A stretch of DNA of 64,000 nucleotides from an uncultured beta proteobacterium (lineage in GTDB: Bacteria; Pseudomonadota; Gammaproteobacteria; Burkholderiales; SG8-41). Positions 1-64,000 of this stretch are shown in pieces. A program made the translations under genes and the position numbers. How positions within the stretch are numbered: position 1 is the first letter of the stretch; each line of letters starts with the position of its first letter. The notes under the pieces are model-generated. The model did no database searches. It worked only from the letters and a program-made list of their open reading frames with translations, and was not told where the DNA came from. The DNA lies in the NCBI GenBank assembly GCA_902825845.1, contig CADECM010000001.1:98831-162830 (forward strand). Reading direction: 5' to 3'.

Positions 1-1188
<1,188 letters not shown>

Positions 1189-1215
1189 CTATATGTTTTT
1201 AAACAACATTTTATA

Positions 1216-1767
1216 ATGTCTCTTGCCCTTGATGATGCGCGGAAGATGCTGCGCGACGCGCAAGTCATATGCACCGCACAACAGGTCGATGCTGCCGTGG
1301 CGCGGGTGGCGGGTGACATCAATCGCTTACTGTCGGATGCCAATCCGCTGGTGCTATGCGTGATGCGCGGCGCGCTGGTGTTCGCCGGTCAACTGCTGCC
1401 ACGACTCGATTTCCCGCTGGAAGTGGACGTGCTCGATGTGACGCGCTACGGCGATGCCACGCGTGGCGGCGAACTCACGTTTCGCGCCATGCCGGCCGCC
1501 CAGGTGGCGGGTCGCGCCGTGCTGCTGGTCGATGATATCCTCGACCAGGGGATCACCCTCGCGGCGGTGCGTGAAAAATTGCTGGGCTTGGGCGCGCAAC
1601 GCGTGATGACCGCCATATTCGCGGTTAAAGAGACGGGTCGCGAAAAACCCATCAGCGCGGATTTTTTCGGCGTGACCGTGCCCGATGTGTACGTTTTTGG
1701 CTTCGGCATGGATGCACGCGGTTACTGGCGCAACCTGCCCGCGGTTTATGCATTGAACGAAGGATGA
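1216..1767 (+). CDS. hpt: hypoxanthine-guanine phosphoribosyltransferase-like type I PRTase
   Basis: 183 aa. PRPP-binding loop VLLVDDILDQGITL. Size typical of the HGPRT family. Confidence 0.8.
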   Translation: MSLALDDARKMLRDAQVICTAQQVDAAVARVAGDINRLLSDANPLVLCVMRGALVFAGQLLPRLDFPLEVDVLDVTRYGDATRGGELTFRAMPAAQVAGRAVLLVDDILDQGITLAAVREKLLGLGAQRVMTAIFAVKETGREKPISADFFGVTVPDVYVFGFGMDARGYWRNLPAVYALNEG

Positions 1768-1782
1768 ATTGAGAAGACGCCT

Positions 1783-2658
1783 ATGAAAGTCAAAAAAGCG
1801 GTATTCCCGGTCGCCGGTCTTGGCACGCGCTTTTTGCCGGCCACCAAGGCCAGTCCGAAGGAAATGATGCCGATCGTGGACAAGCCGCTGATCCAGTATG
1901 CGGTGGAGGAGGCGATCGCTGCCGGCGTCACGGAGCTGATTTTTGTGACCGGCCGCGGCAAGCGCGCGATCGAGGACCATTTCGACCGCGCGGTCGAACT
2001 GGAAATCGAACTGGAGCGCCGCCGCAGCCGCGATCTGCTGAAAATAGTGAAGGAAATCTTGCCTGCGAATGTGGCCTGCAGCTATGTGCGGCAGACCAAT
2101 CCGCTGGGTCTGGGACACGCCATCCTGTGCGCTGCGCCGCTGGTGGGCAACGAACCTTTCGCGGTGCTGCTTGCGGACGATCTGATCGCGGCCGAGACGC
2201 CCGTGCTCAAACAGATGGCGGCGCAATTCGAGCGCTTCAATTGCGCGGTGATCGCGGTGGAAAAAGTGCCGCGCCACAAGACGCGACAGTATGGCATCGT
2301 CAAGGTACGCCGCACGGCGTCGAATCTGGGGGCGATTACGCAGATCGTGGAAAAGCCGGCACCCGAGGATGCGCCATCGAATCTGGGCGTGGTGGGCCGC
2401 TATATATTGCCGGCCAGCATCTTCAGGCACTTGCGCGCGCTGCGCCCGGAACCCGGGCGCGAATTGCAATTGACCGACGCCATATCCAGCCTGCTGAATG
2501 TCGAGGCCGCCTACGCGTATCCGTTTGAAGGCGTGCGCTACGATTGCGGCAGCAAGCTGGGCTATGTGCAGGCGAATCTCGCCTTTGCGCTGGCGCATCC
2601 GGAAATCGGCGCCGATTTTCGGCGTTATGTCTCCAGCGGCGCGTGGAAGCGCCGCTAG
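1783..2658 (+). CDS. galU: UTP--glucose-1-phosphate uridylyltransferase
   Basis: N-terminal signature [34 protein letters not shown]. 291 aa. Confidence 0.95.
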
Positions 2659-2672
2659 CCGGCGCGCAATTC

Positions 2673-3431
2673 ATGCTGGCAATTATCGGCGGCAGCAGTC
2701 TGTACGCGCTGGCGGCCATGCACATCACGCAGCGGGTTGACGTCGGCACGCCCTACGGCGCGCCGTCGGGCGCGCTGATACACGGGCATCTGAGCCAGCG
2801 CGAGGTATTGTTTCTGGCGCGGCATGGCGAGGGTCACCGCTTGCCGCCGCACAAGATCAACTATCGCGCCAATGTGTGGGCGCTGCGCGAGCAGGGCGCC
2901 ACCGCCATTATTGCGATAGCGACGGTGGGCGGCATCGGTGCCGCGTTCGCGCCGGGAACACTGGCGCTGCCGGACCAGCTCATCGACTACACCTGGGGCC
3001 GCCCCGCGACCTACTATGACGGCGATGGCAGTGGCGATGGCGGCGACCCGGTCACGCACATCGACTTCACCCAGCCGTACGATGCGCGGCTGCGCGCGCG
3101 GCTGTTGCGCGCCGCCCACGCGCTGCATGAATCGCTGCACGACGGCGGCACCTATGCTGCTACCCAGGGGCCGCGTCTGGAAACAGCCGCCGAAATACGG
3201 CGCCTTGCGCGCGATGGCGTGGACATGGTCGGCATGACCGGGATGCCGGAAGCGGCGCTTGCCCGCGAGTTGGGACTGCCCTATGCGGCGCTGACGCTGA
3301 TTGTCAATGCGGCGGCCGGTACCGGTGACAGCGGCAACCGCGTTGATTTGCCCGCAGCCGAGAGGCTTGCGCGCGCGGCGATGGCACGCGTGGAACGTAT
3401 CCTTGAAACGGTGGTATGCGATGGCGGTTAG
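2673..3431 (+). CDS. mtnP: S-methyl-5'-thioadenosine/thioinosine phosphorylase (MTAP/PNP family)
   Basis: LFLARHGEGHRLPPHKINYRANVWAL and MVGMTGMPEAALAREL. The ORF-track start 2544 overlaps galU, so the start is moved to ATG 2673 (MLAIIGGSS). Confidence 0.85.
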   Translation: MLAIIGGSSLYALAAMHITQRVDVGTPYGAPSGALIHGHLSQREVLFLARHGEGHRLPPHKINYRANVWALREQGATAIIAIATVGGIGAAFAPGTLALPDQLIDYTWGRPATYYDGDGSGDGGDPVTHIDFTQPYDARLRARLLRAAHALHESLHDGGTYAATQGPRLETAAEIRRLARDGVDMVGMTGMPEAALARELGLPYAALTLIVNAAAGTGDSGNRVDLPAAERLARAAMARVERILETVVCDGG

Positions 3432-3954
3432 ACCGGTCTTGCGCATGGGCGATCCGCGGCTGTTGCAGCCGTCGCGCCCGGTGAAAAAATTCCGCACGGC
3501 TGAATTGCAGGCGCTGATTGCCGACATGCGCGACACCATGGATGCGCTCGATGGCGCGGGGCTGGCCGCGCCGCAGATCGGCGTCAATCTGCAGGTGGTG
3601 ATCTTCGGCGTGCAAAAGAACCCGCGCTATCCTGATGCCGAGGACGTGCCCTTTACCATTCTCGTCAATCCCAAATTGACCCCCATCGGCGAGGCGGTCG
3701 ACGCGGCGTGGGAGGGCTGCCTGTCGGTGCCCGGCATGCGCGGCCTGGTGCCACGGTTTGTGAAACTGCGTTATCAGGGCTTTGACGAGAACGGCAGGAA
3801 GATAGACCGCAGGGTGAGCGATTTTCATGCGCGCGTGGTGCAGCACGAATGCGACCACCTCGACGGCATCCTGTATCCGATGCGCATCCGCGACATGCGC
3901 GATTTCGGCTTCACCGAAGAATTATTTCCGGGCGAAGAGATCGCCGAGGAATAA
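3421..3954 (+). CDS. def: peptide deformylase
   Basis: Motifs GLAAPQIG, EGCLSVPG and QHECDHLDG. Start moved to ATG 3421 (MAVRPVLRMGDPRL), overlapping the mtnP stop. Confidence 0.93.
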   Translation: MAVRPVLRMGDPRLLQPSRPVKKFRTAELQALIADMRDTMDALDGAGLAAPQIGVNLQVVIFGVQKNPRYPDAEDVPFTILVNPKLTPIGEAVDAAWEGCLSVPGMRGLVPRFVKLRYQGFDENGRKIDRRVSDFHARVVQHECDHLDGILYPMRIRDMRDFGFTEELFPGEEIAEE

Positions 3955-3958
3955 GCGG

Positions 3959-6559
3959 CTAGATTTTCAGTGTCTCCATGAGTGCGCTTTCCATGCGGAC
4001 CACTGCCTTGGCATCGCCCAGCACTTCGCCGGTGATCAAAAAGGTGTCTTCCGCGCGCGCGCCCAGTGTATTGATTTTGGCGGTGTGCAGATTGATGCCG
4101 TAGGTCAGAAACACGCGCGCGATGCGCGACAGCAGGCCGGGGCGATCGCCGGCAATGATGGAGAGCACGTGGTATACGCCACGTTCGTCTTTTTGAATGT
4201 TGACCTCGGGCGATATCGGAAAATGTCTTAGCTGCCGCGACAGCCGTGGCGTCGTCAATGGCGGTAATTCGCCCTTCAGGCGCAGCCGCTCGCCGAGTTC
4301 GTGTTCGATGTAGGCCGTCAGATCGCGGTAGTCCACGTTGGCGTTGTCCGGATCCTGAATCTGGAAGGTATCCAGGGCATAGCCGTGGGGCGCGGTGTAG
4401 ATGCGCGCTTCATGAATGTTGTAGCGTATGCTTTCAAAAAAGCCGCAGATGCGCGCGAACAGCTCCGCCTGGTCCGGTGCATACACCATCACCTGCAGGC
4501 CTTCGCCGGCGCGCGAGGGACGCGCCTTGATCACCGGCGCCGGCGCCAAGGGACGATAGTAGAGCGTGCGTGTGTGCCAGGCGATTTCCTGGGGTTCGTG
4601 GCGCAGAAAATAGGCGGTATCGAGCTTGCGCCAGAATTGGTCGATGGCGTCGTCGCCGATGGCATACAGCCGCAGCGTGGCCCGCGCCTCGTCCTGGCGC
4701 ACGCGGCGGCTGTTTTCCGTGGTGCGGCGGTTGCCGGTGAGCGTGCGCAACGTGTAGAGAAACAGATCTTCGAGCAGTTTCCCCTTCCACGCATTCCATA
4801 CCTTGGGGCTGGTGCCGCGGATGTCGGCGACCGTCAGCAGATAGAGTGCGATGAGCCGGCGTTCCGTGCCCACCCGGGCGGCGAACGCCTGAATGACTTC
4901 GGGATCAGACAAATCCTGCTTCTGCGCGGTGTTCGACATCATCAAATGCTGTTCGACCAGCCATTCCACCAGCGCACAGTCGTCGACGGACAGACCGTGG
5001 TCTTTGCAAAAACGTGCGGCGTCGGTTTTGCCAAGAACGGAGTGATCACCGCCGCGGCCCTTGGCGATATCGTGAAACAGGCCCGCGAGATACAGCACTT
5101 CGGATTTGTCGAATTCCGACATAAGCCGGCTGCACAGCGGAAATTCATGCGCGAGTTCGGGCACGGCAAAGCGGCGCAGATTGCGGATCACGCGCAGGAT
5201 ATGCTCGTCGACGGTGTAGACGTGATACAGATCATGCTGCATCTGTCCCACGATCTTGCCGAATGCCGGCAGGTAACTGCCGAGAATGCCCAGCTGATTC
5301 ATGCGGCGTAGTTCGCGGATCACGCGGGCGGGGCTGCGCAGGATGTCGAGGAATTGTTCGCGGTGCCGCGGCTGGCGCCGGTAGGCCGGACCCATGCGCT
5401 TGCGCGCGCGCCACAATGCACGCAAGGTATTGGCGCCTATACCCTTGATTTCAGGGTGTTTTTGCAGCAGCAGAAAGGTTTGAAGGATGGCTTCCGGGTG
5501 TTCCTCGTAGATCGCGTCGTGACGGATTGCGAGCGCTTCATTGCGCACGCCGAAGTGCTCATCCGATGCCCGGGGCAGCGCACGAAGCTTGATGTCGCGT
5601 GCTCCGGTAAGACGCGAGCGCAAGTTCTCCTGCACGATGTTACCGATCTGCGAAACGGCATTGGCAGACCGGTAATAGCGTTGCATCAACTGTTCGCTGG
5701 CCAGACGGTCGGGACGATTGGACAAGCCGAACTGCTTTGCAAGCGACGATTGCAGGTCGAATATCATCCGGTCCTCGCGCCGGTTGGACAGGTAGTGCAG
5801 GCGGATGCGCACGATGTGCAGGAAGCGTTCGTGGCGCTGAATGTCGCGTGCTTCGGTGGCGGTGATCAGTTCGCGGCGCACCAGGTCACGCCAACTCGTG
5901 CCGAATCCGGCTGCGCGCGCAACCCAAATTATGTGATGCAGATCACGCAGGCCGCCGGCGCGTTCCTTGACATTGGGTTCGAGGTTGGTTTCCGCAAAAC
6001 GCGCATGGCGCTGCTGTTGTTCGAGCCGCTTGGCCTGCATGAACGCGAGCGGATCGAGCGCCTCCCGCGTCTCGCGGACAAAGGCCTGGTAGAGTCTTCG
6101 GTTACCGGCGAGCAGGCGCGGTTCCAGCATATTGGTTTGCGCGGTGATATCCTGCCGCGCGATCTGCGCGCACTCGGCGACAGTACGCACGCTATGGCCG
6201 GTTTCCAGTCCCATATCCCACCACGCGCCGACCAGACGCTGCAGTTTCTCCTGCAGCGCTGCGTCCGCCGCAGCGTCGAGCAGAATCAACAGGTCGATAT
6301 CGGAATGGGGAAACAGTTGTCCACGTCCGTAGCCCCCCACCGCCACCAGCGCCAGGCCCGAAGGCAGATCATGATCGAGCCACACCTCGCGCAGCAGATG
6401 GTCCACCAGTGCGCAGTGCTTGCGCAGCAGGGTGGCAGCGGCGGGCTTTGCTTCGAACGCGGCTCGCAGCGCGGCGCGCGCTTCTTCCAGCGATTGTTTC
6501 CAGCGCTGCGCCGGTGCCGCGCTGACGTCTTCAGCCAACCCGGGCAAAGCGCCGGACAT
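3959..6559 (-). CDS. glnD: [protein-PII] uridylyltransferase/uridylyl-removing enzyme
   Basis: 866 aa. Nucleotidyltransferase motif GGYGRGQLFPHSDIDLLIL, HD domain and two C-terminal ACT-like regions. Confidence 0.95.
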   Translation of the reverse strand: MSGALPGLAEDVSAAPAQRWKQSLEEARAALRAAFEAKPAAATLLRKHCALVDHLLREVWLDHDLPSGLALVAVGGYGRGQLFPHSDIDLLILLDAAADAALQEKLQRLVGAWWDMGLETGHSVRTVAECAQIARQDITAQTNMLEPRLLAGNRRLYQAFVRETREALDPLAFMQAKRLEQQQRHARFAETNLEPNVKERAGGLRDLHHIIWVARAAGFGTSWRDLVRRELITATEARDIQRHERFLHIVRIRLHYLSNRREDRMIFDLQSSLAKQFGLSNRPDRLASEQLMQRYYRSANAVSQIGNIVQENLRSRLTGARDIKLRALPRASDEHFGVRNEALAIRHDAIYEEHPEAILQTFLLLQKHPEIKGIGANTLRALWRARKRMGPAYRRQPRHREQFLDILRSPARVIRELRRMNQLGILGSYLPAFGKIVGQMQHDLYHVYTVDEHILRVIRNLRRFAVPELAHEFPLCSRLMSEFDKSEVLYLAGLFHDIAKGRGGDHSVLGKTDAARFCKDHGLSVDDCALVEWLVEQHLMMSNTAQKQDLSDPEVIQAFAARVGTERRLIALYLLTVADIRGTSPKVWNAWKGKLLEDLFLYTLRTLTGNRRTTENSRRVRQDEARATLRLYAIGDDAIDQFWRKLDTAYFLRHEPQEIAWHTRTLYYRPLAPAPVIKARPSRAGEGLQVMVYAPDQAELFARICGFFESIRYNIHEARIYTAPHGYALDTFQIQDPDNANVDYRDLTAYIEHELGERLRLKGELPPLTTPRLSRQLRHFPISPEVNIQKDERGVYHVLSIIAGDRPGLLSRIARVFLTYGINLHTAKINTLGARAEDTFLITGEVLGDAKAVVRMESALMETLKI

Positions 6560-6562
6560 GGC

Positions 6563-7381
6563 TCAAGCAGACTCCGGCGGCGGCGGCATGCCGGGGGACA
6601 CGGTGAGCACCTCGAATCCGCTGTCAGTCACCAGCACCGTATGCTCCCATTGTGCGGAAAGACTGTGGTCCTTGGTGACGATTGTCCAGCCGTCGGCAAG
6701 CGCGCGGATATCGGCTTTGCCTGCGTTAATCATCGGCTCAATGGTAAACGTCATGCCCGCGGTGAGCGGCAATCCCGTGCCGGGGCGCCCATAATGCACG
6801 ACCTGCGGCTCTTCGTGAAATTTCCTGCCGATGCCGTGGCCGCAGAACTCGCGCACCACGCTGAAGCCGTTTGCTTCGGCATGGCTTTGTATGGCGTGTC
6901 CGATATCGCCCAGACGCGCGCCGGGCGCCACTGTGCGAATGCCGCGCCACATGCACGCGTAGGTGATGTCACACAGCCGCCTGGCCTGTATTGAAGGCTG
7001 GCCGACGTAGAACATGCGGCTGGTGTCGCCGTGCCAGCCATCCTTGATGACCGTGATGTCGACATTGACGATGTCGCCGTTCTTCAGTTTCTTTTCGCCG
7101 GGTATGCCGTGGCAGATGACGTGGTTGACCGAGGTGCAAATCGACTTCGGATACGGCGAATAGCCGGGCGGGCAGTAGTTGAGCGGGGCGGGCACGACTC
7201 TTTGCTGATCCACCATATAGTCGTGGCACAGGCGGTCGATCTCGCTGGTGGTGCGGCCGGCTACAATAAAGGGCGCAATGTAATCGAGCACGTCCGCGGC
7301 AAGTTTCCCGGCGACGCGCATTCCTTCTATGTCGACCGGCGATTTGATGTCTATGGGCATGCGATTGACGTGCGAACGCAC
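6563..7381 (-). CDS. map: type I methionine aminopeptidase
   Basis: GDIVNVDITV, FCGHGIG, FTIEPM and QWEHTVLVT metal-ligand contexts. 272 aa. Confidence 0.95.
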   Translation of the reverse strand: MRSHVNRMPIDIKSPVDIEGMRVAGKLAADVLDYIAPFIVAGRTTSEIDRLCHDYMVDQQRVVPAPLNYCPPGYSPYPKSICTSVNHVICHGIPGEKKLKNGDIVNVDITVIKDGWHGDTSRMFYVGQPSIQARRLCDITYACMWRGIRTVAPGARLGDIGHAIQSHAEANGFSVVREFCGHGIGRKFHEEPQVVHYGRPGTGLPLTAGMTFTIEPMINAGKADIRALADGWTIVTKDHSLSAQWEHTVLVTDSGFEVLTVSPGMPPPPESA

Positions 7382-7710
7382 GGTAGATCCTCATTTTGAA
7401 AAGTCGGGTATTGTAAGTCATGGCGTGCCCGATCTTACGGGTGAATCCATGTGCAGGGTAACCATATGTTTTTAAAGTGGTTTTTATGGGATCCTGGCGC
7501 GGCATGGAATATCGGTACGGTTGGAATGTGGTCACTCAACGTGCTAAAATACGAAGTTAAGCTGAATTGGTTTTACCGGCGATTTTCGCTGGCAGCCAGA
7601 CGGCTGAAAATACGCACATCCGCCAGAATCACGATGAATGGGTGTTCCCGCATGGGCTTGCGGGAATATGGAGGCGGATGGAGGCTCAACCCAAAAACGG
7701 AGAAGTAAAG

Positions 7711-8454
7711 ATGTCAGTCACCATGCGTGAAATGCTGGAATGCGGCGTCCACTTTGGACACCAAACCCGCTTCTGGAATCCCAGGATGGCCCCTTATATA
7801 TTCGGTCATCGCAACAAGATTCACATTGTCAATCTTGAAAAAACCCTGGTCCTCTACCAGGCAGCCATCAAATTCGTCCGCCAGCTGACGGCCAACCGCG
7901 GCACCGTTCTGTTTGTCGCGACCAAGCGCCAGGCGCAGGAGATCATTCGAGAGGAGGCGTTGCGCTGCGCCACGCCCTTCGTCGACGACCGCTGGCTGGG
8001 CGGCATGCTCACCAACTACAAGACCGTCAAGCAGTCGATCAAGCGCCTGAAGGATATGCAGGCGATGGTTGCAGATGGTTCGGTGGAAAAGCTGCTGAAG
8101 AAGGAAGGTCTGCTGTTCCAGCGCGAGTTGGCCAAACTCGAACGCAGTCTGGGCGGAATCAAGGACATGGACGGTCTTCCGGATGCCATGTTCGTGATCG
8201 ATGTCGGGTATCAGAAGAATGCCGTGGCCGAAGCCAACAAACTGGGCATTCCGGTGATTGGCGTGGTGGATACCAATCACACGCCGATCGGCGTGGATTA
8301 TGTCATTCCCGGCAATGACGACTCGAGTCGCGCCATCCGGCTCTACGCTCGGGGCATGGCCGACGCAATTCTCGAAGGCCGCAATGACAGCCTGCAAGAG
8401 ATTGTGGCGCCGGGCGGCGAGGAATTCGTCGAAGTCGAAGAAGACGGCAGATAA
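7711..8454 (+). CDS. rpsB: 30S ribosomal protein S2
   Basis: [26 protein letters not shown]. The ORF-track start 7567 is an in-frame leader extension. A GGAG-type RBS precedes ATG 7711. Confidence 0.96.
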
Positions 8455-8472
8455 AGCAGCTTCAGATACATC

Positions 8473-8507
8473 AAGGGGCGGCTCGCAGCGATGGGCCCCC
8501 CTTTTTT
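8473..8507 (+). terminator. putative weak intrinsic terminator/attenuator between rpsB and tsf
   Basis: AAGGGG...CCCCTT stem followed by a T6 run. The loop is large, so this is a weak call. Confidence 0.35.
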
Positions 8508-8524
8508 AACGGACGGAGTTTGGT

Positions 8525-9460
8525 ATGGCGGAAATTACCGCGGGAATGGTGAAGGAACTGCGCGAGAAGACCGACGCGCCGATGATGGAATGCAAGAAGG
8601 CGTTGACCGAAGCGGCCGGCGATATGGCAAAGGCGGAGGAAATTCTGCGCGTGAAGCTCGGCAATAAGGCCAGCAAGGCCGCGTCACGCGTGGCGGCTGA
8701 AGGGGTGGTCGCAACCTATATTGATGCCGACGGCAAGCTGGGCAGCATCGTTGAAATCAATTGCGAGACCGATTTCGTGGCGAAGAATGAGGATTTTCTG
8801 GGCTTCAGTCACGCGGTGGCCGGGCTGGTGGCGGATAAAAATCCAGCCGACGTGGCGGCATTGTCCGCGCTGGAGATGAAAGGTGCCAGCGTCGAGGAAA
8901 CACGCAAGGCACTGGTCGGCAAGATCGGCGAAAATGTCAGCGTGCGCCGTTTTGTGCGCGTGGCGGCCAGGGGCAAGCTCGCATCGTATATCCACGGCGG
9001 CTCGAAAATAGGCGTATTGATCGATGTCGCGGGCGGTGAAGACACGCTGGGCAAGGATCTGGCGATGCATATCGCCGCCAGCAAGCCGAGGGCGCTGGAT
9101 GCTTCCGGGGTGCCGGCAGATGTGATTGAAACCGAGCGCCGTATCGCAACTGAAAAGGCGGCCGAGGACGCGGCCAAGTCGGGCAAGCAGATACCCCCCG
9201 ACATTCTGGCAAAGCGCGTCGAAGGCTCGGTGCTGAAAATTCTGAAGGAGCTGACGCTGCTGGGCCAGCCCTTTGTCAAGAATGACAAGCAAACCATCGA
9301 CCAGCTGCTGAAGTCGAAGCATGCATCGGTGGCGTCATTCGCGTTGTACGTGGTGGGCGAAGGGCTGGAGAAGAAGAAGGATGATTTTGCAGATGAAGTC
9401 AAGAAGGCTGTCGAACAAGCAAAGAAGAACGACAGTGGTGAAGATCGGGTGACTGCGTAA
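8525..9460 (+). CDS. tsf: translation elongation factor Ts
   Basis: N-terminal [24 protein letters not shown]. Conserved rpsB-tsf synteny. Confidence 0.96.
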
Positions 9461-9499
9461 TTATTATTCAAAAACAGTAACTTACATAAATATATTAAT

Positions 9500-10219
9500 A
9501 TGGCTGACAAACCCGTCTACAAGCGCATTCTCGTCAAGTTGAGCGGCGAGGCACTGATGGGCGACGACAGCTATGGCATCAACCAGACGGTGATCGACCG
9601 CATCGTCGGCGAGATCGCCGATGTTGCCAGGCTGGGCGTGGAAATCGCCGTGGTGATTGGGGGCGGCAATATATTTCGCGGCGTGGCGCCGGCTGCGCGG
9701 CACATGGACCGCGCCACGGCGGATTACATGGGCATGCTGGCCACCATCATGAACGCGCTCGCGCTGCAGGACGCCATGCGTCGGGTTAACGTCATCAGCA
9801 GGGTGCAGTCCGCGTTGAACGTGGAGGCCGTGGTGGAACCTTATATCCGCGGAAAGGCGATGCGCTATCTGGAAGAAGGCAAGATCGTCATCTTTGCGGC
9901 GGGCACGGGCAATCCGTTCTTTACCACAGACACCGCGGCGGCATTGCGGGGTATGGAGATGAACGCGGAACTGGTGTTGAAGGCGACCAAAGTGGATGGC
10001 ATTTACAGCGCGGATCCCAAGAAAGATCCGCAGGCCACGCGGTACAAGAAACTGACGTTCGACGAAGCCATCATCAGGAATTTGCAGGTCATGGACGCCA
10101 CGGCACTGACATTGTGCCGTGATCAAAAGCTGCCGATCAATGTGTTCAGCATCTTTGCGGCGGGCGCGTTACGCCGTATTGTGACCGGGGCCGATGAAGG
10201 TACCATGGTTGTTGCATAA
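9500..10219 (+). CDS. pyrH: UMP kinase
   Basis: [13 protein letters not shown] and GGGNIFRG. 239 aa. Confidence 0.96.
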
Positions 10220-10231
10220 GCGGAGAGAATC

Positions 10232-10789
10232 ATGATCGCCGATATCAAGAAGACAGCCGAACAAAGGATGAAAAAGTCGCTCGATGCGCTGAAGGTGGAT
10301 CTCGCAAAAGTGCGCACCGGCCGCGCGCATGCGGGCATTCTCGATCACGTAATGGTGGATTATTACGGTACCCCGACGGCCATCCCAGGTGTTGCCAACG
10401 TGACCTTGATCGATGCGCGCACCATCGGCGTTACGCCGTGGGAGAAAAAAATGACGCACGCCGTCGAAAAAGCGATTCGTGATGCGGATCTGGGGCTCAA
10501 TCCCAGTACCACTGGAGACATTGTGCGCGTGCCGATGCCGTTGCTGACCGAGGAGCGCCGGCGCGATCTCACCAAAATCGTCAAGGGTGAGGGCGAAAAC
10601 GCGAAGGTGGCGGTGCGCAACGTGCGGCGCGACGCGAACACCCAGTTGAAGGATTTATTGAAGAAAAAATCCATTGCTGAGGACGAAGAGCGCCGCGCGC
10701 AGGATGAAATCCAGAAGCTGACCGATCGCCACATCGCCGACATCGACAAGGCGCTGCAGGTGAAGGAAGCCGAGCTGATGGCGGTTTGA
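10232..10789 (+). CDS. frr: ribosome recycling factor
   Basis: 185 aa. [23 protein letters not shown]. Synteny pyrH-frr-uppS. Confidence 0.96.
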
Positions 10790-11574
10790 TCCCAGTGGCC
10801 ATCGAGTCGAGTTCCACGCAAGCGATTCCCGAAGTTGGCGATACCCCGCGTCATGTCGCCATCATCATGGATGGCAACGGGCGCTGGGCCAAGCGGAGAT
10901 TTCTGCCGCGCATCGCCGGCCACAAGCAGGGTCTCGAGGCGGTACGCAATGTGGTGCGGGCTTGTATCGATTGCGGCGTGCAGTGCTTGACGTTGTTTGC
11001 GTTCAGCAGCGAAAACTGGCGCCGCCCCAAGGATGAAGTGAAGTTCCTGATGCAGCTGTTCATGTACGCCTTGGAAGAGGAGGTCAGCCGGTTGCATCAA
11101 AACGGCATTCGCCTGCGCATCATCGGCGATAGAAGTCCATTCGATCCCAAGCTGGTTCGACTCATGGTCGAGGCAGAAGAAAAAACTAAATTAAATCAAA
11201 TACTTACCGTTAACATTGCCGCCAACTATGGCGGGCGCTGGGATATCCTGCAGGCGTTGAACCGGTTGAGCCACGAGCAACCTGACAAGGCGGGACGCTA
11301 CGAGGAAAGTGATCTTGCGCCGTACTTGTCGCTGCATGACACCCCGGAGCCTGACCTGTTCATTCGCACCGGCGGCGAAAAGCGCGTGAGCAATTTTCTG
11401 CTGTGGCAGCTTGCGTATACCGAGTTGTATTTTACCGATACGCTATGGCCCGATTTCGATAGTCCGGCCCTGAATGCCGCGTTCGAGTCCTATCGCCAAC
11501 GCGAGCGGCGCTTCGGACGCACCAGCGAACAACTGCAGCTTGAAACGCCGCGACGCGATGTGGCCGGCGCTTGA
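10786..11574 (+). CDS. uppS: di-trans,poly-cis-undecaprenyl-diphosphate synthase
   Basis: [15 protein letters not shown] and [11 protein letters not shown]. The TTG start overlaps the frr stop. Confidence 0.93.
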
Positions 11575-11604
11575 GTCTGACGTCTGTGGTGGATTGCCGC
11601 GGCA

Positions 11605-12414
11605 GTGCTAAGAACCCGGATCTACACCGCGCTCGTGCTGCTGCCGCTGCTACTCGCGGCGATGTTCTACGCGCCGCGGGTCGTTTGGGGCGGATTGCTG
11701 ATGGTGATGATGTTGATCGGCGCCTGGGAGTGGGGCGCCCTGGCGGGTTGGCGCCCGGCGGGACGAGTGGCATTCGCTTCTACGCAGGGCATTTTCGCAT
11801 TGATACTGTGGCAATTCGTTTACAGAGTCGACGTTCCCGATCTCCGGCTCAGCGTCGTCGTCTATGGCCTGTCATTGCTGTTCTGGCTCCTGATCGCCCC
11901 GTTGTGGCTGGCGCGCCAGTGGCGCGTAAGTTCACCGTTGGCGATGTTCGCCGCCGGCACGGTGTTGTTGCTGCCGGCGTGGTTGGCCCTGCTGCAAATG
12001 CAGGCGCAAGCGTGGTTATTGCTGATGCTGATGGCGATTGTGTGGATTTCAGATACCGCAGCGTATTTTTGCGGCAAACGCTGGGGGCGGCGCAGGCTCG
12101 CGCCCGATATCAGCCCGGGGAAAACCTGGGAAGGGGTTTACGGCGCATTGGCAGGCGTGACGGTATATTATCTGCTGCTGAGCACAACCGGAGCAGTTCC
12201 GCCAGGCATACTGCAGGGCTTGGCAGGGTGCGGGATTTTTGTGCTGCTGACGATATTAGGGGTGGAGGGCGACTTGTTCGAATCCTGGATCAAGCGTACG
12301 GCCGGCGTGAAAGACAGTGGCACGGTATTGCCGGGACACGGGGGGGTACTGGATCGCATTGACGCGCTGATTGCCAGTATGCCTGCCGCGGCCCTGATGT
12401 TAAGCGTGGGATGA
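11605..12414 (+). CDS. cdsA: phosphatidate cytidylyltransferase
   Basis: Polytopic membrane protein with C-terminal signature [29 protein letters not shown]. Confidence 0.93.
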
Positions 12415-13652
12415 TGAGCGATACCGCCATACAGCGTCTCACCATTCTGGGCTCCACCGGCAGTATCGGTGCGAGCACGCTCGATGTTGTTGCGCGCCAT
12501 CCGCGGCGTTTTTCAGTGGTGGCGCTGACCGCGAATTCGGATGTCGACGCCTTGTTCCAGCAATGCAGGCGGCACACGCCCGCGTTCGCTGTCATGGTCG
12601 ACGCCGGCGCCGCGCGAGCGCTCGAGCAACGCATTGCCCAGGCAGGCCTGAAGACGCGGGTGCTGTGCGGCATGGAGGCGCTCGAAAAGGTGGCATGTCT
12701 GCCCGAAGTGGACACGGTTATGGCCGCCATTGTCGGTATCGCCGGACTGCGCCCCACGCTGGCGGCGGCGGCTGGCGGAAAGAAAGTGTTGCTTGCGAAC
12801 AAGGAGTCGCTGGTGACCGCGGGACGTCTGTTTATGGACACGGTGCGCGCCAGCGGCGCAACCCTGTTGCCGATTGACAGCGAACACAACGCCGTATTTC
12901 AGTCGCTGCCGCGTGGTTTCGACGGCGATCTGGCAAGTTCCGGCGTGCGGCGAATTTTGCTGACCGCGTCGGGCGGGCCATTTCGCACCCTGCCTCTGGA
13001 CCAGTTTGCGAACATCACGCCACAACAGGCATGCGCGCATCCGAATTGGGTCATGGGGCGCAAGATTTCAGTGGATTCGGCCACCATGATGAACAAGGGT
13101 CTGGAGGTCATCGAGGCGCACTGGTTGTTTGGCGCGCCGGCCGAGTGCATTGAAGTCGTGGTGCACCCCGAGAGCATCGTGCATTCGATGGTGGAATATG
13201 TCGATGGCTCGGTAATCGCGCAAATGGGCAATCCCGATATGCGCACACCCATCGCGCACGCGCTCGCGTATCCCGAACGCATCGCCAATGGCGTGAATTT
13301 CCTGGATCTGGCGGCAGCCGGCACGCTACGATTTGAACAGCCGGACGTGGGACGCTTCCCGTGCCTTGCACTGGCATTCACGGCATTGCGCGATGGCAAT
13401 GGTGCGGCAACTGTACTGAATGCTGCCAACGAAGTCGCAGTGGAGCGGTTTCTGGACGAGGACTTGAGCTATGCCGACATTCCCCGGTTGATCGAAACGG
13501 TGCTGGGCGCGGTTCACGCGCCGCCCGCGCGTACTTTGGATGACGTAATGGGGCTGGATCACGAGGCGCGGGAACAGGCGTGGCGGTGGGTCGCCCGTAG
13601 CGGACACAACCGCGCCGCGGGAACAATCGCTGCTGCGTCGGGGTCGAAGTAA
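12411..13652 (+). CDS. dxr: 1-deoxy-D-xylulose 5-phosphate reductoisomerase
   Basis: [16 protein letters not shown] motif and [12 protein letters not shown] overlap with cdsA. Confidence 0.95.
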
Positions 13653-13653
13653 G

Positions 13654-15033
13654 GTGAGTCTGCTCTATACCATTGCTGCGTTCGTGGTGGCCCTCGGGGC
13701 ACTGATCGTGATCCACGAATTGGGGCATTACTGGGTTGCGCGTTGGTGCAATGTAAAGGTATTGCGGTTTTCGGTGGGATTCGGCAAGCCGCTTCGAACC
13801 TGGGTTCGCGGCGCCGACCGCACCCAGTGGGTGCTGGCCGCAATACCGCTGGGCGGTTATGTCAAGATGCTCGACGAACGGGAAGGGGCGGTTACCCCTT
13901 CTGAACTGCCGCGCGCGTTCAACAGTCAGAACGTGTGGAGGCGCATCGCCATAGTTGTAGCCGGACCAGTGGCCAATTTATTGCTGGCCATTGTGCTGTA
14001 CTGGATATTGTTCCTGCATGGCGTTCCAGGTTTGCGGCCTGTGGTCGGCACGCCGGTGGCGGCGAGCGCGGCGGCGAAAGCGGGTTTCGCCGCAGGCGAC
14101 ACGTTGGTGAATATAGCCGGCACGCCGGTGTCAACATGGCAGGACGCGCGCTGGGCGCTGCTTAAAAGCGCCGTAAGGCGCGCGCAGGAAGGAACGGTTG
14201 CCATTCAGATCTTGGGGGAGGCTGACAAGCCTGTCACACGATCGCTTGACTTGACCGCATTGTCGCCGGCGGATCTGGACGGGGACTTTCTGAAAGCGCT
14301 GGGAATCACCCGTTTGCAGTTGAAGGCGCCTCCGGAGATAGGGCGCATCGCGCCTGACGGCGCTGCTGAGCGCGCGGGTCTCAGGGCGGGAGACGAAATC
14401 GTGGCATTGAACAATGTGCGGCTCGAATCGGTGGAACAAGCGATCGAAACCATACAGTCGCACGCGGGCAAGCCCATGATTGCGGAGATTCGCCGTGGTG
14501 GCGCGGCGCTGCCGCCGCTGCAGGTGGTACCGGCGACTGTCACCGAGGCGGATGGCCGCGTGATCGGGCGCATTGGCGCCGTGCTTCAGCCCTTGCGCGC
14601 GGCATCCGAGAAATACCGTGTCGAAGTGCGCTACGGTCCCGTTGATGCCTTGCTGCAGGCCACGCTGAAAACATGGGACACGTCGCTATTCAGTCTCAAG
14701 ATGCTGGGCAAGATGTTGATAGGCGAGGTATCGCTGAAAAACCTCAGTGGGCCCATTACGATTGCGGACTATGCGGGGCAGTCCGCGCAAAATGGATGGA
14801 TTTCGTATCTCGTATTTCTGGCGCTGATCAGCATCAGTCTCGGCGTACTCAATCTGCTGCCGATCCCCTTATTGGACGGCGGGCATTTGATGTATTATAT
14901 CGTTGAGGTTTTCAGAGGTGCTCCGGTGTCGGAGATGGCCATGGAAATCGGTCAGCGCGTCGGCATGGCATTGTTGTTGCTTATGATGGCGTTTGCGCTC
15001 TACAACGATGTTAATCGACTGATAAGCGGTTAG
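13654..15033 (+). CDS. rseP: RIP zinc metalloprotease RseP
   Basis: HELGHY zinc site, central PDZ-length region and C-terminal NLLPIPLLDGGH. Confidence 0.94.
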   Translation: MSLLYTIAAFVVALGALIVIHELGHYWVARWCNVKVLRFSVGFGKPLRTWVRGADRTQWVLAAIPLGGYVKMLDEREGAVTPSELPRAFNSQNVWRRIAIVVAGPVANLLLAIVLYWILFLHGVPGLRPVVGTPVAASAAAKAGFAAGDTLVNIAGTPVSTWQDARWALLKSAVRRAQEGTVAIQILGEADKPVTRSLDLTALSPADLDGDFLKALGITRLQLKAPPEIGRIAPDGAAERAGLRAGDEIVALNNVRLESVEQAIETIQSHAGKPMIAEIRRGGAALPPLQVVPATVTEADGRVIGRIGAVLQPLRAASEKYRVEVRYGPVDALLQATLKTWDTSLFSLKMLGKMLIGEVSLKNLSGPITIADYAGQSAQNGWISYLVFLALISISLGVLNLLPIPLLDGGHLMYYIVEVFRGAPVSEMAMEIGQRVGMALLLLMMAFALYNDVNRLISG

Positions 15034-15036
15034 TTC

Positions 15037-17376
15037 ATGGCATACAGGTTTCGGCGGTCATGGTTCGCACGTTCGTTCTGTATACCCGCTGCAATCTGTG
15101 CTGCCCTTTATATGCCGTCTGCCTGGGCGATCGATCCGTTTGTCATCAAGGACATTCGGGTCGAAGGTTTGCAGCGAACAGAGGCAGGGACGGTTTTCAG
15201 CTACCTGCCGGTGAAGGTCGGCGACACGCTCGATGACGAAAAAGCCTCGGAAGCAATTCGGTCATTATTTGCCACCGGATTTTTCCGCGACGTGACGCTT
15301 GAAGTCGAGGGTGATGTGCTGGTGGTCGTCCTGCTCGAGCGGCCTTCGATCGCGCAGGTTGATTTCAACGGGGTAAAGGAATTCGACAAGGATACGCTGA
15401 ACAAGGTCATGCGCCAGATTGGGCTGGCCGAAGGCCGCATATTCGACCGCAGCGTGGCAGAACGTGCCGAACAGGAGTTGAAGCGTCAATATCTGACACG
15501 CGGCAAGTATGCGGCGGAAGTCACCACCACGGTCACGCCCCTCGAACGCAACCGGGTTTCGCTGAATTTTAACGTGGTGGAGGGGGAGTCCTCCAAAATA
15601 CGGCAAATTTCCGTAATTGGCGCGAAGGCGTTTAGCGAACGTCAGTTGCGAAGCCTGTTTGTGCTTCGCGAGCCGGGCTGGTTTACCTGGTATAGCAAAC
15701 AGGATCAGTATTCGCGGCAAAAGTTGTCCGCCGACCTCGAAACCATGCGTTCGTTCTATCAGGACCGCGGTTACCTGGAGTTCAGCATCGATTCGACTCA
15801 GGTGTCGATCACGCCGGACAAGAAAGACATCTACATCACCGTCACCATCACCGAGGGCGAGAAATACACGGTGGCGGACGTCAAGGTGGACGGCGAATTG
15901 CTGATACCGGAAGCGGAAATCCGCAAGCTGATTACCGTCAAGCCGGGAGAGGTATTTTCGCGCGTAAAGCTCAACGAATCGAACAAGAATATCACCGATC
16001 GGCTGGGCAACGACGGGTACGCATTTGCCAACGTGAATGCGGCGCCGGAACTGAACAAGGAAAAACGCCAGGCGTCCTTTACCTTCTTTGTGGATCCAGG
16101 GCGGCGGGTGTACGTGCGCCGCATCAATATCGCGGGCAATACCCGCACGCGCGATGAAGTCATCCGCCGTGAAATGCGACAAATGGAAAGCGCCTGGTAT
16201 TCCGGAAGCAACATTACTTTGTCGCGCCAGCGCGTGGACAAACTCGGTTACTTTACTGAAGTGAATATCGAGAATCCCGCTGTGCAGGGAGCAACCGATC
16301 AGGTAGACGTCAATGTGACTGTCGTGGAAAAACCCACAGGTAACGTTCTGCTGGGAGCGGGCTTCGGCAGCGGCTCGGGGATAATACTTTCAGGCGCGAT
16401 CTCCCAGAACAACATCTTTGGTTCGGGCAAGCATGTTGGGGCGCAAGTAAGCTCGAGCAAGTTGAATACGGTCTACTCGCTTTCCTATACAGATCCATAC
16501 TTTACCAAGGATGGCATTAGCCTGGGCTACGACTTGTACCACCGCAAACTGGATGCCAAGGGAAGCAGTCTGGGCGAGTTTGTCACTCGAACCACGGGCT
16601 TGGGCGCCCGGCTGGGTGTCCCCATCAGTGAGCGGGATACTATCCAGTATGGATTGGCCTATGAGACCACGAAAATCGATACGTTTGACACCAGTCCGCA
16701 GTTTTATCTCGATTATGTCCGCGAGTTTGGCGCATCCAATACTGCATTGATGCCGAGTATCGGCTGGGTGCGCGATGGCCGGGACTCCCTGATCTATCCG
16801 ACGACGGGTTCGTACCACCGCGTGTTTGCCGACGGCGGCATACCGGGTGGCAGCTTGCGCTACTATCGCGCAAACTACCAGTATCAAAGATATTTTCCTG
16901 TAACCCGCCAGACTTCGGTCATGTGGAATACCGAGTTGGGGTACGGCGGCGGTTATGGCGGTAAGCGTCTGCCGTTTTTCAAGAATTACTTTGCCGGCGG
17001 CGTTTCGTCGCTGCGCGGGTACCGGCTGAACTCAGTCGCACCCCGCGATAATTTGCTGGACCCGCGCGGCGGCACGCGCAAATTCCTCACGAATATCGAG
17101 TATCTGTTTCCATTTCCTGGCCTCGCCAATGATCGGTCCGTGCGCATGAGCGCATTTGTGGATGCGGGTGGCGTGTGGGATCCTTCTGCCACTGCTGTAC
17201 CGGGCTTGGAGAAGAACTTCAACTCGTTCAGCAGCGCGTTGCGCTATTCGGCAGGTTTGGGCGTAGCCTGGGTATCGCCATTCGGGCCGCTGAAGTTCAG
17301 TCTTGCCGCGCCGTTGTCCAGCAGGGAAGGTGACAAGAAACAGATTTTCCAGTTTACGTTCGGCGGTGTGTTCTGA
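15037..17376 (+). CDS. bamA: outer membrane protein assembly factor BamA
   Basis: 779 aa. Signal peptide, POTRA region starting IKDIRVEGLQRTE, and a barrel ending FQFTFGGVF. Confidence 0.95.
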   Translation: MAYRFRRSWFARSFCIPAAICAALYMPSAWAIDPFVIKDIRVEGLQRTEAGTVFSYLPVKVGDTLDDEKASEAIRSLFATGFFRDVTLEVEGDVLVVVLLERPSIAQVDFNGVKEFDKDTLNKVMRQIGLAEGRIFDRSVAERAEQELKRQYLTRGKYAAEVTTTVTPLERNRVSLNFNVVEGESSKIRQISVIGAKAFSERQLRSLFVLREPGWFTWYSKQDQYSRQKLSADLETMRSFYQDRGYLEFSIDSTQVSITPDKKDIYITVTITEGEKYTVADVKVDGELLIPEAEIRKLITVKPGEVFSRVKLNESNKNITDRLGNDGYAFANVNAAPELNKEKRQASFTFFVDPGRRVYVRRINIAGNTRTRDEVIRREMRQMESAWYSGSNITLSRQRVDKLGYFTEVNIENPAVQGATDQVDVNVTVVEKPTGNVLLGAGFGSGSGIILSGAISQNNIFGSGKHVGAQVSSSKLNTVYSLSYTDPYFTKDGISLGYDLYHRKLDAKGSSLGEFVTRTTGLGARLGVPISERDTIQYGLAYETTKIDTFDTSPQFYLDYVREFGASNTALMPSIGWVRDGRDSLIYPTTGSYHRVFADGGIPGGSLRYYRANYQYQRYFPVTRQTSVMWNTELGYGGGYGGKRLPFFKNYFAGGVSSLRGYRLNSVAPRDNLLDPRGGTRKFLTNIEYLFPFPGLANDRSVRMSAFVDAGGVWDPSATAVPGLEKNFNSFSSALRYSAGLGVAWVSPFGPLKFSLAAPLSSREGDKKQIFQFTFGGVF

Positions 17377-17385
17377 CGCCGATCA

Positions 17386-17913
17386 GTGGCAAGGATGAAG
17401 CTCATGCAGATACGGAAGTTTTGGTTTGGGGGAATGATCGGCCTGTTGCTGCTCGTGTCGGGTGGGCTGTTCGCGGCGGACTTTAAAGTCGGCTTTGTTG
17501 ACGCCGAGAGGGTTAACAGGGAATCGGCGCCGGCAGACGACGCCAGCAAGCGGCTGGAAAAGGAATTTCAGCCACGGGTGCAGGAAATTCAGCGCCGCGA
17601 AGCCCAAATCAAGTCGCTGCAGGCAAAATTCGATAAGGATGCGCTCACCATGAGCGACAACGAGCGGCGTACCCGTGAGCAGGAGTTGTCGCGTCAGATT
17701 GTCGATATACAGCGGCTGCAGCGGGAATTTCAGGAAGATTTGAATTTGCGGCGCAATCAGGAACTGGGTGCATTGCTGGAGCGCGCGAACAAGATCATTC
17801 GTCAGATTGCAGAGTCCGAAAAGTACGATTTGATTGTGCAGGAAGCGGTTTACCGAAGCCCGCGCGTTGACATAACCGAGCGCGTGCTGAAAGCACTCGC
17901 CGCAGGGAAGTAG
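17386..17913 (+). CDS. skp: periplasmic chaperone Skp/OmpH
   Basis: 175 aa. Signal peptide and coiled-coil sequence. Lies between bamA and lpxD. Confidence 0.88.
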   Translation: MARMKLMQIRKFWFGGMIGLLLLVSGGLFAADFKVGFVDAERVNRESAPADDASKRLEKEFQPRVQEIQRREAQIKSLQAKFDKDALTMSDNERRTREQELSRQIVDIQRLQREFQEDLNLRRNQELGALLERANKIIRQIAESEKYDLIVQEAVYRSPRVDITERVLKALAAGK

Positions 17914-17990
17914 TTTGTGCGTCACCGAGCCGAGGCGTTTTGTCGGCATGGGCTCCGATTGCGCTCGCGTAACCACCCCGGCAGCACACG

Positions 17991-19040
17991 GTGTCCTCAT
18001 ACAGTCTCGGTGAACTAGCGCGCGCCTTGGGCGGCGAGGTCGCGGGCAATCCGGAAACACGGGTGGCTAGAGTTGCGACGCTTGAAAATGCCGGGCCCGA
18101 CGCCATTGCCTTTTACGCGCAGGCACGATTTGTGCGCGATCTGCGGCAGACTCGGGCTGGTGCGGTGATTCTGGGTACGGCAAACCGTGATGCGACCGCC
18201 TTGCCGCGCATTATCTGCAGCAATCCGCATGCCTATTTCGCCCGCGCTTGCGCACTACTGCATCCCGCGCATCGTGCCGTGTCCGGTGTAGACCCGCTGG
18301 CGACCATCCATCCGTCAGCCACGCTGGGCAAGGCGGTCAGCGTGGGACCGTATGCTGTGATCGGCAGCGGGGTGCGCGTAGGCGAGGGGGCGGTCATCGG
18401 CGCGCATTGTTATTTGGGCAACGATACGGATGTGGGCGCGGAGACGGTGTTGTGGCCCGGTGTCGTTGTGTATCATGCCTGCCGCATCGGCATGCGCTGC
18501 ATAGTGCATGCCGGCGTGGTTATCGGCGCCGACGGGTTCGGGAACGCTTGGGAGCAGGATGACCGGGGGGGGCACTGGGTCAAAGTGCCGCAGTTGGGAC
18601 GCGTACTGGTTGGTGATGACGCGGAAATCGGCGCCAACACGACAATTGATCGCGGCGCCATCGACGATACAATAATCGGCGATGGCGTTAGGCTCGATAA
18701 CCTGATCATGATTGCGCACAACGTGCACATTGGCGCGCATACAGCCATTGCGGCATGCAGCGGCATCGCGGGCAGCACGCGAATCGGGCGCCGTTGCAGG
18801 ATCGGCGGTGCGGTGGGCATAGCCGGACACCTTACCATTGCCGATGATGTGGAGATCGGCGGTAAGACGCTGATCACCAAGTCGATTGCAGTGCCTGGCG
18901 CGTATAGCGGAGGTTATCCCTTTGAAGAAAGCCGCCGCTGGCGCCGCAATGCCGTGCAAATTCGACACCTGGACGATCTGGCAAAGCAGGTTAAACAGTT
19001 GGAAACGCGCCTTGCGCTGCTGGAGAGAAAAGACCAATGA
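17991..19040 (+). CDS. lpxD: UDP-3-O-(3-hydroxyacyl)glucosamine N-acyltransferase
   Basis: Hexapeptide-repeat beta-helix. 349 aa. Conserved skp-lpxD-fabZ-lpxA order. Confidence 0.94.
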
Positions 19041-19486
19041 CCGAAATGAATATACATCAGGTGCTTGAATACCTGCCGCATCGCTATCCGTTCCTGCTGA
19101 TAGATCGGGTGTTGTCGTACGATCCCGGGAAGTCCATTTGCGCACTTAAAAACGTGACCATCAATGAGCCGTTTTTCAACGGCCACTTCCCTCACTATGC
19201 GGTGATGCCTGGTGTGCTAATTATAGAGGCGCTGGCGCAGGCCGCCGCGTTATTGGCCTTTGTCAGCAAAGGAGAAAAACCCGATCCGGATACACTGTAT
19301 TATTTTGTCGGGATCGACAACGCGCGTTTCAAGAAACCCGTTTCGCCAGGCGATACGTTGCACTTGCATGTGGAATTCCAGCGGGAATTGCGCGGCATCT
19401 GGCGCTTCGGGGCAAAGGCGACTGTAGAAGACGACGTTGTGGCGGAAGCGCAGTTGATGTGCGCCAAACGGGCAGTAAAGAAATAG
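19037..19486 (+). CDS. fabZ: 3-hydroxyacyl-ACP dehydratase
   Basis: [13 protein letters not shown] and FFNGHFP hotdog motifs. ATGA overlap with lpxD. Confidence 0.96.
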
Positions 19487-19517
19487 CCTTCGATTCCTCG
19501 AACGGATCACGCGGACC

Positions 19518-20294
19518 ATGCCACGCATACATGCCACGGCGATTATCGACCCGGCAGCTCAGCTGGCCGGTGATGTCGAGGTCGGACCTTACAGCATCAT
19601 CGGACCCCATGTCAGTATTGCGGCGGGCTGCCGCATCGGACCGCACGTGGTCATTCATGGGCACACCAGCATAGGGGCCAATAACCGCATTTTCCAGTTC
19701 ACATCGCTGGGGGAGGTGCCGCAGGACAAAAAATACGGCGGCGAGCACACGCGGCTTGAGATTGGCGACAACAATACCATTCGCGAATTCTGCACCTTCA
19801 ATATTGGTACGGCGCAGGATGCCGGCGTCACCCGACTGGGCGATAACAATTGGATCATGGCCTATGTGCATCTGGCGCATGACTGCCAAGTCGGCAACAA
19901 CACGATCCTTGCCAACAACGCGCAGTTGGCGGGACACGTGGTGATCGATGACTATGCCATACTCGGCGGTTTTACCGGCGTGCATCAATTTTGCCGTATT
20001 GGAAAGCACGCATTTACCGGCGGCTCGACGGTGGTGCTGAAGGATGTACCCCCGTTTGTCACCGCCTCGGGCAATCCGGCAAAGCCCTTTGGCATCAATG
20101 CGGAGGGCCTGAAGCGATGCGGATACAGCGCCGAGGCGATTGCCGGCATCAAACGCGCGTACCGTGCAGTGTTTCGCAGCGGGGATACGGTGGCGCAGGC
20201 GCTGAACACGTTGAACACGCAAGCCGCAGCCTGTCCGGAAATTCAGCCGCTGATTGATTTTCTGGCGGTGCCCGGGCGCGGCATCGTCCGCTAG
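19518..20294 (+). CDS. lpxA: acyl-ACP--UDP-N-acetylglucosamine O-acyltransferase
   Basis: Hexapeptide repeats. 258 aa. Synteny. Confidence 0.95.
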   Translation: MPRIHATAIIDPAAQLAGDVEVGPYSIIGPHVSIAAGCRIGPHVVIHGHTSIGANNRIFQFTSLGEVPQDKKYGGEHTRLEIGDNNTIREFCTFNIGTAQDAGVTRLGDNNWIMAYVHLAHDCQVGNNTILANNAQLAGHVVIDDYAILGGFTGVHQFCRIGKHAFTGGSTVVLKDVPPFVTASGNPAKPFGINAEGLKRCGYSAEAIAGIKRAYRAVFRSGDTVAQALNTLNTQAAACPEIQPLIDFLAVPGRGIVR

Positions 20295-21466
20295 TGTCCC
20301 CCTCAGGAGGCCGCGATACGCAAGCGCTGGTAGTGGGGCTGGTAGCCGGCGAGGCGTCCGGCGACATCCTGGGCGCGCATCTGGTCACTGCGCTTAAAGC
20401 GCGCAGGCCCGATCTGCAATTTGAAGGGGTTGCCGGCCCGCGCATGATTGCAGCGGGCGTGAAGGCGCTTTATCCCATGGATAAACTGTCGGTGCGGGGC
20501 TACGTTGAGGTGTTGCGGCACGTGCCCGGCATTATTAATATGCGTCGCCAACTGGCGCGGCATTTTCTGCGGACGCTGCCGGCGGTATTCATCGGCATAG
20601 ACGCGCCGGATTTCAATCTCGGCCTCGAGCATAAGCTTAAGGCGGCGGGCATCGCCACCGTCCACTACGTCAGTCCGTCGCTGTGGGCATGGCGCGGCGA
20701 GCGCATCCATTTTATGAAGCGGGCGGTGGATCGTGTTCTGACGGTGTTCCCGTTCGAGGCGGCCATTTATGAGAAGGAAGCAATCCCCGTTACCTATGTC
20801 GGACATACGCTGGCAACGCAGTTGGCGGATTATCCGTCACGCTCAACCGTGCGCACTCGGCTGGGTCTGAGACACGATGCCGTGGTGATTGCGTTGCTGC
20901 CGGGTAGCAGGGTCAGTGAGTTGCAGGCGATGGCTGGGTTGTTTGTGGATACGGCCGAGCGCATCGCCAATGCCATGCCGGACGCGGAATTTGTGACACC
21001 GCTGGTGAACCGGGAGACGCGTGCGCTGTTCGAAGCCGCGCTCGCGCGCCGCCCCGCAGTACGCGTTAAGCTGCTCAATGGCCAGTCTCACGCCGCCATT
21101 GCGGCGGCGGACGTGGTACTCGTGGCTTCCGGCACCGCGACGCTGGAAACGGCGTTGCTGCGGCGGCCGATGGTGATCACTTACCGCATGCCGCGGTTGA
21201 GCGCATGGCTGATGAAGCGGCGAGGCTATCTGCCCTATGTCGGTTTGCCGAATATTCTGGCGGGCGAGTTCGTGGTGCCGGAATTGCTGCAGGATGCCGC
21301 GACACCACGCGCCCTCGCGCACGCGGTGCTGGATCTGCTGAACGACGCGCAGCGCCGGGCTGCCATCAGCGAACGTTTTGCACACATGCTGGGCGATTTG
21401 AAGCAAGATACGGCGCAAAAGGCGGCCGATGCGGTCCTGCCGTATATCGACGGACGGCGGGCGTGA
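20294..21466 (+). CDS. lpxB: lipid-A-disaccharide synthase
   Basis: [15 protein letters not shown]-terminal motif. 390 aa. The start shares a nucleotide with the lpxA stop. Confidence 0.94.
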
Positions 21467-22041
21467 AGCAAAGCCGCCTCGTGGCTGGCGTTGACGAAGC
21501 CGGGCGCGGACCCCTGGCCGGGCCGGTCTATGCAGCGGCGGTCATTCTCGATCCCGCAGTGCGGATTGAAGGCTTGGCGGACTCAAAAAAACTGACTGCC
21601 GCAAAGCGCGAAGCCTCGTTTGACATGATTCAGCGCCACGCCGTGGCTTGGGCGATTGCCAGTGCCACTGTCGAGGAAATAGATGAAATCAATATTCTGC
21701 AGGCAAGCCTGCTGGCAATGCGCCGGGCCGTGGAGCGTCTCGCCCTGCGGCCAAGTGCGATATTGGTCGACGGCCTGCATTGCCCCCAGGTGAGCATGCC
21801 GGCGCGCGCCATTGTCAGGGGCGACGCCTCGGAAGCGGCGATTTCGGCCGCGTCGATTTTGGCCAAGGTTGCGCGGGACCGCCAGATGCGGGCGCTGCAC
21901 CAGAAATATCCGGTGTATGGATTCGACTTGCACAAGGGCTATGGCACTGCCATGCATCTTGCGGCGTTGGCCCGCCACGGCGTCTCGCCGGTTCATCGGC
22001 GCAGTTATGCGCCGATTAAAAAATTGTTTAAAAACAAATAG
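21463..22041 (+). CDS. rnhB: ribonuclease HII
   Basis: [24 protein letters not shown] 21463 overlaps the lpxB stop. The ORF-track start 21205 lies inside lpxB. Confidence 0.93.
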
Positions 22042-22989
22042 TTACGTAATGTCCAGCAACGCGTTGCGCAGCGCTTCACGTTCGTGACGGTGGGTGGTCA
22101 AGGGCTTGCGCGCACGGCCCTGCGCGACGAGTTTTCGATAATAGCCTGGCTCGGTTTCCGCACGCGTCATCAGCTGTGCCAGCGCCTTTTCGTTCTCCAG
22201 CGGGTAGTAGCCCGCGTAGTCGCCGCCGAGCATGCCGATATTGCCGGCAATGCGAGATGCCAGAATGGGCACGTCATTCGCCAGCGCCTCACTCACGACG
22301 TTGGCACCGCCTTCCATGCGCGAACTGATGACCATCAGGCGCCCGCGCGCGAGGAGCCGCAACGCCCTGCCGTGGGAGACTTCGCCCAGCCAGCGGTAGC
22401 GCGACTCGCGCCGCATCCAGGATTCCGCTTCGCGCGCCATCGACCGCGACATCGCGCCACCGATGTGTGTGATACGAATGCGGCTTTGCACGGGCAGATG
22501 CGCCACGGCGGCGACGGCACGAAACGGATCCTTTTCCTCGCGTAAATGTCCACTGACGATGACTTCAAAACAGGATTTCAGCGGCACGGCGCCTTTTACA
22601 GCTCTGGCGGACTGGTACACAACGCGTGCCTTGCGGCGCAGCCCGGGGGCCAGTTCGCGCAAGCCCATCTCCTGCAGCACAATCATGCGCGTGGCAAGCG
22701 TGAGTGATTCCTGTGCCGCCTCGTCGTTGCGGATATCCCGGTAGAGATCGGTGCCGGTCAACGCCAGCACCAAAGGGTGTTGCGGACAGCACACCGCGAA
22801 ATTGCGTATCGAGGTATGGCTGCGCCGCGCATGCAGCGCAAGCATCAGGTCTGCGGGTGTGCCGTCCCAGTCCACCTGCACGGATACCTTGTGGCCCAAC
22901 TCGCGCAGCATACCCGCCCAGCGCAAAGCCGTGCCACGATTGCCGTTGCGGGCGCGAGGCCCCGCTGGCGTGATCAGCGCAATTTTCAT
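22042..22989 (-). CDS. GT-B fold glycosyltransferase, candidate SenB-like (selenosugar synthase family)
   Basis: 315 aa. N-terminus MKIALITPAGPRARNGNRGTALRWAGMLRELGH and GT4-type EGGANVVSEA motif. Divergently paired with an EgtB/SenA-like gene. Family assignment is from memory of the TIGR04348-type N-terminus and is not verified. Confidence 0.6.
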   Translation of the reverse strand: MKIALITPAGPRARNGNRGTALRWAGMLRELGHKVSVQVDWDGTPADLMLALHARRSHTSIRNFAVCCPQHPLVLALTGTDLYRDIRNDEAAQESLTLATRMIVLQEMGLRELAPGLRRKARVVYQSARAVKGAVPLKSCFEVIVSGHLREEKDPFRAVAAVAHLPVQSRIRITHIGGAMSRSMAREAESWMRRESRYRWLGEVSHGRALRLLARGRLMVISSRMEGGANVVSEALANDVPILASRIAGNIGMLGGDYAGYYPLENEKALAQLMTRAETEPGYYRKLVAQGRARKPLTTHRHEREALRNALLDIT

Positions 22990-23039
22990 GGATCAGGATT
23001 CAGGGATACACTAACGGGCGAATATAACAAAAGAATTCG

Positions 23040-24341
23040 ATGAAAGCCGATTCCCATCAACCCGATGCCGCCGCCTTGCGCGACATGCTGCTGGCGGCAC
23101 GACAACGCACGCTGGCCTATGCAGGCGCGCTGCAACCCGCACAATGGCTTGGACCGTACCTGAGTATCGTCAATCCGCCGCTATGGGAGATCGGGCATGT
23201 CGGCTGGTTTCAGGAGCACTGGTGTTTGCGCTATCGATCGGCGGGAGCGCTGGCGCCGGCCCTGCTGCCCGATGCGGACGCGCGTTATAACTCCGCCATC
23301 GTGCCGCATGCGGAGCGCTGGCGACTGACGCTGCCGGAACCCACGCATACGCTGGCCTATTTGAGCGAGGTTCTGGATGCGGTGATCGCGCGTCTGATGC
23401 GAGACGGGGCGACAGACCACCTGCGCTACTTCGCGCTGCTTGCGGTGTTTCACGAGGAAATGCACAACGAAGCGTTTCATTACACGCGCCAGACGTTGGG
23501 ATATCCGCAGGCATTGCCGGCACGGGAAGCGATGCGTGCGGTGGCGCCATGCCCGGGCGACAGCGACATAACGGGCGGACGGTTCATGCTCGGTGCAAGT
23601 GAAAACACCGGATTTGTGTTTGACAATGAGAAGTGGGCGCATGAGGTTGAGGTGGCGCCGTTTCGCATGGCGCGTACTGCGGTTTGCAATGCTGAATATT
23701 CCACATTTGTCGAGGACGGCGGCTACACCAGACGCGAGTTGTGGGACGACGACGGCTGGGCCTGGCGCTCGCGCGCAGATGCCAACTGTCCACTGTATTG
23801 GGTGAAGACGGATGATAGCTGGCGCGCGCGCTACGGGGACCGCATACTGCCGCTCGCGCCCAAGGCGGCAGTGCTGCATGTGAACTGGTATGAGGCACAA
23901 GCCTATTGTGTCTGGGCGGGCCGGCGCCTGCCGTCGGAAGCCGAGTGGGAATTTGCCGCCGCAACCGCACCCGGGGTACTCGCGAGCAAGCGGCGTTATC
24001 CGTGGGGCGAGGCGCCGCCGGCTGCAACACGCGCAAATCTGTATGGCGGCGCCGGCACCACGATCGACGTCGCCGCATTGCCCGACGGCGACAGCGCTTG
24101 GGGTGTGCGTCAGATGTTCGGCAATGTGTGGGAGTGGACGGCGGACTGGTTCAACCCCTATCCCGGCTTTGTGCGCGATCCGTACAAGGAATATTCCGAG
24201 CCCTGGTTCGGCAATCACAAAGTGCTGCGCGGCGGCTGCCATGCGACGCGTGCCGGCCTGCTGCGCAACACATGGCGTAATTTTTACACGCCCGAGCGGC
24301 GCGATGTGCTGGCGGGGTTTCGCACCTGCGCTACAGACTGA
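23040..24341 (+). CDS. EgtB/OvoA/SenA-family non-heme iron sulfoxide/selenoxide synthase (DinB-like N-domain + FGE-sulfatase C-domain)
   Basis: 433 aa. Three-His motif context WEIGHVGWF plus FHEEMHNEAFH. FGE-type RLPSEAEWEFAA, GNVWEWTADW and LRGGCHAT...LAGFR. Confidence 0.8.
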   Translation: MKADSHQPDAAALRDMLLAARQRTLAYAGALQPAQWLGPYLSIVNPPLWEIGHVGWFQEHWCLRYRSAGALAPALLPDADARYNSAIVPHAERWRLTLPEPTHTLAYLSEVLDAVIARLMRDGATDHLRYFALLAVFHEEMHNEAFHYTRQTLGYPQALPAREAMRAVAPCPGDSDITGGRFMLGASENTGFVFDNEKWAHEVEVAPFRMARTAVCNAEYSTFVEDGGYTRRELWDDDGWAWRSRADANCPLYWVKTDDSWRARYGDRILPLAPKAAVLHVNWYEAQAYCVWAGRRLPSEAEWEFAAATAPGVLASKRRYPWGEAPPAATRANLYGGAGTTIDVAALPDGDSAWGVRQMFGNVWEWTADWFNPYPGFVRDPYKEYSEPWFGNHKVLRGGCHATRAGLLRNTWRNFYTPERRDVLAGFRTCATD

Positions 24342-24348
24342 GCACGCA

Positions 24349-25119
24349 TTGAAACACATCATCTCAGCTGAAAACGCACAGTTCAAGGCGCTGTTAAGAC
24401 TGATGCAATCTTCGCGCGAGCGCAGGCTTGCGGGAAAATCATTGCTTGATGGCGTGCATTTGATACAGGCTTACCGCAGCAATTACGGCTGGCCTGAACT
24501 ATTGGTGGTAAGCCGGGACGGTATGAAGAATCCTGAAGTGGCATCCTTACTGGAGGGCTGTCCTGCTATCGTGTTGCTGAACGATCCGCTGTTCCGGCAA
24601 CTGTCGTCAGTGGCAACACCAACAGGTGCCATCGCGGTCATCCAGACGCCCCGCCGCTCGGCGCCGCCCGCGGTACCCGACAGCTGCGTCCTGCTCGAAG
24701 ACCTGCAGGATCCGGGCAATCTCGGTTCAATCATGCGTTCTTGCGCCGCGGCGGGGATCAAACAGATTTTCCTGTCGGAGCGTAGTGTGAACGCTTGGTC
24801 GCCACGCGTATTGCGGGCAGGCATGGGGGCGCATTTTGTGGTGGATATCTACGAGCGTTCCGATCTGATTGCTTTGGGACGCGCATTTCCGGGTCGGGTG
24901 GTGGTCACGCAGCGTCTGGCAGTGAAAAACGTATTCGACAGCGATCTCACCGGACACGTGGCGCTGGTGTTTGGGAACGAAGGCGCGGGCGTGTCAGAAG
25001 CGCTCGTCAGGTGCGCTCATGAACTGATTGCGATTCCGATGCATGCGACTACCGAGTCACTCAATGTTGCGGCGGCAGCAGCCGTGTGCCTGTTCGAGCG
25101 GGTCAGGCAGTCTCGCTAG
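24349..25119 (+). CDS. TrmH/SpoU-family RNA 2'-O-methyltransferase
   Basis: LEDLQDPGNLGSIMRS, LVFGNEGAGVS and IPMHATTESLNVAAAAAV. The ORF-track start 23890 is inside the upstream gene, so TTG 24349 is proposed as the first start after that gene's stop. Confidence 0.85.
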   Translation: MKHIISAENAQFKALLRLMQSSRERRLAGKSLLDGVHLIQAYRSNYGWPELLVVSRDGMKNPEVASLLEGCPAIVLLNDPLFRQLSSVATPTGAIAVIQTPRRSAPPAVPDSCVLLEDLQDPGNLGSIMRSCAAAGIKQIFLSERSVNAWSPRVLRAGMGAHFVVDIYERSDLIALGRAFPGRVVVTQRLAVKNVFDSDLTGHVALVFGNEGAGVSEALVRCAHELIAIPMHATTESLNVAAAAAVCLFERVRQSR

Positions 25120-25274
25120 CAAGCCGTTGCGGCGTGTGCCGCGTTGACTGCGCGCGGCCGTGCGCGATATAGTCGCGAGCAGCCCATCGGCATAAGCCTA
25201 TGCACGAGTCATCCCCGGCTTTGCTCTGGAAGTGATATGCAGGGCGGCGACCAAAATAATTCAGGGAGTAGCGC

Positions 25275-26126
25275 GTGAAAATATGCATGAAACTGCACTG
25301 GCGCCGGCTGCTGGGTGTGACACTGCTATGGGTGTCTGCGGGCATGGCGGGCGCGCAGGGTATGATGAACAATGCTGAAGTCATTACATTGATGGAAGCC
25401 GGGATGTCGGACGAAGTGATTCTGGAAGCAATCGCCAGTGCGCGCTCGCACAATTTCGATACCTCTGCCAAGGGGCTGGTCACACTGAAGAATAAAGGTG
25501 CGTCTCCGGCTGTATTGAGGGCAGTGCTGAATCCGAAGTCGCTCAGTAAATCAGGGGCTGCAGCGAAGCCCTCGGCCGCGCGCACCTCGCCTGGTACCGG
25601 TTCGGGGGCGGCAACCGATGGGCGCAATCCGGAAAATGTCGCGGTCTTGATCAATGGCACGGAACAACTAATGCAGTATATCGTGCCTACCATGCGCACT
25701 GCGGCGCGTGCATTGGGTTTTGGTGGCGTCGCCACCTATGCAACGTTGCCCGGCGACAAGGCACAGTTGCGCCTGCCGGGAGACGACATAGGGTTCGTTC
25801 TCAGCGTACCCAAGAATGCGCAGCCCCAGGGCTATCTGACACTCGCCAATTTTGCGGTTCGACCAAACGGCACGCGTGAGGTGGCAACCGGCGGTGGCTT
25901 CATAAGCTATTCAACCGGCATTACCAGGGATCGTGTAATACCTGTCGCACATGAAGTGTTGGCGGATCAAGGCGGAGCCCGCGAAGGTTTCGTTCTTTAT
26001 CACGTTAAACCGGAACGACAACTGGCGCCTGGGGAATACGCGCTGATATTGTACACGGCCGAGGTGCGCGTCGCCGGATTCTTCGGGCATGGCGCCAATA
26101 GCTTTTTCGATTTTGGCGTTGACTGA
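25275..26126 (+). CDS. secreted protein of unknown function
   Basis: 283 aa. Signal peptide (LLGVTLLWVSAGMAGAQG), GGAG RBS 7 nt before GTG 25275, low-complexity Ser/Gly/Ala linker. No motif I recognise. Confidence 0.6.
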   Translation: MKICMKLHWRRLLGVTLLWVSAGMAGAQGMMNNAEVITLMEAGMSDEVILEAIASARSHNFDTSAKGLVTLKNKGASPAVLRAVLNPKSLSKSGAAAKPSAARTSPGTGSGAATDGRNPENVAVLINGTEQLMQYIVPTMRTAARALGFGGVATYATLPGDKAQLRLPGDDIGFVLSVPKNAQPQGYLTLANFAVRPNGTREVATGGGFISYSTGITRDRVIPVAHEVLADQGGAREGFVLYHVKPERQLAPGEYALILYTAEVRVAGFFGHGANSFFDFGVD

Positions 26127-26134
26127 GTGCAACT

Positions 26135-26986
26135 TCAGTAAATCCGCCGCTCCAGTTTGGCCTGCTGCATGATGGTGGTGGCGAGTTCTTCCACGGACTT
26201 GGCGGTGGCGTCTAGCACTGGAATGTTTTCGCGCCGCATCAGCGCTTCGGCATCGCGAACCTCTTGTTCGCAGTTTTTCAGGCTCGAATAGCTGCTGTTG
26301 GGGCGGCGCTCGCTGCGTATACGATGCAGCCGTGCGGGGGCAATGGTCAGACCGTACAGTTTGTCGCGTAGTTTGGTCAGGGATTTGGGCAGTTGGTGAC
26401 TGGAAAAATCTTCCGGAATGAACGGGTAGTTTGCGGCGCGCACCCCGAACTGCATGGAAAGGTAGAGACAGGTCGGCGTCTTGCCGCAGCGTGACACGCC
26501 AACCAGTATCACGTCCGCTTCGCTCAGATCGCGCGTGGTGACGCCGTCGTCGTGGGACAAGGTGTAATTGACCGACTCCATGCGCTTGTAGTAATTGACG
26601 ATGTCGTTCAGATTGTGGGTACGCCCGATCTCGTGCGAGGCGCGCGAACCGAGTTCGTTTTCAAGCGGCACAATGAAAATCTGAAAGCAATCGAGAAACA
26701 ACGCATTGGCTTTGCCCACCGCAGCGGCAATTTCAGTGTTGGCGAGTGTGCTGATGATGATCGGCCGCACACCGTCCGCGGCGGCCGTGGCATTGATGTT
26801 TGCAACCGCCTCCTGCGCCTTATCAAGGCTGTCGATGAACGGCAGCGTCGTTTCCTTCAGTACCAGATTATCGAACTGCGTTAGCAGGCTGTGGCCCAGC
26901 ATTTCCGCGGTTATTCCAGTGCGGTCAGATACGAAGAACGCGCTGCGGAAGATGTTTGCAGTATCCATTGGCGTGAATTGCGTCAA
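26135..26986 (-). CDS. ppsR: PEP synthase regulatory protein (bifunctional kinase/pyrophosphorylase, DUF299)
   Basis: P-loop GVSRCGKTPTCLYL. Divergent from ppsA, as is usual. Confidence 0.93.
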   Translation of the reverse strand: MTQFTPMDTANIFRSAFFVSDRTGITAEMLGHSLLTQFDNLVLKETTLPFIDSLDKAQEAVANINATAAADGVRPIIISTLANTEIAAAVGKANALFLDCFQIFIVPLENELGSRASHEIGRTHNLNDIVNYYKRMESVNYTLSHDDGVTTRDLSEADVILVGVSRCGKTPTCLYLSMQFGVRAANYPFIPEDFSSHQLPKSLTKLRDKLYGLTIAPARLHRIRSERRPNSSYSSLKNCEQEVRDAEALMRRENIPVLDATAKSVEELATTIMQQAKLERRIY

Positions 26987-27055
26987 AAGTCATATTGCGG
27001 TGCGGCAATATTCGGTAATATACCGGGATTTGCGCGCCCATACTACTGGAGGTAG

Positions 27056-29449
27056 GTGAACATGACGTCGCCGGCTTATGTGCTTGATCTCTCCGCGCTG
27101 CGCATGACTGACGTGGGGATCGTCGGCGGCAAGAACGCCTCGCTCGGCGAGATGATCGCGCACTTGTCCGGCGCGGGTGTGCGGGTGCCGGGTGGCTTCG
27201 CCACAACGGCGGCGGCGTTTCGCGATTTTCTGGCGCATGATGGGCTCGACAAGCGCATCGAAAAACAGCTTGCCACGTTAAACGTCGACGATGTCAACGC
27301 GCTGGCAGCCGCGGGCAAATCCATACGCGAATGGATTGTGGCGCAACCCTTTTCCCAGGCATTGCTGAGCGCGGTGAGCGAAGCCTATGGCAAACTTGAA
27401 CGGGCGGCCGGTGCCGGCGTTTCGTTTGCCGTGCGCTCGTCGGCCACTGCGGAGGACTTGCCCGACGCTTCCTTCGCGGGCCAGCAGGAGACCTTTTTGA
27501 ACGTGCACGGTCTCGACAATCTGCTGGAAGCGATCAAGCACGTGTTTGCTTCGCTCTACAACGACCGTGCAATTTCCTATCGCGTCCACAAAGGTTACGT
27601 GCACGACGGTGTCGCACTGTCGGCCGCGGTGCAGCGCATGGTGCGCAGCGACCTTGGCGCCAGCGGTGTGATGTTCACGATTGATACGGAATCCGGATTC
27701 GATCAGGTGGTATTCATCACGTCCGCCTATGGCTTGGGCGAAACGGTAGTGCAGGGCCAAGTGAATCCGGATGAATTTTATGTTTATAAACAATCACTTA
27801 ATGAAGGAAAGCCGGCTGTCCTGCGGCGCGGTTTGGGGTCCAAGGCGCTGCGCATGGTGTATGACGCATCGAGACAGGCTGGCCGTTCGGTGAGAACCGA
27901 GCCGGTGCCGGAGAGCGATCGACGCAAGTTTTCCATCAGCGACGCGGAAGTCGAAATGCTGGCCCGCTATGCCGTAATTATTGAAAAGCATTACCAGCGT
28001 CCGATGGACATCGAATGGGGACGCGACGGCATCGACGGCCAACTTTACATTTTGCAGGCGCGGCCCGAAACGGTGAAAGCCAGCGAAAGTGTCGACACGC
28101 TGCGGCGTTATCGTCTGAAGGAGCGCTCCGAGGTCTTGGCGACCGGCCGTGCGATTGGCCAGCGCGTTGGCAGTGGGCCGGTGCGTCTGGTCAGCAGTGC
28201 GGCCGAAATGGACCGCGTGCGCGAGGGCGATGTGCTGGTGACCGACATGACCGATCCGGACTGGGAGCCGGTGATGAAGCGCGCCTCGGCGATCGTGACC
28301 AACCGCGGTGGCCGCACATGTCACGCGGCGATCATCGCGCGCGAACTGGGTGTGCCAGCGGTGGTGGGCTGCGGAGACGCCACGCGCGTGCTGCGTGACG
28401 GCCGCGAGGTGACGGTATCGTGCGCCGAGGGCGATACCGGGTTCGTATATCGCGGCAAACTGGATGTGGAAGTGATCGACCTGTCGCTCGATGCCATGCC
28501 CAAATCGCCGGTAAAGATCACCATGAACGTCGGCAACCCCGAGCTCGCGTTCGAATTCCGGCGCCTGCCGAACGAGGGCGTGGGACTGGCACGGTTGGAG
28601 TTCATCATTGCGCGCATGATCGGCGTGCACCCCAAGGCCGTGCTGGCTTACCCTGATATACCGGCGGATCTGAAAACCGCGGTCGAGGAGCATAGCGCCG
28701 GCTACGCCGATCCGGTGACGTTTTACGTCGAAAAGCTGGTCGAGGGCGTGGCCACCCTTGGCGCGGCATTCTGGCCGAAGCCGGTGATCGTGCGCCTGTC
28801 GGATTTCAAGTCCAACGAGTATTCCAGCCTCACCGGAGGCACCCGCTATGAGCCGCATGAAGAGAATCCCATGCTGGGGTTTCGCGGCGCGTCACGGTAC
28901 ATCGCGGACAGTTTTCGCAAGTCGTTCGATCTTGAATGCCGCGCGATGAAAAAGGTACGTGACGAGATGGGCCTTACCAATGTTGAGATTATGGTGCCTT
29001 TCGTTCGTACCGTGAGTGAGGGAAAACAAGTGCTTGATCTGCTCGCCGCCAATGGTTTGAAGCGCGGCGACAACGGTCTGCGGGTGGTGATGATGTGTGA
29101 GATTCCCTCCAACGCGGTGCTCGCCGACCAATTTCTGCAGCATTTTGACGGATTTTCGATTGGCTCCAACGACATGACGCAAATGACGCTGGCGCTCGAC
29201 CGCGACTCCGGTATCATCGCCGAGGGTTTTGACGAGCGCGACCCGGCGGTGAAACACATGCTGCACCTTGCGATCCAGGCATGCCGCAAAGCCGGCAAGT
29301 ACGTGGGTATCTGCGGCCAGGGCCCGTCGGATCATCCTGATCTTGCGCAATGGCTGGTGGAAGAGGGCATAGAGAGCATTTCACTGAACCCGGATACGGT
29401 GGTGGAAACATGGCTGTATCTTGCCAAGGCGGCGCGTTCGGCCTCGTGA
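27056..29449 (+). CDS. ppsA: phosphoenolpyruvate synthase
   Basis: 797 aa. [10 protein letters not shown], phospho-His region [17 protein letters not shown] and C-terminal GSNDMTQ. Confidence 0.96.
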
Positions 29450-29479
29450 ACGGGCGGTGAATTTCGTTGGACGCTCACG
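29445..29479. repeat. degenerate copy of the GTGAACG-type octamer hairpin repeat
   Basis: CGTGAACG (contains the ppsA TGA stop), then GGTGAA, then inverted CGCTCACG. One mismatch in the 8-bp stem. Confidence 0.35.
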
Positions 29480-29508
29480 CATTTTGCGATAAAATGGGAA
29501 AACCCTGA

Positions 29509-31197
<1,689 letters not shown>

Positions 31198-31207
31198 GGC
31201 GGCAGCG

Positions 31208-32047
31208 ATGAAGCTATGTGGATTTGAAGCGGGTCTCGACCAACCGCTGTTCCTGATTGCCGGCCCGTGTGTGGTGGAATCGCGCCAGCTGGCCATGGAC
31301 GTCGCCGGCACGCTCAAGGCGATCTGCGCGGAAATCGGCGTGCCGTTTATTTTCAAGGCATCTTACGACAAGGCCAATCGCAGTTCGATCCGCTCGTTTC
31401 GTGGCCTGGGCATGGACAAGGGGCTGGAAATTCTCGCGGATGTGCGCAAACAAGTTGGCGTGCCGGTGCTGACCGATGTGCATGACACGGGCGACATTGC
31501 CGCGGTTGCATCCGTGGTGGACGTCCTTCAAACACCGGCGTTCCTGTGCCGACAGACCGACTTTATTTGCGCCGTCGCGAGTACGGGTAAACCTGTGAAC
31601 ATCAAGAAGGGACAGTTTCTCGCGCCGGCAGACATGAAAAATGTCGTCGACAAGGCGCGTAGCGCGAGCAATGCCGACAACATCATGGTTTGCGAGCGCG
31701 GCGCGACGTTCGGCTACAACAACCTGATTTCCGACATGCGTGGCCTGATGGTTATGCGGGACACGGGATGTCCGGTGCTGTTTGACGCCACGCACTCGGT
31801 GCAGCTCCCGGGCGGGCAGGGCCATGCGAGTGGCGGCGAGCGAAAATTTGTGCCGGTGCTGGCGCGGGCCGCGGTGGCGAGCGGCATTGCCGGTGTGTTC
31901 ATGGAGACCCATCCGCAGCCGGAAAAGGCACTGTCGGACGGCCCCAATGCGTGGCCCTTGCAGCACATGAGGGTACTGCTGCAGACGCTGAAACAACTGG
32001 ATACGCTGGTGAAGCATGCAGGCTTCGCCGAGGACCTGGTGTCATAA
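31208..32047 (+). CDS. kdsA: 3-deoxy-8-phosphooctulonate synthase
   Basis: [11 protein letters not shown] motif. Start set to ATG 31208 (MKLCGFEAG), after the pyrG stop. Confidence 0.94.
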
Positions 32048-33352
<1,305 letters not shown>

Positions 33353-33361
33353 AAGCTGACC

Positions 33362-33676
33362 ATGAAGGCGCTCAGCGTGGCACTCATGGCGTTGATCGTG
33401 GTGATTCAATACCCGCTGTGGCTGGGCAAGGGTGGCTGGATGCGCGTATGGGACGTGGACCAACAGATCAAGTCGCAGCGCGACAAGAATCTGGGGTTGC
33501 AAAAACGCAATGTCGTGCTGGAAGCCGAGGTGCGCGATTTGAAACAGGGTGTTGAAGCCGTCGAGGAACGCGCGCGCAGCGAGCTGGGCATGATCAAGCA
33601 GGATGAAGTGTTTTTTCAGTTGTTGGAACCGGGACAACGCGTGCCGCCCGGCAATCCCGTTACCGCGCAAAAGTAG
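33362..33676 (+). CDS. ftsB: cell division protein FtsB
   Basis: 104 aa. N-terminal TM helix plus coiled coil. Conserved eno-ftsB synteny. Confidence 0.88.
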   Translation: MKALSVALMALIVVIQYPLWLGKGGWMRVWDVDQQIKSQRDKNLGLQKRNVVLEAEVRDLKQGVEAVEERARSELGMIKQDEVFFQLLEPGQRVPPGNPVTAQK

Positions 33677-33712
33677 CGGCGCCGCAATGAAACTCAACTC
33701 TTGCCTGCAATC

Positions 33713-34564
33713 ATGACCGCCCAGCTGATCGATGGCGCCGCCTTGGCGCTTGAAAAAATAAATCAATTAAAACAATCGGTTACAAAATTACAAGCGCGTG
33801 GTGTCACACCAGGCCTAGCGACTGTGCTGGTGGGCGACGACCCCGCTTCACGCATCTACATACGTAACAAGGCCAGGGCATGTGCACAAGCGGGCGTGAA
33901 TTCGATCCATCACGATGTGCCTGCAAGCGCGACTGAACGCGAAGTACTGGACCTCGTTACCCGTCTCAACAACGAGCGCGCGGTTCACGGCATCATTGTG
34001 CAGTTGCCGCTGCCCAGGCACCTGGATGCGCAACGGCTATCACAGGCCATCGCCGTGGAGAAAGACGTGGATGGCTTCAACTGGCTGAATCTCGGCGCGC
34101 TGGTGGAAGGCGCACCCGGCATCACGCCATGTACGCCGCGGGCCGCGATGGCAATGCTCGATCACGCGCATGTCCCGATCGAGGGCCGCCACGCGGTGGT
34201 GGTTGGGCGCAGCACCATCGTCGGCAAGCCGGCGGCGTTGCTGCTGATCGCGCGCGGCGCCACGGTTACAGTGTGCAATTCGCGCACGCCGGACCTCGGT
34301 GCGGTCACCCGTCAGGCCGATATCCTGATAGTCGCGACCGGCAAAGCGCATCTGATCACGCGCGGCATGGTCAAGCCCGGCGCAGCGGTTATCGACGTCG
34401 GTATCAACCGGCTTGCGAGCGGAAAACTCGCCGGGGATGTGGCGTTCGACGAGGTCAAGGACGTTGCCGGTTGGATTACGCCGGTACCTGGCGGCGTCGG
34501 GCCGATGACAGTGGCGATGCTGGTTGAGAATACTGTCGATGCCGCCGCGCGGAGCGCGACGTGA
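33713..34564 (+). CDS. folD: bifunctional methylenetetrahydrofolate dehydrogenase/cyclohydrolase
   Basis: VGDDPASRIYIRNK, GRSTIVGKP and PVPGGVGPMT. Start set to ATG 33713 (MTAQLIDG). Confidence 0.95.
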   Translation: MTAQLIDGAALALEKINQLKQSVTKLQARGVTPGLATVLVGDDPASRIYIRNKARACAQAGVNSIHHDVPASATEREVLDLVTRLNNERAVHGIIVQLPLPRHLDAQRLSQAIAVEKDVDGFNWLNLGALVEGAPGITPCTPRAAMAMLDHAHVPIEGRHAVVVGRSTIVGKPAALLLIARGATVTVCNSRTPDLGAVTRQADILIVATGKAHLITRGMVKPGAAVIDVGINRLASGKLAGDVAFDEVKDVAGWITPVPGGVGPMTVAMLVENTVDAAARSAT

Positions 34565-34977
34565 TACAGCAGTAAAGCAAGTTCGCAAGGTTAGGCGGCA
34601 TGTCGCTGCCCAGATAGGCACGACACTTATAGCGTACTTCGGCATTGCCATTGCAACCGTCCAGGACCTGACACGCGCGCGGCGAGTTTGTGCCAAATAA
34701 GCCGAGTCGTTTACCTATCTTATCCTGCGAGTCTCAATCCTGTTCTTGAGACGAAGACTCCCTGACATGAACCGTGCGTTGGTGCGGCGAGCGTGCAGTA
34801 TGCGCAGTCAAAAGGGGGTCCCTTGGCGATAATCAAGGCCGTCGCCCAATGTAATACAAGTTGCGGGGGCCACCCCCGTGCACGTCCCAAAGTTGCTCCA
34901 CGCGTGTTTGCGCCGCACAACGAGTGTGCGCCGGGCTGCTCCCGCAATCCGTGCGCATTTGAGGGGTGATTTGTAAG

Positions 34978-34990
34978 TAACTGATTGATA
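34978..34990 (-). promoter_or_regulatory. consensus IHF binding site
   Basis: The minus strand reads TATCAATCAGTTA, which matches WATCAANNNNTTR. An A/T-rich tract is adjacent. Centred about 65 bp upstream of the predicted sigma54 start site. Confidence 0.4.
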
Positions 34991-35024
34991 ATATATTTTT
35001 TTGTATCGACGGATGACCTAAAGT

Positions 35025-35040
35025 TGGCACGCTGATTGCA
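35025..35040 (+). promoter_or_regulatory. sigma54 (RpoN) -24/-12 promoter element
   Basis: TGGCAC-GCTGA-TTGCA is a perfect match to TGGCAC-N5-TTGCA. It lies in the intergenic region directly upstream of the accessory operon. Confidence 0.6.
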
Positions 35041-35041
35041 A

Positions 35042-35065
35042 GTATTGACAGCAGGATGTCAATAC
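35042..35065. promoter_or_regulatory. inverted repeat (candidate GntR/HutC operator)
   Basis: GTATTGACA-gcagga-TGTCAATAC: 9-bp perfect arms with a 6-bp spacer. It starts 2 bp after the -12 element and spans ATG 35056. Confidence 0.45.
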
Positions 35066-35871
35066 AAGTGATAGAGAGTGAAAAGGATCGTCAGGCTTCG
35101 CCGCTGACTGCGCGTGTCGTAGCGGATACGGCCTTGGGAGACACCTGCAATCCCTCCTCACCGATCCCGCTGTACTCGCAAATTCGCGAGCTTTTACGTG
35201 CACGCATCCTGGACGGCACGTATCGCTGCGATGTCAGGATGCCATCGGAAAACGACATGGTCAGGGCTTTCGGCGTGAGTCGCATCACGGTGCGCCAAGC
35301 CTTGAATGACCTCCAAAAAGAAGGCCTGATTTTCAAAATACACGGCAAGGGCACCTTTGTTGCGCGGCCAAAGGCGGTCCAGAACCTGATGCGTCTCGAG
35401 GGCTTTGGTGAAGCGATGTCGGCCGCTGGCCACTACACGCATTCCCGTGTGTTGGGACATAGGGTGATGCGTCCCCCTCGACATATATTGGCACGCCTTG
35501 CACTGGACGAGAAGTGCGAGGTAATGGAGATCCGCCGCATTCGCTACCTCAATCACGATCCCATTTCCCTGGATGTCACTTATGTGCCGGTTGAACTGGG
35601 GCAGCGCCTGATCAAGGAAGATCTGCCGCGCCGCGACGTCTTTCTCATTCTCGAGACTGATTACGGCTTCCGCCTGGATCGCGCCGAGTTGCGTATAGAC
35701 GCGACATTGGCCGACGCGGCGCTGGCGGAAGTCCTCGCGGTAGCAGAGGGTTCGCCTGTGCTGCGTATTGAGCGCCTTACGCTGGCACTCCCGGACCAGC
35801 CGATCGACTTCGAATATCTCTATTACCGGGGTGATGCATTTCAATACTTCATGATGGTCGGGCGTCGATAA
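35056..35871 (+). CDS. GntR-family transcriptional regulator, HutC subfamily (wHTH + UTRA effector domain)
   Basis: MPSENDMVRAFGVSRITVRQALNDLQKEGLI wHTH, and a C-terminal UTRA-length domain. Start is uncertain (ATG 35056, GTG 35068 or TTG 35134). Confidence 0.88.
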   Translation: MSIQVIESEKDRQASPLTARVVADTALGDTCNPSSPIPLYSQIRELLRARILDGTYRCDVRMPSENDMVRAFGVSRITVRQALNDLQKEGLIFKIHGKGTFVARPKAVQNLMRLEGFGEAMSAAGHYTHSRVLGHRVMRPPRHILARLALDEKCEVMEIRRIRYLNHDPISLDVTYVPVELGQRLIKEDLPRRDVFLILETDYGFRLDRAELRIDATLADAALAEVLAVAEGSPVLRIERLTLALPDQPIDFEYLYYRGDAFQYFMMVGRR

Positions 35872-35916
35872 GCGCGATATGCAGCAGCGCAGCCATCCAT
35901 TGCAAGGAAGCAAGAC

Positions 35917-37653
35917 GTGACAATGAAACTGATCGAGCTGGAAACCGACGTACTGGTTGTCGGTGGCGGAACCGCAGGTCCAATGGCCGCAGTGAAGGCG
36001 AAAGAGCGCAACCCCAAGCTTCGGGTGATGCTGCTGGAAAAGGCAAACGTCAAGCGCAGTGGCGCCATCTCCATGGGCATGGACGGGCTGAACAATGCGG
36101 TGGTGCCCGGTCATGCCACGCCTGAGCAGTACACCAAAGAGATCACGATTGCCAACGACGGCATCGTCAATCAGAAAACGGTCTACGCCTATGCGAACCA
36201 TAGCTACACGACGATACAGGAACTCGATCGCTGGGGTGTGAAGTTTGAAAAGGATGAGACCGGCGATTACGCCATGCGCAAAGTGCATCATATCGGCACG
36301 TATGTATTGCCGATGCCGGAAGGGCATCATATGAAGAAGGTGCTCTACCGGCAGCTCAAACGGGCGCGGGTGGACGTCACCAACCGGGTGGTGGCGACGC
36401 GCGTGCTGACGGATAGCAAGGGACAGGCGGCCGGTTTGCTGGGATTTGACTGCAGGAGCGGGGCGTTCGTGGTGGTGCGTGCGAAAGCCGTCATTCTGTG
36501 CTGTGGCGCGGCAGGGCGCATCGGTCTGCCGACTTCAGGTTATCTGTTCGGGACTTACGAAAATCCGACCAATGCGGGCGACGGATACAGCATGGCGTTT
36601 CATGCGGGTGCCGAACTCTCCAATCTCGAATGCTTCCAGATCAATCCGTTGATCAAGGACTACAACGGTCCGGCCTGTGCCTACGTCACCGGGCCATTTG
36701 GTGGCTATACCGCGAACGCCAGGGGGGATCGCTTCATCGAATGCGATTACTGGAGCGGGCAGATGATGCAGGAGTTCTATAACGAACTGCAAAGTGGCAA
36801 CGGCCCGGTATTCCTCAAACTCGACCATCTGGCTGAAGAGACCATACAGACCATCGAGCATATTCTGCATACCAACGAGCGGCCCAGCCGTGGGCGCTTC
36901 CACAGCGGACGTAAAACCAATTACCGCGAGCGGATGATTGAGATGCACATCTCCGAAATCGGCTTTTGCAGTGGCCACAGCGCGTCTGGCGTTTACGTCA
37001 ACGAGCGTGCCGAAACCACTGTGCCTGGCCTTTATGCGGCCGGCGACATGGCCAACGTACCCCACAACTACATGCTGGGTGCCTTCACTTATGGCTGGTT
37101 TGCCGGGACTAATGCGGCGGAATACTGCGCAAATTACGACGGTGGCACAGTGGATTCGGCGCAGATTGCGGAGGAGATGAACCGTGTTTCTGCTCCCTTA
37201 CGCCATGGCGGCGGACTGCCACCCTCGCAGGTGGAATACAAATTGCGGCGCATGGTCAACGACTATTTGCAGCCGCCCAAAGCGACCCGAAAAATGAAAC
37301 TGGCGCTTGAGCGATTCGACGAAATTGGCGAGGATATCGGGAACATTTCCGCCGAGAACCCGCACGAGTTGATGCGAGCAATGGAGGTGCAGGTGATTCA
37401 TGACTGTGCGCGCATGGCGGCCCATGCCTCGCTGTTCCGCGAAGAAAGCCGCTGGGGCCTGTATCACAACCGCGTGGATTTCCCCGAGCGCGACGACGTC
37501 GATTGGTTCACCCATTGTCATCTGCGCAAGGATGACGTGGGCGCCATGAGCAGCTTCAAAAAGGCAGTCGAGCCCTATTTGTTCCCGCTGGATGACAATG
37601 AGAAAAACGCCTATCAACGGCTGCGCGTGGTTGCGCCGGCGCGGACTGCATAA
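35917..37653 (+). CDS. AprA-like FAD flavoprotein (adenylylsulfate reductase alpha / fumarate reductase superfamily)
   Basis: 578 aa. DVLVVGGGTAGPMAA dinucleotide fold. LLEKANVKRSGAISMGMDGLNNA and AAGDMANVPHNYMLGAFTYG resemble AprA rather than the SdhA motif HGANRLG seen at 53977. Confidence 0.75.
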   Translation: MTMKLIELETDVLVVGGGTAGPMAAVKAKERNPKLRVMLLEKANVKRSGAISMGMDGLNNAVVPGHATPEQYTKEITIANDGIVNQKTVYAYANHSYTTIQELDRWGVKFEKDETGDYAMRKVHHIGTYVLPMPEGHHMKKVLYRQLKRARVDVTNRVVATRVLTDSKGQAAGLLGFDCRSGAFVVVRAKAVILCCGAAGRIGLPTSGYLFGTYENPTNAGDGYSMAFHAGAELSNLECFQINPLIKDYNGPACAYVTGPFGGYTANARGDRFIECDYWSGQMMQEFYNELQSGNGPVFLKLDHLAEETIQTIEHILHTNERPSRGRFHSGRKTNYRERMIEMHISEIGFCSGHSASGVYVNERAETTVPGLYAAGDMANVPHNYMLGAFTYGWFAGTNAAEYCANYDGGTVDSAQIAEEMNRVSAPLRHGGGLPPSQVEYKLRRMVNDYLQPPKATRKMKLALERFDEIGEDIGNISAENPHELMRAMEVQVIHDCARMAAHASLFREESRWGLYHNRVDFPERDDVDWFTHCHLRKDDVGAMSSFKKAVEPYLFPLDDNEKNAYQRLRVVAPARTA

Positions 37654-37670
37654 GACGAACAGGGGACCTC

Positions 37671-37904
37671 ATGCCAACCGCCATCAATCGCACCAGTGTT
37701 CCTGTCAGTGTTGACGACGAAAAATGCATCGCCCACAAAGGTTGCACGGTTTGTGTGGACGTATGTCCGCTTGACGTGCTGGCCATCGACATCGTGAAAG
37801 GCAAGGCCTACATGAAGTTCGACGAGTGCTGGTACTGCATGCCCTGCGAACAGGATTGCCCCACAGGCGCCGTCCACGTCGATATTCCTTACCTGTTGCG
37901 TTAA
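37671..37904 (+). CDS. 2x[4Fe-4S] ferredoxin, AprB-like ferredoxin domain only
   Basis: 77 aa. Cx5CxxCxxxCP plus CxxCxxCxxxCP (CWYCMPCEQDCP). KAY..CWxC context as in AprB. It lacks the C-terminal half of AprB. Confidence 0.75.
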   Translation: MPTAINRTSVPVSVDDEKCIAHKGCTVCVDVCPLDVLAIDIVKGKAYMKFDECWYCMPCEQDCPTGAVHVDIPYLLR

Positions 37905-37916
37905 GGCAGGTCGACT

Positions 37917-38885
37917 ATGAATGCGAATGTTACGACTTTCGTCCCCGGGGATTACCGCTCCCGTCTCACCGATCCGGACGCAGAGGTGCGGCGAATAGCC
38001 GTGATGGAATTACCCTATTGTGACGAAGCGGACTTCACGCAGTTGGGTCTGGCGGCACTGTCTGATGTCGTGCCAGCCGTGCGTGCCGAGGCCGCCAGGG
38101 CGCTGGAAGGGATCGAACAGGACGAGATCGTAGCGGCGTTGGCCGCGGCATTGCGTGATGTCGATGCCGACGTGCGCGAAGCGGCCGCGCAAACTCTGTC
38201 GGAACTCAAGGACCCCGCCATGGGAGCATACATCGTGCCGGTGCTGACGGATGATGACGCATTCGCAAGGGCTGCCGCTTTTCGCGCATTGCGGGAATTG
38301 CGCATCCCCGAAGTATTTGCAACGGCACGTGCCGCGCTGTGCGATGCCGCGCCGCGGGTGCGGCGGGAGGCGGTGTCCGTCCTCGGCTACCTTAAGAATC
38401 CAGACGGGTTGGGTGAGTTGACGCGCGTGGCAATGAATGATCCCGATGAGGAAGTCAGACGCATCGCGGTCGGCGCATTGGGGTACGCCACGGACGATCA
38501 AGTGCTGCCGGCCCTGACACATGCGCTCAAAGACGTCTCGTGGCAGGTGCGGGAAGAGGCGGCGAGCACGCTGGGAAAAGTCGGGCCGCGGGATGCCGTC
38601 GATAGTATGTTGCCGGTTCTGGAAGACAGTTACAGGCAGGTGCGCATACGCGCCATTCGTAGTTTGGGACGATTGAAGGCACGCGAAGCAGTGGCGGCGA
38701 TTATCGAAATGCTTGAACACCCCGTCAGCAACGTGCGCAAAGAATCGGCGATCGCACTGGGGGAGATTGGCGACACCAAAGCGATACCGGCTCTCGAGAA
38801 GGCGCGTCAGGATGCGGATCCGGATGTGCGCAAACTGGCGCAGATTGCACTGGCCACAATGACTCGCCAGTACGCAACCAAGTGA
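37917..38885 (+). CDS. HEAT-repeat (PBS-lyase HEAT-like) protein
   Basis: 322 aa of roughly 30-aa repeats of the form D-x-D/E-x-x-VR-x-x-A-x-x-x-L-G. Confidence 0.85.
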   Translation: MNANVTTFVPGDYRSRLTDPDAEVRRIAVMELPYCDEADFTQLGLAALSDVVPAVRAEAARALEGIEQDEIVAALAAALRDVDADVREAAAQTLSELKDPAMGAYIVPVLTDDDAFARAAAFRALRELRIPEVFATARAALCDAAPRVRREAVSVLGYLKNPDGLGELTRVAMNDPDEEVRRIAVGALGYATDDQVLPALTHALKDVSWQVREEAASTLGKVGPRDAVDSMLPVLEDSYRQVRIRAIRSLGRLKAREAVAAIIEMLEHPVSNVRKESAIALGEIGDTKAIPALEKARQDADPDVRKLAQIALATMTRQYATK

Positions 38886-38898
38886 AGGCACGCAAGTG

Positions 38899-39225
38899 AT
38901 GGCACATGTGGCGACGATAGGTTTTATCGATGGCGGATTCACAAACTGCGTGAATGTCTGTCGGTTCGATTCTGTTCAGGAAGGGCTGAATTTACCCGCA
39001 CTTTATCGGGATGATTGTAGCGATTGGATGCAGTGTGTGGCCGAGTCTCTGGAGAAAGCCAATTTCGAGGCCGGTGAAGTCACCCTACCGCAGAAGCACT
39101 TTGCCGGGTTTAAAGAACGCAGTGCAACAGCATGGCCGGTCATTACGGAAAGGCGCGAGCCGCTGCGGGAAGCGGCACGTTGGTCAGGCGTTATTCCAAA
39201 ACTGGCGCAAGTGAAGGACGTTTGA
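38899..39225 (+). CDS. Azotobacter-type (7Fe FdxA-like) ferredoxin homolog with degenerate cluster-binding cysteines
   Basis: 108 aa. Aligns without gaps to my recollection of A. vinelandii FdI (WP.ITE..PL, W.GV..KL conserved). Only Cys16, 20, 39 and 45 are retained. Cys8, 11, 24, 42 and 49 are replaced by F, G, S, W and S. Confidence 0.7.
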   Translation: MAHVATIGFIDGGFTNCVNVCRFDSVQEGLNLPALYRDDCSDWMQCVAESLEKANFEAGEVTLPQKHFAGFKERSATAWPVITERREPLREAARWSGVIPKLAQVKDV

Positions 39226-39267
39226 GCAGGCATGGTTGGTCGTGGATATTTAAAGGAGATGGGCATC

Positions 39268-40731
39268 ATGACGACGGGCGAACGCAGTATTGGTGCTACC
39301 TTGGGGAAATTCAAGGCGCTGCGCGGTATGGTTGTGGGCGGATGCATGGGCGCGGTCCTGCTGTCTGCGGCTTCACAAGCCCAGACCACGATCAAGATCG
39401 GCATTGGCACACAGAACACGACTACCAACACCGTTACCGGGGGCATGGTCATCAAGGAGCTCAAACTGCTTGAAAAACATCTGCCGCGGACGGGGAAATA
39501 TGCCAAGGTGACGTACGAGTTCGACTGGCAGAACGCCACGTCCGGACCACCCATCACCAACGGCATGATGGCCGATAAGATCCAGATTGGCATGATGGGC
39601 GACTATCCGCTATTGGTCGCTGGCGCGACCGGACAGGCGACGAGGAATGAGACACAACTGATCGCAGTCATTGCCTACAACCAGTTTGGCGCAGGTAACG
39701 GTGTTGTGGTGCACAAGGATTCTCCGTACTATGAATTGTCTGATTTGAAGGGAAAGCTGCTGTCAGTCCCCTTCGGCTCGGCGGCGCACGGCATGATGCT
39801 GCAGGCGATGCAGGCAAGAGGCTGGCCGGATACATTCTGGAGGTTGGTGAGTCAGTCGCCGGAAGTCGGAACCACCAATCTGCAGGAAAAACGCATCGAC
39901 GGTCACGGCGACTTTGTGCCGTTTGCTGAATTGCTGCCGTATCGTGGTTTCGCGCGCAAGATCTTCGACGGTGCAGAAACCAAGGTTCCAACCTTTCATG
40001 GCGTGGTGATTCGCAAGGATTTCGGCGAGAAATATCCTGAAATTGTGGTTGCCTACATCAAGGCGTTGATGGAAGCAAACGACTGGGTCCGCAAAGATCC
40101 GAAGGTCGCGATGACCAAAGTCGAAGAGTGGACCAAGATCGAGAAGGAAGTGGCCTACGTTTTCCTCGGACCCAGCGGCATCCACACATTGGATCCGACG
40201 ATCAAGCCGAAGTGGGTCGAGACAATCGGCGTCGTATATGACGTGCTCAAGAAGATGGGGCGCGTGAAAGCCTTCGATGTGAAAGCGTGGATCAATGAGA
40301 GCTATCTCAAGCAAACGTACAAGGAACTGAATCTCGATTACGACAAGCAGAAGGCCTCGTTTGCGGGTTATGAAATTGCCGGCAAAGATACGCTGTGTAA
40401 CGGCACGATCACCAAACCTCGCGAAGCTGGAGAAATCTGGATCTCCGGCGCAGACATTGTCCCGTTCAGCTCCACCGTTTGCACCCTGGCTGCCATCAAA
40501 AAGCTGCAAGGCGAAGGCAAGAAGATCGCTGTGGCCTATGTGTTCGATAAGTCGCTCGGCATCAAGATGTTCGCGGACAAGGCCTTTTACGCGGTCAACG
40601 CCACAGATCCCCAAAAGCCCCTGATTGCGCCCTTCCTGCTAAAAAAGGATGCCGAAGCGCATGTCGCCAAGGGGGGCGGCAAGCTTGCCTCGTATGCCGA
40701 GGCGCTGGCCGCGGCAAACATCGGCAAATAG
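39268..40731 (+). CDS. ABC transporter substrate-binding protein (NMT1/SsuA/TauA-like) with extra C-terminal NosL-like domain
   Basis: Signal peptide MVVGGCMGAVLLSAASQA. ATG 39268 lies 9 nt after AAGGAG. The last ~125 aa resemble NosL (FSSTVC..., AFYAV...PLIAPFLLKKDAEAHVAKGGGKL). Confidence 0.8.
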   Translation: MTTGERSIGATLGKFKALRGMVVGGCMGAVLLSAASQAQTTIKIGIGTQNTTTNTVTGGMVIKELKLLEKHLPRTGKYAKVTYEFDWQNATSGPPITNGMMADKIQIGMMGDYPLLVAGATGQATRNETQLIAVIAYNQFGAGNGVVVHKDSPYYELSDLKGKLLSVPFGSAAHGMMLQAMQARGWPDTFWRLVSQSPEVGTTNLQEKRIDGHGDFVPFAELLPYRGFARKIFDGAETKVPTFHGVVIRKDFGEKYPEIVVAYIKALMEANDWVRKDPKVAMTKVEEWTKIEKEVAYVFLGPSGIHTLDPTIKPKWVETIGVVYDVLKKMGRVKAFDVKAWINESYLKQTYKELNLDYDKQKASFAGYEIAGKDTLCNGTITKPREAGEIWISGADIVPFSSTVCTLAAIKKLQGEGKKIAVAYVFDKSLGIKMFADKAFYAVNATDPQKPLIAPFLLKKDAEAHVAKGGGKLASYAEALAAANIGK

Positions 40732-40753
40732 CGCGTGAGTGAGGAGCCGCTTC

Positions 40754-41680
40754 ATGGACAGTGTGCATGTACTGCGCAAGGCGGAGCCTCCGGTGAAAGA
40801 CTATCGGAGCGAAGTCGATCCGGCGCCGCCAAAAGGGCGTGGCACAGCATTGTCTGCTGCGCCGGCGATTCCACCCAATTCAGCAGCGATATGGTTGCGC
40901 AGCAAGGGCGTCAGCATGCTGCTATGGGTCGTCTCGCTTGGCATCATGCTCGCCTTCTGGTACGTCGTCACCCGCTACAAACTCGAGTTCTACATCCGCT
41001 TTGTTAACGTGCCGACGCCAGCAGAAGTTATGCAAAAAGTGGTCGAGGTCAATCAGTCCGGTAAATTTCTGGTGAATATCGGCTACAGCGTTCGCCGCAT
41101 TCTGATCGGATTTTCCATCGCTGTGGTGCTGGGTGCAGCCATGGGATTGCTGATCGGCCGATATCGCTTTATGCGCGATATGTTATTTCCCATCTGCGAG
41201 GTGTTGAGACCGATCCCCGCGATTGCATGGGTGCCAATGGCGATCATGTTGTGGCCGACCAACGAGGTGAGCATCGTATTCATCACCTTTATGGGCTCAT
41301 TCTTCCCGATCCTGATCAATACCATCCACGGTGTGCACTCGATTGATCCGGTATTGATACGCGCCGCGCGCAGTCTCGGAGCCAACGAGTACCGCCTGTT
41401 CGCGAATGTAATTTTGCCTGGCGCAATGCCGCATATTTTTACCGGATTCTCCGTGGGCATGGGTGTGGCCTGGGTATCGCTGATTGCCGCGGAGATGATC
41501 TCGGGACAGTTCGGTATCGGTTATTTCACGTGGGAGGCTTATTCGCTGGTCAGTTACGCCGAAATTGGGCTTGGCATGATCACCATTGGTGTTCTTGGAC
41601 TGGCGTGTAGTGGGGCTATTCAAATCACGGGCAAGCTCTTGATGCCTTGGGCTTCCTATGCCGGAGCAGAAAAGAAATGA
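40754..41680 (+). CDS. ABC transporter permease (NitT/TauT family)
   Basis: Six-TM BPD-type permease with an EAA-like loop (IRAARSLGANEYRLFANVILPGAMP). GAGGAG RBS 7 nt before ATG 40754. Confidence 0.88.
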   Translation: MDSVHVLRKAEPPVKDYRSEVDPAPPKGRGTALSAAPAIPPNSAAIWLRSKGVSMLLWVVSLGIMLAFWYVVTRYKLEFYIRFVNVPTPAEVMQKVVEVNQSGKFLVNIGYSVRRILIGFSIAVVLGAAMGLLIGRYRFMRDMLFPICEVLRPIPAIAWVPMAIMLWPTNEVSIVFITFMGSFFPILINTIHGVHSIDPVLIRAARSLGANEYRLFANVILPGAMPHIFTGFSVGMGVAWVSLIAAEMISGQFGIGYFTWEAYSLVSYAEIGLGMITIGVLGLACSGAIQITGKLLMPWASYAGAEKK

Positions 41681-42537
41681 ATGGCAATTCCAAAGGTGCC
41701 ATCGACATTCACGATCTTGGCGTCGTTTTCATTGCTGGTGACACCAGGGTCGAGGCCGTGAGCGCCGTAAACATGAACATCAAGCCGGGAGAATTTGTTT
41801 CGCTGATCGGCCCTTCCGGATGCGGCAAATCGACATTGCTCAACATCGTTGCCGGATTTGTGCAGCCCAGTTTCGGTGCCGCATCGATTGATGGCGCGAC
41901 AATAAAGGGGCCTGGATCAGAATGCGGTGTGGTATTTCAGCAATATTCGCTTTTTCCCTGGTTGTCGGTAAGAAAAAACGTTGAGTTTGGCCTGAAAATG
42001 AAAGGTGCTCCGGCTTCGGTGCGGGAAACTCAGGCTCGAACCTTGCTCGGATTGGCAGGGCTCCTGGCGTTTGAAAATCACTATCCTGATCAACTGTCGG
42101 GCGGCATGAAGCAGCGGGTCGGCATCGTTCGCGCGTTGGCGACCAGTCCGCAGGTGCTGCTGATGGATGAGCCGTTCGGTGCGCTCGACGCGCAAACGCG
42201 GGTGGTGATGCAGGAAATCCTAACCAACATGTGGCAGCGCTTCCGCATCTCGGTGCTTTTTGTTACCCATGATATCGAGGAGTCGATTTTTCTCTCCGAC
42301 AGGATTTATGTAATGACCGCGCGTCCCGGGCGTATCAAGGCCGAAATCATAGTGCCGCTTGCCAGGCCGCGCACGCCGGAAATGACCGCGTCCGCCGAGT
42401 TCATTGCCATGGTGCAACAGCTGAAGCGGTTGATACGCGAAGAGTCACTGGCGGCGATGGGCGCGGAGTTGAAGGACGGAGGACTAAGCGGGTTTGGCAC
42501 GGCGGTGGGCCCAAGCGGTATTGCTGAAATGATATGA
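41677..42537 (+). CDS. ABC transporter ATP-binding protein (NitT/TauT family)
   Basis: Walker A GPSGCGKST, signature LSGGMKQR, Walker B LLMDEPFGALD. ATGA overlap with the permease. Confidence 0.93.
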   Translation: MNGNSKGAIDIHDLGVVFIAGDTRVEAVSAVNMNIKPGEFVSLIGPSGCGKSTLLNIVAGFVQPSFGAASIDGATIKGPGSECGVVFQQYSLFPWLSVRKNVEFGLKMKGAPASVRETQARTLLGLAGLLAFENHYPDQLSGGMKQRVGIVRALATSPQVLLMDEPFGALDAQTRVVMQEILTNMWQRFRISVLFVTHDIEESIFLSDRIYVMTARPGRIKAEIIVPLARPRTPEMTASAEFIAMVQQLKRLIREESLAAMGAELKDGGLSGFGTAVGPSGIAEMI

Positions 42538-42547
42538 GTGCGGAGTC

Positions 42548-45500
42548 ATGAAGCCTGGCCGGCCCGATTTGGTGCGGCCAGTGGAAATCAGGCTGCGTAC
42601 GGCGGCAAAGGTGCTGGAAATGGACTGGCAGGATGGTTCGTCTTCAATTTGGGCGCATAGCGTGTTGCGAGAAAGCTGCCGGTGTGCCGGTTGCACGGCT
42701 GAGCGTCGCAGGGGCAAGGCAGTGGTGGCGGCGGCAGATATCATTCTAATCGAGGTAATGCCTTATGGTTCTGGTGCGTTGTGTTTCAGTTTCAGTGACG
42801 GACACAAGCGCGGCATATACCCATTTGAGTACCTGCGACAGTTGGCAGGCCGCAGCATTCCCAACGTTCCTACGGGTCCGGTAGCCACAGCGCGTGTTGA
42901 GGGGATTGCCATGATCGGCGATAATCCAAAACTTTTACACACATTGCGTGAAAACTTGATAGCACCTGTACGCACATCCCCAGCGCTTGCGCTTCGTTTC
43001 GGGTATTCATTTCTCGATTTGTACGATGGCGAGGCCTTGGCACGCCTTGATGCTACGTTCCTCGGCTACGTGGCGACGGCGGAAGCTGCGCTGCGAGATC
43101 GCGTCGTTTCCGCTCGTCAGGATAGCGCAGGACTCAGCGCAAAAATGGAGTCCGAGCTGCTACTGGCGCTAACGCCACATATTGATGCATTTCTCGGTGA
43201 ACTATTTGGCATTGAGAATGAAATCGCCACGCTGTCGGGTGCGCACCATGACTTGGCGCCGCTCTATTCCGTGAAGCGCTTGTTCGTCCAGCGTAAGGCC
43301 GCAAACAAATACAAGGGTGATGCCGCCCTTCAACTGGATGGTCCGGAACTTGCCGCGAGGCTGGCTCCGATGCTGGGAGATGCGCTCACTGAGTTGGGTT
43401 TTGCGAAAAAGGTCCTTGAGTGGCAGCAAGACGAGGCAGGACATGTTGAGCAGCTTGAATTGGCGCTGCAGTATGCGGCGTGGGCTTTGCTGACGCCGGC
43501 CGGACAGCGGAAACACCATGATGGCGTTTTGTTCAAGGCGCCGCATAAACTCGACGCGCAGCATCTGGTGCCGACCACAGTGGATACCAGGCAGGGTTAT
43601 TCCACGCATACCTTTCCGGTTGAAAAGTTGCGCCGGAGGGAAGGTTTCAAACTCACCGACAAGGGCGCCGATCTGACGGGCGCGCTGGATCAGGCAAATT
43701 ATTGCATCTGGTGTCATGAGCAAGGCAAGGATTCCTGTTCCAAGGGCCTGCTGGAAAAAGGCGCCACTGGCCGCGGCGTGGCTTCGTTCAAAAAGAGTCT
43801 GTTTGGCGTAACGCTCGCCGGGTGTCCGCTGGAAGAGAAGATTTCCGAGTTTCACAAGGCCAAGACCGCCGGTTATGCCATTGGCGCGCTGGCGATCATT
43901 ACGGTGGACAACCCGATGGCGGCCGCCACCGGACATCGCATCTGCAACGATTGCATGAAGGCCTGCATTTACCAGAAGCAGGAGCCGGTGGATATTCCGC
44001 AGGCGGAAACGCGCACGCTGAAGGACGTGCTGGGGTTGCCGTGGGGTTTTGAGATTTACAGCCTGCTGACGCGCTGGAATCCGCTGAATTTGCGCAACCC
44101 GTATCCGAAGGCGGCCAGCGGCAAGCGCGTGCTGATTGCGGGCATGGGGCCGGCGGGATTTGCGCTTGCGCACTATCTGATGAACGACGGGCACAGCGTG
44201 GTGGGCATCGATGGATTGAAGATCGAACCTTTGCCCGCGAATCTTTCTGGCGTGGATGCGGCGGGCCGGCGCGTGCCGTTCACGCCGATCCGCGATATTC
44301 GCGACTTGTATGAGCGGCTGGACGAGCGGGTGATGGCCGGTTTTGGCGGCGTGGCAGAATATGGCATTACCGTGCGATGGGACAAAAATTTCCTAAAAAT
44401 CATAAGGTTATTGCTGGAGCGCCGGTCACAGTTCGCGCTCTTCGGCGGCGTGCGTTTTGGCGGCACTGTCACTGCGGAAGACGCCTTTGCGATGGGATTC
44501 GACCACGTGTCTCTGGCGATCGGCGCGGGACGGCCGACGGTGCTGGACATGCCGAACGGGCTGGCACGCGGCGTGCGCACGGCCTCGGATTTCCTGATGG
44601 CACTGCAGCTCACCGGCGCTGCGCGCACCGATTCCATCGCCAATATGCAGTTGCGTCTGCCGGTGGTGGTGGTGGGCGGCGGGCTGACGGCGATCGACAC
44701 CGCCACCGAGTCGCTGGCGTACTATCCGCTGCAGGTCGAAAAATTTCTCAAGCGCTACGAAGCCATGGCGCGCGAGCACGGCGAAATGGCGGCGCGCCTT
44801 GCCTGGAACGAGGAAGAGCGCATTATCGCCGATGAATTTCTCGCGCATGCGCGCGCCCTGCGCGAGGAGCGTGCCCGGGCAGCCCCGGAAAATCGCGAGC
44901 CGCGAATCGCCGAACTGTTACAGGCGTGGGGAGGGGCGACCATTGCCTATCGCAAACGCCTGGTTGACAGCCCTTCTTACACACTGAATCACGAAGAGGT
45001 ACACAAGGCGCTCGAAGAAGGCATACGCTTTGCTGAAGGCTTGACGCCCACGGCGGTTGAAGTTGATTCTTATGGTCACGCCGCGGCGTTGAAGGTCGCG
45101 GCCGGCGAGCGTGCGTTCACGCTGCGCGCACGCACCATTCTGATTGCTGCCGGTACGCAGCCGAACACCGTGTTGGCGCGCGAGGATGCCGCCCACTTCA
45201 AACTCGACGGCCGCTATTTTCAGGCTGTGGATTCTGCAGGTAATCCGGCGTCGGCCGAGAAGGCAATCGCAAAGCCCAATGAAATCAATGTGTTACTGTC
45301 AAGGCTCGCAGATGGCCGCTGCATGAGTTATTTCGGTGACGTGCATCCATCGTTTTTTGGCAATGTGGTCAAGGCGATCGGCAGCGCGAAGCAGGGTCAT
45401 CCCGTGGTCAGCCGGGTTCTCGAGGCGGTTCGTCCCGCGGCGATCATCGATGATGAAGCCTTTTTCGCGCGTCTAAACGACGACTTGCGTGCCACGGTGC

Positions 45501-46468
45501 ACGAGGTGAAGCGTCTAACGGCGATGATTGTTGAAGTAGTGGTGCGAGCCCCGCTGGCCGCGCGTCGCTTTCAGCCGGGGCAGTTTTACCGCTTGCAGAA
45601 TTTTGAATCGATCGCGCCCCGTCTGGAAGGCACGCGGTTGGGTATGGAAGGCTTGGCGCTGACCGGCGCATGGGTGGACCGTGAACGCGGCCTTATTTCC
45701 ACCATTGTGCTGGAGATGGGCGGGTCCAGCGATCTGTGCCTGCTGTTGAAGCCGGGAGAGCCGGTGATTCTCATGGGGCCCACTGGTACGCCGACGGAAA
45801 TCCCCGCAAACGAGACCGTTGCGCTGGTGGGCGGTGGACTGGGCAATGCGGTGCTGTTTTCCATTGGGCAGGCCATGCGCAAGGCGGGCAACAAGGTACT
45901 GTATTTTGCCGGCTACAAAAAAATGACCGACCGCTACAAAATCGAGGAAATTGAAGCCGCGGCCGATGTGGTGGTGTGGTGCTGTGACGACGAACCGGGC
46001 TTCACACCGACGCGAGCGCAGGACAAGACGTTTGTGGGGAATATCGTGCAGTGCATGCATGCCTATGCGATAGGCGATCTCGGTGTACAACCGATCCCAC
46101 TGCGGAATGCCGATCGCATTATCGCCATCGGCTCGGACCGCATGATGGCAGCGGTGGCGCGCGCGCGTCACGACATCCTGAAGCCGTTCGTCAAGCCGCA
46201 TCATTTCGCGATCGGTTCCATCAATTCGCCGATGCAGTGCATGATGAAGGAAATCTGCGCGCAATGCCTGCAGGCGCATGTGGATCCGGCAAGCGGCAAG
46301 ACAAGTTATGTGTTCTCGTGTTTTAATCAGGATCAACCGCTCGATCAAGTGGATTGGAGTGGTCTGAATCAGCGTTTGCGGCAGAACGCCGTGCAGGAAA
46401 AACTAACCGCGGAATGGCTGGATTATTGTCTGATCAAATCAGGCGCGCGCGAGATGCAGCGAATTTAG
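42548..46468 (+). CDS. 1306-aa multidomain oxidoreductase: DUF971 (GBBH-like N) + unknown ~270-aa region + GltD/NfnB-like FeS/FAD/NAD(P) module + PyrK/NfnA-like FNR module with C-terminal [2Fe-2S] motif
   Basis: aa 44-49 CRCAGC plus His86 (DUF971 Zn site). Cys386/389/397/426/466/469/473 with GCPLEEKI (GltD-type). GMGPAG (aa 532-537) and GGGLTA (aa 710-715) Rossmann motifs. FQPGQFYRL and LVGGGLGNA (FNR-like). C1231-x5-C-x2-C-x17-C1258. Confidence 0.75.
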   Translation: MKPGRPDLVRPVEIRLRTAAKVLEMDWQDGSSSIWAHSVLRESCRCAGCTAERRRGKAVVAAADIILIEVMPYGSGALCFSFSDGHKRGIYPFEYLRQLAGRSIPNVPTGPVATARVEGIAMIGDNPKLLHTLRENLIAPVRTSPALALRFGYSFLDLYDGEALARLDATFLGYVATAEAALRDRVVSARQDSAGLSAKMESELLLALTPHIDAFLGELFGIENEIATLSGAHHDLAPLYSVKRLFVQRKAANKYKGDAALQLDGPELAARLAPMLGDALTELGFAKKVLEWQQDEAGHVEQLELALQYAAWALLTPAGQRKHHDGVLFKAPHKLDAQHLVPTTVDTRQGYSTHTFPVEKLRRREGFKLTDKGADLTGALDQANYCIWCHEQGKDSCSKGLLEKGATGRGVASFKKSLFGVTLAGCPLEEKISEFHKAKTAGYAIGALAIITVDNPMAAATGHRICNDCMKACIYQKQEPVDIPQAETRTLKDVLGLPWGFEIYSLLTRWNPLNLRNPYPKAASGKRVLIAGMGPAGFALAHYLMNDGHSVVGIDGLKIEPLPANLSGVDAAGRRVPFTPIRDIRDLYERLDERVMAGFGGVAEYGITVRWDKNFLKIIRLLLERRSQFALFGGVRFGGTVTAEDAFAMGFDHVSLAIGAGRPTVLDMPNGLARGVRTASDFLMALQLTGAARTDSIANMQLRLPVVVVGGGLTAIDTATESLAYYPLQVEKFLKRYEAMAREHGEMAARLAWNEEERIIADEFLAHARALREERARAAPENREPRIAELLQAWGGATIAYRKRLVDSPSYTLNHEEVHKALEEGIRFAEGLTPTAVEVDSYGHAAALKVAAGERAFTLRARTILIAAGTQPNTVLAREDAAHFKLDGRYFQAVDSAGNPASAEKAIAKPNEINVLLSRLADGRCMSYFGDVHPSFFGNVVKAIGSAKQGHPVVSRVLEAVRPAAIIDDEAFFARLNDDLRATVHEVKRLTAMIVEVVVRAPLAARRFQPGQFYRLQNFESIAPRLEGTRLGMEGLALTGAWVDRERGLISTIVLEMGGSSDLCLLLKPGEPVILMGPTGTPTEIPANETVALVGGGLGNAVLFSIGQAMRKAGNKVLYFAGYKKMTDRYKIEEIEAAADVVVWCCDDEPGFTPTRAQDKTFVGNIVQCMHAYAIGDLGVQPIPLRNADRIIAIGSDRMMAAVARARHDILKPFVKPHHFAIGSINSPMQCMMKEICAQCLQAHVDPASGKTSYVFSCFNQDQPLDQVDWSGLNQRLRQNAVQEKLTAEWLDYCLIKSGAREMQRI

Positions 46469-46515
46469 GATGGCTGCCATGCGCTGTGTGCGTGGCGTAC
46501 CTCTCGATGCTCAGC

Positions 46516-46527
46516 TGTTGTACAACA
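46516..46527. promoter_or_regulatory. 12-bp perfect palindrome upstream of the LLM monooxygenase gene
   Basis: TGTTGTACAACA lies 19 bp upstream of ATG 46546, in the only sizeable (77-bp) intergenic gap of the operon. Confidence 0.35.
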
Positions 46528-46545
46528 ACCTGTTAAGGCGATGAC

Positions 46546-47634
46546 ATGAACCTTGGCTTTTTTACCATGCCCATCCATCCGCCGGAGCGCAACTACACGC
46601 AAACGCTGAAGGAGGATCGCGAGGCCATTCTGTTGGCTGACAAATTGGGCTACAGCGATGCCTTCATTGGCGAGCACACGACGGATATCTGCGAAAATAT
46701 CCCATCGTGTCTCGCGTTTATCGCAAGTCTTGCGCACGAAACGCGACAGATCAAGCTGGGCAGCGGCACTGTAAACCTTCCGAACGGTCATCCGGCCGCC
46801 ATCGCAGCGAACGTTGCAATGGTCGATCACATGCTGGAAGGGCGCTTCCTGTTCGGAATTGGGCCAGGCGGCTTGCGTTCGGATCAGGAAGTGTTCGGCA
46901 ATATCAAGAACGACCGCACGCGAATGTTCGTCGAGTCAATCGATCAGATTCTCGCTATTTGGGACGGCAAGCCGCCTTACGACATCAAGGGCGAATTCTG
47001 GAACATCAGCACGGGTGAAACCATGATCCCCGAAGTGGGGCAGGGGGTGATGCTGAAACCGTACCAGCAACCGCATCCGCCGATCGTCGTCACCGTGGTC
47101 GAACCCTTTTCCAAGGGCGTTGCGGCTGCGGCGCAGCGTGGCTGGAAACCCATTTCGGCCAACTTTCTGCAGCCCAACTGGGTGAAAACGCATTTCACCA
47201 GCTATCAGCAGGGCTGTGAAATTGCCGGGCTGTCGGCCAAGCGCGAGGATTGGCGCGTCTGCAAAAGCATCTTTGTCGCCGATGACGATGCCACAGCAAT
47301 GCGCTACGCCAAGACGCTCGAGGGGCCTTACGGTTTTTATTTCTGGAACTTGCTGACCAAGCGCAAGGCGCGTGGCGCAGCGAACATCTACAAACCCGAT
47401 CTGGCGATGCCTGATGAGGCAGTAACGGTGCAATTTGTGCTGGATACACTGGTTATCGCGGGCAGTGTCAATTCCGTTGTGGATCAGTTGCTGAAGTTTC
47501 GCGAGACCACCGGTGACTTTGGCACTTTGCTATATTGCGGACATGACTGGGTGGATCCGACGCTGGCACGGCGATCCATGCAACTCATGGCGGAACAGGT
47601 AATGCCGCGCGTGAATGCGGCGATTCATGCGTAA
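46546..47634 (+). CDS. LLM-class (luciferase-like) flavin-dependent monooxygenase, LimB-like subgroup
   Basis: 362 aa. MNLGFFTMPIHPP...GYSDAFIGEHTTD...KLGSGTVNLPNGHPAAIAANVAMVDHMLEGRFLFGIGPGG is typical of the bacterial luciferase family. Confidence 0.82.
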   Translation: MNLGFFTMPIHPPERNYTQTLKEDREAILLADKLGYSDAFIGEHTTDICENIPSCLAFIASLAHETRQIKLGSGTVNLPNGHPAAIAANVAMVDHMLEGRFLFGIGPGGLRSDQEVFGNIKNDRTRMFVESIDQILAIWDGKPPYDIKGEFWNISTGETMIPEVGQGVMLKPYQQPHPPIVVTVVEPFSKGVAAAAQRGWKPISANFLQPNWVKTHFTSYQQGCEIAGLSAKREDWRVCKSIFVADDDATAMRYAKTLEGPYGFYFWNLLTKRKARGAANIYKPDLAMPDEAVTVQFVLDTLVIAGSVNSVVDQLLKFRETTGDFGTLLYCGHDWVDPTLARRSMQLMAEQVMPRVNAAIHA

Positions 47635-47653
47635 GGGCCATGACAGCGGTGTG

Positions 47654-47679
47654 AAAAAAGGAGGCATGCGCCTCCTTTT
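47654..47679. terminator. bidirectional intrinsic terminator
   Basis: AAAAAAGGAGGC-atgc-GCCTCCTTTT: a GC-rich stem flanked by an A-run and a T-run, between the convergent LLM gene and the small lipoprotein gene. Confidence 0.75.
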
Positions 47680-47696
47680 CTATGCTGTCACCCGCC

Positions 47697-47834
47697 TCAA
47701 TCATCGAGGACGTCAACCTGGGTGCCAAACGGGCCGGAATCATGTGCTGCGGTACCCTGCATATCACCCATGCTGGCGCAACCTGCGAGGAGTGCCAGCA
47801 ACAAGGCCAGGATTGTGTGGGCAAGATTTTTCAT
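47697..47834 (-). CDS. small (45-aa) putative lipoprotein, absent from the ORF track
   Basis: The minus strand translates to MKNLAHTILALLLALLAGCASMGDMQGTAAHDSGPFGTQVDVLDD. Lipobox LLAGC. AGGAG 6 nt upstream of the ATG. A terminator follows the stop. Confidence 0.55.
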   Translation of the reverse strand: MKNLAHTILALLLALLAGCASMGDMQGTAAHDSGPFGTQVDVLDD

Positions 47835-48132
47835 AAACTACTCCTGAATAAAGGATTGATTCAATTAGGGTAAGGAAATGTTTAGTGTGCTGAGTCCGAT
47901 GCACCGTTTGTCCCTTGGGATGCACTTGTAGTCAGCGCAGTTAGTATACGTAAAAAATACTAAGTAGCAATACGTATTTATGATTTTGGTTGACCTGAGG
48001 CGTGACCAGTTGCGATGCCTCCTCCTATCAGAGGGGAACGCGACAAGCCAGCCCATGAACCCTAGTGAGGTAAATGGCGTTATTACCTGAAAATGTTGCG
48101 CCGGCTGTTTCCAATCATGCCAAATGTCCCGT

Positions 48133-48993
48133 TCACTTTTCCCAGACACCCGGATTACGTTGCGCCGCAGCGCAACGCCATGCGCGCCGTGCGAAGAACA
48201 ATGCATCCTTGCTGGCAGGGTCGCGCGCCTGCCAAGTGGTCGCCAGACTCGATAATGCTTCGCATTTGCCCGAGGCAAACAGTGATGCTGCGCGCACAAA
48301 CGCGGGCTGTGCATCGCCCCGTCGCTTCCAGAATGGCGTTTGCAGCTCATCCGAGGTACGTCCCGCGCGATTCTTCATGAGCGTGCTCACCCATTCGACA
48401 GGTACGGCAAAGTGAAACGGGCCTCCCGCAAGGCATTTGAACGTAAGGACACCAACCAGTTTGTCGTCGCGATCAAACAGCCCCCCGCCACTCTTGCCGG
48501 GACTGAACGTTGCCGACCCCTGGACGACGCGCCCGCGACCTTTGTAGGTGAATAACCCCTCGATGTGACCCTGGGTGACCGACATGTCGGCCCCCTTTGC
48601 AAATCCGATGGCGACGATGGTGTCGCCTTCCTTTTTCGAAGTGGTGTCCCCGAAGGCTACGACGGTGCCCGTGAGACCGGGAACATGAAGCAGGCATACA
48701 TCGCGTTCTATGTCCGCGCGTATCAGTTGCCCGCGCTCAGGTACAAGTCGGGTGATTACCCGAATGTCCCACGCGTCACGCACGACATGGCAGTTGGTTA
48801 CCAACGTTGCCTGAGCAACCAGCACGGCGGAACCGTAGCGCGTTTGTCCACCGGCGTCGTGCGCTTCAAGACGAAAGATGCTGTCAGCGAGGCGTGTCAA
48901 CGCAGGTTCTCCCGCGGCGTGACCAGGCGCGCACGACATTGCGGCACAGGCAAAAGCCAGCGAGAAAAACCATCGGGCGGCCAGATTCAGCAT
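48133..48993 (-). CDS. secreted trypsin-like (S1 family) serine protease
   Basis: Signal peptide. Catalytic contexts TNCHVV (His), ERDVCLL (Asp) and PGKSGGGLF (Ser). ~85-aa C-terminal extension. Confidence 0.8.
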   Translation of the reverse strand: MLNLAARWFFSLAFACAAMSCAPGHAAGEPALTRLADSIFRLEAHDAGGQTRYGSAVLVAQATLVTNCHVVRDAWDIRVITRLVPERGQLIRADIERDVCLLHVPGLTGTVVAFGDTTSKKEGDTIVAIGFAKGADMSVTQGHIEGLFTYKGRGRVVQGSATFSPGKSGGGLFDRDDKLVGVLTFKCLAGGPFHFAVPVEWVSTLMKNRAGRTSDELQTPFWKRRGDAQPAFVRAASLFASGKCEALSSLATTWQARDPASKDALFFARRAWRCAAAQRNPGVWEK

Positions 48994-49112
48994 GCCGATA
49001 GCATGCGCTACTCTCGCGGCGCGCGGCTATAAGTAAGACTGCCTACAGAGTGCCCACGGTGCAGGCGGGACTGTGCCGATATGACGTAAGATATTGATTA
49101 TACGTAATTTAT

Positions 49113-50555
49113 TTAAACGGCAAAGTGATCAACAAACTCGTGCACCGGGGTGTCCTCCAGCTTTTTCTGGTCTTTGCACAAGTTGTAAATGGTCGTGCGC
49201 TGCTTGTCCGCAAAGCGCCGCGCCAGATTGGTTCTGAATTTCGCCTCGAGCAGCGGAATCCCGTCCTTGCGCCGGCGGCGATGGCCGATGGGATATTCGA
49301 CGGCGACATTGGCGGTCTTGCTGCCATCCTTGAAGAACACCTGCAAGGCATTGGCAATGGAACGCTTTTTCGGATCGAGATAATCGCGGGTCCACGGTTT
49401 GTGCTCCACGCACACCATTTTGTTGCGCAGCGCATCCACGCGTGGATCGCGCGCAACCGCTTCTTCGTAATCCGCGGCCGTCAGATTGCCCTTGATCAGA
49501 CCGATCGCGCACATGTATTGGATGCAGTGATCGCGATCGGCGGGATTGTTGAGTGGCCCGCTCTTGTCGATGATGCGTATCGCCGACTCGTGCGTGGTGA
49601 TGACAACCTGCTTGATGTCATGCAAGCGGTCTTTAACCTCGGGATGCAGTCTGACGGCGCACTCCACGGCAGTCTGCGCATGAAACTCCGCAGGAAATGA
49701 AATCTTGAACAATACGTTTTCCATGACATACGCCGCGTACGGCTGCTTCAGCACAAAGGGCTGCCCCTTGAACAGCACGTCATAAAAGCCCCAGGTTTTG
49801 GCTGTCAGTGCCGTGGGGTAACCCATTTCGCCTCGCTGCGCCATCAGCGCCAAGCGCACGCCGCGGCTGGTTGCGTCTCCGGCGGCCCACGACTTGCGCG
49901 AGCCGGCCTGCGGCGCATGGCGATAGGCGCGCAGCGACTGGCCATCGATCCATGCATTCGATACTGCATTGACGATTTCGTCATGGCTGCAGCCAAGCAT
50001 ATGGGCAACCACCGCAGTCGTGGCCACCTTGACCAGCACCACGTGATCGAGTCCCACGCGATTGAAACTGTTTTCAAGTGCAATCACGCCCTGAATTTCG
50101 TGCGCCTTGATCATGGCAGTAAGCACTTCGCGCATGGTCAGCGGTTTCCTGCCCGCGGCAACTGCGTTGCGCGACAACCAGTCTGCCACGGCCAGAATGC
50201 CGCCCATATTGTCCGAGGGGTGGCCCCATTCCGCGGCCAGCCATGTGTCATTAAAATCCAGCCAGCGGATCATGCAGCCGATGTTGAACGCGGCCATTAC
50301 GGGATCGAGCTGGTATGACGTGCCGGGCACTTTTGCGCCATTGGGCACGATGGTGCCTGGGACAATGGGCCCCATCAGCTTGGTGCACGCGGGGTAGGTC
50401 AGCGCTTCAAGCCCGCAGCCGAGGGTATCCATCAGGCACAACCGCGCGGTGTTGTAGGCCTCGGCACTGCGGATCGTATATTTCGCGGCGTAATTCGCGA
50501 TGTCGGTGATGACTTTGTCGGGTTTGGTGCGGGTGTTGGAGATGGCGGCGGTCAT
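49113..50555 (-). CDS. prpD: 2-methylcitrate dehydratase
   Basis: 480 aa. Near-colinear high similarity to E. coli PrpD as I recall it ([31 protein letters not shown]). Confidence 0.93.
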
Positions 50556-50572
50556 GGTTTCTTTTGAAAGGC

Positions 50573-50647
50573 GTGAACGAGTGAACGGGTGAACGAGTGA
50601 ACGGGTGGGGTGTGCGATGTTACTCGTTCACCCGTTCACTTGTTCAC
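50573..50647. repeat. octamer-periodic hairpin repeat (GTGAACGR x4, loop, inverted YCGTTCAC x3)
   Basis: GTGAACGA GTGAACGG GTGAACGA GTGAACGG ... CTCGTTCAC CCGTTCAC TTGTTCAC, in the prpC-prpD spacer. The prpC stop codon lies in the last unit. Confidence 0.8.
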
Positions 50648-51795
50648 CGATTTTTGAGCGGTACGAACTGGCGATTCTCCGGTCCCCGGTAAAGCGCGGT
50701 GGGCCGGATCAGCTTGTTGTCCAGACGCTGTTCCATCACGTGCGCCGCCCAACCGGCGGTGCGCGAGATGACGAAAATCGGCGTGAACATCAGGGTCGGC
50801 ACGCCAAGTTTGTTGTAAGACACGGCAGAGAACCAGTCAAGATTGGCGAACATGGTTTTTTCGCGCATCATCACCGCTTCGATGCGGTCGGCAACGTCAA
50901 ACATTTTCATGTCGCCCGTATCCTGTGACAGCTTGCGCGCGACTTCCTTGATGATTTTGTTGCGCGGATCAGCCACCGTGTACACGGCATGGCCGAAGCC
51001 GATGATGGTTTCTCTTTTGCGCACGCGAACGATGATGTCGGCTTCGGCATCGTCCGGCGTTTCATAACGGTTCATCACTTCAAAGCCGACCTCATTGGCA
51101 CCGCCATGCTTGGGGCCGCGCAGCGCGCCCACACCGCCGACGATCGCGGAGTGCATGTCGGCGCCGGTGCCCGCCACCACGCGGCAGGCGAAGGTGGAGG
51201 CGTTGAATTCGTGCTCCGCATACAGATTGAGCGAGGTATGCATGGCGCGCACCGCGGGCGCCGTTGGCACACTGCCGTGCAGCAGGTGCAAAAAATGGCC
51301 ACCGATGGAATCGTCGTCGGTTTCGACGTCGATGCGCTTGCCGTTGGTGCTGTAGTGATACCAGTAGAGCAGCATGGAGCCGAACGAAGCTATCAGGCGG
51401 TCGGCAATATCACGCGCACCGGGCACGTTGTGATCTTCTTTTTCGGGCAGCACGCAGCCCAGTGCCGAACAGCCGGTGCGCATCACGTCCATGGGGTGCG
51501 CAGCGGGCGGCAGGGTTTCGAGCACTTGCTTGACCACCTGGGGCAGCCCGCGCAGCGTTTTTAGCTTGGCCTTGTAGTTGGCCAGTTCCGCCGCGTTGGG
51601 TAGTTTGTCGTGAATCAACAGATAGGCGACCTCTTCATACTCGCAAGTCTCGGCGATGTCATAGATATCATAGCCACGATAGTGCAAGTCATTGCCGCTG
51701 TGACCCACGGTGCACAGCGCGGTGCTTCCGGCGGCGATGCCCGACAGGGCAACGCCTCTTTTTTCGCGCACGATGGGCTGTTCGTTGCTGCTCAT
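50644..51795 (-). CDS. prpC: 2-methylcitrate synthase
   Basis: 383 aa. Very similar to E. coli PrpC as I recall it ([43 protein letters not shown]). Confidence 0.93.
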
Positions 51796-51816
51796 GATGA
51801 TTTCCTTTCAGTCTTC

Positions 51817-51860
51817 AAAAACAAAAAACGGACTTCCGAGGGACGTCCGTTTTCTTTTTT
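51817..51860 (-). terminator. intrinsic terminator/attenuator downstream of mdh (symmetric, potentially bidirectional)
   Basis: AACGGAC-TTCCGAGGGA-GTCCGTT type hairpin (7 bp plus 3 bp, GAG loop), flanked by an A-rich run and T-rich runs. About 20 nt remain before the prpC start. Confidence 0.65.
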
Positions 51861-51872
51861 AAATTCAGACGC

Positions 51873-52862
51873 TTATCCCAGAAGGTGTTTAATGGCGTCG
51901 CGCTCTTCCTGCAACTCCTTCAACGTCGCCTGCATGCGGCCGCGGCTGAAATCGCTGACCTCGAGGCCCTTGACGATTTCGAATTTACCGTTCTTGCAGG
52001 TGGTGGGATAACCGTACATCACGCCTTCGGGTATGCCATAACTGCCGTCCGCGGCGATGCCCATGCTGACCCAGTCGCCATCGCGGGTTCCGAAAACCCA
52101 GTCGTGCACATGGTCGATTGCGGCGTTGGCAGCACTGGCCGCGGAAGAAAGGCCGCGCGCGGCAATGATCGCCGCACCGCGCTGCTGGATCGTGGGTATG
52201 AAGTCCTTTTCCAGCCAGTTTTGATCATTGATCATCGGCCATACTTTTTGCCCATCGACTTCAGCGGTAAAGACATCCGGGTACTGGGTGGAGGAATGGT
52301 TGCCCCACACATGAAGTTTTTTCAGGCTGGATACCGGCTTGCCGACTTTTTGCGCGACCTGCGACAGCGACCGATTGTGATCCAGACGCATCATCGCCGT
52401 GAAATTCGAGGGCTTGAGGCCTGGCGCATTTTTCATCGCTATCAGGCAGTTGGTGTTGGCAGGATTGCCCACCACCAGCACTTTGACATCGCGGCTGGCG
52501 TGATCGGACAGCGCCTTGCCCTGCGGACCAAAAATTTTGCCGTTGGCTTCCAGAAGATCCTTGCGCTCCATGCCGGGACCACGGGGCCGCGCGCCGACGA
52601 GAAGGGCAACCTCGACGTCTTTGAATGCCACGTTCGGATCGGAGGCCGGTATCATTCCGTGCAGCAAGGGAAACGCACAGTCGTCAAGCTCCATCATCAC
52701 GCCGGTCAGTGCTTTTTGCGCCTTTTCATCGGGAATTTCCAGCATTTGCAGAATTACCGGCTGGTCCTTGCCCAGCATTTCGCCGCTGGCGATTCTGAAG
52801 AGCAAGCTATAGCCGATTTGGCCTGCGGCGCCGGTCACAGCGACGCGCATGGGTTTTTTCAT
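51873..52862 (-). CDS. mdh: malate dehydrogenase
   Basis: [31 protein letters not shown]. 329 aa. LDH-like MDH family. Confidence 0.96.
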
Positions 52863-53258
52863 GGTGGAACTCCTGAATTTCGGGTCTTAAAGGTTCGGGG
52901 GATTGCGGGGTCGCGCACGGCACACCGGACTGCACTAAAGCGAGCGTTACAAAGGGCCTTGCGTGCGGGAGCATCGATGATAGCCAAGCCCCCTCTGCCG
53001 GTCAACTTGCTCCCCGCGACGCCGCACTTGATACGAACATCACAATGCCCTTGATTGTTTGGCCTTAGCGGCAAAGTCACGCAGGGTGCATTCGCTCACT
53101 CTGCTGTTCCGCAACATGCGGAAAGCTGGTAAAATTTTTAAATAGGCGATGCGCGCGGCAGTTCCACCAAGAAGTCTTGCTGAACCGCCCATGCGGCCAG
53201 GATCCTTCGGGCTGTCAGCCCGGATTTTTTTGTCTTTTCGAACCACGAGAGTAGTCAC

Positions 53259-53636
53259 TTGATACCCACCAGTCGCCCAAAACATCTGAATTTGATGCAA
53301 ATCCGATTGCCATTGCCGGCATTCGTATCGATATTGCACCGGGTTAGTGGCGCGGCGATTTTTCTGATGTTGCCGTTTCTCCTGTGTTTGTGGGCTTCGA
53401 GCTTGGAGTCGCAGAGTTCGTTCGCCGCATTTAAAGCCTGGATCAGCCACCCGCTGGCGAAGCTGGCGCTGACAGGTTTGTTGTGGGCATACCTTCATCA
53501 TTTCTGCGCGGGAATCAGGCATCTGGCCATGGATTTGCACCATGGGCTGGAGCTGGCAACGGCGCGTGCCACCAGCTACGCCGTACTGGGGATCAGTCTG
53601 ACGCTCACGATCCTGATCGGGGTGAAGCTATGGTAA
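53259..53636 (+). CDS. sdhC: succinate dehydrogenase cytochrome b556 subunit
   Basis: 125 aa, 3 TM helices, SILHRVSG heme-ligand context. TTG start. Confidence 0.9.
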   Translation: MIPTSRPKHLNLMQIRLPLPAFVSILHRVSGAAIFLMLPFLLCLWASSLESQSSFAAFKAWISHPLAKLALTGLLWAYLHHFCAGIRHLAMDLHHGLELATARATSYAVLGISLTLTILIGVKLW

Positions 53637-53977
53637 AGCGCGAAGTGATCGGCGCCCACTACGGCCTGCGCGATTGGCTGGCGCAGCGCGTAACTGCGCT
53701 CGTGATGGCGATATATACGATCATTTTCCTGACCATGGTGTTAAGTCTGCCGCAATTTGACTTTCCCAGCTGGAAATCGATGTGGGCATCGCCGTGGCTG
53801 CGCTCCGCGACCTTGCTGTTTCTGCTAAGTTTATTCCTGCACGCATGGATCGGCATGCGCAATATCTTCATGGACTACGTCAAGTCCACGGGCTTGCGCT
53901 TGACGCTTTACGTTCTGGTGATCCTTGCCCTGGTTGCGTACGGCGCCTGGGCTGTGCAGATTCTGTGGGGAAGGTAA
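53630..53977 (+). CDS. sdhD: succinate dehydrogenase hydrophobic membrane anchor subunit
   Basis: ATG 53630 (MVKREVIGAHYGLRDWLAQR) overlaps the sdhC stop. 115 aa, 3 TM helices. Confidence 0.9.
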   Translation: MVKREVIGAHYGLRDWLAQRVTALVMAIYTIIFLTMVLSLPQFDFPSWKSMWASPWLRSATLLFLLSLFLHAWIGMRNIFMDYVKSTGLRLTLYVLVILALVAYGAWAVQILWGR

Positions 53978-55746
53978 TGGCAATAGCGCGCAGGCAATTT
54001 GACGCAGTGGTGGTGGGGGCCGGCGGATCCGGCCTGCGCGCCGCGCTGCAACTGGCGGAATGCAATCTCAAGGTGGCCGTGTTGTCCAAGGTGTTTCCGA
54101 CACGATCGCACACGGTGGCGGCGCAAGGTGGTGTCTCGGCGTCGCTTGGCAACGAGGAAGCGGACAACTGGCACTGGCATATGTACGATACCGTCAAGGG
54201 GTCGGACTATCTCGGCGATCAGGACGCGATTGAGTTCATGTGCCGCAAGGCGTGCGATGCGGTAATCGAACTTGAGCACTACGGCATGCCGTTTGACCGT
54301 CTCGACAATGGCAAGATTTACCAGCGCCCGTTTGGCGGTCATACCAGCAACTACGGCGAGCGCGAAATCAAGCGCGCGTGTGCCGCGGCCGACCGTACCG
54401 GGCACGCCATGCTGCATACCCTGTACCAGCGCAATGTGCGCGCGCGCACGCAGTTTTTCGTGGAGTGGATGGCGCTTGATCTGATCCGCAACCAGCAGGG
54501 GGACGTGCTGGGCGTGGTGGCACTGGAGATGGAAACCGGCGAAGTGATGATCCTGCAGGCCAAGGCCACCTTGCTGGCAACCGGCGGCGCGGGACGGATA
54601 TTTTCAGCCAGCACCAATGCATTCATTAACACCGGAGACGGACTGGGGATGGCGGCGCGCGCGGGTATTCCGCTGGAAGACATGGAATTCTGGCAGTTTC
54701 ACCCCACGGGCGTGGCCGGTGCCGGTGTGCTGATCACAGAGGGTGTGCGTGGTGAAGGTGGATTTCTATTGAACAAAGACGGCGAGCGCTTCATGGAGCG
54801 TTACGCGCCGACGGTCAAGGACCTGGCAAGCCGAGATGTCGTGTCGCGCGCCATGGCCACCGAGATCAAGGAGGGCCGCGGTGCGGGTAAGGACGGCGAG
54901 TATATATTGCTCAAGCTCGATCACCTGGGCGCGGATGTTATCGATAAGCGCCTCCCGGGCATTCGCGAAATCGCCAAGAAATTTGCCAATGTTGACCCGG
55001 TGACCGATCCTATTCCGGTGGTGCCCACCTGCCACTATCAGATGGGGGGCATACCGACCAATGTGCACGGTCAGGCGGTCATGCCCGATGGCAGCGGCGG
55101 CGAGCGGGTGGTGAAGGGTCTCTACGCCGCGGGCGAATGTGCCTGCGTATCGGTGCACGGCGCCAACCGGCTGGGCACGAATTCACTGCTGGATCTGCTG
55201 GTGTTCGGCAAGTCGGCCGGCGAACAGGTGGTGCGAGACATCGCCGCGGATGTGGCCGCGATGCCGGATTTGCCGGCTGATGCCGCGGACAGGACGATGG
55301 CCCGGCTGTCGCGGCTTGACGCGGCATCATCCTCGGGCGAACGCGTCAGCGACGTGGGCGCGGCCATGCGGCGTGCCATGCAGGCGCACTGCGGCGTGTT
55401 CCGCTTTCCGGACAGCATGGCCGAGGGCGTCAAGAAGATACTCGAGGTCGCGGAACGCGCCAGGCACACATGCATTCAGGACAAGAGTAAGGTGTTCAAC
55501 ACGGCGCGGGTTGAGGCGCTGGAACTCGATAACCTGGTGGAAGTGGCCTTGTCGACCATGATTTCCGCAAATGCCCGGCAGGAGTCACGCGGCGCGCATG
55601 ACCGCAGCGATTTTCCCAATCGCGACGATGCGAACTGGATGAAGCACACGCTATGGTTCAAGGAAGGTAACCGCCTCGAGTATAAACCGGTGCAGCTAAA
55701 GCCGATGACCGTGGCGACCTTTGAACCCAAGGCCCGCGTCTACTAA
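53977..55746 (+). CDS. sdhA: succinate dehydrogenase flavoprotein subunit
   Basis: ATG 53977 (MAIARRQFDAVVVGAGGSGLRAAL). SHTVAAQGG covalent-FAD His context and HGANRLG. Confidence 0.96.
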   Translation: MAIARRQFDAVVVGAGGSGLRAALQLAECNLKVAVLSKVFPTRSHTVAAQGGVSASLGNEEADNWHWHMYDTVKGSDYLGDQDAIEFMCRKACDAVIELEHYGMPFDRLDNGKIYQRPFGGHTSNYGEREIKRACAAADRTGHAMLHTLYQRNVRARTQFFVEWMALDLIRNQQGDVLGVVALEMETGEVMILQAKATLLATGGAGRIFSASTNAFINTGDGLGMAARAGIPLEDMEFWQFHPTGVAGAGVLITEGVRGEGGFLLNKDGERFMERYAPTVKDLASRDVVSRAMATEIKEGRGAGKDGEYILLKLDHLGADVIDKRLPGIREIAKKFANVDPVTDPIPVVPTCHYQMGGIPTNVHGQAVMPDGSGGERVVKGLYAAGECACVSVHGANRLGTNSLLDLLVFGKSAGEQVVRDIAADVAAMPDLPADAADRTMARLSRLDAASSSGERVSDVGAAMRRAMQAHCGVFRFPDSMAEGVKKILEVAERARHTCIQDKSKVFNTARVEALELDNLVEVALSTMISANARQESRGAHDRSDFPNRDDANWMKHTLWFKEGNRLEYKPVQLKPMTVATFEPKARVY

Positions 55747-55765
55747 GTGGCAACAAGGATCCAAG

Positions 55766-56461
55766 ATGCGTTTTAATATTTACCGCTATAACCCCGATGT
55801 TGACGCCAAGCCGCGCATGCAGTTTTACGATGTCGCGATGGAGCCGACGGACCGCATGTTGCTGGATGCCTTGGTGCGAATCAAGGCCGAAGACGATACT
55901 TTTGCGTTTCGCCGCTCCTGCCGCGAGGGCGTGTGCGGGTCGGATGCCATGAATATCAATGGCAAGAACGGCCTGGCCTGTATTACCAAGCTTGCCGATT
56001 TGCGAGAGCCGGTGGAAATACGGCCTTTGCCTGGACTGCCGGTGATTCGCGACCTGATCGTCGATATGTCGCAGTTCTTCAAGCAGTATCATTCGATCAA
56101 GCCGTACGTGGTGAACGATACGCCGCCGCCCGAAAAGGAACGGCTGCAGTCGCCGCAGGACCGCGAAGAGCTGAACGGGCTGTACGAGTGTATTCTGTGC
56201 GCGTGCTGCTCCACGTCCTGCCCGTCGTTCTGGTGGAACCCGGACAAATTTGTGGGCCCGGCAGGCCTGCTGCAGGCCTACCGGTTTATCGCCGACACGC
56301 GCGACCAGTCGGTCAACGAGCGGCTGGACAATCTGGAAGACCCGTATCGGCTGTTCCGCTGCCATTCGATCATGAATTGCGTGGATGTGTGCCCGAAAAA
56401 CCTTAATCCGACCCGGGCTATCGGCAAGATCAAGGATTTGCTGATCAAACGTACGGTCTGA
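55766..56461 (+). CDS. sdhB: succinate dehydrogenase iron-sulfur subunit
   Basis: ATG 55766 (MRFNIYRYNPD). CREGVCGSDAMNING, CILCACCSTSCP and CHSIMNCVDVCP. Confidence 0.96.
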   Translation: MRFNIYRYNPDVDAKPRMQFYDVAMEPTDRMLLDALVRIKAEDDTFAFRRSCREGVCGSDAMNINGKNGLACITKLADLREPVEIRPLPGLPVIRDLIVDMSQFFKQYHSIKPYVVNDTPPPEKERLQSPQDREELNGLYECILCACCSTSCPSFWWNPDKFVGPAGLLQAYRFIADTRDQSVNERLDNLEDPYRLFRCHSIMNCVDVCPKNLNPTRAIGKIKDLLIKRTV

Positions 56462-56473
56462 GCGGGACGCAGG

Positions 56474-56707
56474 ATGAGTGACCGCGATAGAATTCGGTGG
56501 CACTGCCGCCGCGGGTTGCTCGAGCTGGATTTGCTGCTGGAACGGTTTGTGACGCGGCACCTGGATGCGCTCAACGTGCACCAGATCGACGTGTTCAAGG
56601 AACTGCTGGCGTACGAGGACAACGATTTGCTGGACATGGTGATGGGCCGGGCCGAGCCTGTGCATGAAGGCTTGGCCGATGTTCTCGCCATGTTGCGCGC
56701 CACATGA
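56474..56707 (+). CDS. sdhE: FAD assembly factor SdhE (DUF339)
   Basis: 77 aa. RWHCRRGLLELDLLL motif. Lies between sdhB and gltA. Confidence 0.88.
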   Translation: MSDRDRIRWHCRRGLLELDLLLERFVTRHLDALNVHQIDVFKELLAYEDNDLLDMVMGRAEPVHEGLADVLAMLRAT

Positions 56708-56759
56708 AACGAGTATGAAGTCAGGAACTGTGTTTAACTGGACTTAACTGGAGATTGGC

Positions 56760-58058
56760 ATGAGCGAGAAACTGGCAACGCTGTCATTCAGCGACGGCAA
56801 ACCCTCCGTGGATTTTCCGATTTACAGCGGCAATGAAGGCCCGGACGTGATTGACGTGCGTGCCCTGTACGGCAAGACCGGATTGTTCACATATGATCCG
56901 GGTTTCATGTCGACCGCCAGTTGCCGCTCGAGCATTACCTACATCGACGGTGACGTTGGCATATTGCAGTACCGCGGTTATCCGATCGAGGATCTCGCTG
57001 AAACCTGCAGCTTCCTCGAGGTATCGTATCTGATCCTCAATGGCGAGCTGCCCAGCAAGAATCAGCTCGACGCCTTCGTCAATACGGTTACGCGCCATAC
57101 CATGGTGCATGAGCAGTTATCGTCGTTTTTCCGGGGCTTTCGCCGCGATGCGCATCCGATGGCCGTGATGTGCGGGGTGGTCGGCGCACTGTCGGCTTTC
57201 TACCACGACTCGATCGACATCAACGACGCGCGCAGCCGCGAGATTTCGGCGTTCCGCCTGATCGCCAAGCTGCCGACGATCACCGCGATGACGTACAAGT
57301 ACACCACCGGCCAGCCGTTCATGTACCCGCGCAACGACTTGTCCTATGTCGAGAATTTTCTCTACATGACCTTCGGCACGCCTTGCGAAGAGTGGAAACC
57401 GAATCCCGTACTGACCAAGGCCATGGAGCGGATTCTGATTCTGCATGCAGACCATGAGCAAAATGCATCCACCTCCACGGTACGCATCGCCGGTTCCACC
57501 GGCGCCAATCCGTTTGCCTGCATATCGGCGGGTATTGCCGCACTTTGGGGGCCCGCGCACGGCGGCGCGAACGAGGCCGTGCTTAAAATGCTGGATCATA
57601 TCGGTGATGTGAAGAACATTCCGCAGTTTCTCGACCGCGTCAAGGTGAAGGAAGATCACACGATGCTGATGGGGTTCGGCCATCGCGTCTACAAGAACTA
57701 TGACCCGCGGGCGCGCCTGGTGCAGAAAACCTGCCACGAAGTGCTGGAAGCGCTGGACCTGAAGGACGACAAGCTGTTCAAGCTTGCCATGGCGTTGGAA
57801 AAGATTGCGCTGGAAGATGAATACTTCATCAAGCGACAGCTCTATCCCAATGTCGATTTTTACTCGGGCATTGTGTACAAGGCGCTGGGCATACCCGTGC
57901 CGATGTTCACCGCGATATTCGCGCTGGCGCGGACCGTCGGCTGGATTGCGCAATGGAACGAAATGCTGGGCGATGCGGATGCCAAGATCGGCCGCCCGCG
58001 GCAGTTGTTTACCGGCGCCGCTCGGCGTCCCTTCGTGCCCATGGCCAAACGCAAGTAA
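56760..58058 (+). CDS. gltA: type II citrate synthase
   Basis: 432 aa. [14 protein letters not shown] and [15 protein letters not shown]. Confidence 0.96.
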
Positions 58059-58145
58059 ATCGTTGTGATGCGCAAGGTGTGACGGGCGCAACCCCGGGAT
58101 AGCGCCCCGCCTCCACGCCTTACGCAGCCAAAAGCAGGTGCCATT

Positions 58146-61022
58146 ATGATGAAAGAGTTCCGCGGCAACTCCTATCTGTATGGCGCCAACGCGCCGTTCA
58201 TCGAGGCGCTGTACGAGTCGTACCTTGCCGATCCACAGTCGGTAGAGCCGCGCTGGCGCGGGTATTTCGACGAGCTGCAGAAGCTGGATGACGGCCCGCC
58301 GGACGTGTCGCACGCCGCGGTACAGGAACGGTTTGCGGCCCTGGCGAAGTCCGACCGGGCCACCGCCGCGGCGCCGGCCGGCAATTTCCAGAAACAGTTC
58401 TCGGTGCTGCAACTCATCGCGGCATACCGCTTTCAGGGCTGCCGCGTGGCGGATGTCGATCCGCTGCGGCGCCTTGAAAAGCCGAACATTCCAGAACTGG
58501 ATCCGGCGTTCTACGGCTTGAGCGAGGCGGACTTCGATACCGTCTTCAACGCCGGTACGCTGCACGGCGCGCCGCAGGCGCCGCTGCGTGACATTTTGCA
58601 GCGCCTGCAGGAAACCTATTGCCGCAGCATCGGCGCCGAGATCATGTATATCTCGGATATTCCGCAAAAACGCTGGCTGCTGGAACGCTTCGAACCCACG
58701 CTGGGCAAGCCGCAGTACGACGCCGTCTATAAAAAGCACTTGCTGGAGCGGCTCACCGCGGCGGAGACGCTTGAAAAGTACCTCAACGCCAAGTATGTCG
58801 GCCAGACGCGCTTTTCGCTGGAGGGCGGCGATGCGCTGATTCCGCTGCTCGACAATCTGCTGCAGCGCGCCGGCGCCGCCGGCGTGCAGGAACTGGTGAT
58901 CGGCATGGCGCACCGCGGGCGCCTTAACGTGCTGGTCAATACCCTGGGCAAGATGCCCAAGGACCTGTTCTCCTCATTCGAAGGCAAGCAGAATCCCGAG
59001 GTGCTGGCGGGCGACGTCAAGTACCACGACGGGCAGTCGTCAAACATCATGACACCGGGCGGCCCGATGCACGCGATGCTGGCGTTCAATCCGTCGCATC
59101 TGGAAATCGTCAATCCGGTGGTTGAGGGATCGGTGCGCGCGCGCCAGCACCGGCGCAAGGATCACGCCGGCGATCAGGTGCTGCCGGTGGTGATCCACGG
59201 CGATGCGTCGATGGCGGGGCAGGGCGTGGTGATGGAAACGTTCAACCTCGCGGAAACGCGCGGTTACGGCACCGGCGGTACCGTGCACATTGTGATCAAC
59301 AACCAGATTGGCTTCACCATCTCCGACCGGCGCGATGCGCGTTCGACGGTGTATTGCTCGGACATTGCTAAGATGCTGGAAGTGCCTATATTCCACGTCA
59401 ACGGCGACGATCCGGAAGCCGTGTGTTTCGTGACGGAAATCGCGCTCGATTACCGCATGAAATTTCACAAGGACGCGGTGATCGACCTTGTGTGCTATCG
59501 CCGCCTCGGCCATAACGAGCAGGATGAGCCGATGGTGACACAGCCGCTGATGTACAAACGGATTCACTCGCATCCGACGCCGCGCAAGGTCTATGCCGAC
59601 CGGTTGGCGGGCGAGGACGTGGTCAGTGAAGCCGATGCCGATGCGGCGGTCGCCCTGTGCCGAGACGCACTGGATGGCGGCTATCACACCAACCAGACCA
59701 TTCTGTCCAATTACAAGCCACCGTTCGAGGCCAACTGGGCGCCGTACAAGGACGCCAAGTGGAACGAACAGGACGACACCCGCCTGCCGCTGGAAACGCT
59801 GCAGATGCTGGCACGCAAGCTGTGCGAAGTGCCCGCCAATTTCAAATTGCATCCGCGCGTCGACCGCATCATGCAGGACCGGCGGTTGATGGCCGAGGGC
59901 AAACTGCCGCTTGACTGGGGTATGGCCGAATCGCTGGCGTACGCCACGCTGCTGCACGAAGGCTATTCCATACGCCTGTCAGGACAGGATGCGGGGCGCG
60001 GCACATTTTTTCACCGTCACGCCGTGCTGCACGATCAGAACCGCGAACAGTGGGATCAGGGCGTGCACATTCCCTTGCATCATCTGGGACCGGATCAAGG
60101 TGACTTCCTGGTGATTGATTCGGTGCTGTCCGAAGAGGCGGTGTTGGGTTTCGAGTATGGCTACGCCACGGCCGGTCCCAACAATCTGGTGATCTGGGAG
60201 GCGCAATACGGCGACTTTGCCAACGGCGCGCAAGTGGTGATTGACCAGTTCATCGCCTCCGGCGAAGTCAAGTGGGGCCGCTTGTGCGGACTGACCATGA
60301 TGCTGCCCCATGGCTACGAGGGCGCGGGTCCTGAACATTCCTCCGCGCGCATCGAACGTTTCCTGCAACTGTGTGCCGACTACAATATGCAGATTTGCAT
60401 ACCCGCGACGCCGGTGCAGATGTATTACCTGCTGCGGCGCCAGATGATACGCCCGTACCGCAAGCCGCTGGTGATTTTCTCGCCGAAAAGCCTGCTGCGG
60501 CACAAGGAATCCGTGTCGCCACTGGAAGAGTTTGCCAACGACAAATTCCACCCCGTCAACGAAGACTGGGAAGAGCAGGAAATCAATCCCGACAAGGTGC
60601 AACGGGTCATTCTGTGCAGTGGCAAGGTGTTCTACGACCTGCGTGCTGAACGCCGTAATCGCGGCATTCGTGATCTGCCGCTGGTGCGCATTGCGCAGCT
60701 GTACCCGTTTTCGCACGACGAATTTCGCGCCATAGTTGTGCGCTACAAGAATGCCTCCGAAATCGTATGGTGCCAGGAAGAGCCGCGCAATCAGGGCGCT
60801 TGGCGCCATATTCAGCACTATTTGATGCGCCACCTGCTGCCGGGACAGACGCTTTACTATGCGGGTCGCGAATCTTCCGCCACGCCCGCCGCGGGCTATA
60901 AATCCCTGCACGACAAACAGCAAAAAGAGCTGGTGGATCAGGCGCTCACGCTGTCCGGCGGGAGCCTGCCGAGGAGCGCCACGATGCAGCCGCGGCCGCT
61001 CTCGGCAGGTGAGGAAAATTAA
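58146..61022 (+). CDS. sucA: 2-oxoglutarate dehydrogenase E1 component
   Basis: 958 aa. N-terminal [18 protein letters not shown], and a ThDP region [10 protein letters not shown]. Confidence 0.96.
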
Positions 61023-61051
61023 CAATAAAAACAAATACTTATGGTGAATTC

Positions 61052-62278
61052 ATGATCATCGAAGTGAAGGTGCCGCAGTTGTCGGAGTCGGTGGCCGAGG
61101 CAACGCTCGTCAGCTGGCACAAGAAGGCGGGCGAACGGGTGAAGCGCGACGAAAATCTGGTCGACATCGAGACCGATAAAGTGGTGCTGGAAACACCGGC
61201 GCCGGCCGAAGGCGTGCTGATCAGAATCGTCAAACCGGACGGCAGCACGGTGGCAAGCAAGGAAGTCATCGCGCAAATCGACACCGAGGCTGTTGCCACG
61301 GCTGCCGCCAGCCCTGAACCCGCGGCAGCGGCGGCACCCGCAGCGAAGCCGGACACCGGCGTGGCAACGGTAACCGCAATGCCCGCGGCCCAAAAGCTTG
61401 CCGCCGAAAACAAACTGGACACTGCCGCCATCAGCGGCAGCGGCCGTGGCGGGCGCGTCACGAAGGGCGACGTCATTGAAGCGTTAAAGCCGGCGCCTGC
61501 GGCAGCAGCTTCGACAACGGCAGCCGCACCCACGGTGCGCGCCGCGGCGCCCAGTGTCGATCTCAGCGCATTGGGAGAGCGGCCCGAACAGCGGGTGCCG
61601 ATGTCGCGCCTGCGCGCGCGGGTCGCCGAACGTCTGATCCAGTCGCAGTCCACGGCGGCGATTCTGACCACCTTCAACGAAGTCAACATGCAGCCGGTCA
61701 TGGATCTGCGCAAGCGCTACCAGGACCGCTTTGAGAAGGAGCATGGCGTTCGCCTGGGCTTCATGTCGTTCTTCGTGAAGGCCGCGGTGTATGCACTGAA
61801 AAAATACCCGGTGGTGAATGCGTCGATCGACGGCAACGACATCATCTATCACGGCTACTTCGACATCGGTGTCGCGGTGGGCAGTCCGCGCGGGCTGGTG
61901 GTGCCAATTGTGCGCAACGCCGACCAGCTGGGTCTAGCCGCCATCGAAAAGGTTATCGCCGACTACGGCAAGCGCGCGCAGGAGGGCAAGCTGACGCTGG
62001 AGGAACTGACCGGCGGCACATTTTCCATCTCCAATGGCGGTGTGTTCGGCTCCATGCTGTCGACGCCGATTATCAATCCGCCGCAGAGCGCGATCCTGGG
62101 CGTGCATGCAACCAAGGATCGGCCGGTGGTGGAGAACGGCCAGATCGTTATCCGTCCGATGAATTATCTTGCGCTGTCGTACGACCATCGCATCATCGAC
62201 GGGCGCGAAGCCGTGCTGTCGCTGGTGGCGATGAAAGACGCGCTGGAGGATCCGGCGCGCATGCTGCTGGAAATTTAA
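61052..62278 (+). CDS. sucB: dihydrolipoyllysine-residue succinyltransferase (E2o)
   Basis: Lipoyl domain ([10 protein letters not shown]), Ala/Pro linker, PSBD, and catalytic SYDHRIIDG. Confidence 0.96.
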
Positions 62279-62282
62279 AGGC

Positions 62283-62343
62283 GTGAACGGGTGAAGGGGT
62301 GTATGAATGCCTCCCTTCACGACATTACGCCTCACTCATTCAC
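62283..62343. repeat. octamer-periodic hairpin repeat (same family as 50573-50647)
   Basis: GTGAACGG GTGAAGGG ... CCCTTCAC ... GCCTCAC TCATTCAC, in the sucB-lpdA spacer. Confidence 0.65.
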
Positions 62344-62353
62344 GGAACTGCAA

Positions 62354-63778
62354 ATGCCCAACCCATTCGACGTGGTAGTCATCGGCGCCGGCCCTGGCGG
62401 CTATATTGCCGCAATTCGCGCGGCGCAACTCGGCATGAAGGTGGCCTGCATCGATGAATGGCAGACACCGGAGGGTAAGCCCGCGCCTGGCGGCACCTGC
62501 ACCAACGTGGGCTGCATACCGTCGAAGGCATTGCTGCAGTCCTCGGAAAATTATGATCACGCCGCGCACGCGTTTGCCGAGCATGGCATCAAAGTCAGCG
62601 GCCTGACGATGGATGTTGCGCAGATGTTGAAGCGCAAAGACAAGGTGGTGAAGCAGAATAATGAAGGCATTCTCTACCTGTTCAAGAAAAACAAGGTGAC
62701 CTTTTTCCACGGCAGAGGGACGTTCGCTGGGGGTGCCGCGGGCGCATGGCAGATCAAGGTTGGCGGCAAGAACGAAGAAAATCTGACCGCCAAGCACGTG
62801 ATCGTAGCCACGGGCTCCACACCGCGCGCGCTTCCCGGCGCGGCGTTTGACAAGCAGCGGATTCTCGACAATGCAGGCGCACTGGCGATGACCGAAGTGC
62901 CCAAGCGGCTGGGCGTGATCGGCGCGGGCGTGATCGGACTGGAAATGGGCAGCGTGTGGCGGCGCCTTGGCGCGAACGTCACGATACTCGAAGCACTGCC
63001 GGCATTCCTCGGCGCGGCCGATGAGTCGGTCGCAAAAGAGGCACAAAAAACTTTTCAAAAACAGAAGCTTGCCATACATACCGGGGTCAAGGTGGAGGCG
63101 GTGAAATGTGCGGAAGCGGTGACGGTCAGCTACAGCGACAGTGCAGGCAAAGCGCAAACGCTGGTGGTGGATAAGCTCATCGTATCCATCGGCCGCGTGC
63201 CGCATACCGCGGGACTGAATGCGCAAGCGGTCGGACTCAAGCTCGACGAACGCGGATTTGTGGCAGTTGACGAGCACTGCAAAACCAACCTCGGCAACGT
63301 GTGGGCGGTGGGTGACGTGGTGCGCGGACCCATGCTCGCGCACAAAGCCGAAGAAGAAGGCGTGGCGGTTGCGCAGCGCATCGCCGGCAAGTACGGCCAC
63401 GTCGATTTCAACACCGTGCCGTGGGTGATTTATACCGCGCCGGAAATCGCCTGGGTCGGCAAAACCGAACAACAAGTGAAAGCCGAAGGCGTCGAGTATC
63501 GCTGCGGGTCGTTTCCGTTCATGGCCAATGGCCGCGCGCGGGCTTTGGGTGATACCACCGGATTCGTAAAGATCGTCGCCGACAAACGCACCGACCGTAT
63601 TCTCGGTGTGCATATCATCGGACCCATGGCCTCGGAGCTGATCGCGGAAGCCGTGGTGGCAATGGAGTTCGGCGCATCCAGCGAAGACATTGCCATGATC
63701 TGCCATGCACATCCGTCGCTATCGGAGGCGATGAAGGAAGCGGCGCTGGCGGTGGATGACAGGACGCTGAATCTTTGA
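62354..63778 (+). CDS. lpdA: dihydrolipoyl dehydrogenase (E3)
   Basis: ATG 62354 ([17 protein letters not shown]). Redox-active [13 protein letters not shown]. The ORF-track start 62291 lies in the repeat element. Confidence 0.96.
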
Positions 63779-63780
63779 AA

Positions 63781-63845
63781 GGGCGAGGGCGTTAAGGCGT
63801 TAATGAGGTACCCCTTTCACGCCTTTACCACTTCACGCCTTCACG
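63781..63845. repeat. octamer-periodic hairpin repeat (same family)
   Basis: GGCGTTAA GGCGTTAA ... CCTTTCAC GCCTTTAC CACTTCAC GCCTTCAC, immediately after the lpdA stop. Confidence 0.65.
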
Positions 63846-63854
63846 ATTTCTTTT

Positions 63855-64000
63855 GTGAACGACCCCACCCAATACGGACACACGACCTTAACCCGCGACA
63901 GTGCAGATGCGGCGCAATGGATCGCGCAACACGCGGCCGAACACGGCTTCTCGCTGGATGCCTCCCAGCGCAGGGCGATTGAGCATCTCGAACGCCTCTA
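63855..64000 (+). CDS. zapE: probable ZapE/AFG1-family ATPase, N-terminal fragment (3' end lies outside the window)
   Basis: Open frame from GTG 63855 to the window end (VNDPTQYGH...GFSLDASQRRAIEHLERL). D-x2-Q-x2-A-x3-L-x2-L pattern, and the common lpdA-zapE synteny. Only 48 aa are visible. Confidence 0.45.
   Translation, partial: MNDPTQYGHTTLTRDSADAAQWIAQHAAEHGFSLDASQRRAIEHLERL

Follow-up and report, generated by a model that had tools for sequence, protein, structure and literature searches.

A run of ten genes between two housekeeping blocks of an uncultured beta proteobacterium raises the question of whether it encodes a single system and, if so, what that system processes. A sequence-only reading of the window (the whole stretch of 64,000 nucleotides that was analysed) had treated all ten as one system for an imported anion, perhaps an organosulfonate. 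We find that a module of eight of the ten genes is common to hundreds of bacterial species, and we found no published explanation or characterisation of this core module in the literature. Our best reading, to which we give a probability of about one half, is a ferredoxin-fed reductase that would cleave an imported X-SO3 compound and release sulfite.

Layout of the locus

All ten open reading frames (ORFs) were confirmed on the plus strand at the positions originally proposed (Table 1), and the proposed domain names were borne out by Pfam and NCBIfam profile searches. Only the regulator start had to be moved: position 35025 is out of frame, and the ORF begins at ATG 35056. On an identical metagenome contig, genes called independently include this regulator at 267 amino acids (aa), a length that corresponds to a start at GTG 35068. 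The ORF coordinates directly yield spacers of 45, 17, 12, 10 and 77 nt, whereas those of 13, 42 and 22 nt and the 4-nt overlap fit with internal start codons, for example 39268, the start of the recorded 487-aa binding protein (P0271). Given the short spacers and few internal terminator-like matches (5, versus 14.4 in shuffled sequence, by consensus scan), a single operon for the ten genes, as first suggested, is plausible. The bidirectional terminator proposed at 47654 was found by direct reading as a GGAGGC-ATGC-GCCTCC hairpin with A6 and T4 on its sides, though it was absent from the list of the consensus terminator scan. The housekeeping flanks are also as described, with ppsA-pyrG-kdsA-eno-ftsB-folD upstream and, on the opposite strand downstream, a protease-like gene, prpD, prpC and mdh, followed by sdhAB-gltA-sucAB-lpdA.

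Palindromes occur in related loci at the same position as the inverted repeat at the regulator start, namely ACTTGT(T/C)ATAACAAGT and GTCATAACTCGTTATGAC, and, in locus L007, CTTGTATCAA-N4-TTGATACAAG. The repeat is a candidate operator, to which the regulator would bind.

Table 1. Features of the locus, in positions of the window.
Feature	Position	Strand	Basis
Candidate GntR/HutC-type operator	35042..35065		perfect 9-bp inverted repeat GTATTGACA-N6-TGTCAATAC, overlaps regulator start codon
GntR-family regulator, HutC type (winged HTH + UTRA effector domain)	35056..35871	+	Pfam GntR 7e-20, UTRA 1.3e-33
Alpha: FAD flavoprotein, proposed catalytic subunit	35917..37653	+	FAD_binding_2 + Succ_DH_flav_C
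Beta: 77-aa ferredoxin, two [4Fe-4S] motifs, 8 Cys	37671..37904	+	motifs Cx5Cx2Cx3CP, Cx2Cx2Cx3CP
HEAT-repeat protein, proposed third structural subunit	37917..38885	+	HEAT_2 2.2e-57
Degenerate FdxA-type ferredoxin/DUF3470	38896..39225	+	4/9 cluster cysteines left, DUF3470 tail conserved
Periplasmic binding protein, TauA/SsuA-like NMT1 + C-terminal NosL-like domain	39268..40731 (ORF from 39232)	+	
Permease, NitT/TauT family	40739..41680	+	BPD_transp_1 7.8e-22
Importer ATPase	41647..42537	+	ABC_tran 5.9e-32
1306-aa fusion, proposed electron-input module	42548..46468	+	Pfam GBBH-like_N, Fer4_20, Pyr_redox_2
Luciferase-like (LLM) flavin oxidoreductase	46546..47634	+	Bac_luciferase 1.6e-42
Intrinsic terminator hairpin	47654..47680		AAAAAAGGAGGCATGCGCCTCCTTTTC, read directly; usable from both strands

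Conserved core and local additions

The comparison set comprised about 100 related loci; 82 were screened for gene homologues, and the counts refer to 73 complete ones, which come from Beta- and Gammaproteobacteria. The arrangement was found again in more than 80 other genomes and is therefore above chance. Its conserved core comprises the regulator, the alpha flavoprotein, the beta ferredoxin, the HEAT protein, a DUF971 protein and the TauA/SsuA-like ABC importer. Beta and the HEAT protein are each present in 73 of the complete loci, the GntR regulator in 71, DUF971 in 63 and the importer in 62, with its permease, binding protein and ATPase kept together; the regulator gene adjoins the flavoprotein gene in 71/73. 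The core set recurs in Alphaproteobacteria, in Cyanobacteria and in one locus with an alpha::HEAT fusion, and in other phyla a Crp/Fnr regulator or a LysR::NMT1 fusion takes the regulator's place.

A ten-gene system does not hold up. Homologues of the giant 1306-aa protein occur in 6 of the 73 complete loci, and no homologue of the LLM protein was found at E<1e-5 in the 82 loci screened; co-conservation thus holds for the core and fails for the LLM gene. No NCBIfam model reaches its cut-off with the LLM protein, and L007 has a minus-strand ORF where the LLM gene stands here. The 77-nt spacer 5' of this gene contains a 12-bp palindrome, TGTTGTACAACA (46516-46527). The gene is probably co-transcribed in this genome, and on these comparisons it is a local addition, outside the conserved system. 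Fusion of DUF971 to the giant protein and loss of ferredoxin cysteines are likewise lineage-specific.

Enzyme, electron supply and importer

Alpha belongs to the fumarate-reductase/APS-reductase superfamily and scores 1094 bits against NCBIfam NF006131 (cut-off 587), a family that NCBI names fumarate reductase/succinate dehydrogenase flavoprotein. Among solved structures, the PAPS reductase of M. thermolithotrophicus (MtPAPSR) has the most similar alpha subunit (8A8O, E 3.7e-66), with AprA next. MtPAPSR frees sulfite from PAPS via an FAD-N5 adduct. Neither this methanogen enzyme nor the genetically defined AsfAB pair had figured in the sequence-only reading. Compared with AprA, alpha retains the equivalents of Asn74 (N59) and His398 (H354) but has Leu245 for Arg265, Tyr214 for Trp234 and Glu75 for Tyr95, and its substrate loop has a 6-residue insertion. 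Since Arg265 and Trp234, to which catalytic or FAD-binding roles are ascribed in AprA, are missing, N5-sulfite chemistry may not persist.

Beta resembles AprB (37 bits against the aprB model TIGR02060, over positions 2-64 of 132) but lacks AprB's C-terminal tail; its 8/8 cysteines are conserved in at least 90% of 83 sequences. The HEAT protein, which has no conserved Cys and no His-Glu metal motif, is joined to the alpha C-terminus in NCBIfam model NF010374 as well as in P0122/L087, and from these fusions we infer that it is a third, structural subunit.

The 'cysteine-depleted ferredoxin' is derived by decay from an intact FdxA. Orthologues with all cysteines occur in L007, L008, L009, L025, L033, L084 and L085, and an intact fdxA is present in a Methylobacterium operon. 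In the giant protein, DUF971 with its Cys3-His site is combined with a helical linker domain and two further modules, one NfnB/GltD-like (two [4Fe-4S], FAD, NAD(P)H) and the other NfnA/PyrK-like (FAD, [2Fe-2S]). It matches NfnI alpha and beta (5JCA) and the DUF971 structure 3LUU in the PDB, and scores 805 bits against NF005128, under the cut-off of 1072. In L007 a DUF971 gene and a 1197-aa gene stand apart, unfused, and the protein here is DUF971 recently fused to an NfnB-NfnA-like NAD(P)H oxidoreductase. The proposal that it supplies electrons drawn from NAD(P)H gains support from its domains, its Cys motifs and the swap, in other lineages such as Methylobacterium, for FdxA and ferredoxin-NADP reductase. 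The donor content of the operons varies from none to FdxA with an NfnAB-like giant or FdxA with ferredoxin-NADP reductase. These combinations, and the pairing of a 37%-identical sister flavoprotein with an NfnB-like protein, favour electron flow toward alpha-beta. A role for DUF971 in Fe-S cluster maintenance has been assigned from mutant cofitness. Fusions and replacements suggest that it helps to load or maintain Fe-S clusters here, and the Mrp/NBP35 Fe-S carrier that replaces it in cyanobacteria counts for such a role.

The top PDB matches of the binding protein are TauA (6SSY) and SsuA, although it does not reach the cut-off of TIGR01728 SsuA_fam (103 bits versus 163.5). Counted from the ORF start at 39232, it retains the TauA/SsuA sulfonate-binding positions (Q61, S104-G105, G123 and S183), whereas the amine-binding Glu106 and Asp205 of TauA are replaced by N156 and H256. 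Its C-terminal domain has a fold match to NosL (7OG7) and a weak NosL profile match. The permease's top NCBIfam matches are ntrB, SaoP, TauC and SsuC, none reaching cut-off, and those of the ATPase are SaoA and the ATPases of taurine and nitrate transporters.

Proposed function and alternatives

In the mechanism that we propose, the GntR/UTRA repressor would occupy the palindrome that overlaps its own start codon until binding of the substrate or a derivative frees the operon. The importer would bring in a small organic or inorganic anion with an -SO3 group, as the binding-protein residues suggest. The proposed electron path begins with NAD(P)H, runs by way of the NfnB-NfnA-like giant to the two [4Fe-4S] clusters of beta and ends at the FAD of alpha, and FdxA would be the go-between in relatives; what is observed here is the domain content and the interchangeability of the modules. 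By analogy with AprA and MtPAPSR, N5 of the reduced FAD would attack the sulfur of X-SO3, X would depart as the leaving group, and the freed sulfite would enter assimilation via sulfite reductase. Substrates that would suit such chemistry are sulfonates whose carbon is activated and compounds with a sulfo group attached through O, S or N.

The organosulfur link first suggested is supported by the retained sulfonate positions and by related loci in sulfur-acquisition islands. The core adjoins TauD and sulfonate and sulfate ABC genes in Sinorhizobium; TauD, tauABC and Cys/Met enzymes in Pseudomonas; and DszA-like LLM and SsuA-like genes in Paraburkholderia. TauE/SafE and YeiH exporters lie directly 3' of it on two cyanobacterial plasmids. 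An SrpI encapsulin/cysteine desulfurase/CysE-like operon, otherwise single-copy, lies within 10 kb of the core in 11/82 loci, in several genera and both orientations. Several observations count against our reading. The cluster proteins are not depleted in Cys/Met, unlike many sulfate-starvation proteins, and catabolic operons, more typically than the Cys regulon, have a GntR repressor of their own. Metagenome-assembled genomes (MAGs) labelled Halothiobacillus and Sulfuriferula, two genera known as sulfur oxidisers, carry the cluster, and such organisms should rarely be short of sulfur.

Alternatively, alpha-beta could reduce or dehydrogenate an imported compound free of sulfur, such as an organic acid, with the sulfur neighbourhoods incidental. 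This is unlikely, though its NCBI family name points that way, as does the linkage of sister families (at ~40% identity) to TctABC and NhaC-type transporters, whose usual cargo is carboxylates. NitT/TauT transporters also carry non-sulfur ligands, and a sulfur gene of the query set lies within 10 kb in only 24/82 loci, leaving 58/82 without; the encapsulin operon aside, this is not far above chance for gene-rich soil genomes. However, the closest solved relatives of alpha are sulfite-releasing enzymes, the binding protein keeps its sulfonate positions, and independent lineages have the exporters or the SrpI operon next to the core. Furthermore, in a motif comparison with FrdA, Leu245 and Met386 of the family occupy the places of the substrate arginines of fumarate reductases.

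Somewhat less probable is that alpha-beta transfers electrons, as a reductase/ferredoxin system, to a separate C-S-cleaving oxygenase (the LLM here, SsuD- or DszA-type enzymes elsewhere). AsfAB, for which such a role in aryl desulfonation was proposed, has the same two-gene architecture beside a NitT/TauT binding protein, and P. putida S-313 needs it to use toluenesulfonate as a sulfur source. The LLM gene lies 3' of the cluster in the window, and seven loci, Paraburkholderia for the most part, have DszA-like LLM genes on the upstream side; but alpha shares just 25% identity with the AsfA candidate of C. metallidurans (Cupriavidus). LLM oxygenases use free reduced flavin, not ferredoxin, and the flavoproteins of alpha's superfamily are not known to contain an NAD(P)H site. 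The NAD(P)H-oxidising module (FNR or the giant), where present, is upstream of alpha-beta, which makes alpha-beta an electron sink. The core has no conserved oxygenase, against the earlier idea of an LLM oxygenase freeing sulfite for an Apr-like enzyme, so the Apr-like enzyme itself is the likelier sulfite-releasing catalyst.

We consider it improbable that the enzyme is a ferredoxin-dependent APS/PAPS reductase isoenzyme of sulfate assimilation, like MtPAPSR, with an importer for sulfate or thiosulfate. In its favour, MtPAPSR is the best solved match of alpha, and AprAB-like genes of anaerobes, for which a role in sulfur assimilation was proposed, have sat, cysC and nitT/tauT transporter genes nearby. 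However, alpha failed the aprA models (168 versus 641.75 bits and 297 versus 557), lacks Arg265 and Trp234 and has its insertion in the nucleotide-specificity loop; domains characteristic of sat, cysC, qmo and aprM were absent from the window ORFs scanned, and the binding protein is of TauA/SsuA, not Sbp/CysP, type. Least probable of all is an oxidative role, in which sulfite is detoxified or activated, or an imported sulfonate oxidised, with electrons passing via ferredoxins to NAD(P)+: AprAB works in the opposite direction in sulfur oxidisers, the genera of the two MAG labels, and exporters of sulfite adjoin the cyanobacterial core, but NAD(P)+/NAD(P)H lies far below the redox couples of alpha's family, modules of the FNR and Nfn types in aerobes normally send electrons toward ferredoxin, an AMP- or ATP-sulfurylase partner is absent, and importer and regulator indicate an external substrate.

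We therefore favour, at about even odds, a substrate-inducible sulfur-acquisition module whose catalytic heart would be a relative of APS/PAPS reductases.

The conserved core and its variable partners

The core of this cluster is real and is co-conserved far beyond chance. At least 581 genomes, in a scan with one genome per species, encode a close relative of the FAD flavoprotein (alpha), and we compared the ten window proteins with 82 alpha-bearing loci, 73 of which had enough downstream sequence for counting. The ferredoxin that follows alpha (beta; 77 to 81 aa) and the HEAT-repeat protein were present in 73/73 loci, the GntR/UTRA regulator in 71/73, DUF971 in 63/73, and the ABC importer in 62/73. 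The 1306-aa giant oxidoreductase was found in 6 of the 73 and an FdxA-type ferredoxin in 5, and no homologue of the luciferase-like (LLM) gene occurred in any of the 82. The sequence-only reading had proposed a single ten-gene unit whose members might recur together in other genomes. Eight genes do so (regulator, alpha, beta, HEAT, DUF971, and the three importer genes), and the remaining genes, the giant and LLM among them, fall outside this core. Beyond it, the electron-input modules are exchangeable.

The core occurs in two main orders. In Pseudomonas, Burkholderia, Paraburkholderia, Acinetobacter, and Cupriavidus, it runs regulator, alpha, beta, binding protein, permease, ATPase, HEAT, DUF971; in the window and a few Burkholderiales relatives, it runs regulator, alpha, beta, HEAT, FdxA, importer, giant. 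A linked importer is missing in 12 loci, several of which have an SsuA-like transporter alongside. Because greedy longest-ORF calling in GC-rich loci picked many antisense ORFs, these calls were used solely to spot recurrent flanking families, which were then checked by Pfam.

ORF calling in the window gave ten head-to-tail plus-strand ORFs at 35056-47634, and Pfam and NCBIfam matched each of the ten genes and domain contents named from sequence alone. Gaps of 45, 17, 12, 10, and 77 nt follow directly from the ORF coordinates, and the other four agree if internal start codons are used (the binding protein on record, of 487 aa, is an example). The sole correction to the layout is the start previously placed at 35025, which is out of frame for the regulator ORF. 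Direct reading bears out the terminator at the cluster's end as a hairpin (GGAGGC-ATGC-GCCTCC) with A- and T-runs, which a consensus terminator scan did not pick up; a small ORF on the minus strand, whose start resembles a lipoprotein signal (MKNLAHTILALLLALLAGCAS...), runs convergently into it. The flanks are housekeeping genes, as had been described: ppsA, pyrG, kdsA, eno, ftsB, and folD upstream, and prpD, prpC, mdh, sdhAB, gltA, sucAB, and lpdA downstream. An otherwise housekeeping stretch of the window also holds, beside a glycosyltransferase, a DinB_2 plus FGE-sulfatase protein, presumably the domain pair of EgtB-type sulfoxide synthases. No Rfam families or tRNAs lie within or adjoining the cluster, and composition gives no clear foreign-island signal (GC 0.54-0.61 in the cluster versus 0.55-0.64 in the rest of the window).

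Features of the window cluster and of related loci (window positions unless a locus, Lnnn, from another genome is named)
Feature	Sequence	Positions	Remark
DinB_2 + FGE-sulfatase protein	window	23040-24341	
GntR/UTRA regulator	window	35056-35871	plus strand
alpha	window	35917-37653	plus strand
beta	window	37671-37904	plus strand
HEAT-repeat protein	window	37917-38885	plus strand
FdxA-like gene	window	38896-39225	plus strand
Binding protein	window	39268-40731	plus strand; NosL-like domain ~40380-40731
Permease	window	40739-41680	plus strand
ATPase	window	41647-42537	plus strand
Giant oxidoreductase	window	42548-46468	plus strand
12-bp palindrome	window	46516-46527	TGTTGTACAACA
LLM gene	window	46546-47634	plus strand
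Terminator hairpin	window	47654-47680	
Small lipoprotein-like ORF	window	~47700-47834	minus strand
Genuine SdhA	window	53782-55746	downstream flank of cluster
FdxA orthologue	L007	8757-9116	orthologues also in L008, L009, L025, L033, L084, L085
DUF971 gene	L007	12438-12749	103 aa
Oxidoreductase gene	L007	12771-16364	1197 aa
GNAT acetyltransferase	L087	12745-13395	fusion-type locus
Binding protein with NosL-type C-terminal domain	L095	5833-7344	cyanobacterial
LysR::NMT1 regulator	L095	9388-11424	cyanobacterial
Mrp/NBP35 carrier	L095	15099-16205	cyanobacterial
LysR::NMT1 regulator	L096	9646-11661	cyanobacterial
Mrp/NBP35 carrier	L096	14960-16072	cyanobacterial
GNAT acetyltransferases	L100	5218-5769, 11931-12473	Methylocystis
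asf-primer gene pair region	L107	23390-29863	CH34 chromid, ~923-930 kb
Encapsulin operon near cluster	L014, L016, L019, L020, L046, L058, L067, L076, L082, L083, L086		

Comparison with the closest relative, the Betaproteobacteria MAG UBA5216 (L007; alpha 89% identical, same chromosomal site after folD), and with other orthologues indicates that three features of the window are recent and local. DUF971 and the oxidoreductase are separate genes in L007, 22 nt apart, and the window giant is a lineage-specific fusion of the two through a linker of ~25 residues. The window's FdxA-like gene retains an intact reading frame and a conserved DUF3470 tail but is missing 5 of its 9 cluster cysteines; every orthologue examined keeps the full 7Fe/8Fe FdxA cysteine set and is a normal ferredoxin. 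The window copy may be undergoing decay, or it may serve as an adaptor that holds no cluster. In L007, the position of LLM is taken by a minus-strand ORF. The LLM gene may be under its own GntR-type control, because the 77-nt spacer before it contains a perfect 12-bp palindrome that has TTGT/ACAA in common with the regulator-start palindromes of related loci.

A translated plasmid search returned alpha relatives from Alphaproteobacteria (Rhizobium, Sinorhizobium, Mesorhizobium, Bradyrhizobium, Methylobacterium, and Methylocystis), Variovorax, Acinetobacter baumannii, the Cyanobacteria Leptolyngbya and Pseudanabaena, and Nonomuraea. Alpha is 60-77% identical between Proteobacteria, Cyanobacteria, and Actinobacteria and is frequently plasmid-borne; conservation so unusual for an accessory enzyme suggests horizontal spread together with tight structural constraint. 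Among 1.8 billion proteins clustered at 50%, just two full-length clusters are >60% identical to alpha, one of them a 925-aa alpha::HEAT fusion in a locus ordered GntR, ferredoxin, binding protein, permease, ATPase, fusion. In Synechococcus PCC 7942, the cluster is absent from the sulfur-regulated plasmid pANL.

Electron-input genes and neighbors vary among these loci. Methylobacterium radiotolerans has the order DUF971, alpha, beta, HEAT, Crp, importer, fdxA, ferredoxin-NADP reductase (FNR), and the Variovorax locus has an FdxA gene without the giant. On two cyanobacterial plasmids, the importer, a LysR-type regulator carrying a fused NMT1 ligand-binding domain (LysR::NMT1), alpha, beta, HEAT, and an Mrp/NBP35 Fe-S carrier (in place of DUF971) are followed by TauE/SafE and YeiH transporters. 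The core adjoins sulfate and sulfonate ABC genes and TauD in Sinorhizobium americanum, and it is surrounded by TauD, tauABC, and Cys/Met enzymes in Metapseudomonas. An operon of a family 2A encapsulin (SrpI), a cysteine desulfurase cargo, and a CysE-like acetyltransferase lies within 10 kb of the cluster, on either side, in 11/82 loci (Paraburkholderia, Cupriavidus, Acinetobacter, Aquabacterium, and Pseudomonas). Separately, Methylocystis and the fusion-type locus have GNAT acetyltransferase genes immediately next to the cluster, one of those in Methylocystis overlapping the stop codon of HEAT; this is a possible hint that the product or substrate bears an amine.

Alpha, beta, their accessory proteins, and the importer

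The best solved match of alpha is the PAPS reductase alpha subunit of the methanogen M. thermolithotrophicus (MtPAPSR; 8A8O, E 3.7e-66, ~35% identity), followed by AprA of Archaeoglobus. Alpha is a member of NF006131 (PRK08275; 1093.8 bits versus a cut-off of 587, residues 2-573 covered), an uncharacterized family with the generic name fumarate reductase/succinate dehydrogenase flavoprotein subunit. It scores below the cut-offs for aprA (TIGR02061, 168 bits versus 641.75; NF005331, 297 bits versus 557) and for SdhA/FrdA (TIGR01812, 168 bits versus 567.3). A shallow alignment gave an AlphaFold model of alpha too poor for use (pLDDT 46), and the residue comparisons come from alignments.

We take the AprA active-site residues to be Asn74, Arg265, His398, and Trp234 (A. 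fulgidus numbering), and this full set is not retained in the alpha alignment. Pairwise and multiple alignments agree that equivalents of Asn74 and His398 are kept (N59 and H354); Arg265 is replaced by Leu245, Trp234 by Tyr214, and Tyr95 by Glu75, all invariant in the family. The nucleotide-selecting loop has a six-residue insertion, located within an invariant His-rich segment. At the positions of the FrdA substrate arginines, presumably Arg287 and Arg390, motif comparison places Leu245 and Met386. With these arginines replaced and the TIGR01812 cut-off missed, alpha was rejected as a genuine fumarate reductase/succinate dehydrogenase. Directly downstream, beta carries the eight cysteines needed for two [4Fe-4S] clusters; it matches only positions 2-64 of the 132-position aprB model, the ferredoxin core, and leaves no room for an AprB tail.

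The natural fusion of HEAT to alpha argues for HEAT being a stable third enzyme subunit. A deoxyhypusine-hydroxylase-type diiron enzyme is ruled out, as HEAT is without conserved His-Glu motifs, and the family alignment contains no conserved metal ligands. The DUF971 domain of the giant matches PF06155 (GBBH-like_N; 63.8 bits versus a cut-off of 22.8) and PDB 3LUU (E 1.3e-14), and it keeps a Cys-x-Cys-x2-Cys...His site (C44, C46, C49, and H86) conserved in 68 sequences. A mutant-fitness study assigned this domain to Fe-S cluster maintenance, a role that fits its substitution by Mrp/NBP35 in Cyanobacteria. The rest of the giant combines an NfnB/GltD-like module (two [4Fe-4S], FAD, NAD(P)H) with an NfnA/PyrK-like module (FAD, [2Fe-2S]). 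It has Pfam matches to Fer4_20 and Pyr_redox_2, PDB matches to 5JCA chains L and S and 4YLF, and Cys motifs at residues 386-425, 465-472, and near the C terminus; its score is lower than the NF005128 cut-off.

An NMT1 binding protein, a BPD_transp_1 permease, and an ABC_tran ATPase in one operon identify the importer as NitT/TauT type. The binding protein aligns best with TauA and SsuA but misses their equivalog-level scores (SsuA_fam, 103.4 bits versus 163.5; TauA, 66.6 bits versus 304). Using the published contacts of TauA, we found that the sulfonate-coordinating positions (Gln30, Gly61, Gly79, and Thr/Ser132) are retained in the alignment as Q61 (in a GTQN motif), S104-G105, G123, and S183. 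The acidic residues that bind the taurine amine, Glu106 and Asp205, are N156 and H256 here, both invariant. The C-terminal ~120 aa are NosL-like by Pfam and, in a predicted model, by fold (copper chaperone NosL, 7OG7; Foldseek target TM-score 0.61). That model is poor overall (pLDDT 52), and only its C-terminal domain (pLDDT 71-91) was interpreted; two cysteines of this domain are invariant within the window's subfamily only. The regulator belongs to the HutC subfamily of GntR proteins, with an N-terminal GntR winged HTH and a C-terminal UTRA domain, and it scored below the cut-off of all NCBIfam equivalog models.

Comparison with known systems

The system belongs within the APS/PAPS-reductase kind and is not a separate kind of system. 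Like MtPAPSR and AprAB (1JNR and 2FJA), it has a fumarate-reductase-fold FAD alpha and a small beta with two [4Fe-4S] clusters; unlike them, it is accompanied by HEAT and DUF971 proteins and by an importer and regulator of its own. MtPAPSR, which has the APS-reductase architecture, is reported to retain the catalytic residues and to produce sulfite from PAPS through an FAD-N5 adduct. Beta shares the absence of a C-terminal tail with AprB-like proteins of anaerobes. A published account notes AprAB-like paralogues in anaerobes and ties them tentatively to sulfur assimilation, but it does not describe the HEAT/DUF971-linked family of Proteobacteria and Cyanobacteria.

The nearest genetically defined analogue is asfRABC of Pseudomonas putida S-313, whose flavoprotein, ferredoxin, and sulfonate-binding protein are required for arylsulfonate use. 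Like alpha-beta, AsfAB, which serves in sulfur scavenging from sulfonates, pairs a flavoprotein of alpha's superfamily with a dicluster ferredoxin encoded after it, and it is encoded next to NitT/TauT-type transport genes. It differs in the length of AsfB (111 aa versus 77 aa for beta), in being without a HEAT or DUF971 partner, in its LysR-type regulator, and in that AsfAB is thought to feed an oxygenase. Published asfA marker primers had no site in the window alpha/beta at ≤3 mismatches and none in 93 loci at ≤1 mismatch; both match a gene pair in the chromid of Cupriavidus metallidurans CH34, where AsfAB (Rmet_4334/5) is reported to be encoded. The window system is ruled out as asfAB, because these primers miss it and its related loci and because the AsfA candidate of CH34 shares just 25% identity with alpha across 246 residues. 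The CH34 pair has as neighbors an NMT1-type ABC importer, an Amidohydro_3 protein, a fatty-acid-desaturase-like protein, and a TctC gene.

Further parallels are partial. The importer is of the SsuABC/TauABC family, with the sulfonate positions kept and a presumed end product of sulfite for assimilation; unlike SsuA/TauA, the binding protein is ~470-490 aa long, with an extra NosL-like domain and Asn and His for Glu106 and Asp205, and SsuD, SsuE, and TauD are not conserved in the operon. The giant shares the NfnB/GltD- and NfnA/PyrK-like modules and Fe-S motifs of NfnAB; it differs in being a single chain of B-A order with an N-terminal DUF971 and a ~290-aa linker domain without domain assignment, and it is confined to a minority of loci. 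DsrL, an NAD(P)H:acceptor oxidoreductase related to NfnAB, works with DsrAB; in the same way, the giant would connect NAD(P)H to a sulfur-oxyanion enzyme. Isethionate assimilation by the nitrogenase-like (NFL) system of Rhodobacter capsulatus is also reported to proceed without an oxygenase (PMC11423573), with nitrogenase-like and radical SAM enzymes acting anaerobically; those enzyme families are unrelated, and hosts of the window-type cluster are mostly aerobes.

The core is unexplained in the literature covered. Searches on DUF971, AprA-like proteins, HEAT with sulfur starvation, PAPS reductase homologues, asfA, and TauA/SsuA returned no description of this gene set, and "sulfonate/sulfate ester reductase" led to organic chemistry only. 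Organosulfur omics studies of Rhodococcus and Gordonia mention no such genes, and an Acinetobacter DMS study proved unrelated to the cluster.

A candidate sulfite-releasing reductase

We propose that alpha-beta is a ferredoxin-fed terminal reductase that cleaves an imported X-SO3 compound, perhaps by chemistry at the flavin N5, and releases sulfite, and we give this reading a probability of about one half. Electron input exists in three interchangeable states: none in the operon, FdxA plus the giant, or FdxA plus FNR. Because these modules would oxidize NAD(P)H and reduce ferredoxin, alpha-beta would be the electron sink; because the importer is accompanied by no other conserved enzyme, alpha-beta would have to act on the imported compound itself. 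Alpha is homologous to enzymes that release sulfite, the binding site is of the sulfonate type, and neighboring genes are sulfur-related, all of which suggests cleavage of an X-SO3 compound. Gene content, residues, and genomic contexts are the observations here; the class of substrate, the route of the electrons, chemistry at N5, and what HEAT, DUF971, and the regulator do are inferred. More tentatively, alpha-beta-HEAT may be the first of a new class, a ferredoxin-driven "sulfo-group reductase" using neither O2 nor ATP activation, and it is conceivable, at a similarly cautious level, that such an enzyme would cleave sulfate esters, sulfonates, or thiosulfonates to sulfite.

Among the alternatives, the substrate may instead contain no sulfur: sister families that share ~40% identity are found together with TctABC or NhaC-like transporters, and most loci have no sulfur genes nearby, although the binding site and the sulfur-related neighbors of other loci point to X-SO3. 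The idea that alpha-beta merely passes electrons to an oxygenase, in the manner suggested for AsfAB, is weakened, since no oxygenase is conserved with the core and the NAD(P)H modules stand upstream of alpha-beta in electron flow. Despite its homology to these enzymes, an APS/PAPS reductase isoenzyme is disfavored by the loss of Arg265, by the missed family thresholds, and by the window ORFs scanned, which include no sat or cysC (nor qmo or AprM domains). An oxidative role is disfavored on redox grounds.

Organic compounds, for the most part sulfonates and sulfate esters, account for more than 95% of the sulfur in soil, according to a review that attributes sulfonate release to oxygenases and sulfate-ester release to sulfatases. 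If our reading of alpha-beta as a ferredoxin-fed, sulfite-releasing reductase is true, direct reductive release would alter that picture, with at least 581 species-level genomes encoding the enzyme, and would add a further route of organosulfur mobilization beside oxygenases, sulfatases, glycyl-radical lyases, and Xsc. Such a route would be widespread among Proteobacteria from soil and plants, in clinical Burkholderia and Acinetobacter, and among cyanobacteria. The hypothesis is within reach of genetically tractable hosts (Pseudomonas, Burkholderia cenocepacia, Acinetobacter, and Cupriavidus). It would give the large alpha family a function, offer studies of the sulfur cycle in soil a marker gene in addition to asfA, and supply a defined client enzyme for the roles of DUF971 and HEAT proteins on Fe-S enzymes in aerobes.

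Follow-up and report, generated by a model that had tools for sequence, protein, structure and literature searches.

The α and β subunits encoded by two adjacent genes in a 64,000-nucleotide stretch of DNA from an uncultured beta proteobacterium (the window, meaning the whole stretch that was analyzed) are AprAB-type oxidoreductase subunits from a large family, the sister group of dissimilatory APS reductase and methanogen PAPS reductase. The pair is set in a conserved module with a GntR/Crp regulator, a HEAT-repeat protein, DUF971, and an SsuA/TauA-like ABC importer. We tentatively favor, at somewhat less than an even chance, the reading that α and β form a reductase supplied with electrons by ferredoxin, which frees sulfite from an organosulfur anion after its import.

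By ORF coordinates, 17 bp separate the two genes (Table 1). A family-model scan covering window positions 22042–61022 placed ppsR, pps, pyrG, kdsA, eno, ftsB, and folD 5′ of the cluster and a luciferase-like monooxygenase gene, prpD, two citrate-synthase-family genes, mdh, sdhAB, and sucA 3′ of it. The scanned ORFs included no sat, qmo, or aprM, and the gene lists of the related loci that we inspected no sat, QmoABC, AprM, or cysC. Rfam reported no riboswitch or other RNA in the whole window or the leader region, and a promoter and terminator scan of the operon gave nothing above shuffled expectation. An earlier, sequence-only reading had described a HEAT protein, a ferredoxin-like protein, and an Nfn-like fusion next to the pair, with no adjacent sat, qmo, or aprM; the Pfam and NCBIfam models recover all three proteins as described, and the scan agrees on the absences.

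Table 1. Positions of the gene cluster and of other features in the window.
Feature	Position	Strand	Evidence or remark
Perfect 9+9 palindrome GTATTGACA-N6-TGTCAATAC	35042..35065		overlaps GntR gene start
GntR/HutC-type regulator, UTRA effector domain	35056..35871	+	Pfam GntR 7e-20, UTRA 1.3e-33
α subunit gene, AprA/PAPS-reductase-like FAD flavoprotein	35917..37653	+	578 aa, GTG start; family NF006131 (PRK08275)
β subunit gene, 2x[4Fe-4S] ferredoxin	37671..37904	+	77 aa; Pfam Fer4_7
HEAT-repeat (PBS-lyase type) protein	37917..38885	+	Pfam HEAT_2 2e-57
FdxA-like (DUF3470) protein	38896..39225	+	NF045490 FdxA 55 bits, cut-off 135
Periplasmic substrate-binding protein (SBP), NitT/TauT-family ABC importer	39232..40731	+	SsuA/TauA-like, C-terminal extension
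ABC permease, TauC/SsuC/NtrB-like	40739..41680	+	Pfam BPD_transp_1; NCBIfam TauC 1.7e-38, SsuC 1.9e-35
ABC ATPase, TauB-like	41647..42537	+	Pfam ABC_tran; NCBIfam taurine ATPase 1.3e-71
Fusion: N-terminal DUF971 + GltD/NfnB-like FAD/Fe-S + PyrK/NfnA-like FAD/NAD modules	42548..46468	+	1306 aa
Luciferase-like monooxygenase	46546..47634	+	77 bp downstream; Pfam Bac_luciferase 1.6e-42
Citrate-synthase-family gene, first	50644-51795	-	
sdhA	53782-55746		carries HGANRLG
Citrate-synthase-family gene, second	56760-58058	+	

Family, fold, and active site of the α subunit

The NF006131 profile matched α at 1093.8 bits (cut-off 587), with residues 2–573 aligned to model positions 3–574 of 577. The family is a large one, with matches in at least 583 species representatives; its flavoproteins are 66–92% identical across proteobacterial classes, and the module is found on plasmids and chromids. 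The NCBI product name for NF006131/PRK08275 is “fumarate reductase/succinate dehydrogenase flavoprotein,” and we found in the literature no experimental test of the function of NF006131/PRK08275 or of the fusion form PRK13800. Literature on APS-reductase-like proteins, HEAT, DUF971, and PRK08275/PRK13800 likewise yielded no experimental paper, and the 266-member clusters that we checked for informative names carried generic names only.

Comparison with curated models and solved structures places α near the APS and PAPS reductases. The best solved relatives were the PAPS reductase of Methanothermococcus thermolithotrophicus (MtPAPSR, 8a8o_A, E=3.7e-66; PMC10322725) and AprA (1jnr_A, E=1.2e-38), similarities far above chance, with FrdA and SdhA ranking behind. 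The scores against the AprA model TIGR02061 (167.9 bits, cut-off 641.75) and against NF005331, the NCBIfam model nearest to MtPAPSR (297 bits, cut-off 557), were both under the cut-off, and in a neighbor-joining tree the α family was sister to AprA plus MtPAPSR and inside neither. The AlphaFold2 model of α (pLDDT 89.5) has a predicted three-domain, AprA-like fold; Foldseek matched it to 8a8o_A (TM 0.88/0.92), 1jnr_A (TM 0.89/0.80), and FrdA structures (TM 0.83). Around the FAD site, α carries the motifs KRSGAISMGMDGLNNA and AAGDMANVPHNY, which is the AprA-type rather than SdhA-type sequence that the sequence-only reading had pointed out, and RSG in place of RSH marks noncovalent FAD binding, in the Apr style.

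These comparisons make it extremely improbable that α is the fumarate reductase or succinate dehydrogenase flavoprotein that databases call it. The superfamily and domain order are shared (Pfam FAD_binding_2 and Succ_DH_flav_C), as are the NCBIfam name and the FrdA-like fold noted above; however, the dicarboxylate-binding and covalent-FAD residues of SdhA/FrdA are all missing in α, which has no RSH His, no QxHPT His, no proton-donor Arg, and no HGANRLG, while the SdhA encoded in the same window has every one of them. The partner of α is, moreover, a 77-aa ferredoxin and not an SdhB-type subunit, no membrane anchor accompanies the pair, and the window encodes a complete sdhAB at a separate site.

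We mapped the active site of α in A. fulgidus AprA numbering, with Asn74, Trp234, Arg265, Arg317, and His398 as the catalytic and APS-binding residues, a list that rests in part on what we take to be the assignments of the 2fja work. The list was also drawn from PMC10322725. Asn74 and His398 are kept in α and are invariant across the NF006131-type family, whereas W234Y, Y235E, R260F, R265L, G274C, R317M, and Y393G are constant throughout it. MtPAPSR and its clade retain W234, Y235, R260, and R265, and nearly all members also R317; the window family does not. The Asn/His pair is the flavin-side pair that holds the sulfite adduct in AprA, and the catalytic Arg265 together with the residues that hold the adenine nucleotide has been replaced. 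The earlier suggestion of a divergent member of the family with possibly a different substrate is borne out to this extent: α falls in its own clade beside AprA and MtPAPSR, and the Asn/His pair is all that survives of the Apr residues, the replacements being constant in the family.

Because Trp234, Arg260, Arg265, Gly274, Arg317, and Tyr393 are replaced, α is not expected to be an APS or PAPS reductase. We consider it very improbable that the pair is a genuine APS/PAPS reductase that serves sulfate assimilation or oxidizes sulfite and has its sat gene at another locus, even though MtPAPSR and AprA are its best sequence and structure matches and the Asn/His pair is kept. Both curated cut-offs were missed, neither the scanned part of the window nor the related loci inspected contain sat, cysC, or qmo, and a dedicated organic-anion importer would be senseless for APS.

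The β subunit and its nearest relatives

The β subunit has eight Cys (C19, C25, C28, C32, C53, C56, C59, and C63) in the two 4-Cys motifs and the GKAYMKFDECWYCMPCEQDCP context of AprB that had been recognized from the sequence. Across 92 homologues, the conservation of each Cys and of the Trp-Tyr that follows the fifth is at least 95%, and the C-terminal end carries a conserved IPYLLR. These motifs identify β as the ferredoxin core of AprB, including the CW(Y)C Trp that serves as the electron relay to FAD in Apr enzymes. The aprB model TIGR02060 matched β over positions 2–64 of 132 only (37 bits, cut-off 136), and β aligned to residues 1–62 of D. gigas AprB (3gyx_B, 166 aa) and 2–64 of A. fulgidus AprB (150 aa). 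Since the alignment is confined to the N-terminal ferredoxin part of AprB, the C-terminal half is missing, as the sequence-only reading had also claimed; compared with AprB proteins of 130–166 aa, β is without the C-terminal ~90–100 residues, the β-sheet and tail that wrap AprA. The window locus is not alone in having a tail-less AprB-like partner, which is the rule in neighboring families: the β subunit of MtPAPSR (104 aa) is also tail-less, and “AprAB-like” proteins without the AprB tail have been described (PMC8477390).

MtPAPSR and the “AprAB-like” proteins, which occur in Clostridia, Archaeoglobi, and others (PMC8477390) and are covered by the DiSCo description, are the closest known systems. 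They share with the window pair an α flavoprotein joined to a short, tail-less, di-cluster β, the flavin Asn and His, the β Trp, and a setting in assimilation instead of respiration. Near some AprAB-like genes, nitT/tauT transporters have been noted (PMC8477390). The differences are nevertheless considerable, because identity is about 30%, the clades are separate, and Arg265, Arg260, Trp234, and Arg317 are lost in the window family. No sat, APS kinase, or PAP phosphatase lies near the window pair, whereas HEAT, DUF971, and a GntR regulator are added, and the hosts of the window family are aerobic Proteobacteria, in contrast to the anaerobes that carry MtPAPSR and the AprAB-like proteins. With dissimilatory AprAB (1jnr/2fja, 3gyx), the pair has in common the α fold, noncovalent FAD, Asn74, His398, and a ferredoxin core with CWxC, but identity to AprA is 22–29%, the capping and helical-region insertions of Apr are absent from α, other residues stand in place of the catalytic and APS-binding Arg, and the scanned part of the window has no sat, QmoABC, or AprM.

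The gene module across genomes

To describe the neighborhood of the pair we used a 91-locus set from Beta-, Gamma-, and Alphaproteobacteria, Acidithiobacillia, and one unclassified high-GC genome; the GntR, ferredoxin, and HEAT counts come from 80 genome loci, and the DUF971 count from the 91-locus set. The ferredoxin β was present in all 80 loci, the HEAT protein in 77 of the 80, a GntR homologue directly 5′ of the flavoprotein gene in 78 of the 80, DUF971 in 77 of the 91, and an SsuA-like ABC importer in most. The whole module is present in the window, where DUF971 is fused into the 1306-aa protein. The same gene set is found in Methylobacterium, Rhizobium, Acinetobacter baumannii, Aquabacterium, and the A. 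caldus plasmid pTcM1, as well as in the unclassified high-GC genome, where α is fused to HEAT. An electron partner other than that of the canonical enzymes had been anticipated, and the conserved partners are indeed HEAT, DUF971, the SsuA/TauA-like importer, and GntR, not sat, Qmo, or AprM.

The regulators are HutC/PhnF-like or Crp-like and not of the CysB/SsuR type. The gene-caller start of the GntR gene lies 12 nt further downstream, giving 267 aa. The palindrome at its start, a candidate operator, occurs once in the window (0 matches in 100 shuffles) and elsewhere only in two contigs with an identical flavoprotein (L205 and L206), and is absent from all other related loci. The Crp-family regulators of the alphaproteobacterial loci were considered as FNR-type oxygen sensors and rejected, as they have no N-terminal Cys cluster.

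The HEAT protein matches the C-terminal part (617–896) of NF010374/PRK13800, a natural flavoprotein–HEAT fusion, and such a fusion (P0136, 925 aa) is seen within its operon in the unclassified high-GC genome; the HEAT protein is presumably a scaffold bound to α. DUF971 carries a CxCxxC...H motif, conserved across 78 homologues, and a DUF971 paralogue shows Fe-S maintenance phenotypes (bioRxiv 10.1101/072470).

Electron-donor genes vary among loci. Some loci carry no dedicated donor, and several lineages add FdxA and an NAD(P)H-dependent reductase: FdxA with a ferredoxin-NADP reductase in Methylobacterium, FdxA with a 1153-aa FAD oxidoreductase in A. caldus, and the FdxA-like and 1306-aa Nfn-like proteins in the window. 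The last of these (Pfam GBBH-like_N at 14–97, Fer4_20, and Pyr_redox_2; NF005128 804.6 bits, under the cut-off of 1072) is presumed to be an NAD(P)H-linked electron donor and is limited to close relatives (L001, L004–L007, L035, and L047) and pTcM1. In an alignment, the window FdxA-like protein has lost five of nine conserved Cys, which are intact in L001, L002, L006, L215, and L216, the closest relatives included; it is probably no longer a 7Fe ferredoxin.

The luciferase-like monooxygenase at the 3′ end belongs to no NCBIfam family above cut-off and has a homologue in none of the 80 related loci, and its membership in the operon is uncertain.

Possible function and significance

The loss of the nucleotide-binding residues, taken with the sulfonate-type importer nearby, suggests that the pair probably frees sulfur from an organosulfur compound rather than from activated sulfate. 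In the mechanism that we propose for sulfite release, the ABC system would import an anionic organosulfur compound (such as a sulfonate or a sulfate ester, but neither APS nor PAPS), and electrons would pass from NAD(P)H through an Nfn-like or FNR-type reductase, FdxA where it is intact, and β to FAD. The reduced FAD would then use N5 to attack the sulfo group, the chemistry of APS reductase, and so free sulfite for assimilation. The HEAT protein might act as the clamp or scaffold that the absent AprB tail would have provided, and DUF971 might maintain Fe-S clusters in these aerobic hosts. IsrBHDK provides a precedent for reductive, sulfite-releasing sulfonate assimilation (PMC11423573), and the A. 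caldus copy of the module has been independently annotated as an organosulfonate-assimilation cargo module (PMC12375680).

Several observations count against sulfite release. The FdxA-like link of the proposed chain in the window is the one without five of its nine Cys. The Apr-type N5 chemistry is not assured in α because the catalytic Arg265 is Leu. In our judgment, it is chemically difficult for flavin N5 to attack and cleave a C–S bond where nothing stabilizes the leaving group. The SBP scored 103 bits against the SsuA-family model TIGR01728, under the cut-off of 163.5, and its transporter family is chemically broad, with NitT/TauT binders whose ligands also include nitrate, bicarbonate, pyrimidines, and aromatic acids. 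Sulfur-related neighbors occur in only about 10–20% of loci, mostly in Pseudomonas and Paraburkholderia, and the nearest outgroup (P0146, 38% identical) has a TctCBA carboxylate transporter in place of the NitT/TauT type.

Some of these points could also be read to mean that α and β form an oxidoreductase for an imported sulfur-free anion (an organic acid, nitro compound, or heterocycle) in carbon or nitrogen nutrition, a reading that we consider unlikely but take seriously. The breadth of the transporter family, the SBP score, and P0146 all fit it, as do the one family member that adjoins a Rieske ring-hydroxylating dioxygenase, the regulators not being of the CysB/SsuR type, and the lack of nearby sulfur genes in most loci. 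The closest characterized enzymes, however, all make sulfite, the SdhA/FrdA dicarboxylate residues are absent, and the only PDB relatives of the SBP (TauA 6ssy, 8e-15; SsuA 3uif and 2x26; and the X. citri alkanesulfonate binder 3e4r) are all sulfonate binders. In TauA, the sulfonate contacts are mostly main-chain amides, and their residue numbers could not be matched reliably to the SBP. The recurring accessory neighbors are genes for TauD-family (16 of 91 loci) and DszA/NtaA-type (9 of 91) monooxygenases. A TauE/SafE sulfite exporter gene adjoins the GntR gene in Viridibacterium and Aquabacterium, and in Metapseudomonas lalkuanensis the module is flanked by dcyD (D-cysteine desulfhydrase) with a cystine ABC transporter, and by tauD-tauCBA.

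The DszA/NtaA-type genes also bear on whether α and β are instead an AsfAB-style electron module that feeds a separate desulfonating oxygenase (an SsuD/DszA-type flavin monooxygenase or similar), which we regard as quite unlikely. AsfA/AsfB, from Pseudomonas putida S-313 and rhizosphere bacteria, have the same outline, namely an Frd-superfamily flavoprotein with a small 2x[4Fe-4S] ferredoxin, a sulfonate-type binding protein encoded alongside, and aerobic soil hosts; PMC4267179 calls them a “tool-kit” for electron transport in aromatic desulfonation, and the biochemical role is putative in both systems. A genuine asfAB locus adjoins an NtaA/DmoA-type monooxygenase gene, and the luciferase-like gene follows the window operon. 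Yet no oxygenase is conserved with the module, the window monooxygenase is without a counterpart in the related loci, and the retention of the Apr substrate-side Asn and His would be unexpected for a mere electron carrier.

Orthology to AsfA/AsfB was itself ruled out. AsfA is 23–26% identical to α (26% for the genuine, primer-located AsfA) and lies outside the Apr plus window clade, and AsfB has 128 aa, a long C-terminal tail, and no relay Trp, compared with 77 aa and a Trp in β. The published primers asfAF1all and AsfBtoA did not match the window flavoprotein or ferredoxin genes; in the window, one had no match at ≤3 mismatches and the other hit one site only, which lies beyond the cluster at 48676 and has 3 mismatches, and neither matched exactly in the 80 related loci. 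The AsfAB regulator is the LysR protein AsfR, and no HEAT or DUF971 partner accompanies AsfAB. Several genomes, such as Paraburkholderia sediminicola LMG 24238, hold both Asf and window-type systems on different contigs.

A wider version of the sulfite-release reading appears to us somewhat unlikely. It would make the pair the catalytic core of an unrecognized, horizontally mobile, oxygenase-free “sulfo-group reductase” pathway, in which an organosulfonate or sulfate ester is imported and sulfite is cleaved off reductively at the Apr-like flavin with NAD(P)H/ferredoxin electrons, with a dedicated HEAT clamp and DUF971 Fe-S guardian, in hosts that include aerobic soil bacteria and opportunists (for example, the Burkholderia cepacia complex and Acinetobacter baumannii).

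In soils, sulfur is present mainly in organically bound form, and the aerobic routes known to us for freeing it use oxygenases (SsuD, TauD, and MsuD) or sulfatases. If the pair is a reductive, ferredoxin-driven, sulfite-releasing enzyme, the sulfur cycle would gain a new enzymatic route, thousands of “fumarate reductase” annotations would need correcting, and the HEAT and DUF971 partners would receive their first functional context. With five to eight genes and culturable hosts, the module is a directly testable system. Even with a sulfur-free substrate, the family would be a clean case of an AprA scaffold re-tooled, with the Asn/His pair kept, both Arg lost, and a Cys and a Tyr-Glu pair gained.

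Fold and active site of the flavoprotein-ferredoxin pair

The 578-aa flavoprotein (alpha) matches NCBIfam model NF006131 (PRK08275) over its full length, with 1094 bits against a cut-off of 587, and it falls far under the cut-offs of the AprA model (168 versus 642 bits), of NF005331, the archaeal-type "adenylyl-sulfate reductase alpha" (297 versus 557), and of every SdhA, FrdA, NadB, TfrA, and TcuA model. The solved structure that it matches best is the PAPS reductase alpha subunit from Methanothermococcus thermolithotrophicus (MtPAPSR; 8a8o_A, E = 3.7e-66), followed by A. fulgidus AprA (1.2e-38) and then by FrdA/SdhA at about 1e-24 or weaker. The AlphaFold2 model (pLDDT 89.5) superposes on 8a8o_A with TM scores of 0.88/0.92 and on A. 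fulgidus AprA (1jnr_A) with 0.89/0.80; FrdA is behind at 0.83. We placed the family in a neighbor-joining tree of 65 sequences, 55 of them representatives from an exhaustive HMMER search, with A. fulgidus and D. gigas AprA and MtPAPSR (these three rebuilt from PDB alignments), a genuine AsfA (flavoprotein of the arylsulfonate-desulfonation pair AsfA/AsfB known from Pseudomonas putida), and the window's own SdhA as references. AprA and the MtPAPSR-like proteins group together, and their sister clade consists of the window family and its approximately 40%-identical relatives; AsfA lies outside. The sequence-only reading had proposed a divergent Apr-family member partly from motifs in alpha; those motifs are present in the window, which confirms the observation, and the tree bears the proposal out.

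In the 77-aa ferredoxin (beta), eight Cys and a D-E-C-W-Y-C segment are invariant. Its alignment with D. gigas AprB starts at ferredoxin residue 11 and covers AprB residues 1-62 only, a stretch that takes in the Trp following the second motif's first Cys, whereas AprB has 150-166 residues. The earlier description of beta as a tail-less AprB-like partner stands, but this locus is not alone in missing the tail: MtPAPSR beta (104 residues) and the "AprAB-like" proteins of Neukirchen and Sousa (PMC8477390) also lack it, and the roughly 40%-identical relatives of alpha pair with 64-78-aa ferredoxins. We are highly confident of the identity and architecture assigned to the pair.

The Apr and PAPSR clade has in common Asn74, Trp234-Tyr235, Arg260, and Arg265 (A. 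fulgidus AprA numbering) and nearly always (V/T)273-Gly274, Arg317, Tyr393, and His398. We compared these AMP- and sulfite-site positions in the window protein, members from Pseudomonas, Burkholderia, Cellvibrionaceae, and Viridibacterium, a 64% relative, and a 925-aa fusion. Only the Asn (N59) and the His (H354) are kept in all of them; the remaining positions are in every case Tyr-Glu, Phe, Leu, Ala-Cys, Met, and Gly. Thus, the window family retains the scaffold and the two residues that, in AprA, touch the sulfite adduct from the flavin side, and the catalytic Arg and nucleotide cradle of Apr are lost. The SdhA/FrdA signatures sought in alpha (RSH for covalent FAD, QxHPT, the proton-donor Arg, and HGANRLG) are all absent. 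Such a residue pattern speaks against APS, PAPS, or fumarate being the substrate. It likewise contradicts both a true APS or PAPS reductase and a fumarate reductase, and either identity is very improbable.

The gene module and its distribution

In the window, the pair belongs to a tightly packed gene run with intergenic gaps of 6-45 bp in the ORF listing, where the permease and ATPase ORFs, as listed, form the sole overlap (34 bp).

Features of the flavoprotein operon and its surroundings
Feature	Window position	Strand	Remark
senB (selenoneine biosynthesis)	22042-22989	-	TIGR04348, 406 bits (cut-off 300)
senA (selenoneine biosynthesis)	23040-24341	+	NF041186, 501 bits (cut-off 420)
ORF	23890-25119		overlaps senA
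Palindrome GTATTGACA-N6-TGTCAATAC	35042-35065		perfect; overlaps GntR gene start; unique in window
Gene run	35056-46468	+	
GntR/UTRA regulator	35056-35871	+	first gene of run
FAD protein (alpha), 578 aa	35917-37653	+	
Ferredoxin (beta), 77 aa	37671-37904	+	
HEAT-repeat protein, 322 aa	37917-38885	+	
FdxA-like protein, 109 aa	38896-39225	+	
NitT/TauT-type ABC importer	39232-42537	+	binding protein (499 aa), permease, ATPase
1306-aa protein	42548-46468	+	N-terminal DUF971 domain, GltD/NfnB-like module, PyrK/NfnA-like module
Luciferase-like flavin monooxygenase	46546-47634		77 bp downstream of 1306-aa gene
Central-metabolism block	49113-63778		

Upstream of the operon lie ppsR, pps, pyrG, kdsA, eno, ftsB, and folD, with the selenoneine genes about 12 kb away. 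Farther downstream, prpD is paired with a citrate-synthase-family gene, consistent with the methylcitrate cycle, and is followed by mdh, sdhA/sdhB, a second citrate-synthase-family gene (probable gltA), and sucA, the gene for 2-oxoglutarate dehydrogenase E1; this block is ordinary central metabolism, unrelated to the flavoprotein operon. As the sequence-only reading had observed, sat, qmo, and aprM do not accompany the pair: the ORFs scanned from 22042 to 61022 include none of them. The luciferase-like monooxygenase reached no NCBIfam cut-off and has no counterpart adjoining the module among 80 related loci. The palindrome, absent from all other related loci except two contigs with an identical flavoprotein, is possibly a lineage-specific operator.

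Scanning GTDB with one genome per species gave at least 583 relatives. Of the 80 best loci, all 80 have a ferredoxin homologue beside the flavoprotein gene, 78 a GntR homologue, and 77 a HEAT-protein homologue; in an extended set of 91 loci, 77 continue with a DUF971 gene, and most loci have an SsuA-like ABC importer. Gene tables confirmed the module in Metapseudomonas, Burkholderia, Cellvibrionaceae, and Viridibacterium. In an unclassified high-GC genome, genes for GntR, ferredoxin, binding protein, permease, and ATPase accompany a flavoprotein fused to HEAT repeats, the architecture of NCBIfam PRK13800, which argues for physical binding of HEAT to alpha. DUF971 forms part of the large Nfn-like protein, as a fused domain, in the window and the loci most closely related to it; 78 homologues conserve the CxCxxC...H signature of DUF971. 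The same gene set occurs on annotated plasmids or chromids of Methylobacterium (pMRAD01, locus L215), Rhizobium, A. baumannii (L218), Aquabacterium (pTB101, L219), and Acidithiobacillus caldus (pTcM1, L216), and the module is thus mobile; the A. baumannii copies are in clinical isolates. This carriage, in keeping with an unusually high identity across classes (66-92%), suggests horizontal spread.

Electron supply and candidate substrates

Three different NAD(P)H-linked donors are added to the same core: FdxA with a ferredoxin-NADP reductase, encoded behind the transporter, in Methylobacterium radiotolerans, FdxA and a 1153-aa FAD oxidoreductase on A. caldus pTcM1, and the FdxA-like and 1306-aa proteins in the window. 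They point to a reductive reaction via ferredoxins. The window FdxA-like protein has lost five of nine Cys and kept the conserved C-terminal DUF3470 part; all nine Cys are kept in each of five aligned homologues, including its closest relatives (47-50% identical in this protein, 89% in the flavoprotein). Most likely it is a degenerate ferredoxin, and in the window the donor may therefore reduce beta directly.

We infer a reaction in which the ABC system would import an organosulfur anion, NAD(P)H-derived electrons would pass through the two clusters of beta to FAD, and reduced FAD would attack the sulfo group, as in APS reductase, releasing sulfite for assimilation. The HEAT protein may clamp or scaffold the complex, substituting for the absent AprB tail, and would then sit on the face that this tail takes up in 1jnr; DUF971 may protect or mature the clusters. 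The pocket, lined by Tyr214, Glu215, Asn245, Cys255, Cys351, and His354, is predicted to suit a small anion better than a nucleotide. Family assignment, fold, residue pattern, and gene linkage are established here, and the class of substrate, the way the electrons flow, and what HEAT and DUF971 do are inferred. As a whole, this reading is tentative, a little short of an even chance; the nitrogenase-like IsrBHDK is a precedent for reductive, sulfite-releasing sulfonate assimilation (PMC11423573).

The link of the module to sulfur is circumstantial. The sole solved relatives of the binding protein are E. coli TauA, two SsuA proteins, and an X. citri alkanesulfonate binder; it scores under the NCBIfam SsuA-family cut-off. 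In Metapseudomonas lalkuanensis, one side of the module holds genes for a cystine ABC transporter, D-cysteine desulfhydrase, a MetQ-like protein, and a methionine-gamma-lyase-like protein, and the other an OPT-family transporter gene, then tauD-tauCBA. A TauE/SafE sulfite exporter adjoins the GntR gene in Viridibacterium and Aquabacterium, and unsupervised clustering gave a TauD-family dioxygenase (16/91 loci) and a DszA/NtaA-type monooxygenase (9/91) as the commonest non-core neighbors. A 2025 plasmid survey labeled the A. caldus copy "ferredoxin/APS reductase/GntR" and "NitT/TauT sulfonate transporter", and its authors suggested organosulfonate assimilation from annotation alone (PMC12375680). 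Against the link, sulfur genes are missing from the surroundings of most loci, and in one outgroup relative the partner is a TctCBA transporter. That the enzyme acts on a sulfur-free anion is rather unlikely. We find it rather improbable that the pair is an AsfAB-like electron shuttle serving an oxygenase, since AsfA is distant from alpha, AsfB differs from beta, and the module has no conserved oxygenase companion.

Some genomes, among them Paraburkholderia sediminicola LMG 24238, Pseudomonas sp. LRF_L74, and Phytopseudomonas flavescens LMG 18387, have both the module and an asfB-primer match (locus pairs L111 versus L019, L122 versus L042, and L146 versus L048), which share one contig in P. 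flavescens. The module and putative asfAB, known here from primer matches, would thus coexist rather than replace each other.

Relation to known Apr systems

The NF006131 family is already catalogued but misnamed, as "fumarate reductase/succinate dehydrogenase flavoprotein", and the window copy is an ordinary member; we found no experimental work on the family in the literature. Compared with characterized AprAB systems, the re-tooled active site, the accessory proteins, and the dedicated importer are new, and the two-subunit scaffold is the same. The roughly 40%-identical relatives (loci L212/L213, L211, and L214) stand in other contexts, with a TctCBA transporter, a YeiH-family (PF03601) membrane protein, or a radical SAM enzyme. 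There are hints here of a larger, substrate-diverse superfamily of two-subunit Apr-like enzymes.

Follow-up and report, generated by a model that had tools for sequence, protein, structure and literature searches.

The family NF005128 (PRK06567) is catalogued as 'putative bifunctional glutamate synthase subunit beta/2-polyprenylphenol hydroxylase', and its members consist of a helical N-terminal domain (RP005_N, named for Rickettsia RP005), a Fer4_20-type domain, FAD/NAD(P)H domains and a C-terminal PyrK-like module, with seven plus four cysteines. It occurs in aerobes (among them Nitrosomonas, Gallionella, Rickettsiales, Acidobacteria and Burkholderiales), and no biochemical or functional study of the RP005/PRK06567 family was found in the literature searched. 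DUF971 is a zinc-ligand domain (CxCxxC plus His) present in stand-alone bacterial proteins (PDB 3luu, 2l6p) and in HCF101, and it has been tied by fitness data to Fe-S maintenance (bioRxiv 10.1101/072470).

Both types of sequence were found in one open reading frame of the window, that is, the whole stretch of 64,000 nucleotides that was analysed. The part order and cysteines of NF005128 are shared over aa ~150-1306, and the window differs from the members of that family by an additional read-through N-terminus. The zinc-ligand domain is shared with the stand-alone DUF971 proteins and with HCF101; unlike the former, the DUF971 gene of the window lacks a stop codon, and whereas in HCF101 the fusion of DUF971 to an Mrp-type scaffold is a conserved architecture, the junction in the window is not conserved.

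The ORF at 42548-46468 (+ strand) was confirmed to be open over 1306 codons. Its domain order is far above chance expectation, the sole oddity being the absence of a stop codon behind the DUF971 domain. Very probably, the ORF represents two genes read as one, a DUF971 gene and a gene for an RP005/PRK06567-type iron-sulfur flavoprotein with its own promoter. The four-part architecture arises from a single base, and the protein is much more ordinary than it appeared. Neither the 1306-aa product nor the 1185-aa product was recorded in exact-sequence look-ups. The features of the locus are detailed in Table 1.

Table 1. Features of the DUF971-RP005 locus and of the cassette upstream of it.
Feature	Position	Strand	Evidence
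Upstream cassette	35056..42537	+	Pfam, NCBIfam; conserved in 80 loci; annotated example L172
GntR	35056-35871	+	Pfam/NCBIfam
FrdA/AprA-like flavoprotein	35917-37653	+	Pfam/NCBIfam
77-aa ferredoxin	37671-37904	+	Pfam/NCBIfam
HEAT protein	37917-38885	+	Pfam/NCBIfam
Degenerate FdxA-like protein	38896-39225	+	Pfam/NCBIfam
SsuA-like binding protein	39232-40731	+	Pfam/NCBIfam
Permease	40739-41680	+	Pfam/NCBIfam
ATPase	41647-42537	+	Pfam/NCBIfam
DUF971 (GBBH-like_N) gene	42548..42838	+	Pfam, PDB 3luu_A, invariant residues, ortholog P0384/L173
Read-through segment, aa 98-136	42839..42955	+	Stop codons of relatives fall here; conservation 0.08 over aa 101-150
1-nt length difference	42883..42883	+	GGTAGCC in window vs GGTAAGCC in L173
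Promoter-like element of large gene (TTGAGG, 17 nt, GATAAT)	42897..42925	+	Consensus scan, DNA conservation
RP005/PRK06567-type iron-sulfur flavoprotein	42956..46468	+	NF005128 E 1.3e-241; homolog starts; start context
RP005_N helical domain, aa ~151-331	42998..43540	+	PF27156 on homologs; AlphaFold2
GltD/NfnB-type cluster domain, 7 invariant Cys	43703..44008	+	Fer4_20 23.5 bits; Cys conservation; GltD chain 7mfm_I
FAD + NAD(P)H Rossmann domains (GMGPAG, GGGLTA)	44120..45427	+	Pyr_redox_2; 5jca_L; Foldseek 5jfc_L, 5vj7_A
PyrK/NfnA-like FAD/NAD module, C-terminal [2Fe-2S] motif	45488..46465	+	NF004862; 4ylf_A; 5jca_S; invariant Cys

Residues 14-97 corresponded to Pfam GBBH-like_N/DUF971 (PF06155; E 2.5e-17, 63.8 bits against a cut-off of 22.8), and PDB 3luu_A matched the same part at E 1.3e-14. 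The zinc ligands C44, C46, C49 and H86 were invariant across 78 DUF971 orthologs and are all kept in the window. The closest ortholog (P0384, locus L173) was 72% identical and is a separate protein of 117 aa. In all 75 other loci the gene has its own stop codon 0-47 aa past the domain, and DUF971 is a separate gene in L001, L002, L008, L085, L091, L094, L096-L098, L126 and L173. It is the terminal gene of the cassette in 70 of 80 conserved loci; in L138, DUF971 and the RP005-like gene adjoin in reverse order. A DUF971 sequence downstream of the large gene in L044 was set aside; it belongs to a 487-aa ORF, probably of the GBBH/TauD type, whose N-terminal domain it forms.

The initial annotation treated DUF971 as an extra N-terminal domain of a fused protein; that it is an evolved domain was contradicted by the comparison with relatives: the domain was absent from all 120 closest database proteins, which begin at query aa 122-166, the two genes are separate wherever they adjoin elsewhere (no fusion in 13 loci with adjacent genes), and one base is missing at the junction. 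When aa 1-260 were searched against 5.8 billion proteins, RP005_N fragments only and no fusion were retrieved. A phmmer search of 1.84 billion representatives, clustered at 50% identity so that close fused relatives could hide, returned the junction only in P0242, a chimeric 305-aa fragment that spans it. With aa 1-121 as query, two stand-alone DUF971 proteins of 117 aa and no fusion were obtained, and a metagenome scan gave five loci, none of them fused. None of the protein collections searched contained a full-length DUF971-RP005 fusion.

A frameshift joining separate genes, which the initial annotation had named as a possible artefact to be checked against orthologs, was indeed found. From the FEYL codons to TTGAGG, the window has 73 nt, one fewer than the 74 nt of its closest relatives, L173 and L001; the missing base lies at an AA dinucleotide, 15 nt ahead of the expected stop. 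Addition of one A after 42883 yields a 117-aa DUF971 protein ending in ...VSHSAC*, comparable with L173 (117 aa, ...VSPTTC*), and the out-of-frame TGA at 42898-42900 is the DUF971 stop in L001 and L173. This restoration of the exact ortholog length with a similar VSxxxC* ending, together with the position of the AA site and the lack of full-length fusions in the collections, supports a sequencing or assembly error, in which case DUF971 (117 aa) and the RP005-like gene would be two genes in the organism, just as they are in L173 and L001. Such an error is a serious possibility, a little short of an even chance. Against it, 17 neighbouring genes over about 20 kb showed no frameshift with respect to their orthologs, so that the assembly is not generally indel-prone; AA is not a long homopolymer; and the 73-nt spacing, with the junction likewise in frame, recurs in an independent metagenomic fragment (L083/P0242).

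The clean surrounding assembly and the occurrence of the same state in L083 are also consistent with a real and recent stop-loss, neutral or mildly harmful, in a lineage where the cassette is partly decaying; this account is plausible, with a likelihood somewhat below one half. It is further favoured by the neighbouring FdxA-like gene, which has lost at least five cluster-ligand cysteines and is ~50% identical to its orthologs, versus 64-88% for its neighbours. However, every invariant residue of DUF971 is kept. Identity to orthologs is 88% for both the FrdA/AprA-like flavoprotein and the 77-aa ferredoxin, so that the cassette is not decaying overall.

In the window, the DUF971 tail lacks one base by comparison with the closest relatives, and this puts the usual TGA, located inside the putative -35 box of the downstream gene, out of frame; the reading frame then continues through promoter and leader into the large gene. 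Since there is no in-frame stop at the junction, a chimeric protein can be made: transcripts from the cassette promoter would give the 1306-aa chimera, while those from the promoter of the large gene would give the normal large protein.

The promoter-like element TTGAGG-17 nt-GATAAT was found by consensus scan and is kept as DNA in 10 loci, cassette-less loci included; it is non-coding in L002, L091 and L085. Of 94 loci, 40 have the hexamer [GT]ATAAT ahead of the large gene, whereas it occurs in 2.1% of random windows. On the basis of consensus match and conservation, the element is predicted to be the promoter of the large gene. The TGA, GAGG and ATG at 42898-42913 had also been considered as stop codon, ribosome-binding site and start, a reading replaced by that of a promoter because the same DNA is non-coding in the three loci mentioned and the -10 box is widespread. 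Residues 98-136 comprise a non-conserved DUF971 tail followed by a part whose counterpart in relatives is intergenic DNA, promoter or 5' leader; family conservation over aa 101-150 is 0.08, and the stop codons of relatives fall within aa 98-136. The "linker" is no linker but the read-through promoter and 5' leader of the large gene itself, which are conserved. The native start of the large gene is most likely TTG 42956 (aa L137), where the context AACTTGA/ATTTTGA is conserved, the alternative being ATG 42911 (aa M122).

The widespread order of the cassette is GntR, FrdA/AprA-like flavoprotein, ferredoxin, HEAT protein, sulfonate-type ABC importer and DUF971, and it was found in Burkholderia, Pseudomonas and Cupriavidus. 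The large gene is absent from 73 of the 80 cassette loci and present in seven, its position next to the cassette being conserved within one clade. Placement of the ORF inside a transport/catabolic operon was therefore partly upheld, as the adjacency is clade-conserved, and partly weakened by the gene's own promoter-like -10 box and by relatives (L089 and L090, 85% identity) in which the large gene comes immediately after folD and the cassette is missing. The arylsulfonate desulfonation cluster asfRABC has a similar composition, with reductase, ferredoxin and sulfonate-binding protein (PMC4267179). Identification of the cassette as asfAB/asfRABC was rejected: its regulator is of the GntR type, versus the LysR-type AsfR, and the asfA marker primers asfAF1all and AsfBtoA found no target: in-silico PCR on about 170 loci, allowing up to 3 mismatches, produced no amplicon. 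A plasmid search returned generic annotations only.

A further reading is an evolved functional fusion, in which DUF971, proposed to maintain Fe-S clusters, would be physically joined to the Fe-S flavoprotein that it serves. The fitness data cited above, the adjacency of DUF971 and the RP005-like gene in one clade (in reverse order in L138) and the in-frame junction of L083 speak for it. Nevertheless, no other full-length protein carries the fusion, the linker corresponds to promoter and leader DNA and shows no conservation at the protein level, the two genes are unfused in the closest relatives, which differ by one base, and DUF971 is found in 70 of 80 cassettes but the large gene in only seven, which makes such a fusion very improbable. 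Likewise unlikely is a natural DUF971-RP005 chimera made whenever the cassette is transcribed, on the premise that the missing base is real and with the in-frame junction recurring in L083. If true, the chimera would be Rosetta-stone evidence that DUF971 acts on this single-chain Nfn-like flavoprotein, and would suggest that in one Burkholderiales clade the cassette of FrdA/AprA-like flavoprotein, ferredoxin and HEAT protein has the Nfn-like flavoprotein as its NAD(P)H-linked redox partner.

Residues ~137-1306 match NCBIfam NF005128/PRK06567 and Pfam PF27156 RP005_N, and all 120 closest proteins have the same core architecture in a single chain of about 1150-1210 aa. The NF005128 match (E 1.3e-241, 804.6 bits) aligned aa 152-1126 with positions 6-929 of the profile (length 1031) and shows clear homology; as the score lies below the equivalog cut-off of 1072, the large protein is placed in a betaproteobacterial branch of this family, outside the Rickettsia-type equivalog. 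The DUF971, GltD/NfnB-like and PyrK/NfnA-like assignments of the initial annotation were borne out by Pfam, NCBIfam and PDB matches. Within aa ~105-380, where no motif had been recognised there, aa ~150-330 are the domain PF27156 RP005_N, an assignment shown through homologs, for which this domain is precomputed over the aligned stretch in the 120 closest proteins and the aa 1-260 matches. Its AlphaFold2 model is all-helical (pLDDT 88.9), and no PDB neighbour was found for it by Foldseek (best E 1.8).

In the cluster domain, C386, C389, C397, C426, C466, C469 and C473 were invariant in 81 family members. Fer4_20 scored 23.5 bits, just under its cut-off of 25.8, the domain aligned with GltD chain 7mfm_I, and it may hold two [4Fe-4S] clusters, of which one would have a ligand other than Cys. 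Residues 527-721 matched Pyr_redox_2 (E 4.8e-12) and the FAD/NAD(P)H domains 5jca_L (E 9.5e-9). The PyrK/NfnA-like module (aa 981-1306) matched NF004862 (E 5.4e-19), 4ylf_A NfnA (E 9.8e-13) and 5jca_S (E 2.7e-10), and its C1231, C1237, C1240 and C1258 were invariant in the same 81 members. Foldseek returned 5jfc_L (1.3e-11), 5vj7_A (2.6e-11) and 5jca_S (2.3e-5) from a low-confidence model; the whole-core model has a mean pLDDT of 63, too poor for judging module docking.

As judged from homology, the core is most likely a single-chain NAD(P)H:ferredoxin oxidoreductase, an analogue of NfnB-NfnA, and the general proposal of an Nfn/Sud-type enzyme is supported by the NfnA/NfnB matches. NAD(P)H would reduce the FAD of the GltD-like module, and two [4Fe-4S] clusters would carry electrons on to a ferredoxin; the PyrK-like module, with its [2Fe-2S] cluster and the second FAD, would exchange electrons with a second pyridine nucleotide in one direction or the other. 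In about 9-10 of 82 loci, the gene directly upstream of the large one encodes an FdxA-type ferredoxin.

The main outcome is the removal of a false lead, the core family being already catalogued. Worth knowing are RP005/PRK06567 as a widespread family of large single-chain NfnB-NfnA-like proteins, whose helical N-terminal domain has no solved structural relative, and the conserved FrdA/AprA-like flavoprotein, ferredoxin, HEAT and DUF971 cassette. For annotation, ORF "fusions" from a single assembly need an ortholog check ahead of functional reading.

Among known systems, NfnAB/NfnI, the NADH-dependent reduced ferredoxin:NADP+ oxidoreductase, and Xfn are the best sequence and fold matches of the core, with an identity of only about 18-26%. 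The GltD-like module resembles NfnB/NfnI-L (4ylf, 5jca, 5jfc) and Xfn (5vj7) in its two cluster sites, FAD and NADPH site, and the PyrK-like module resembles NfnA/NfnI-S in FAD and [2Fe-2S]. NfnAB is a two-subunit heterodimer, whereas the window and its 120 closest homologs have one chain in B-then-A order with an extra RP005_N. The [2Fe-2S] motif of the window has four cysteines and is PyrK-like; the published NfnA structure reportedly has three Cys and one Asp at this cluster. The B-A fusion with a helical N-domain, initially regarded as unusual, proved to be standard in NF005128/PF27156. GltD-like/PyrK-like single-chain fusions, as in the window, are also represented by NF009415 (PRK12779) and NF009414 (PRK12778), which are much shorter (752-944 aa), lack RP005_N and gave weak matches (E 1e-27 to 1e-31); NF009415 carries its PyrK-like part at the C-terminal end (profile 650-935 of 944), the same as in the window.

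The reading frame was open over 1306 codons, and every motif listed in the initial annotation was found in it. Pfam domains are given in the table below. The middle of the protein was NfnB/GltD-like (PDB 5jca_L, E 1e-8) and the C-terminal module PyrK/NfnA-like (NCBIfam NF004862, E 5e-19; PDB 4ylf_A, E 1e-12, and 5jca_S, E 3e-10). The domain calls of that annotation stand, and its claims of novelty do not: the core belongs to an already catalogued, uncharacterised family, of which it is a further member, and the "fusion" to DUF971 is a one-base read-through.

Coordinates of the features in the window and in the comparison loci
Sequence	Feature	Position	Strand	Details
Window	Cassette	35056-42850		Annotations generic only, as in loci L092-L171 and L172
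Window	FdxA-like ORF	38896-39225	+	109 aa
Window	Open reading frame	42548-46468	+
Window ORF	GBBH-like_N/DUF971 (Pfam)	aa 14-97		E 2.5e-17
Window ORF	NF005128 (PRK06567; NCBIfam)	aa 152-1126		E 1.3e-241
Window ORF	Fer4_20 (Pfam)	aa 424-487		23.5 bits, slightly under the cut-off of 25.8
Window ORF	Pyr_redox_2 (Pfam)	aa 527-721
Window	Site of the missing A	after 42883
Window	Putative promoter	42897-42925		TTGAGG, 17 nt, GATAAT
Window	-10-like box	42920-42925
Window	Native start of large gene, as placed	42956		TTG; alternative ATG at 42911
Window	Luciferase-like monooxygenase	46546-47634	+	Downstream of large gene
Window	Trypsin-like peptidase, PrpD/MmgE family protein, citrate synthase family protein, malate dehydrogenase	48133-52862	-	Unrelated to the ORF
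L044	ORF with N-terminal DUF971 domain	3331-4794		487 aa; just downstream of RP005-like gene
L083	P0242	5001-5918		305 aa
L138	RP005-like paralog	16842-20739		1194 aa

The top NCBIfam match of the core was NF005128 with 804.6 bits, the equivalog cut-off of 1072 not being reached. Among 5.8 billion proteins searched, 7995 matched at E ≤ 1e-10. The best 120 of these were 74-85% identical and 1075-1210 aa long (1150-1210 aa in all but two), with alignments beginning at query residues 122-166 except in two N-terminally truncated entries. All 120 carried PF07992, almost all PF27156 ("RP005_N") and most PF14691, and PF06155 was absent from every one of them. The helical region, described as lacking a recognisable motif, thus has a Pfam family (PF27156), and the order helical, GltD-like, PyrK-like, taken to be unusual, proved to be the norm of the RP005/PRK06567 family. 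Relatives are encoded in at least 598 stretches of species-representative genomes; the matches listed include Nitrosomonas, Nitrosospira, Gallionella, Bryobacteraceae, Stellaceae and Rickettsiales. The cluster domain has seven cysteines, and the C-terminus four, that were invariant across 81 family members. The helical domain was modelled with confidence as an all-helical fold (pLDDT 88.9), for which Foldseek found no PDB neighbour (best E 1.8). The whole-core model was poor (pLDDT 63); at that quality, its best matches were NfnI-L, Xfn, NfnABC, StnABC, DPD and GltD, and those of its C-terminal part NfnI-S, NfnA and PyrK.

In the genomic context of the closest homologs (L001, L002 and L091), DUF971 is a separate gene of 103-114 aa directly upstream of the large gene, and it has its own stop codon in 13 of the 13 other loci with this arrangement. 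Its ORF ends 0-47 aa (median 4) past the domain in 75 other loci. The closest relative of the DUF971 part, P0384 on locus L173 (72% identity), is 117 aa long and ends in TGA, the large gene beginning 10 nt further on. DNA alignment revealed a single gap of 1 nt in the window (GGT-AGCC against GGTAAGCC), and 73 nt separate the conserved FEYL codons from the TTGAGG element in the window, compared with 74 nt in L173 and L001. Addition of one A restores a DUF971 protein of 117 aa ending in ...VSHSAC*, where that of L173 ends in ...VSPTTC*; the fusion therefore hangs on one base, 15 nt ahead of the expected stop.

This base may be missing through a real mutation or through an artefact. That just one base is missing, that its restoration gives the exact ortholog length and that no full-length fused protein occurs in any collection searched favour an artefact, whereas a real mutation is favoured by 17 neighbouring genes without frameshift against their orthologs, by the adjacent FdxA-like gene, which is without most cluster ligands, and by an independent metagenomic fragment (L083/P0242) sharing the 73-nt spacing and the in-frame junction. 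In P0242, a DUF971 tail and a linker of the same length are followed by some 105 aa of RP005_N and then by a GGDEF domain; the ORF is itself the product of a chimeric assembly or else what remains of a rearranged gene.

Sequence conservation indicates that the "linker" is the putative promoter and leader of the large gene. The conserved TTGAGG/GATAAT element scores as a sigma-70-type promoter and is present in 10 loci, among them the cassette-free L017, L045 and L084. In L002, L091 and L085 it does not code for protein: stop codons flank it there, and the "GDN" peptide lies in a different frame from the gene. Of 94 loci, 40 have a [GT]ATAAT hexamer upstream of the RP005-like gene, the frequency in random windows being 2.1%; the -10-like box is often extended (TGnTATAAT or CGATAAT; L003-L097, many genera). 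A conserved TTG start context follows the hexamer after 25-40 nt, and the first residue of five homologs corresponds exactly to L137; on these grounds the native start was placed at TTG. The native protein would have a mass of about 128 kDa and the chimera one of about 143 kDa.

Species-representative genomes were scanned with the FrdA/AprA-like flavoprotein of the cassette, whose window copy matches NF006131 over its cut-off (1093.8 bits). The 80 loci obtained came from Burkholderia, Paraburkholderia, Cupriavidus, Ralstonia, Pseudomonas, Caballeronia and others; the cassette, which is widespread, also occurs in Acinetobacter. The loci carried the 77-aa ferredoxin (80), GntR (78), the HEAT protein (77), DUF971 (70) and the genes of the sulfonate-type ABC importer (62-65); the FdxA-like gene (9) and the RP005-like gene (7) were also found. 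An annotated Paraburkholderia sprentiae plasmid encodes, in this order, GntR, flavoprotein, ferredoxin, binding protein, permease, ATPase, HEAT protein and DUF971. NF010374 (898 aa) joins flavoprotein and HEAT protein, which suggests that the two work together. On the basis of fitness data, a role for DUF971 in maintaining Fe-S clusters has been put forward (bioRxiv 10.1101/072470); the zinc ligands of the domain do not vary among orthologs and are kept in the window. The 487-aa ORF of L044 may be a GBBH/TauD-type dioxygenase. The FdxA-like ORF has lost at least five cluster-ligand cysteines kept by orthologs at the equivalent place in the cassette (L002, L085, L095, L138) and is only about 50% identical to them, against 64-88% for neighbouring genes; it is a gene in decay or else a cluster-free ferredoxin fold. 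The cassette resembles the arylsulfonate system asfRABC in composition (PMC4267179, PMC2864759), but its regulator is GntR, and the published primers for the asfA marker yielded no product in silico from about 170 loci; the cassette is not classed here as asf.

Gene order in the window is ppsA, pyrG, kdsA, eno, ftsB, folD, the cassette and then the large gene. In L089 and L090, whose large proteins are 85% identical to that of the window, folD is followed by the large gene directly (L089) or after two unrelated genes (L090). A search with the large protein recovered 82 other loci, and in 77 of them the neighbours were variable; the commonest close one was an FdxA-type ferredoxin directly upstream (about 9-10 loci). 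In a neighbour-joining tree, all cassette-linked copies except L138 fell in one clade, with L126 and L098 near its base; it also takes in those cassette-free copies that are nearest to the window. In L138, a distant proteobacterial MAG, a paralog 33-43% identical over aligned stretches lies inside the cassette (ATPase, RP005-like, DUF971), opposite to the gene order of the window. The single clade and this arrangement make a functional link between the window-type cassette variant and the large enzyme plausible, and we regard the case for it as evenly balanced. The large gene is no simple member of an operon. None of about 160 related loci contained the luciferase-like monooxygenase, whose placement is specific to the arrangement of this genome.

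No functional literature on the RP005/PRK06567 family was found. Judged by its motifs, the core would most likely function as an NAD(P)H-linked ferredoxin oxidoreductase, and it may couple two nucleotides as Nfn does; the predicted cofactor content is 2 FAD, 2 [4Fe-4S] and 1 [2Fe-2S]. It has in common with NfnB the cofactor-binding motifs for two cluster sites with seven cysteines, FAD and NAD(P)H, and with NfnA/PyrK those for FAD/NAD and a [2Fe-2S] cluster with four cysteines, the latter placed after the NfnB-type part.
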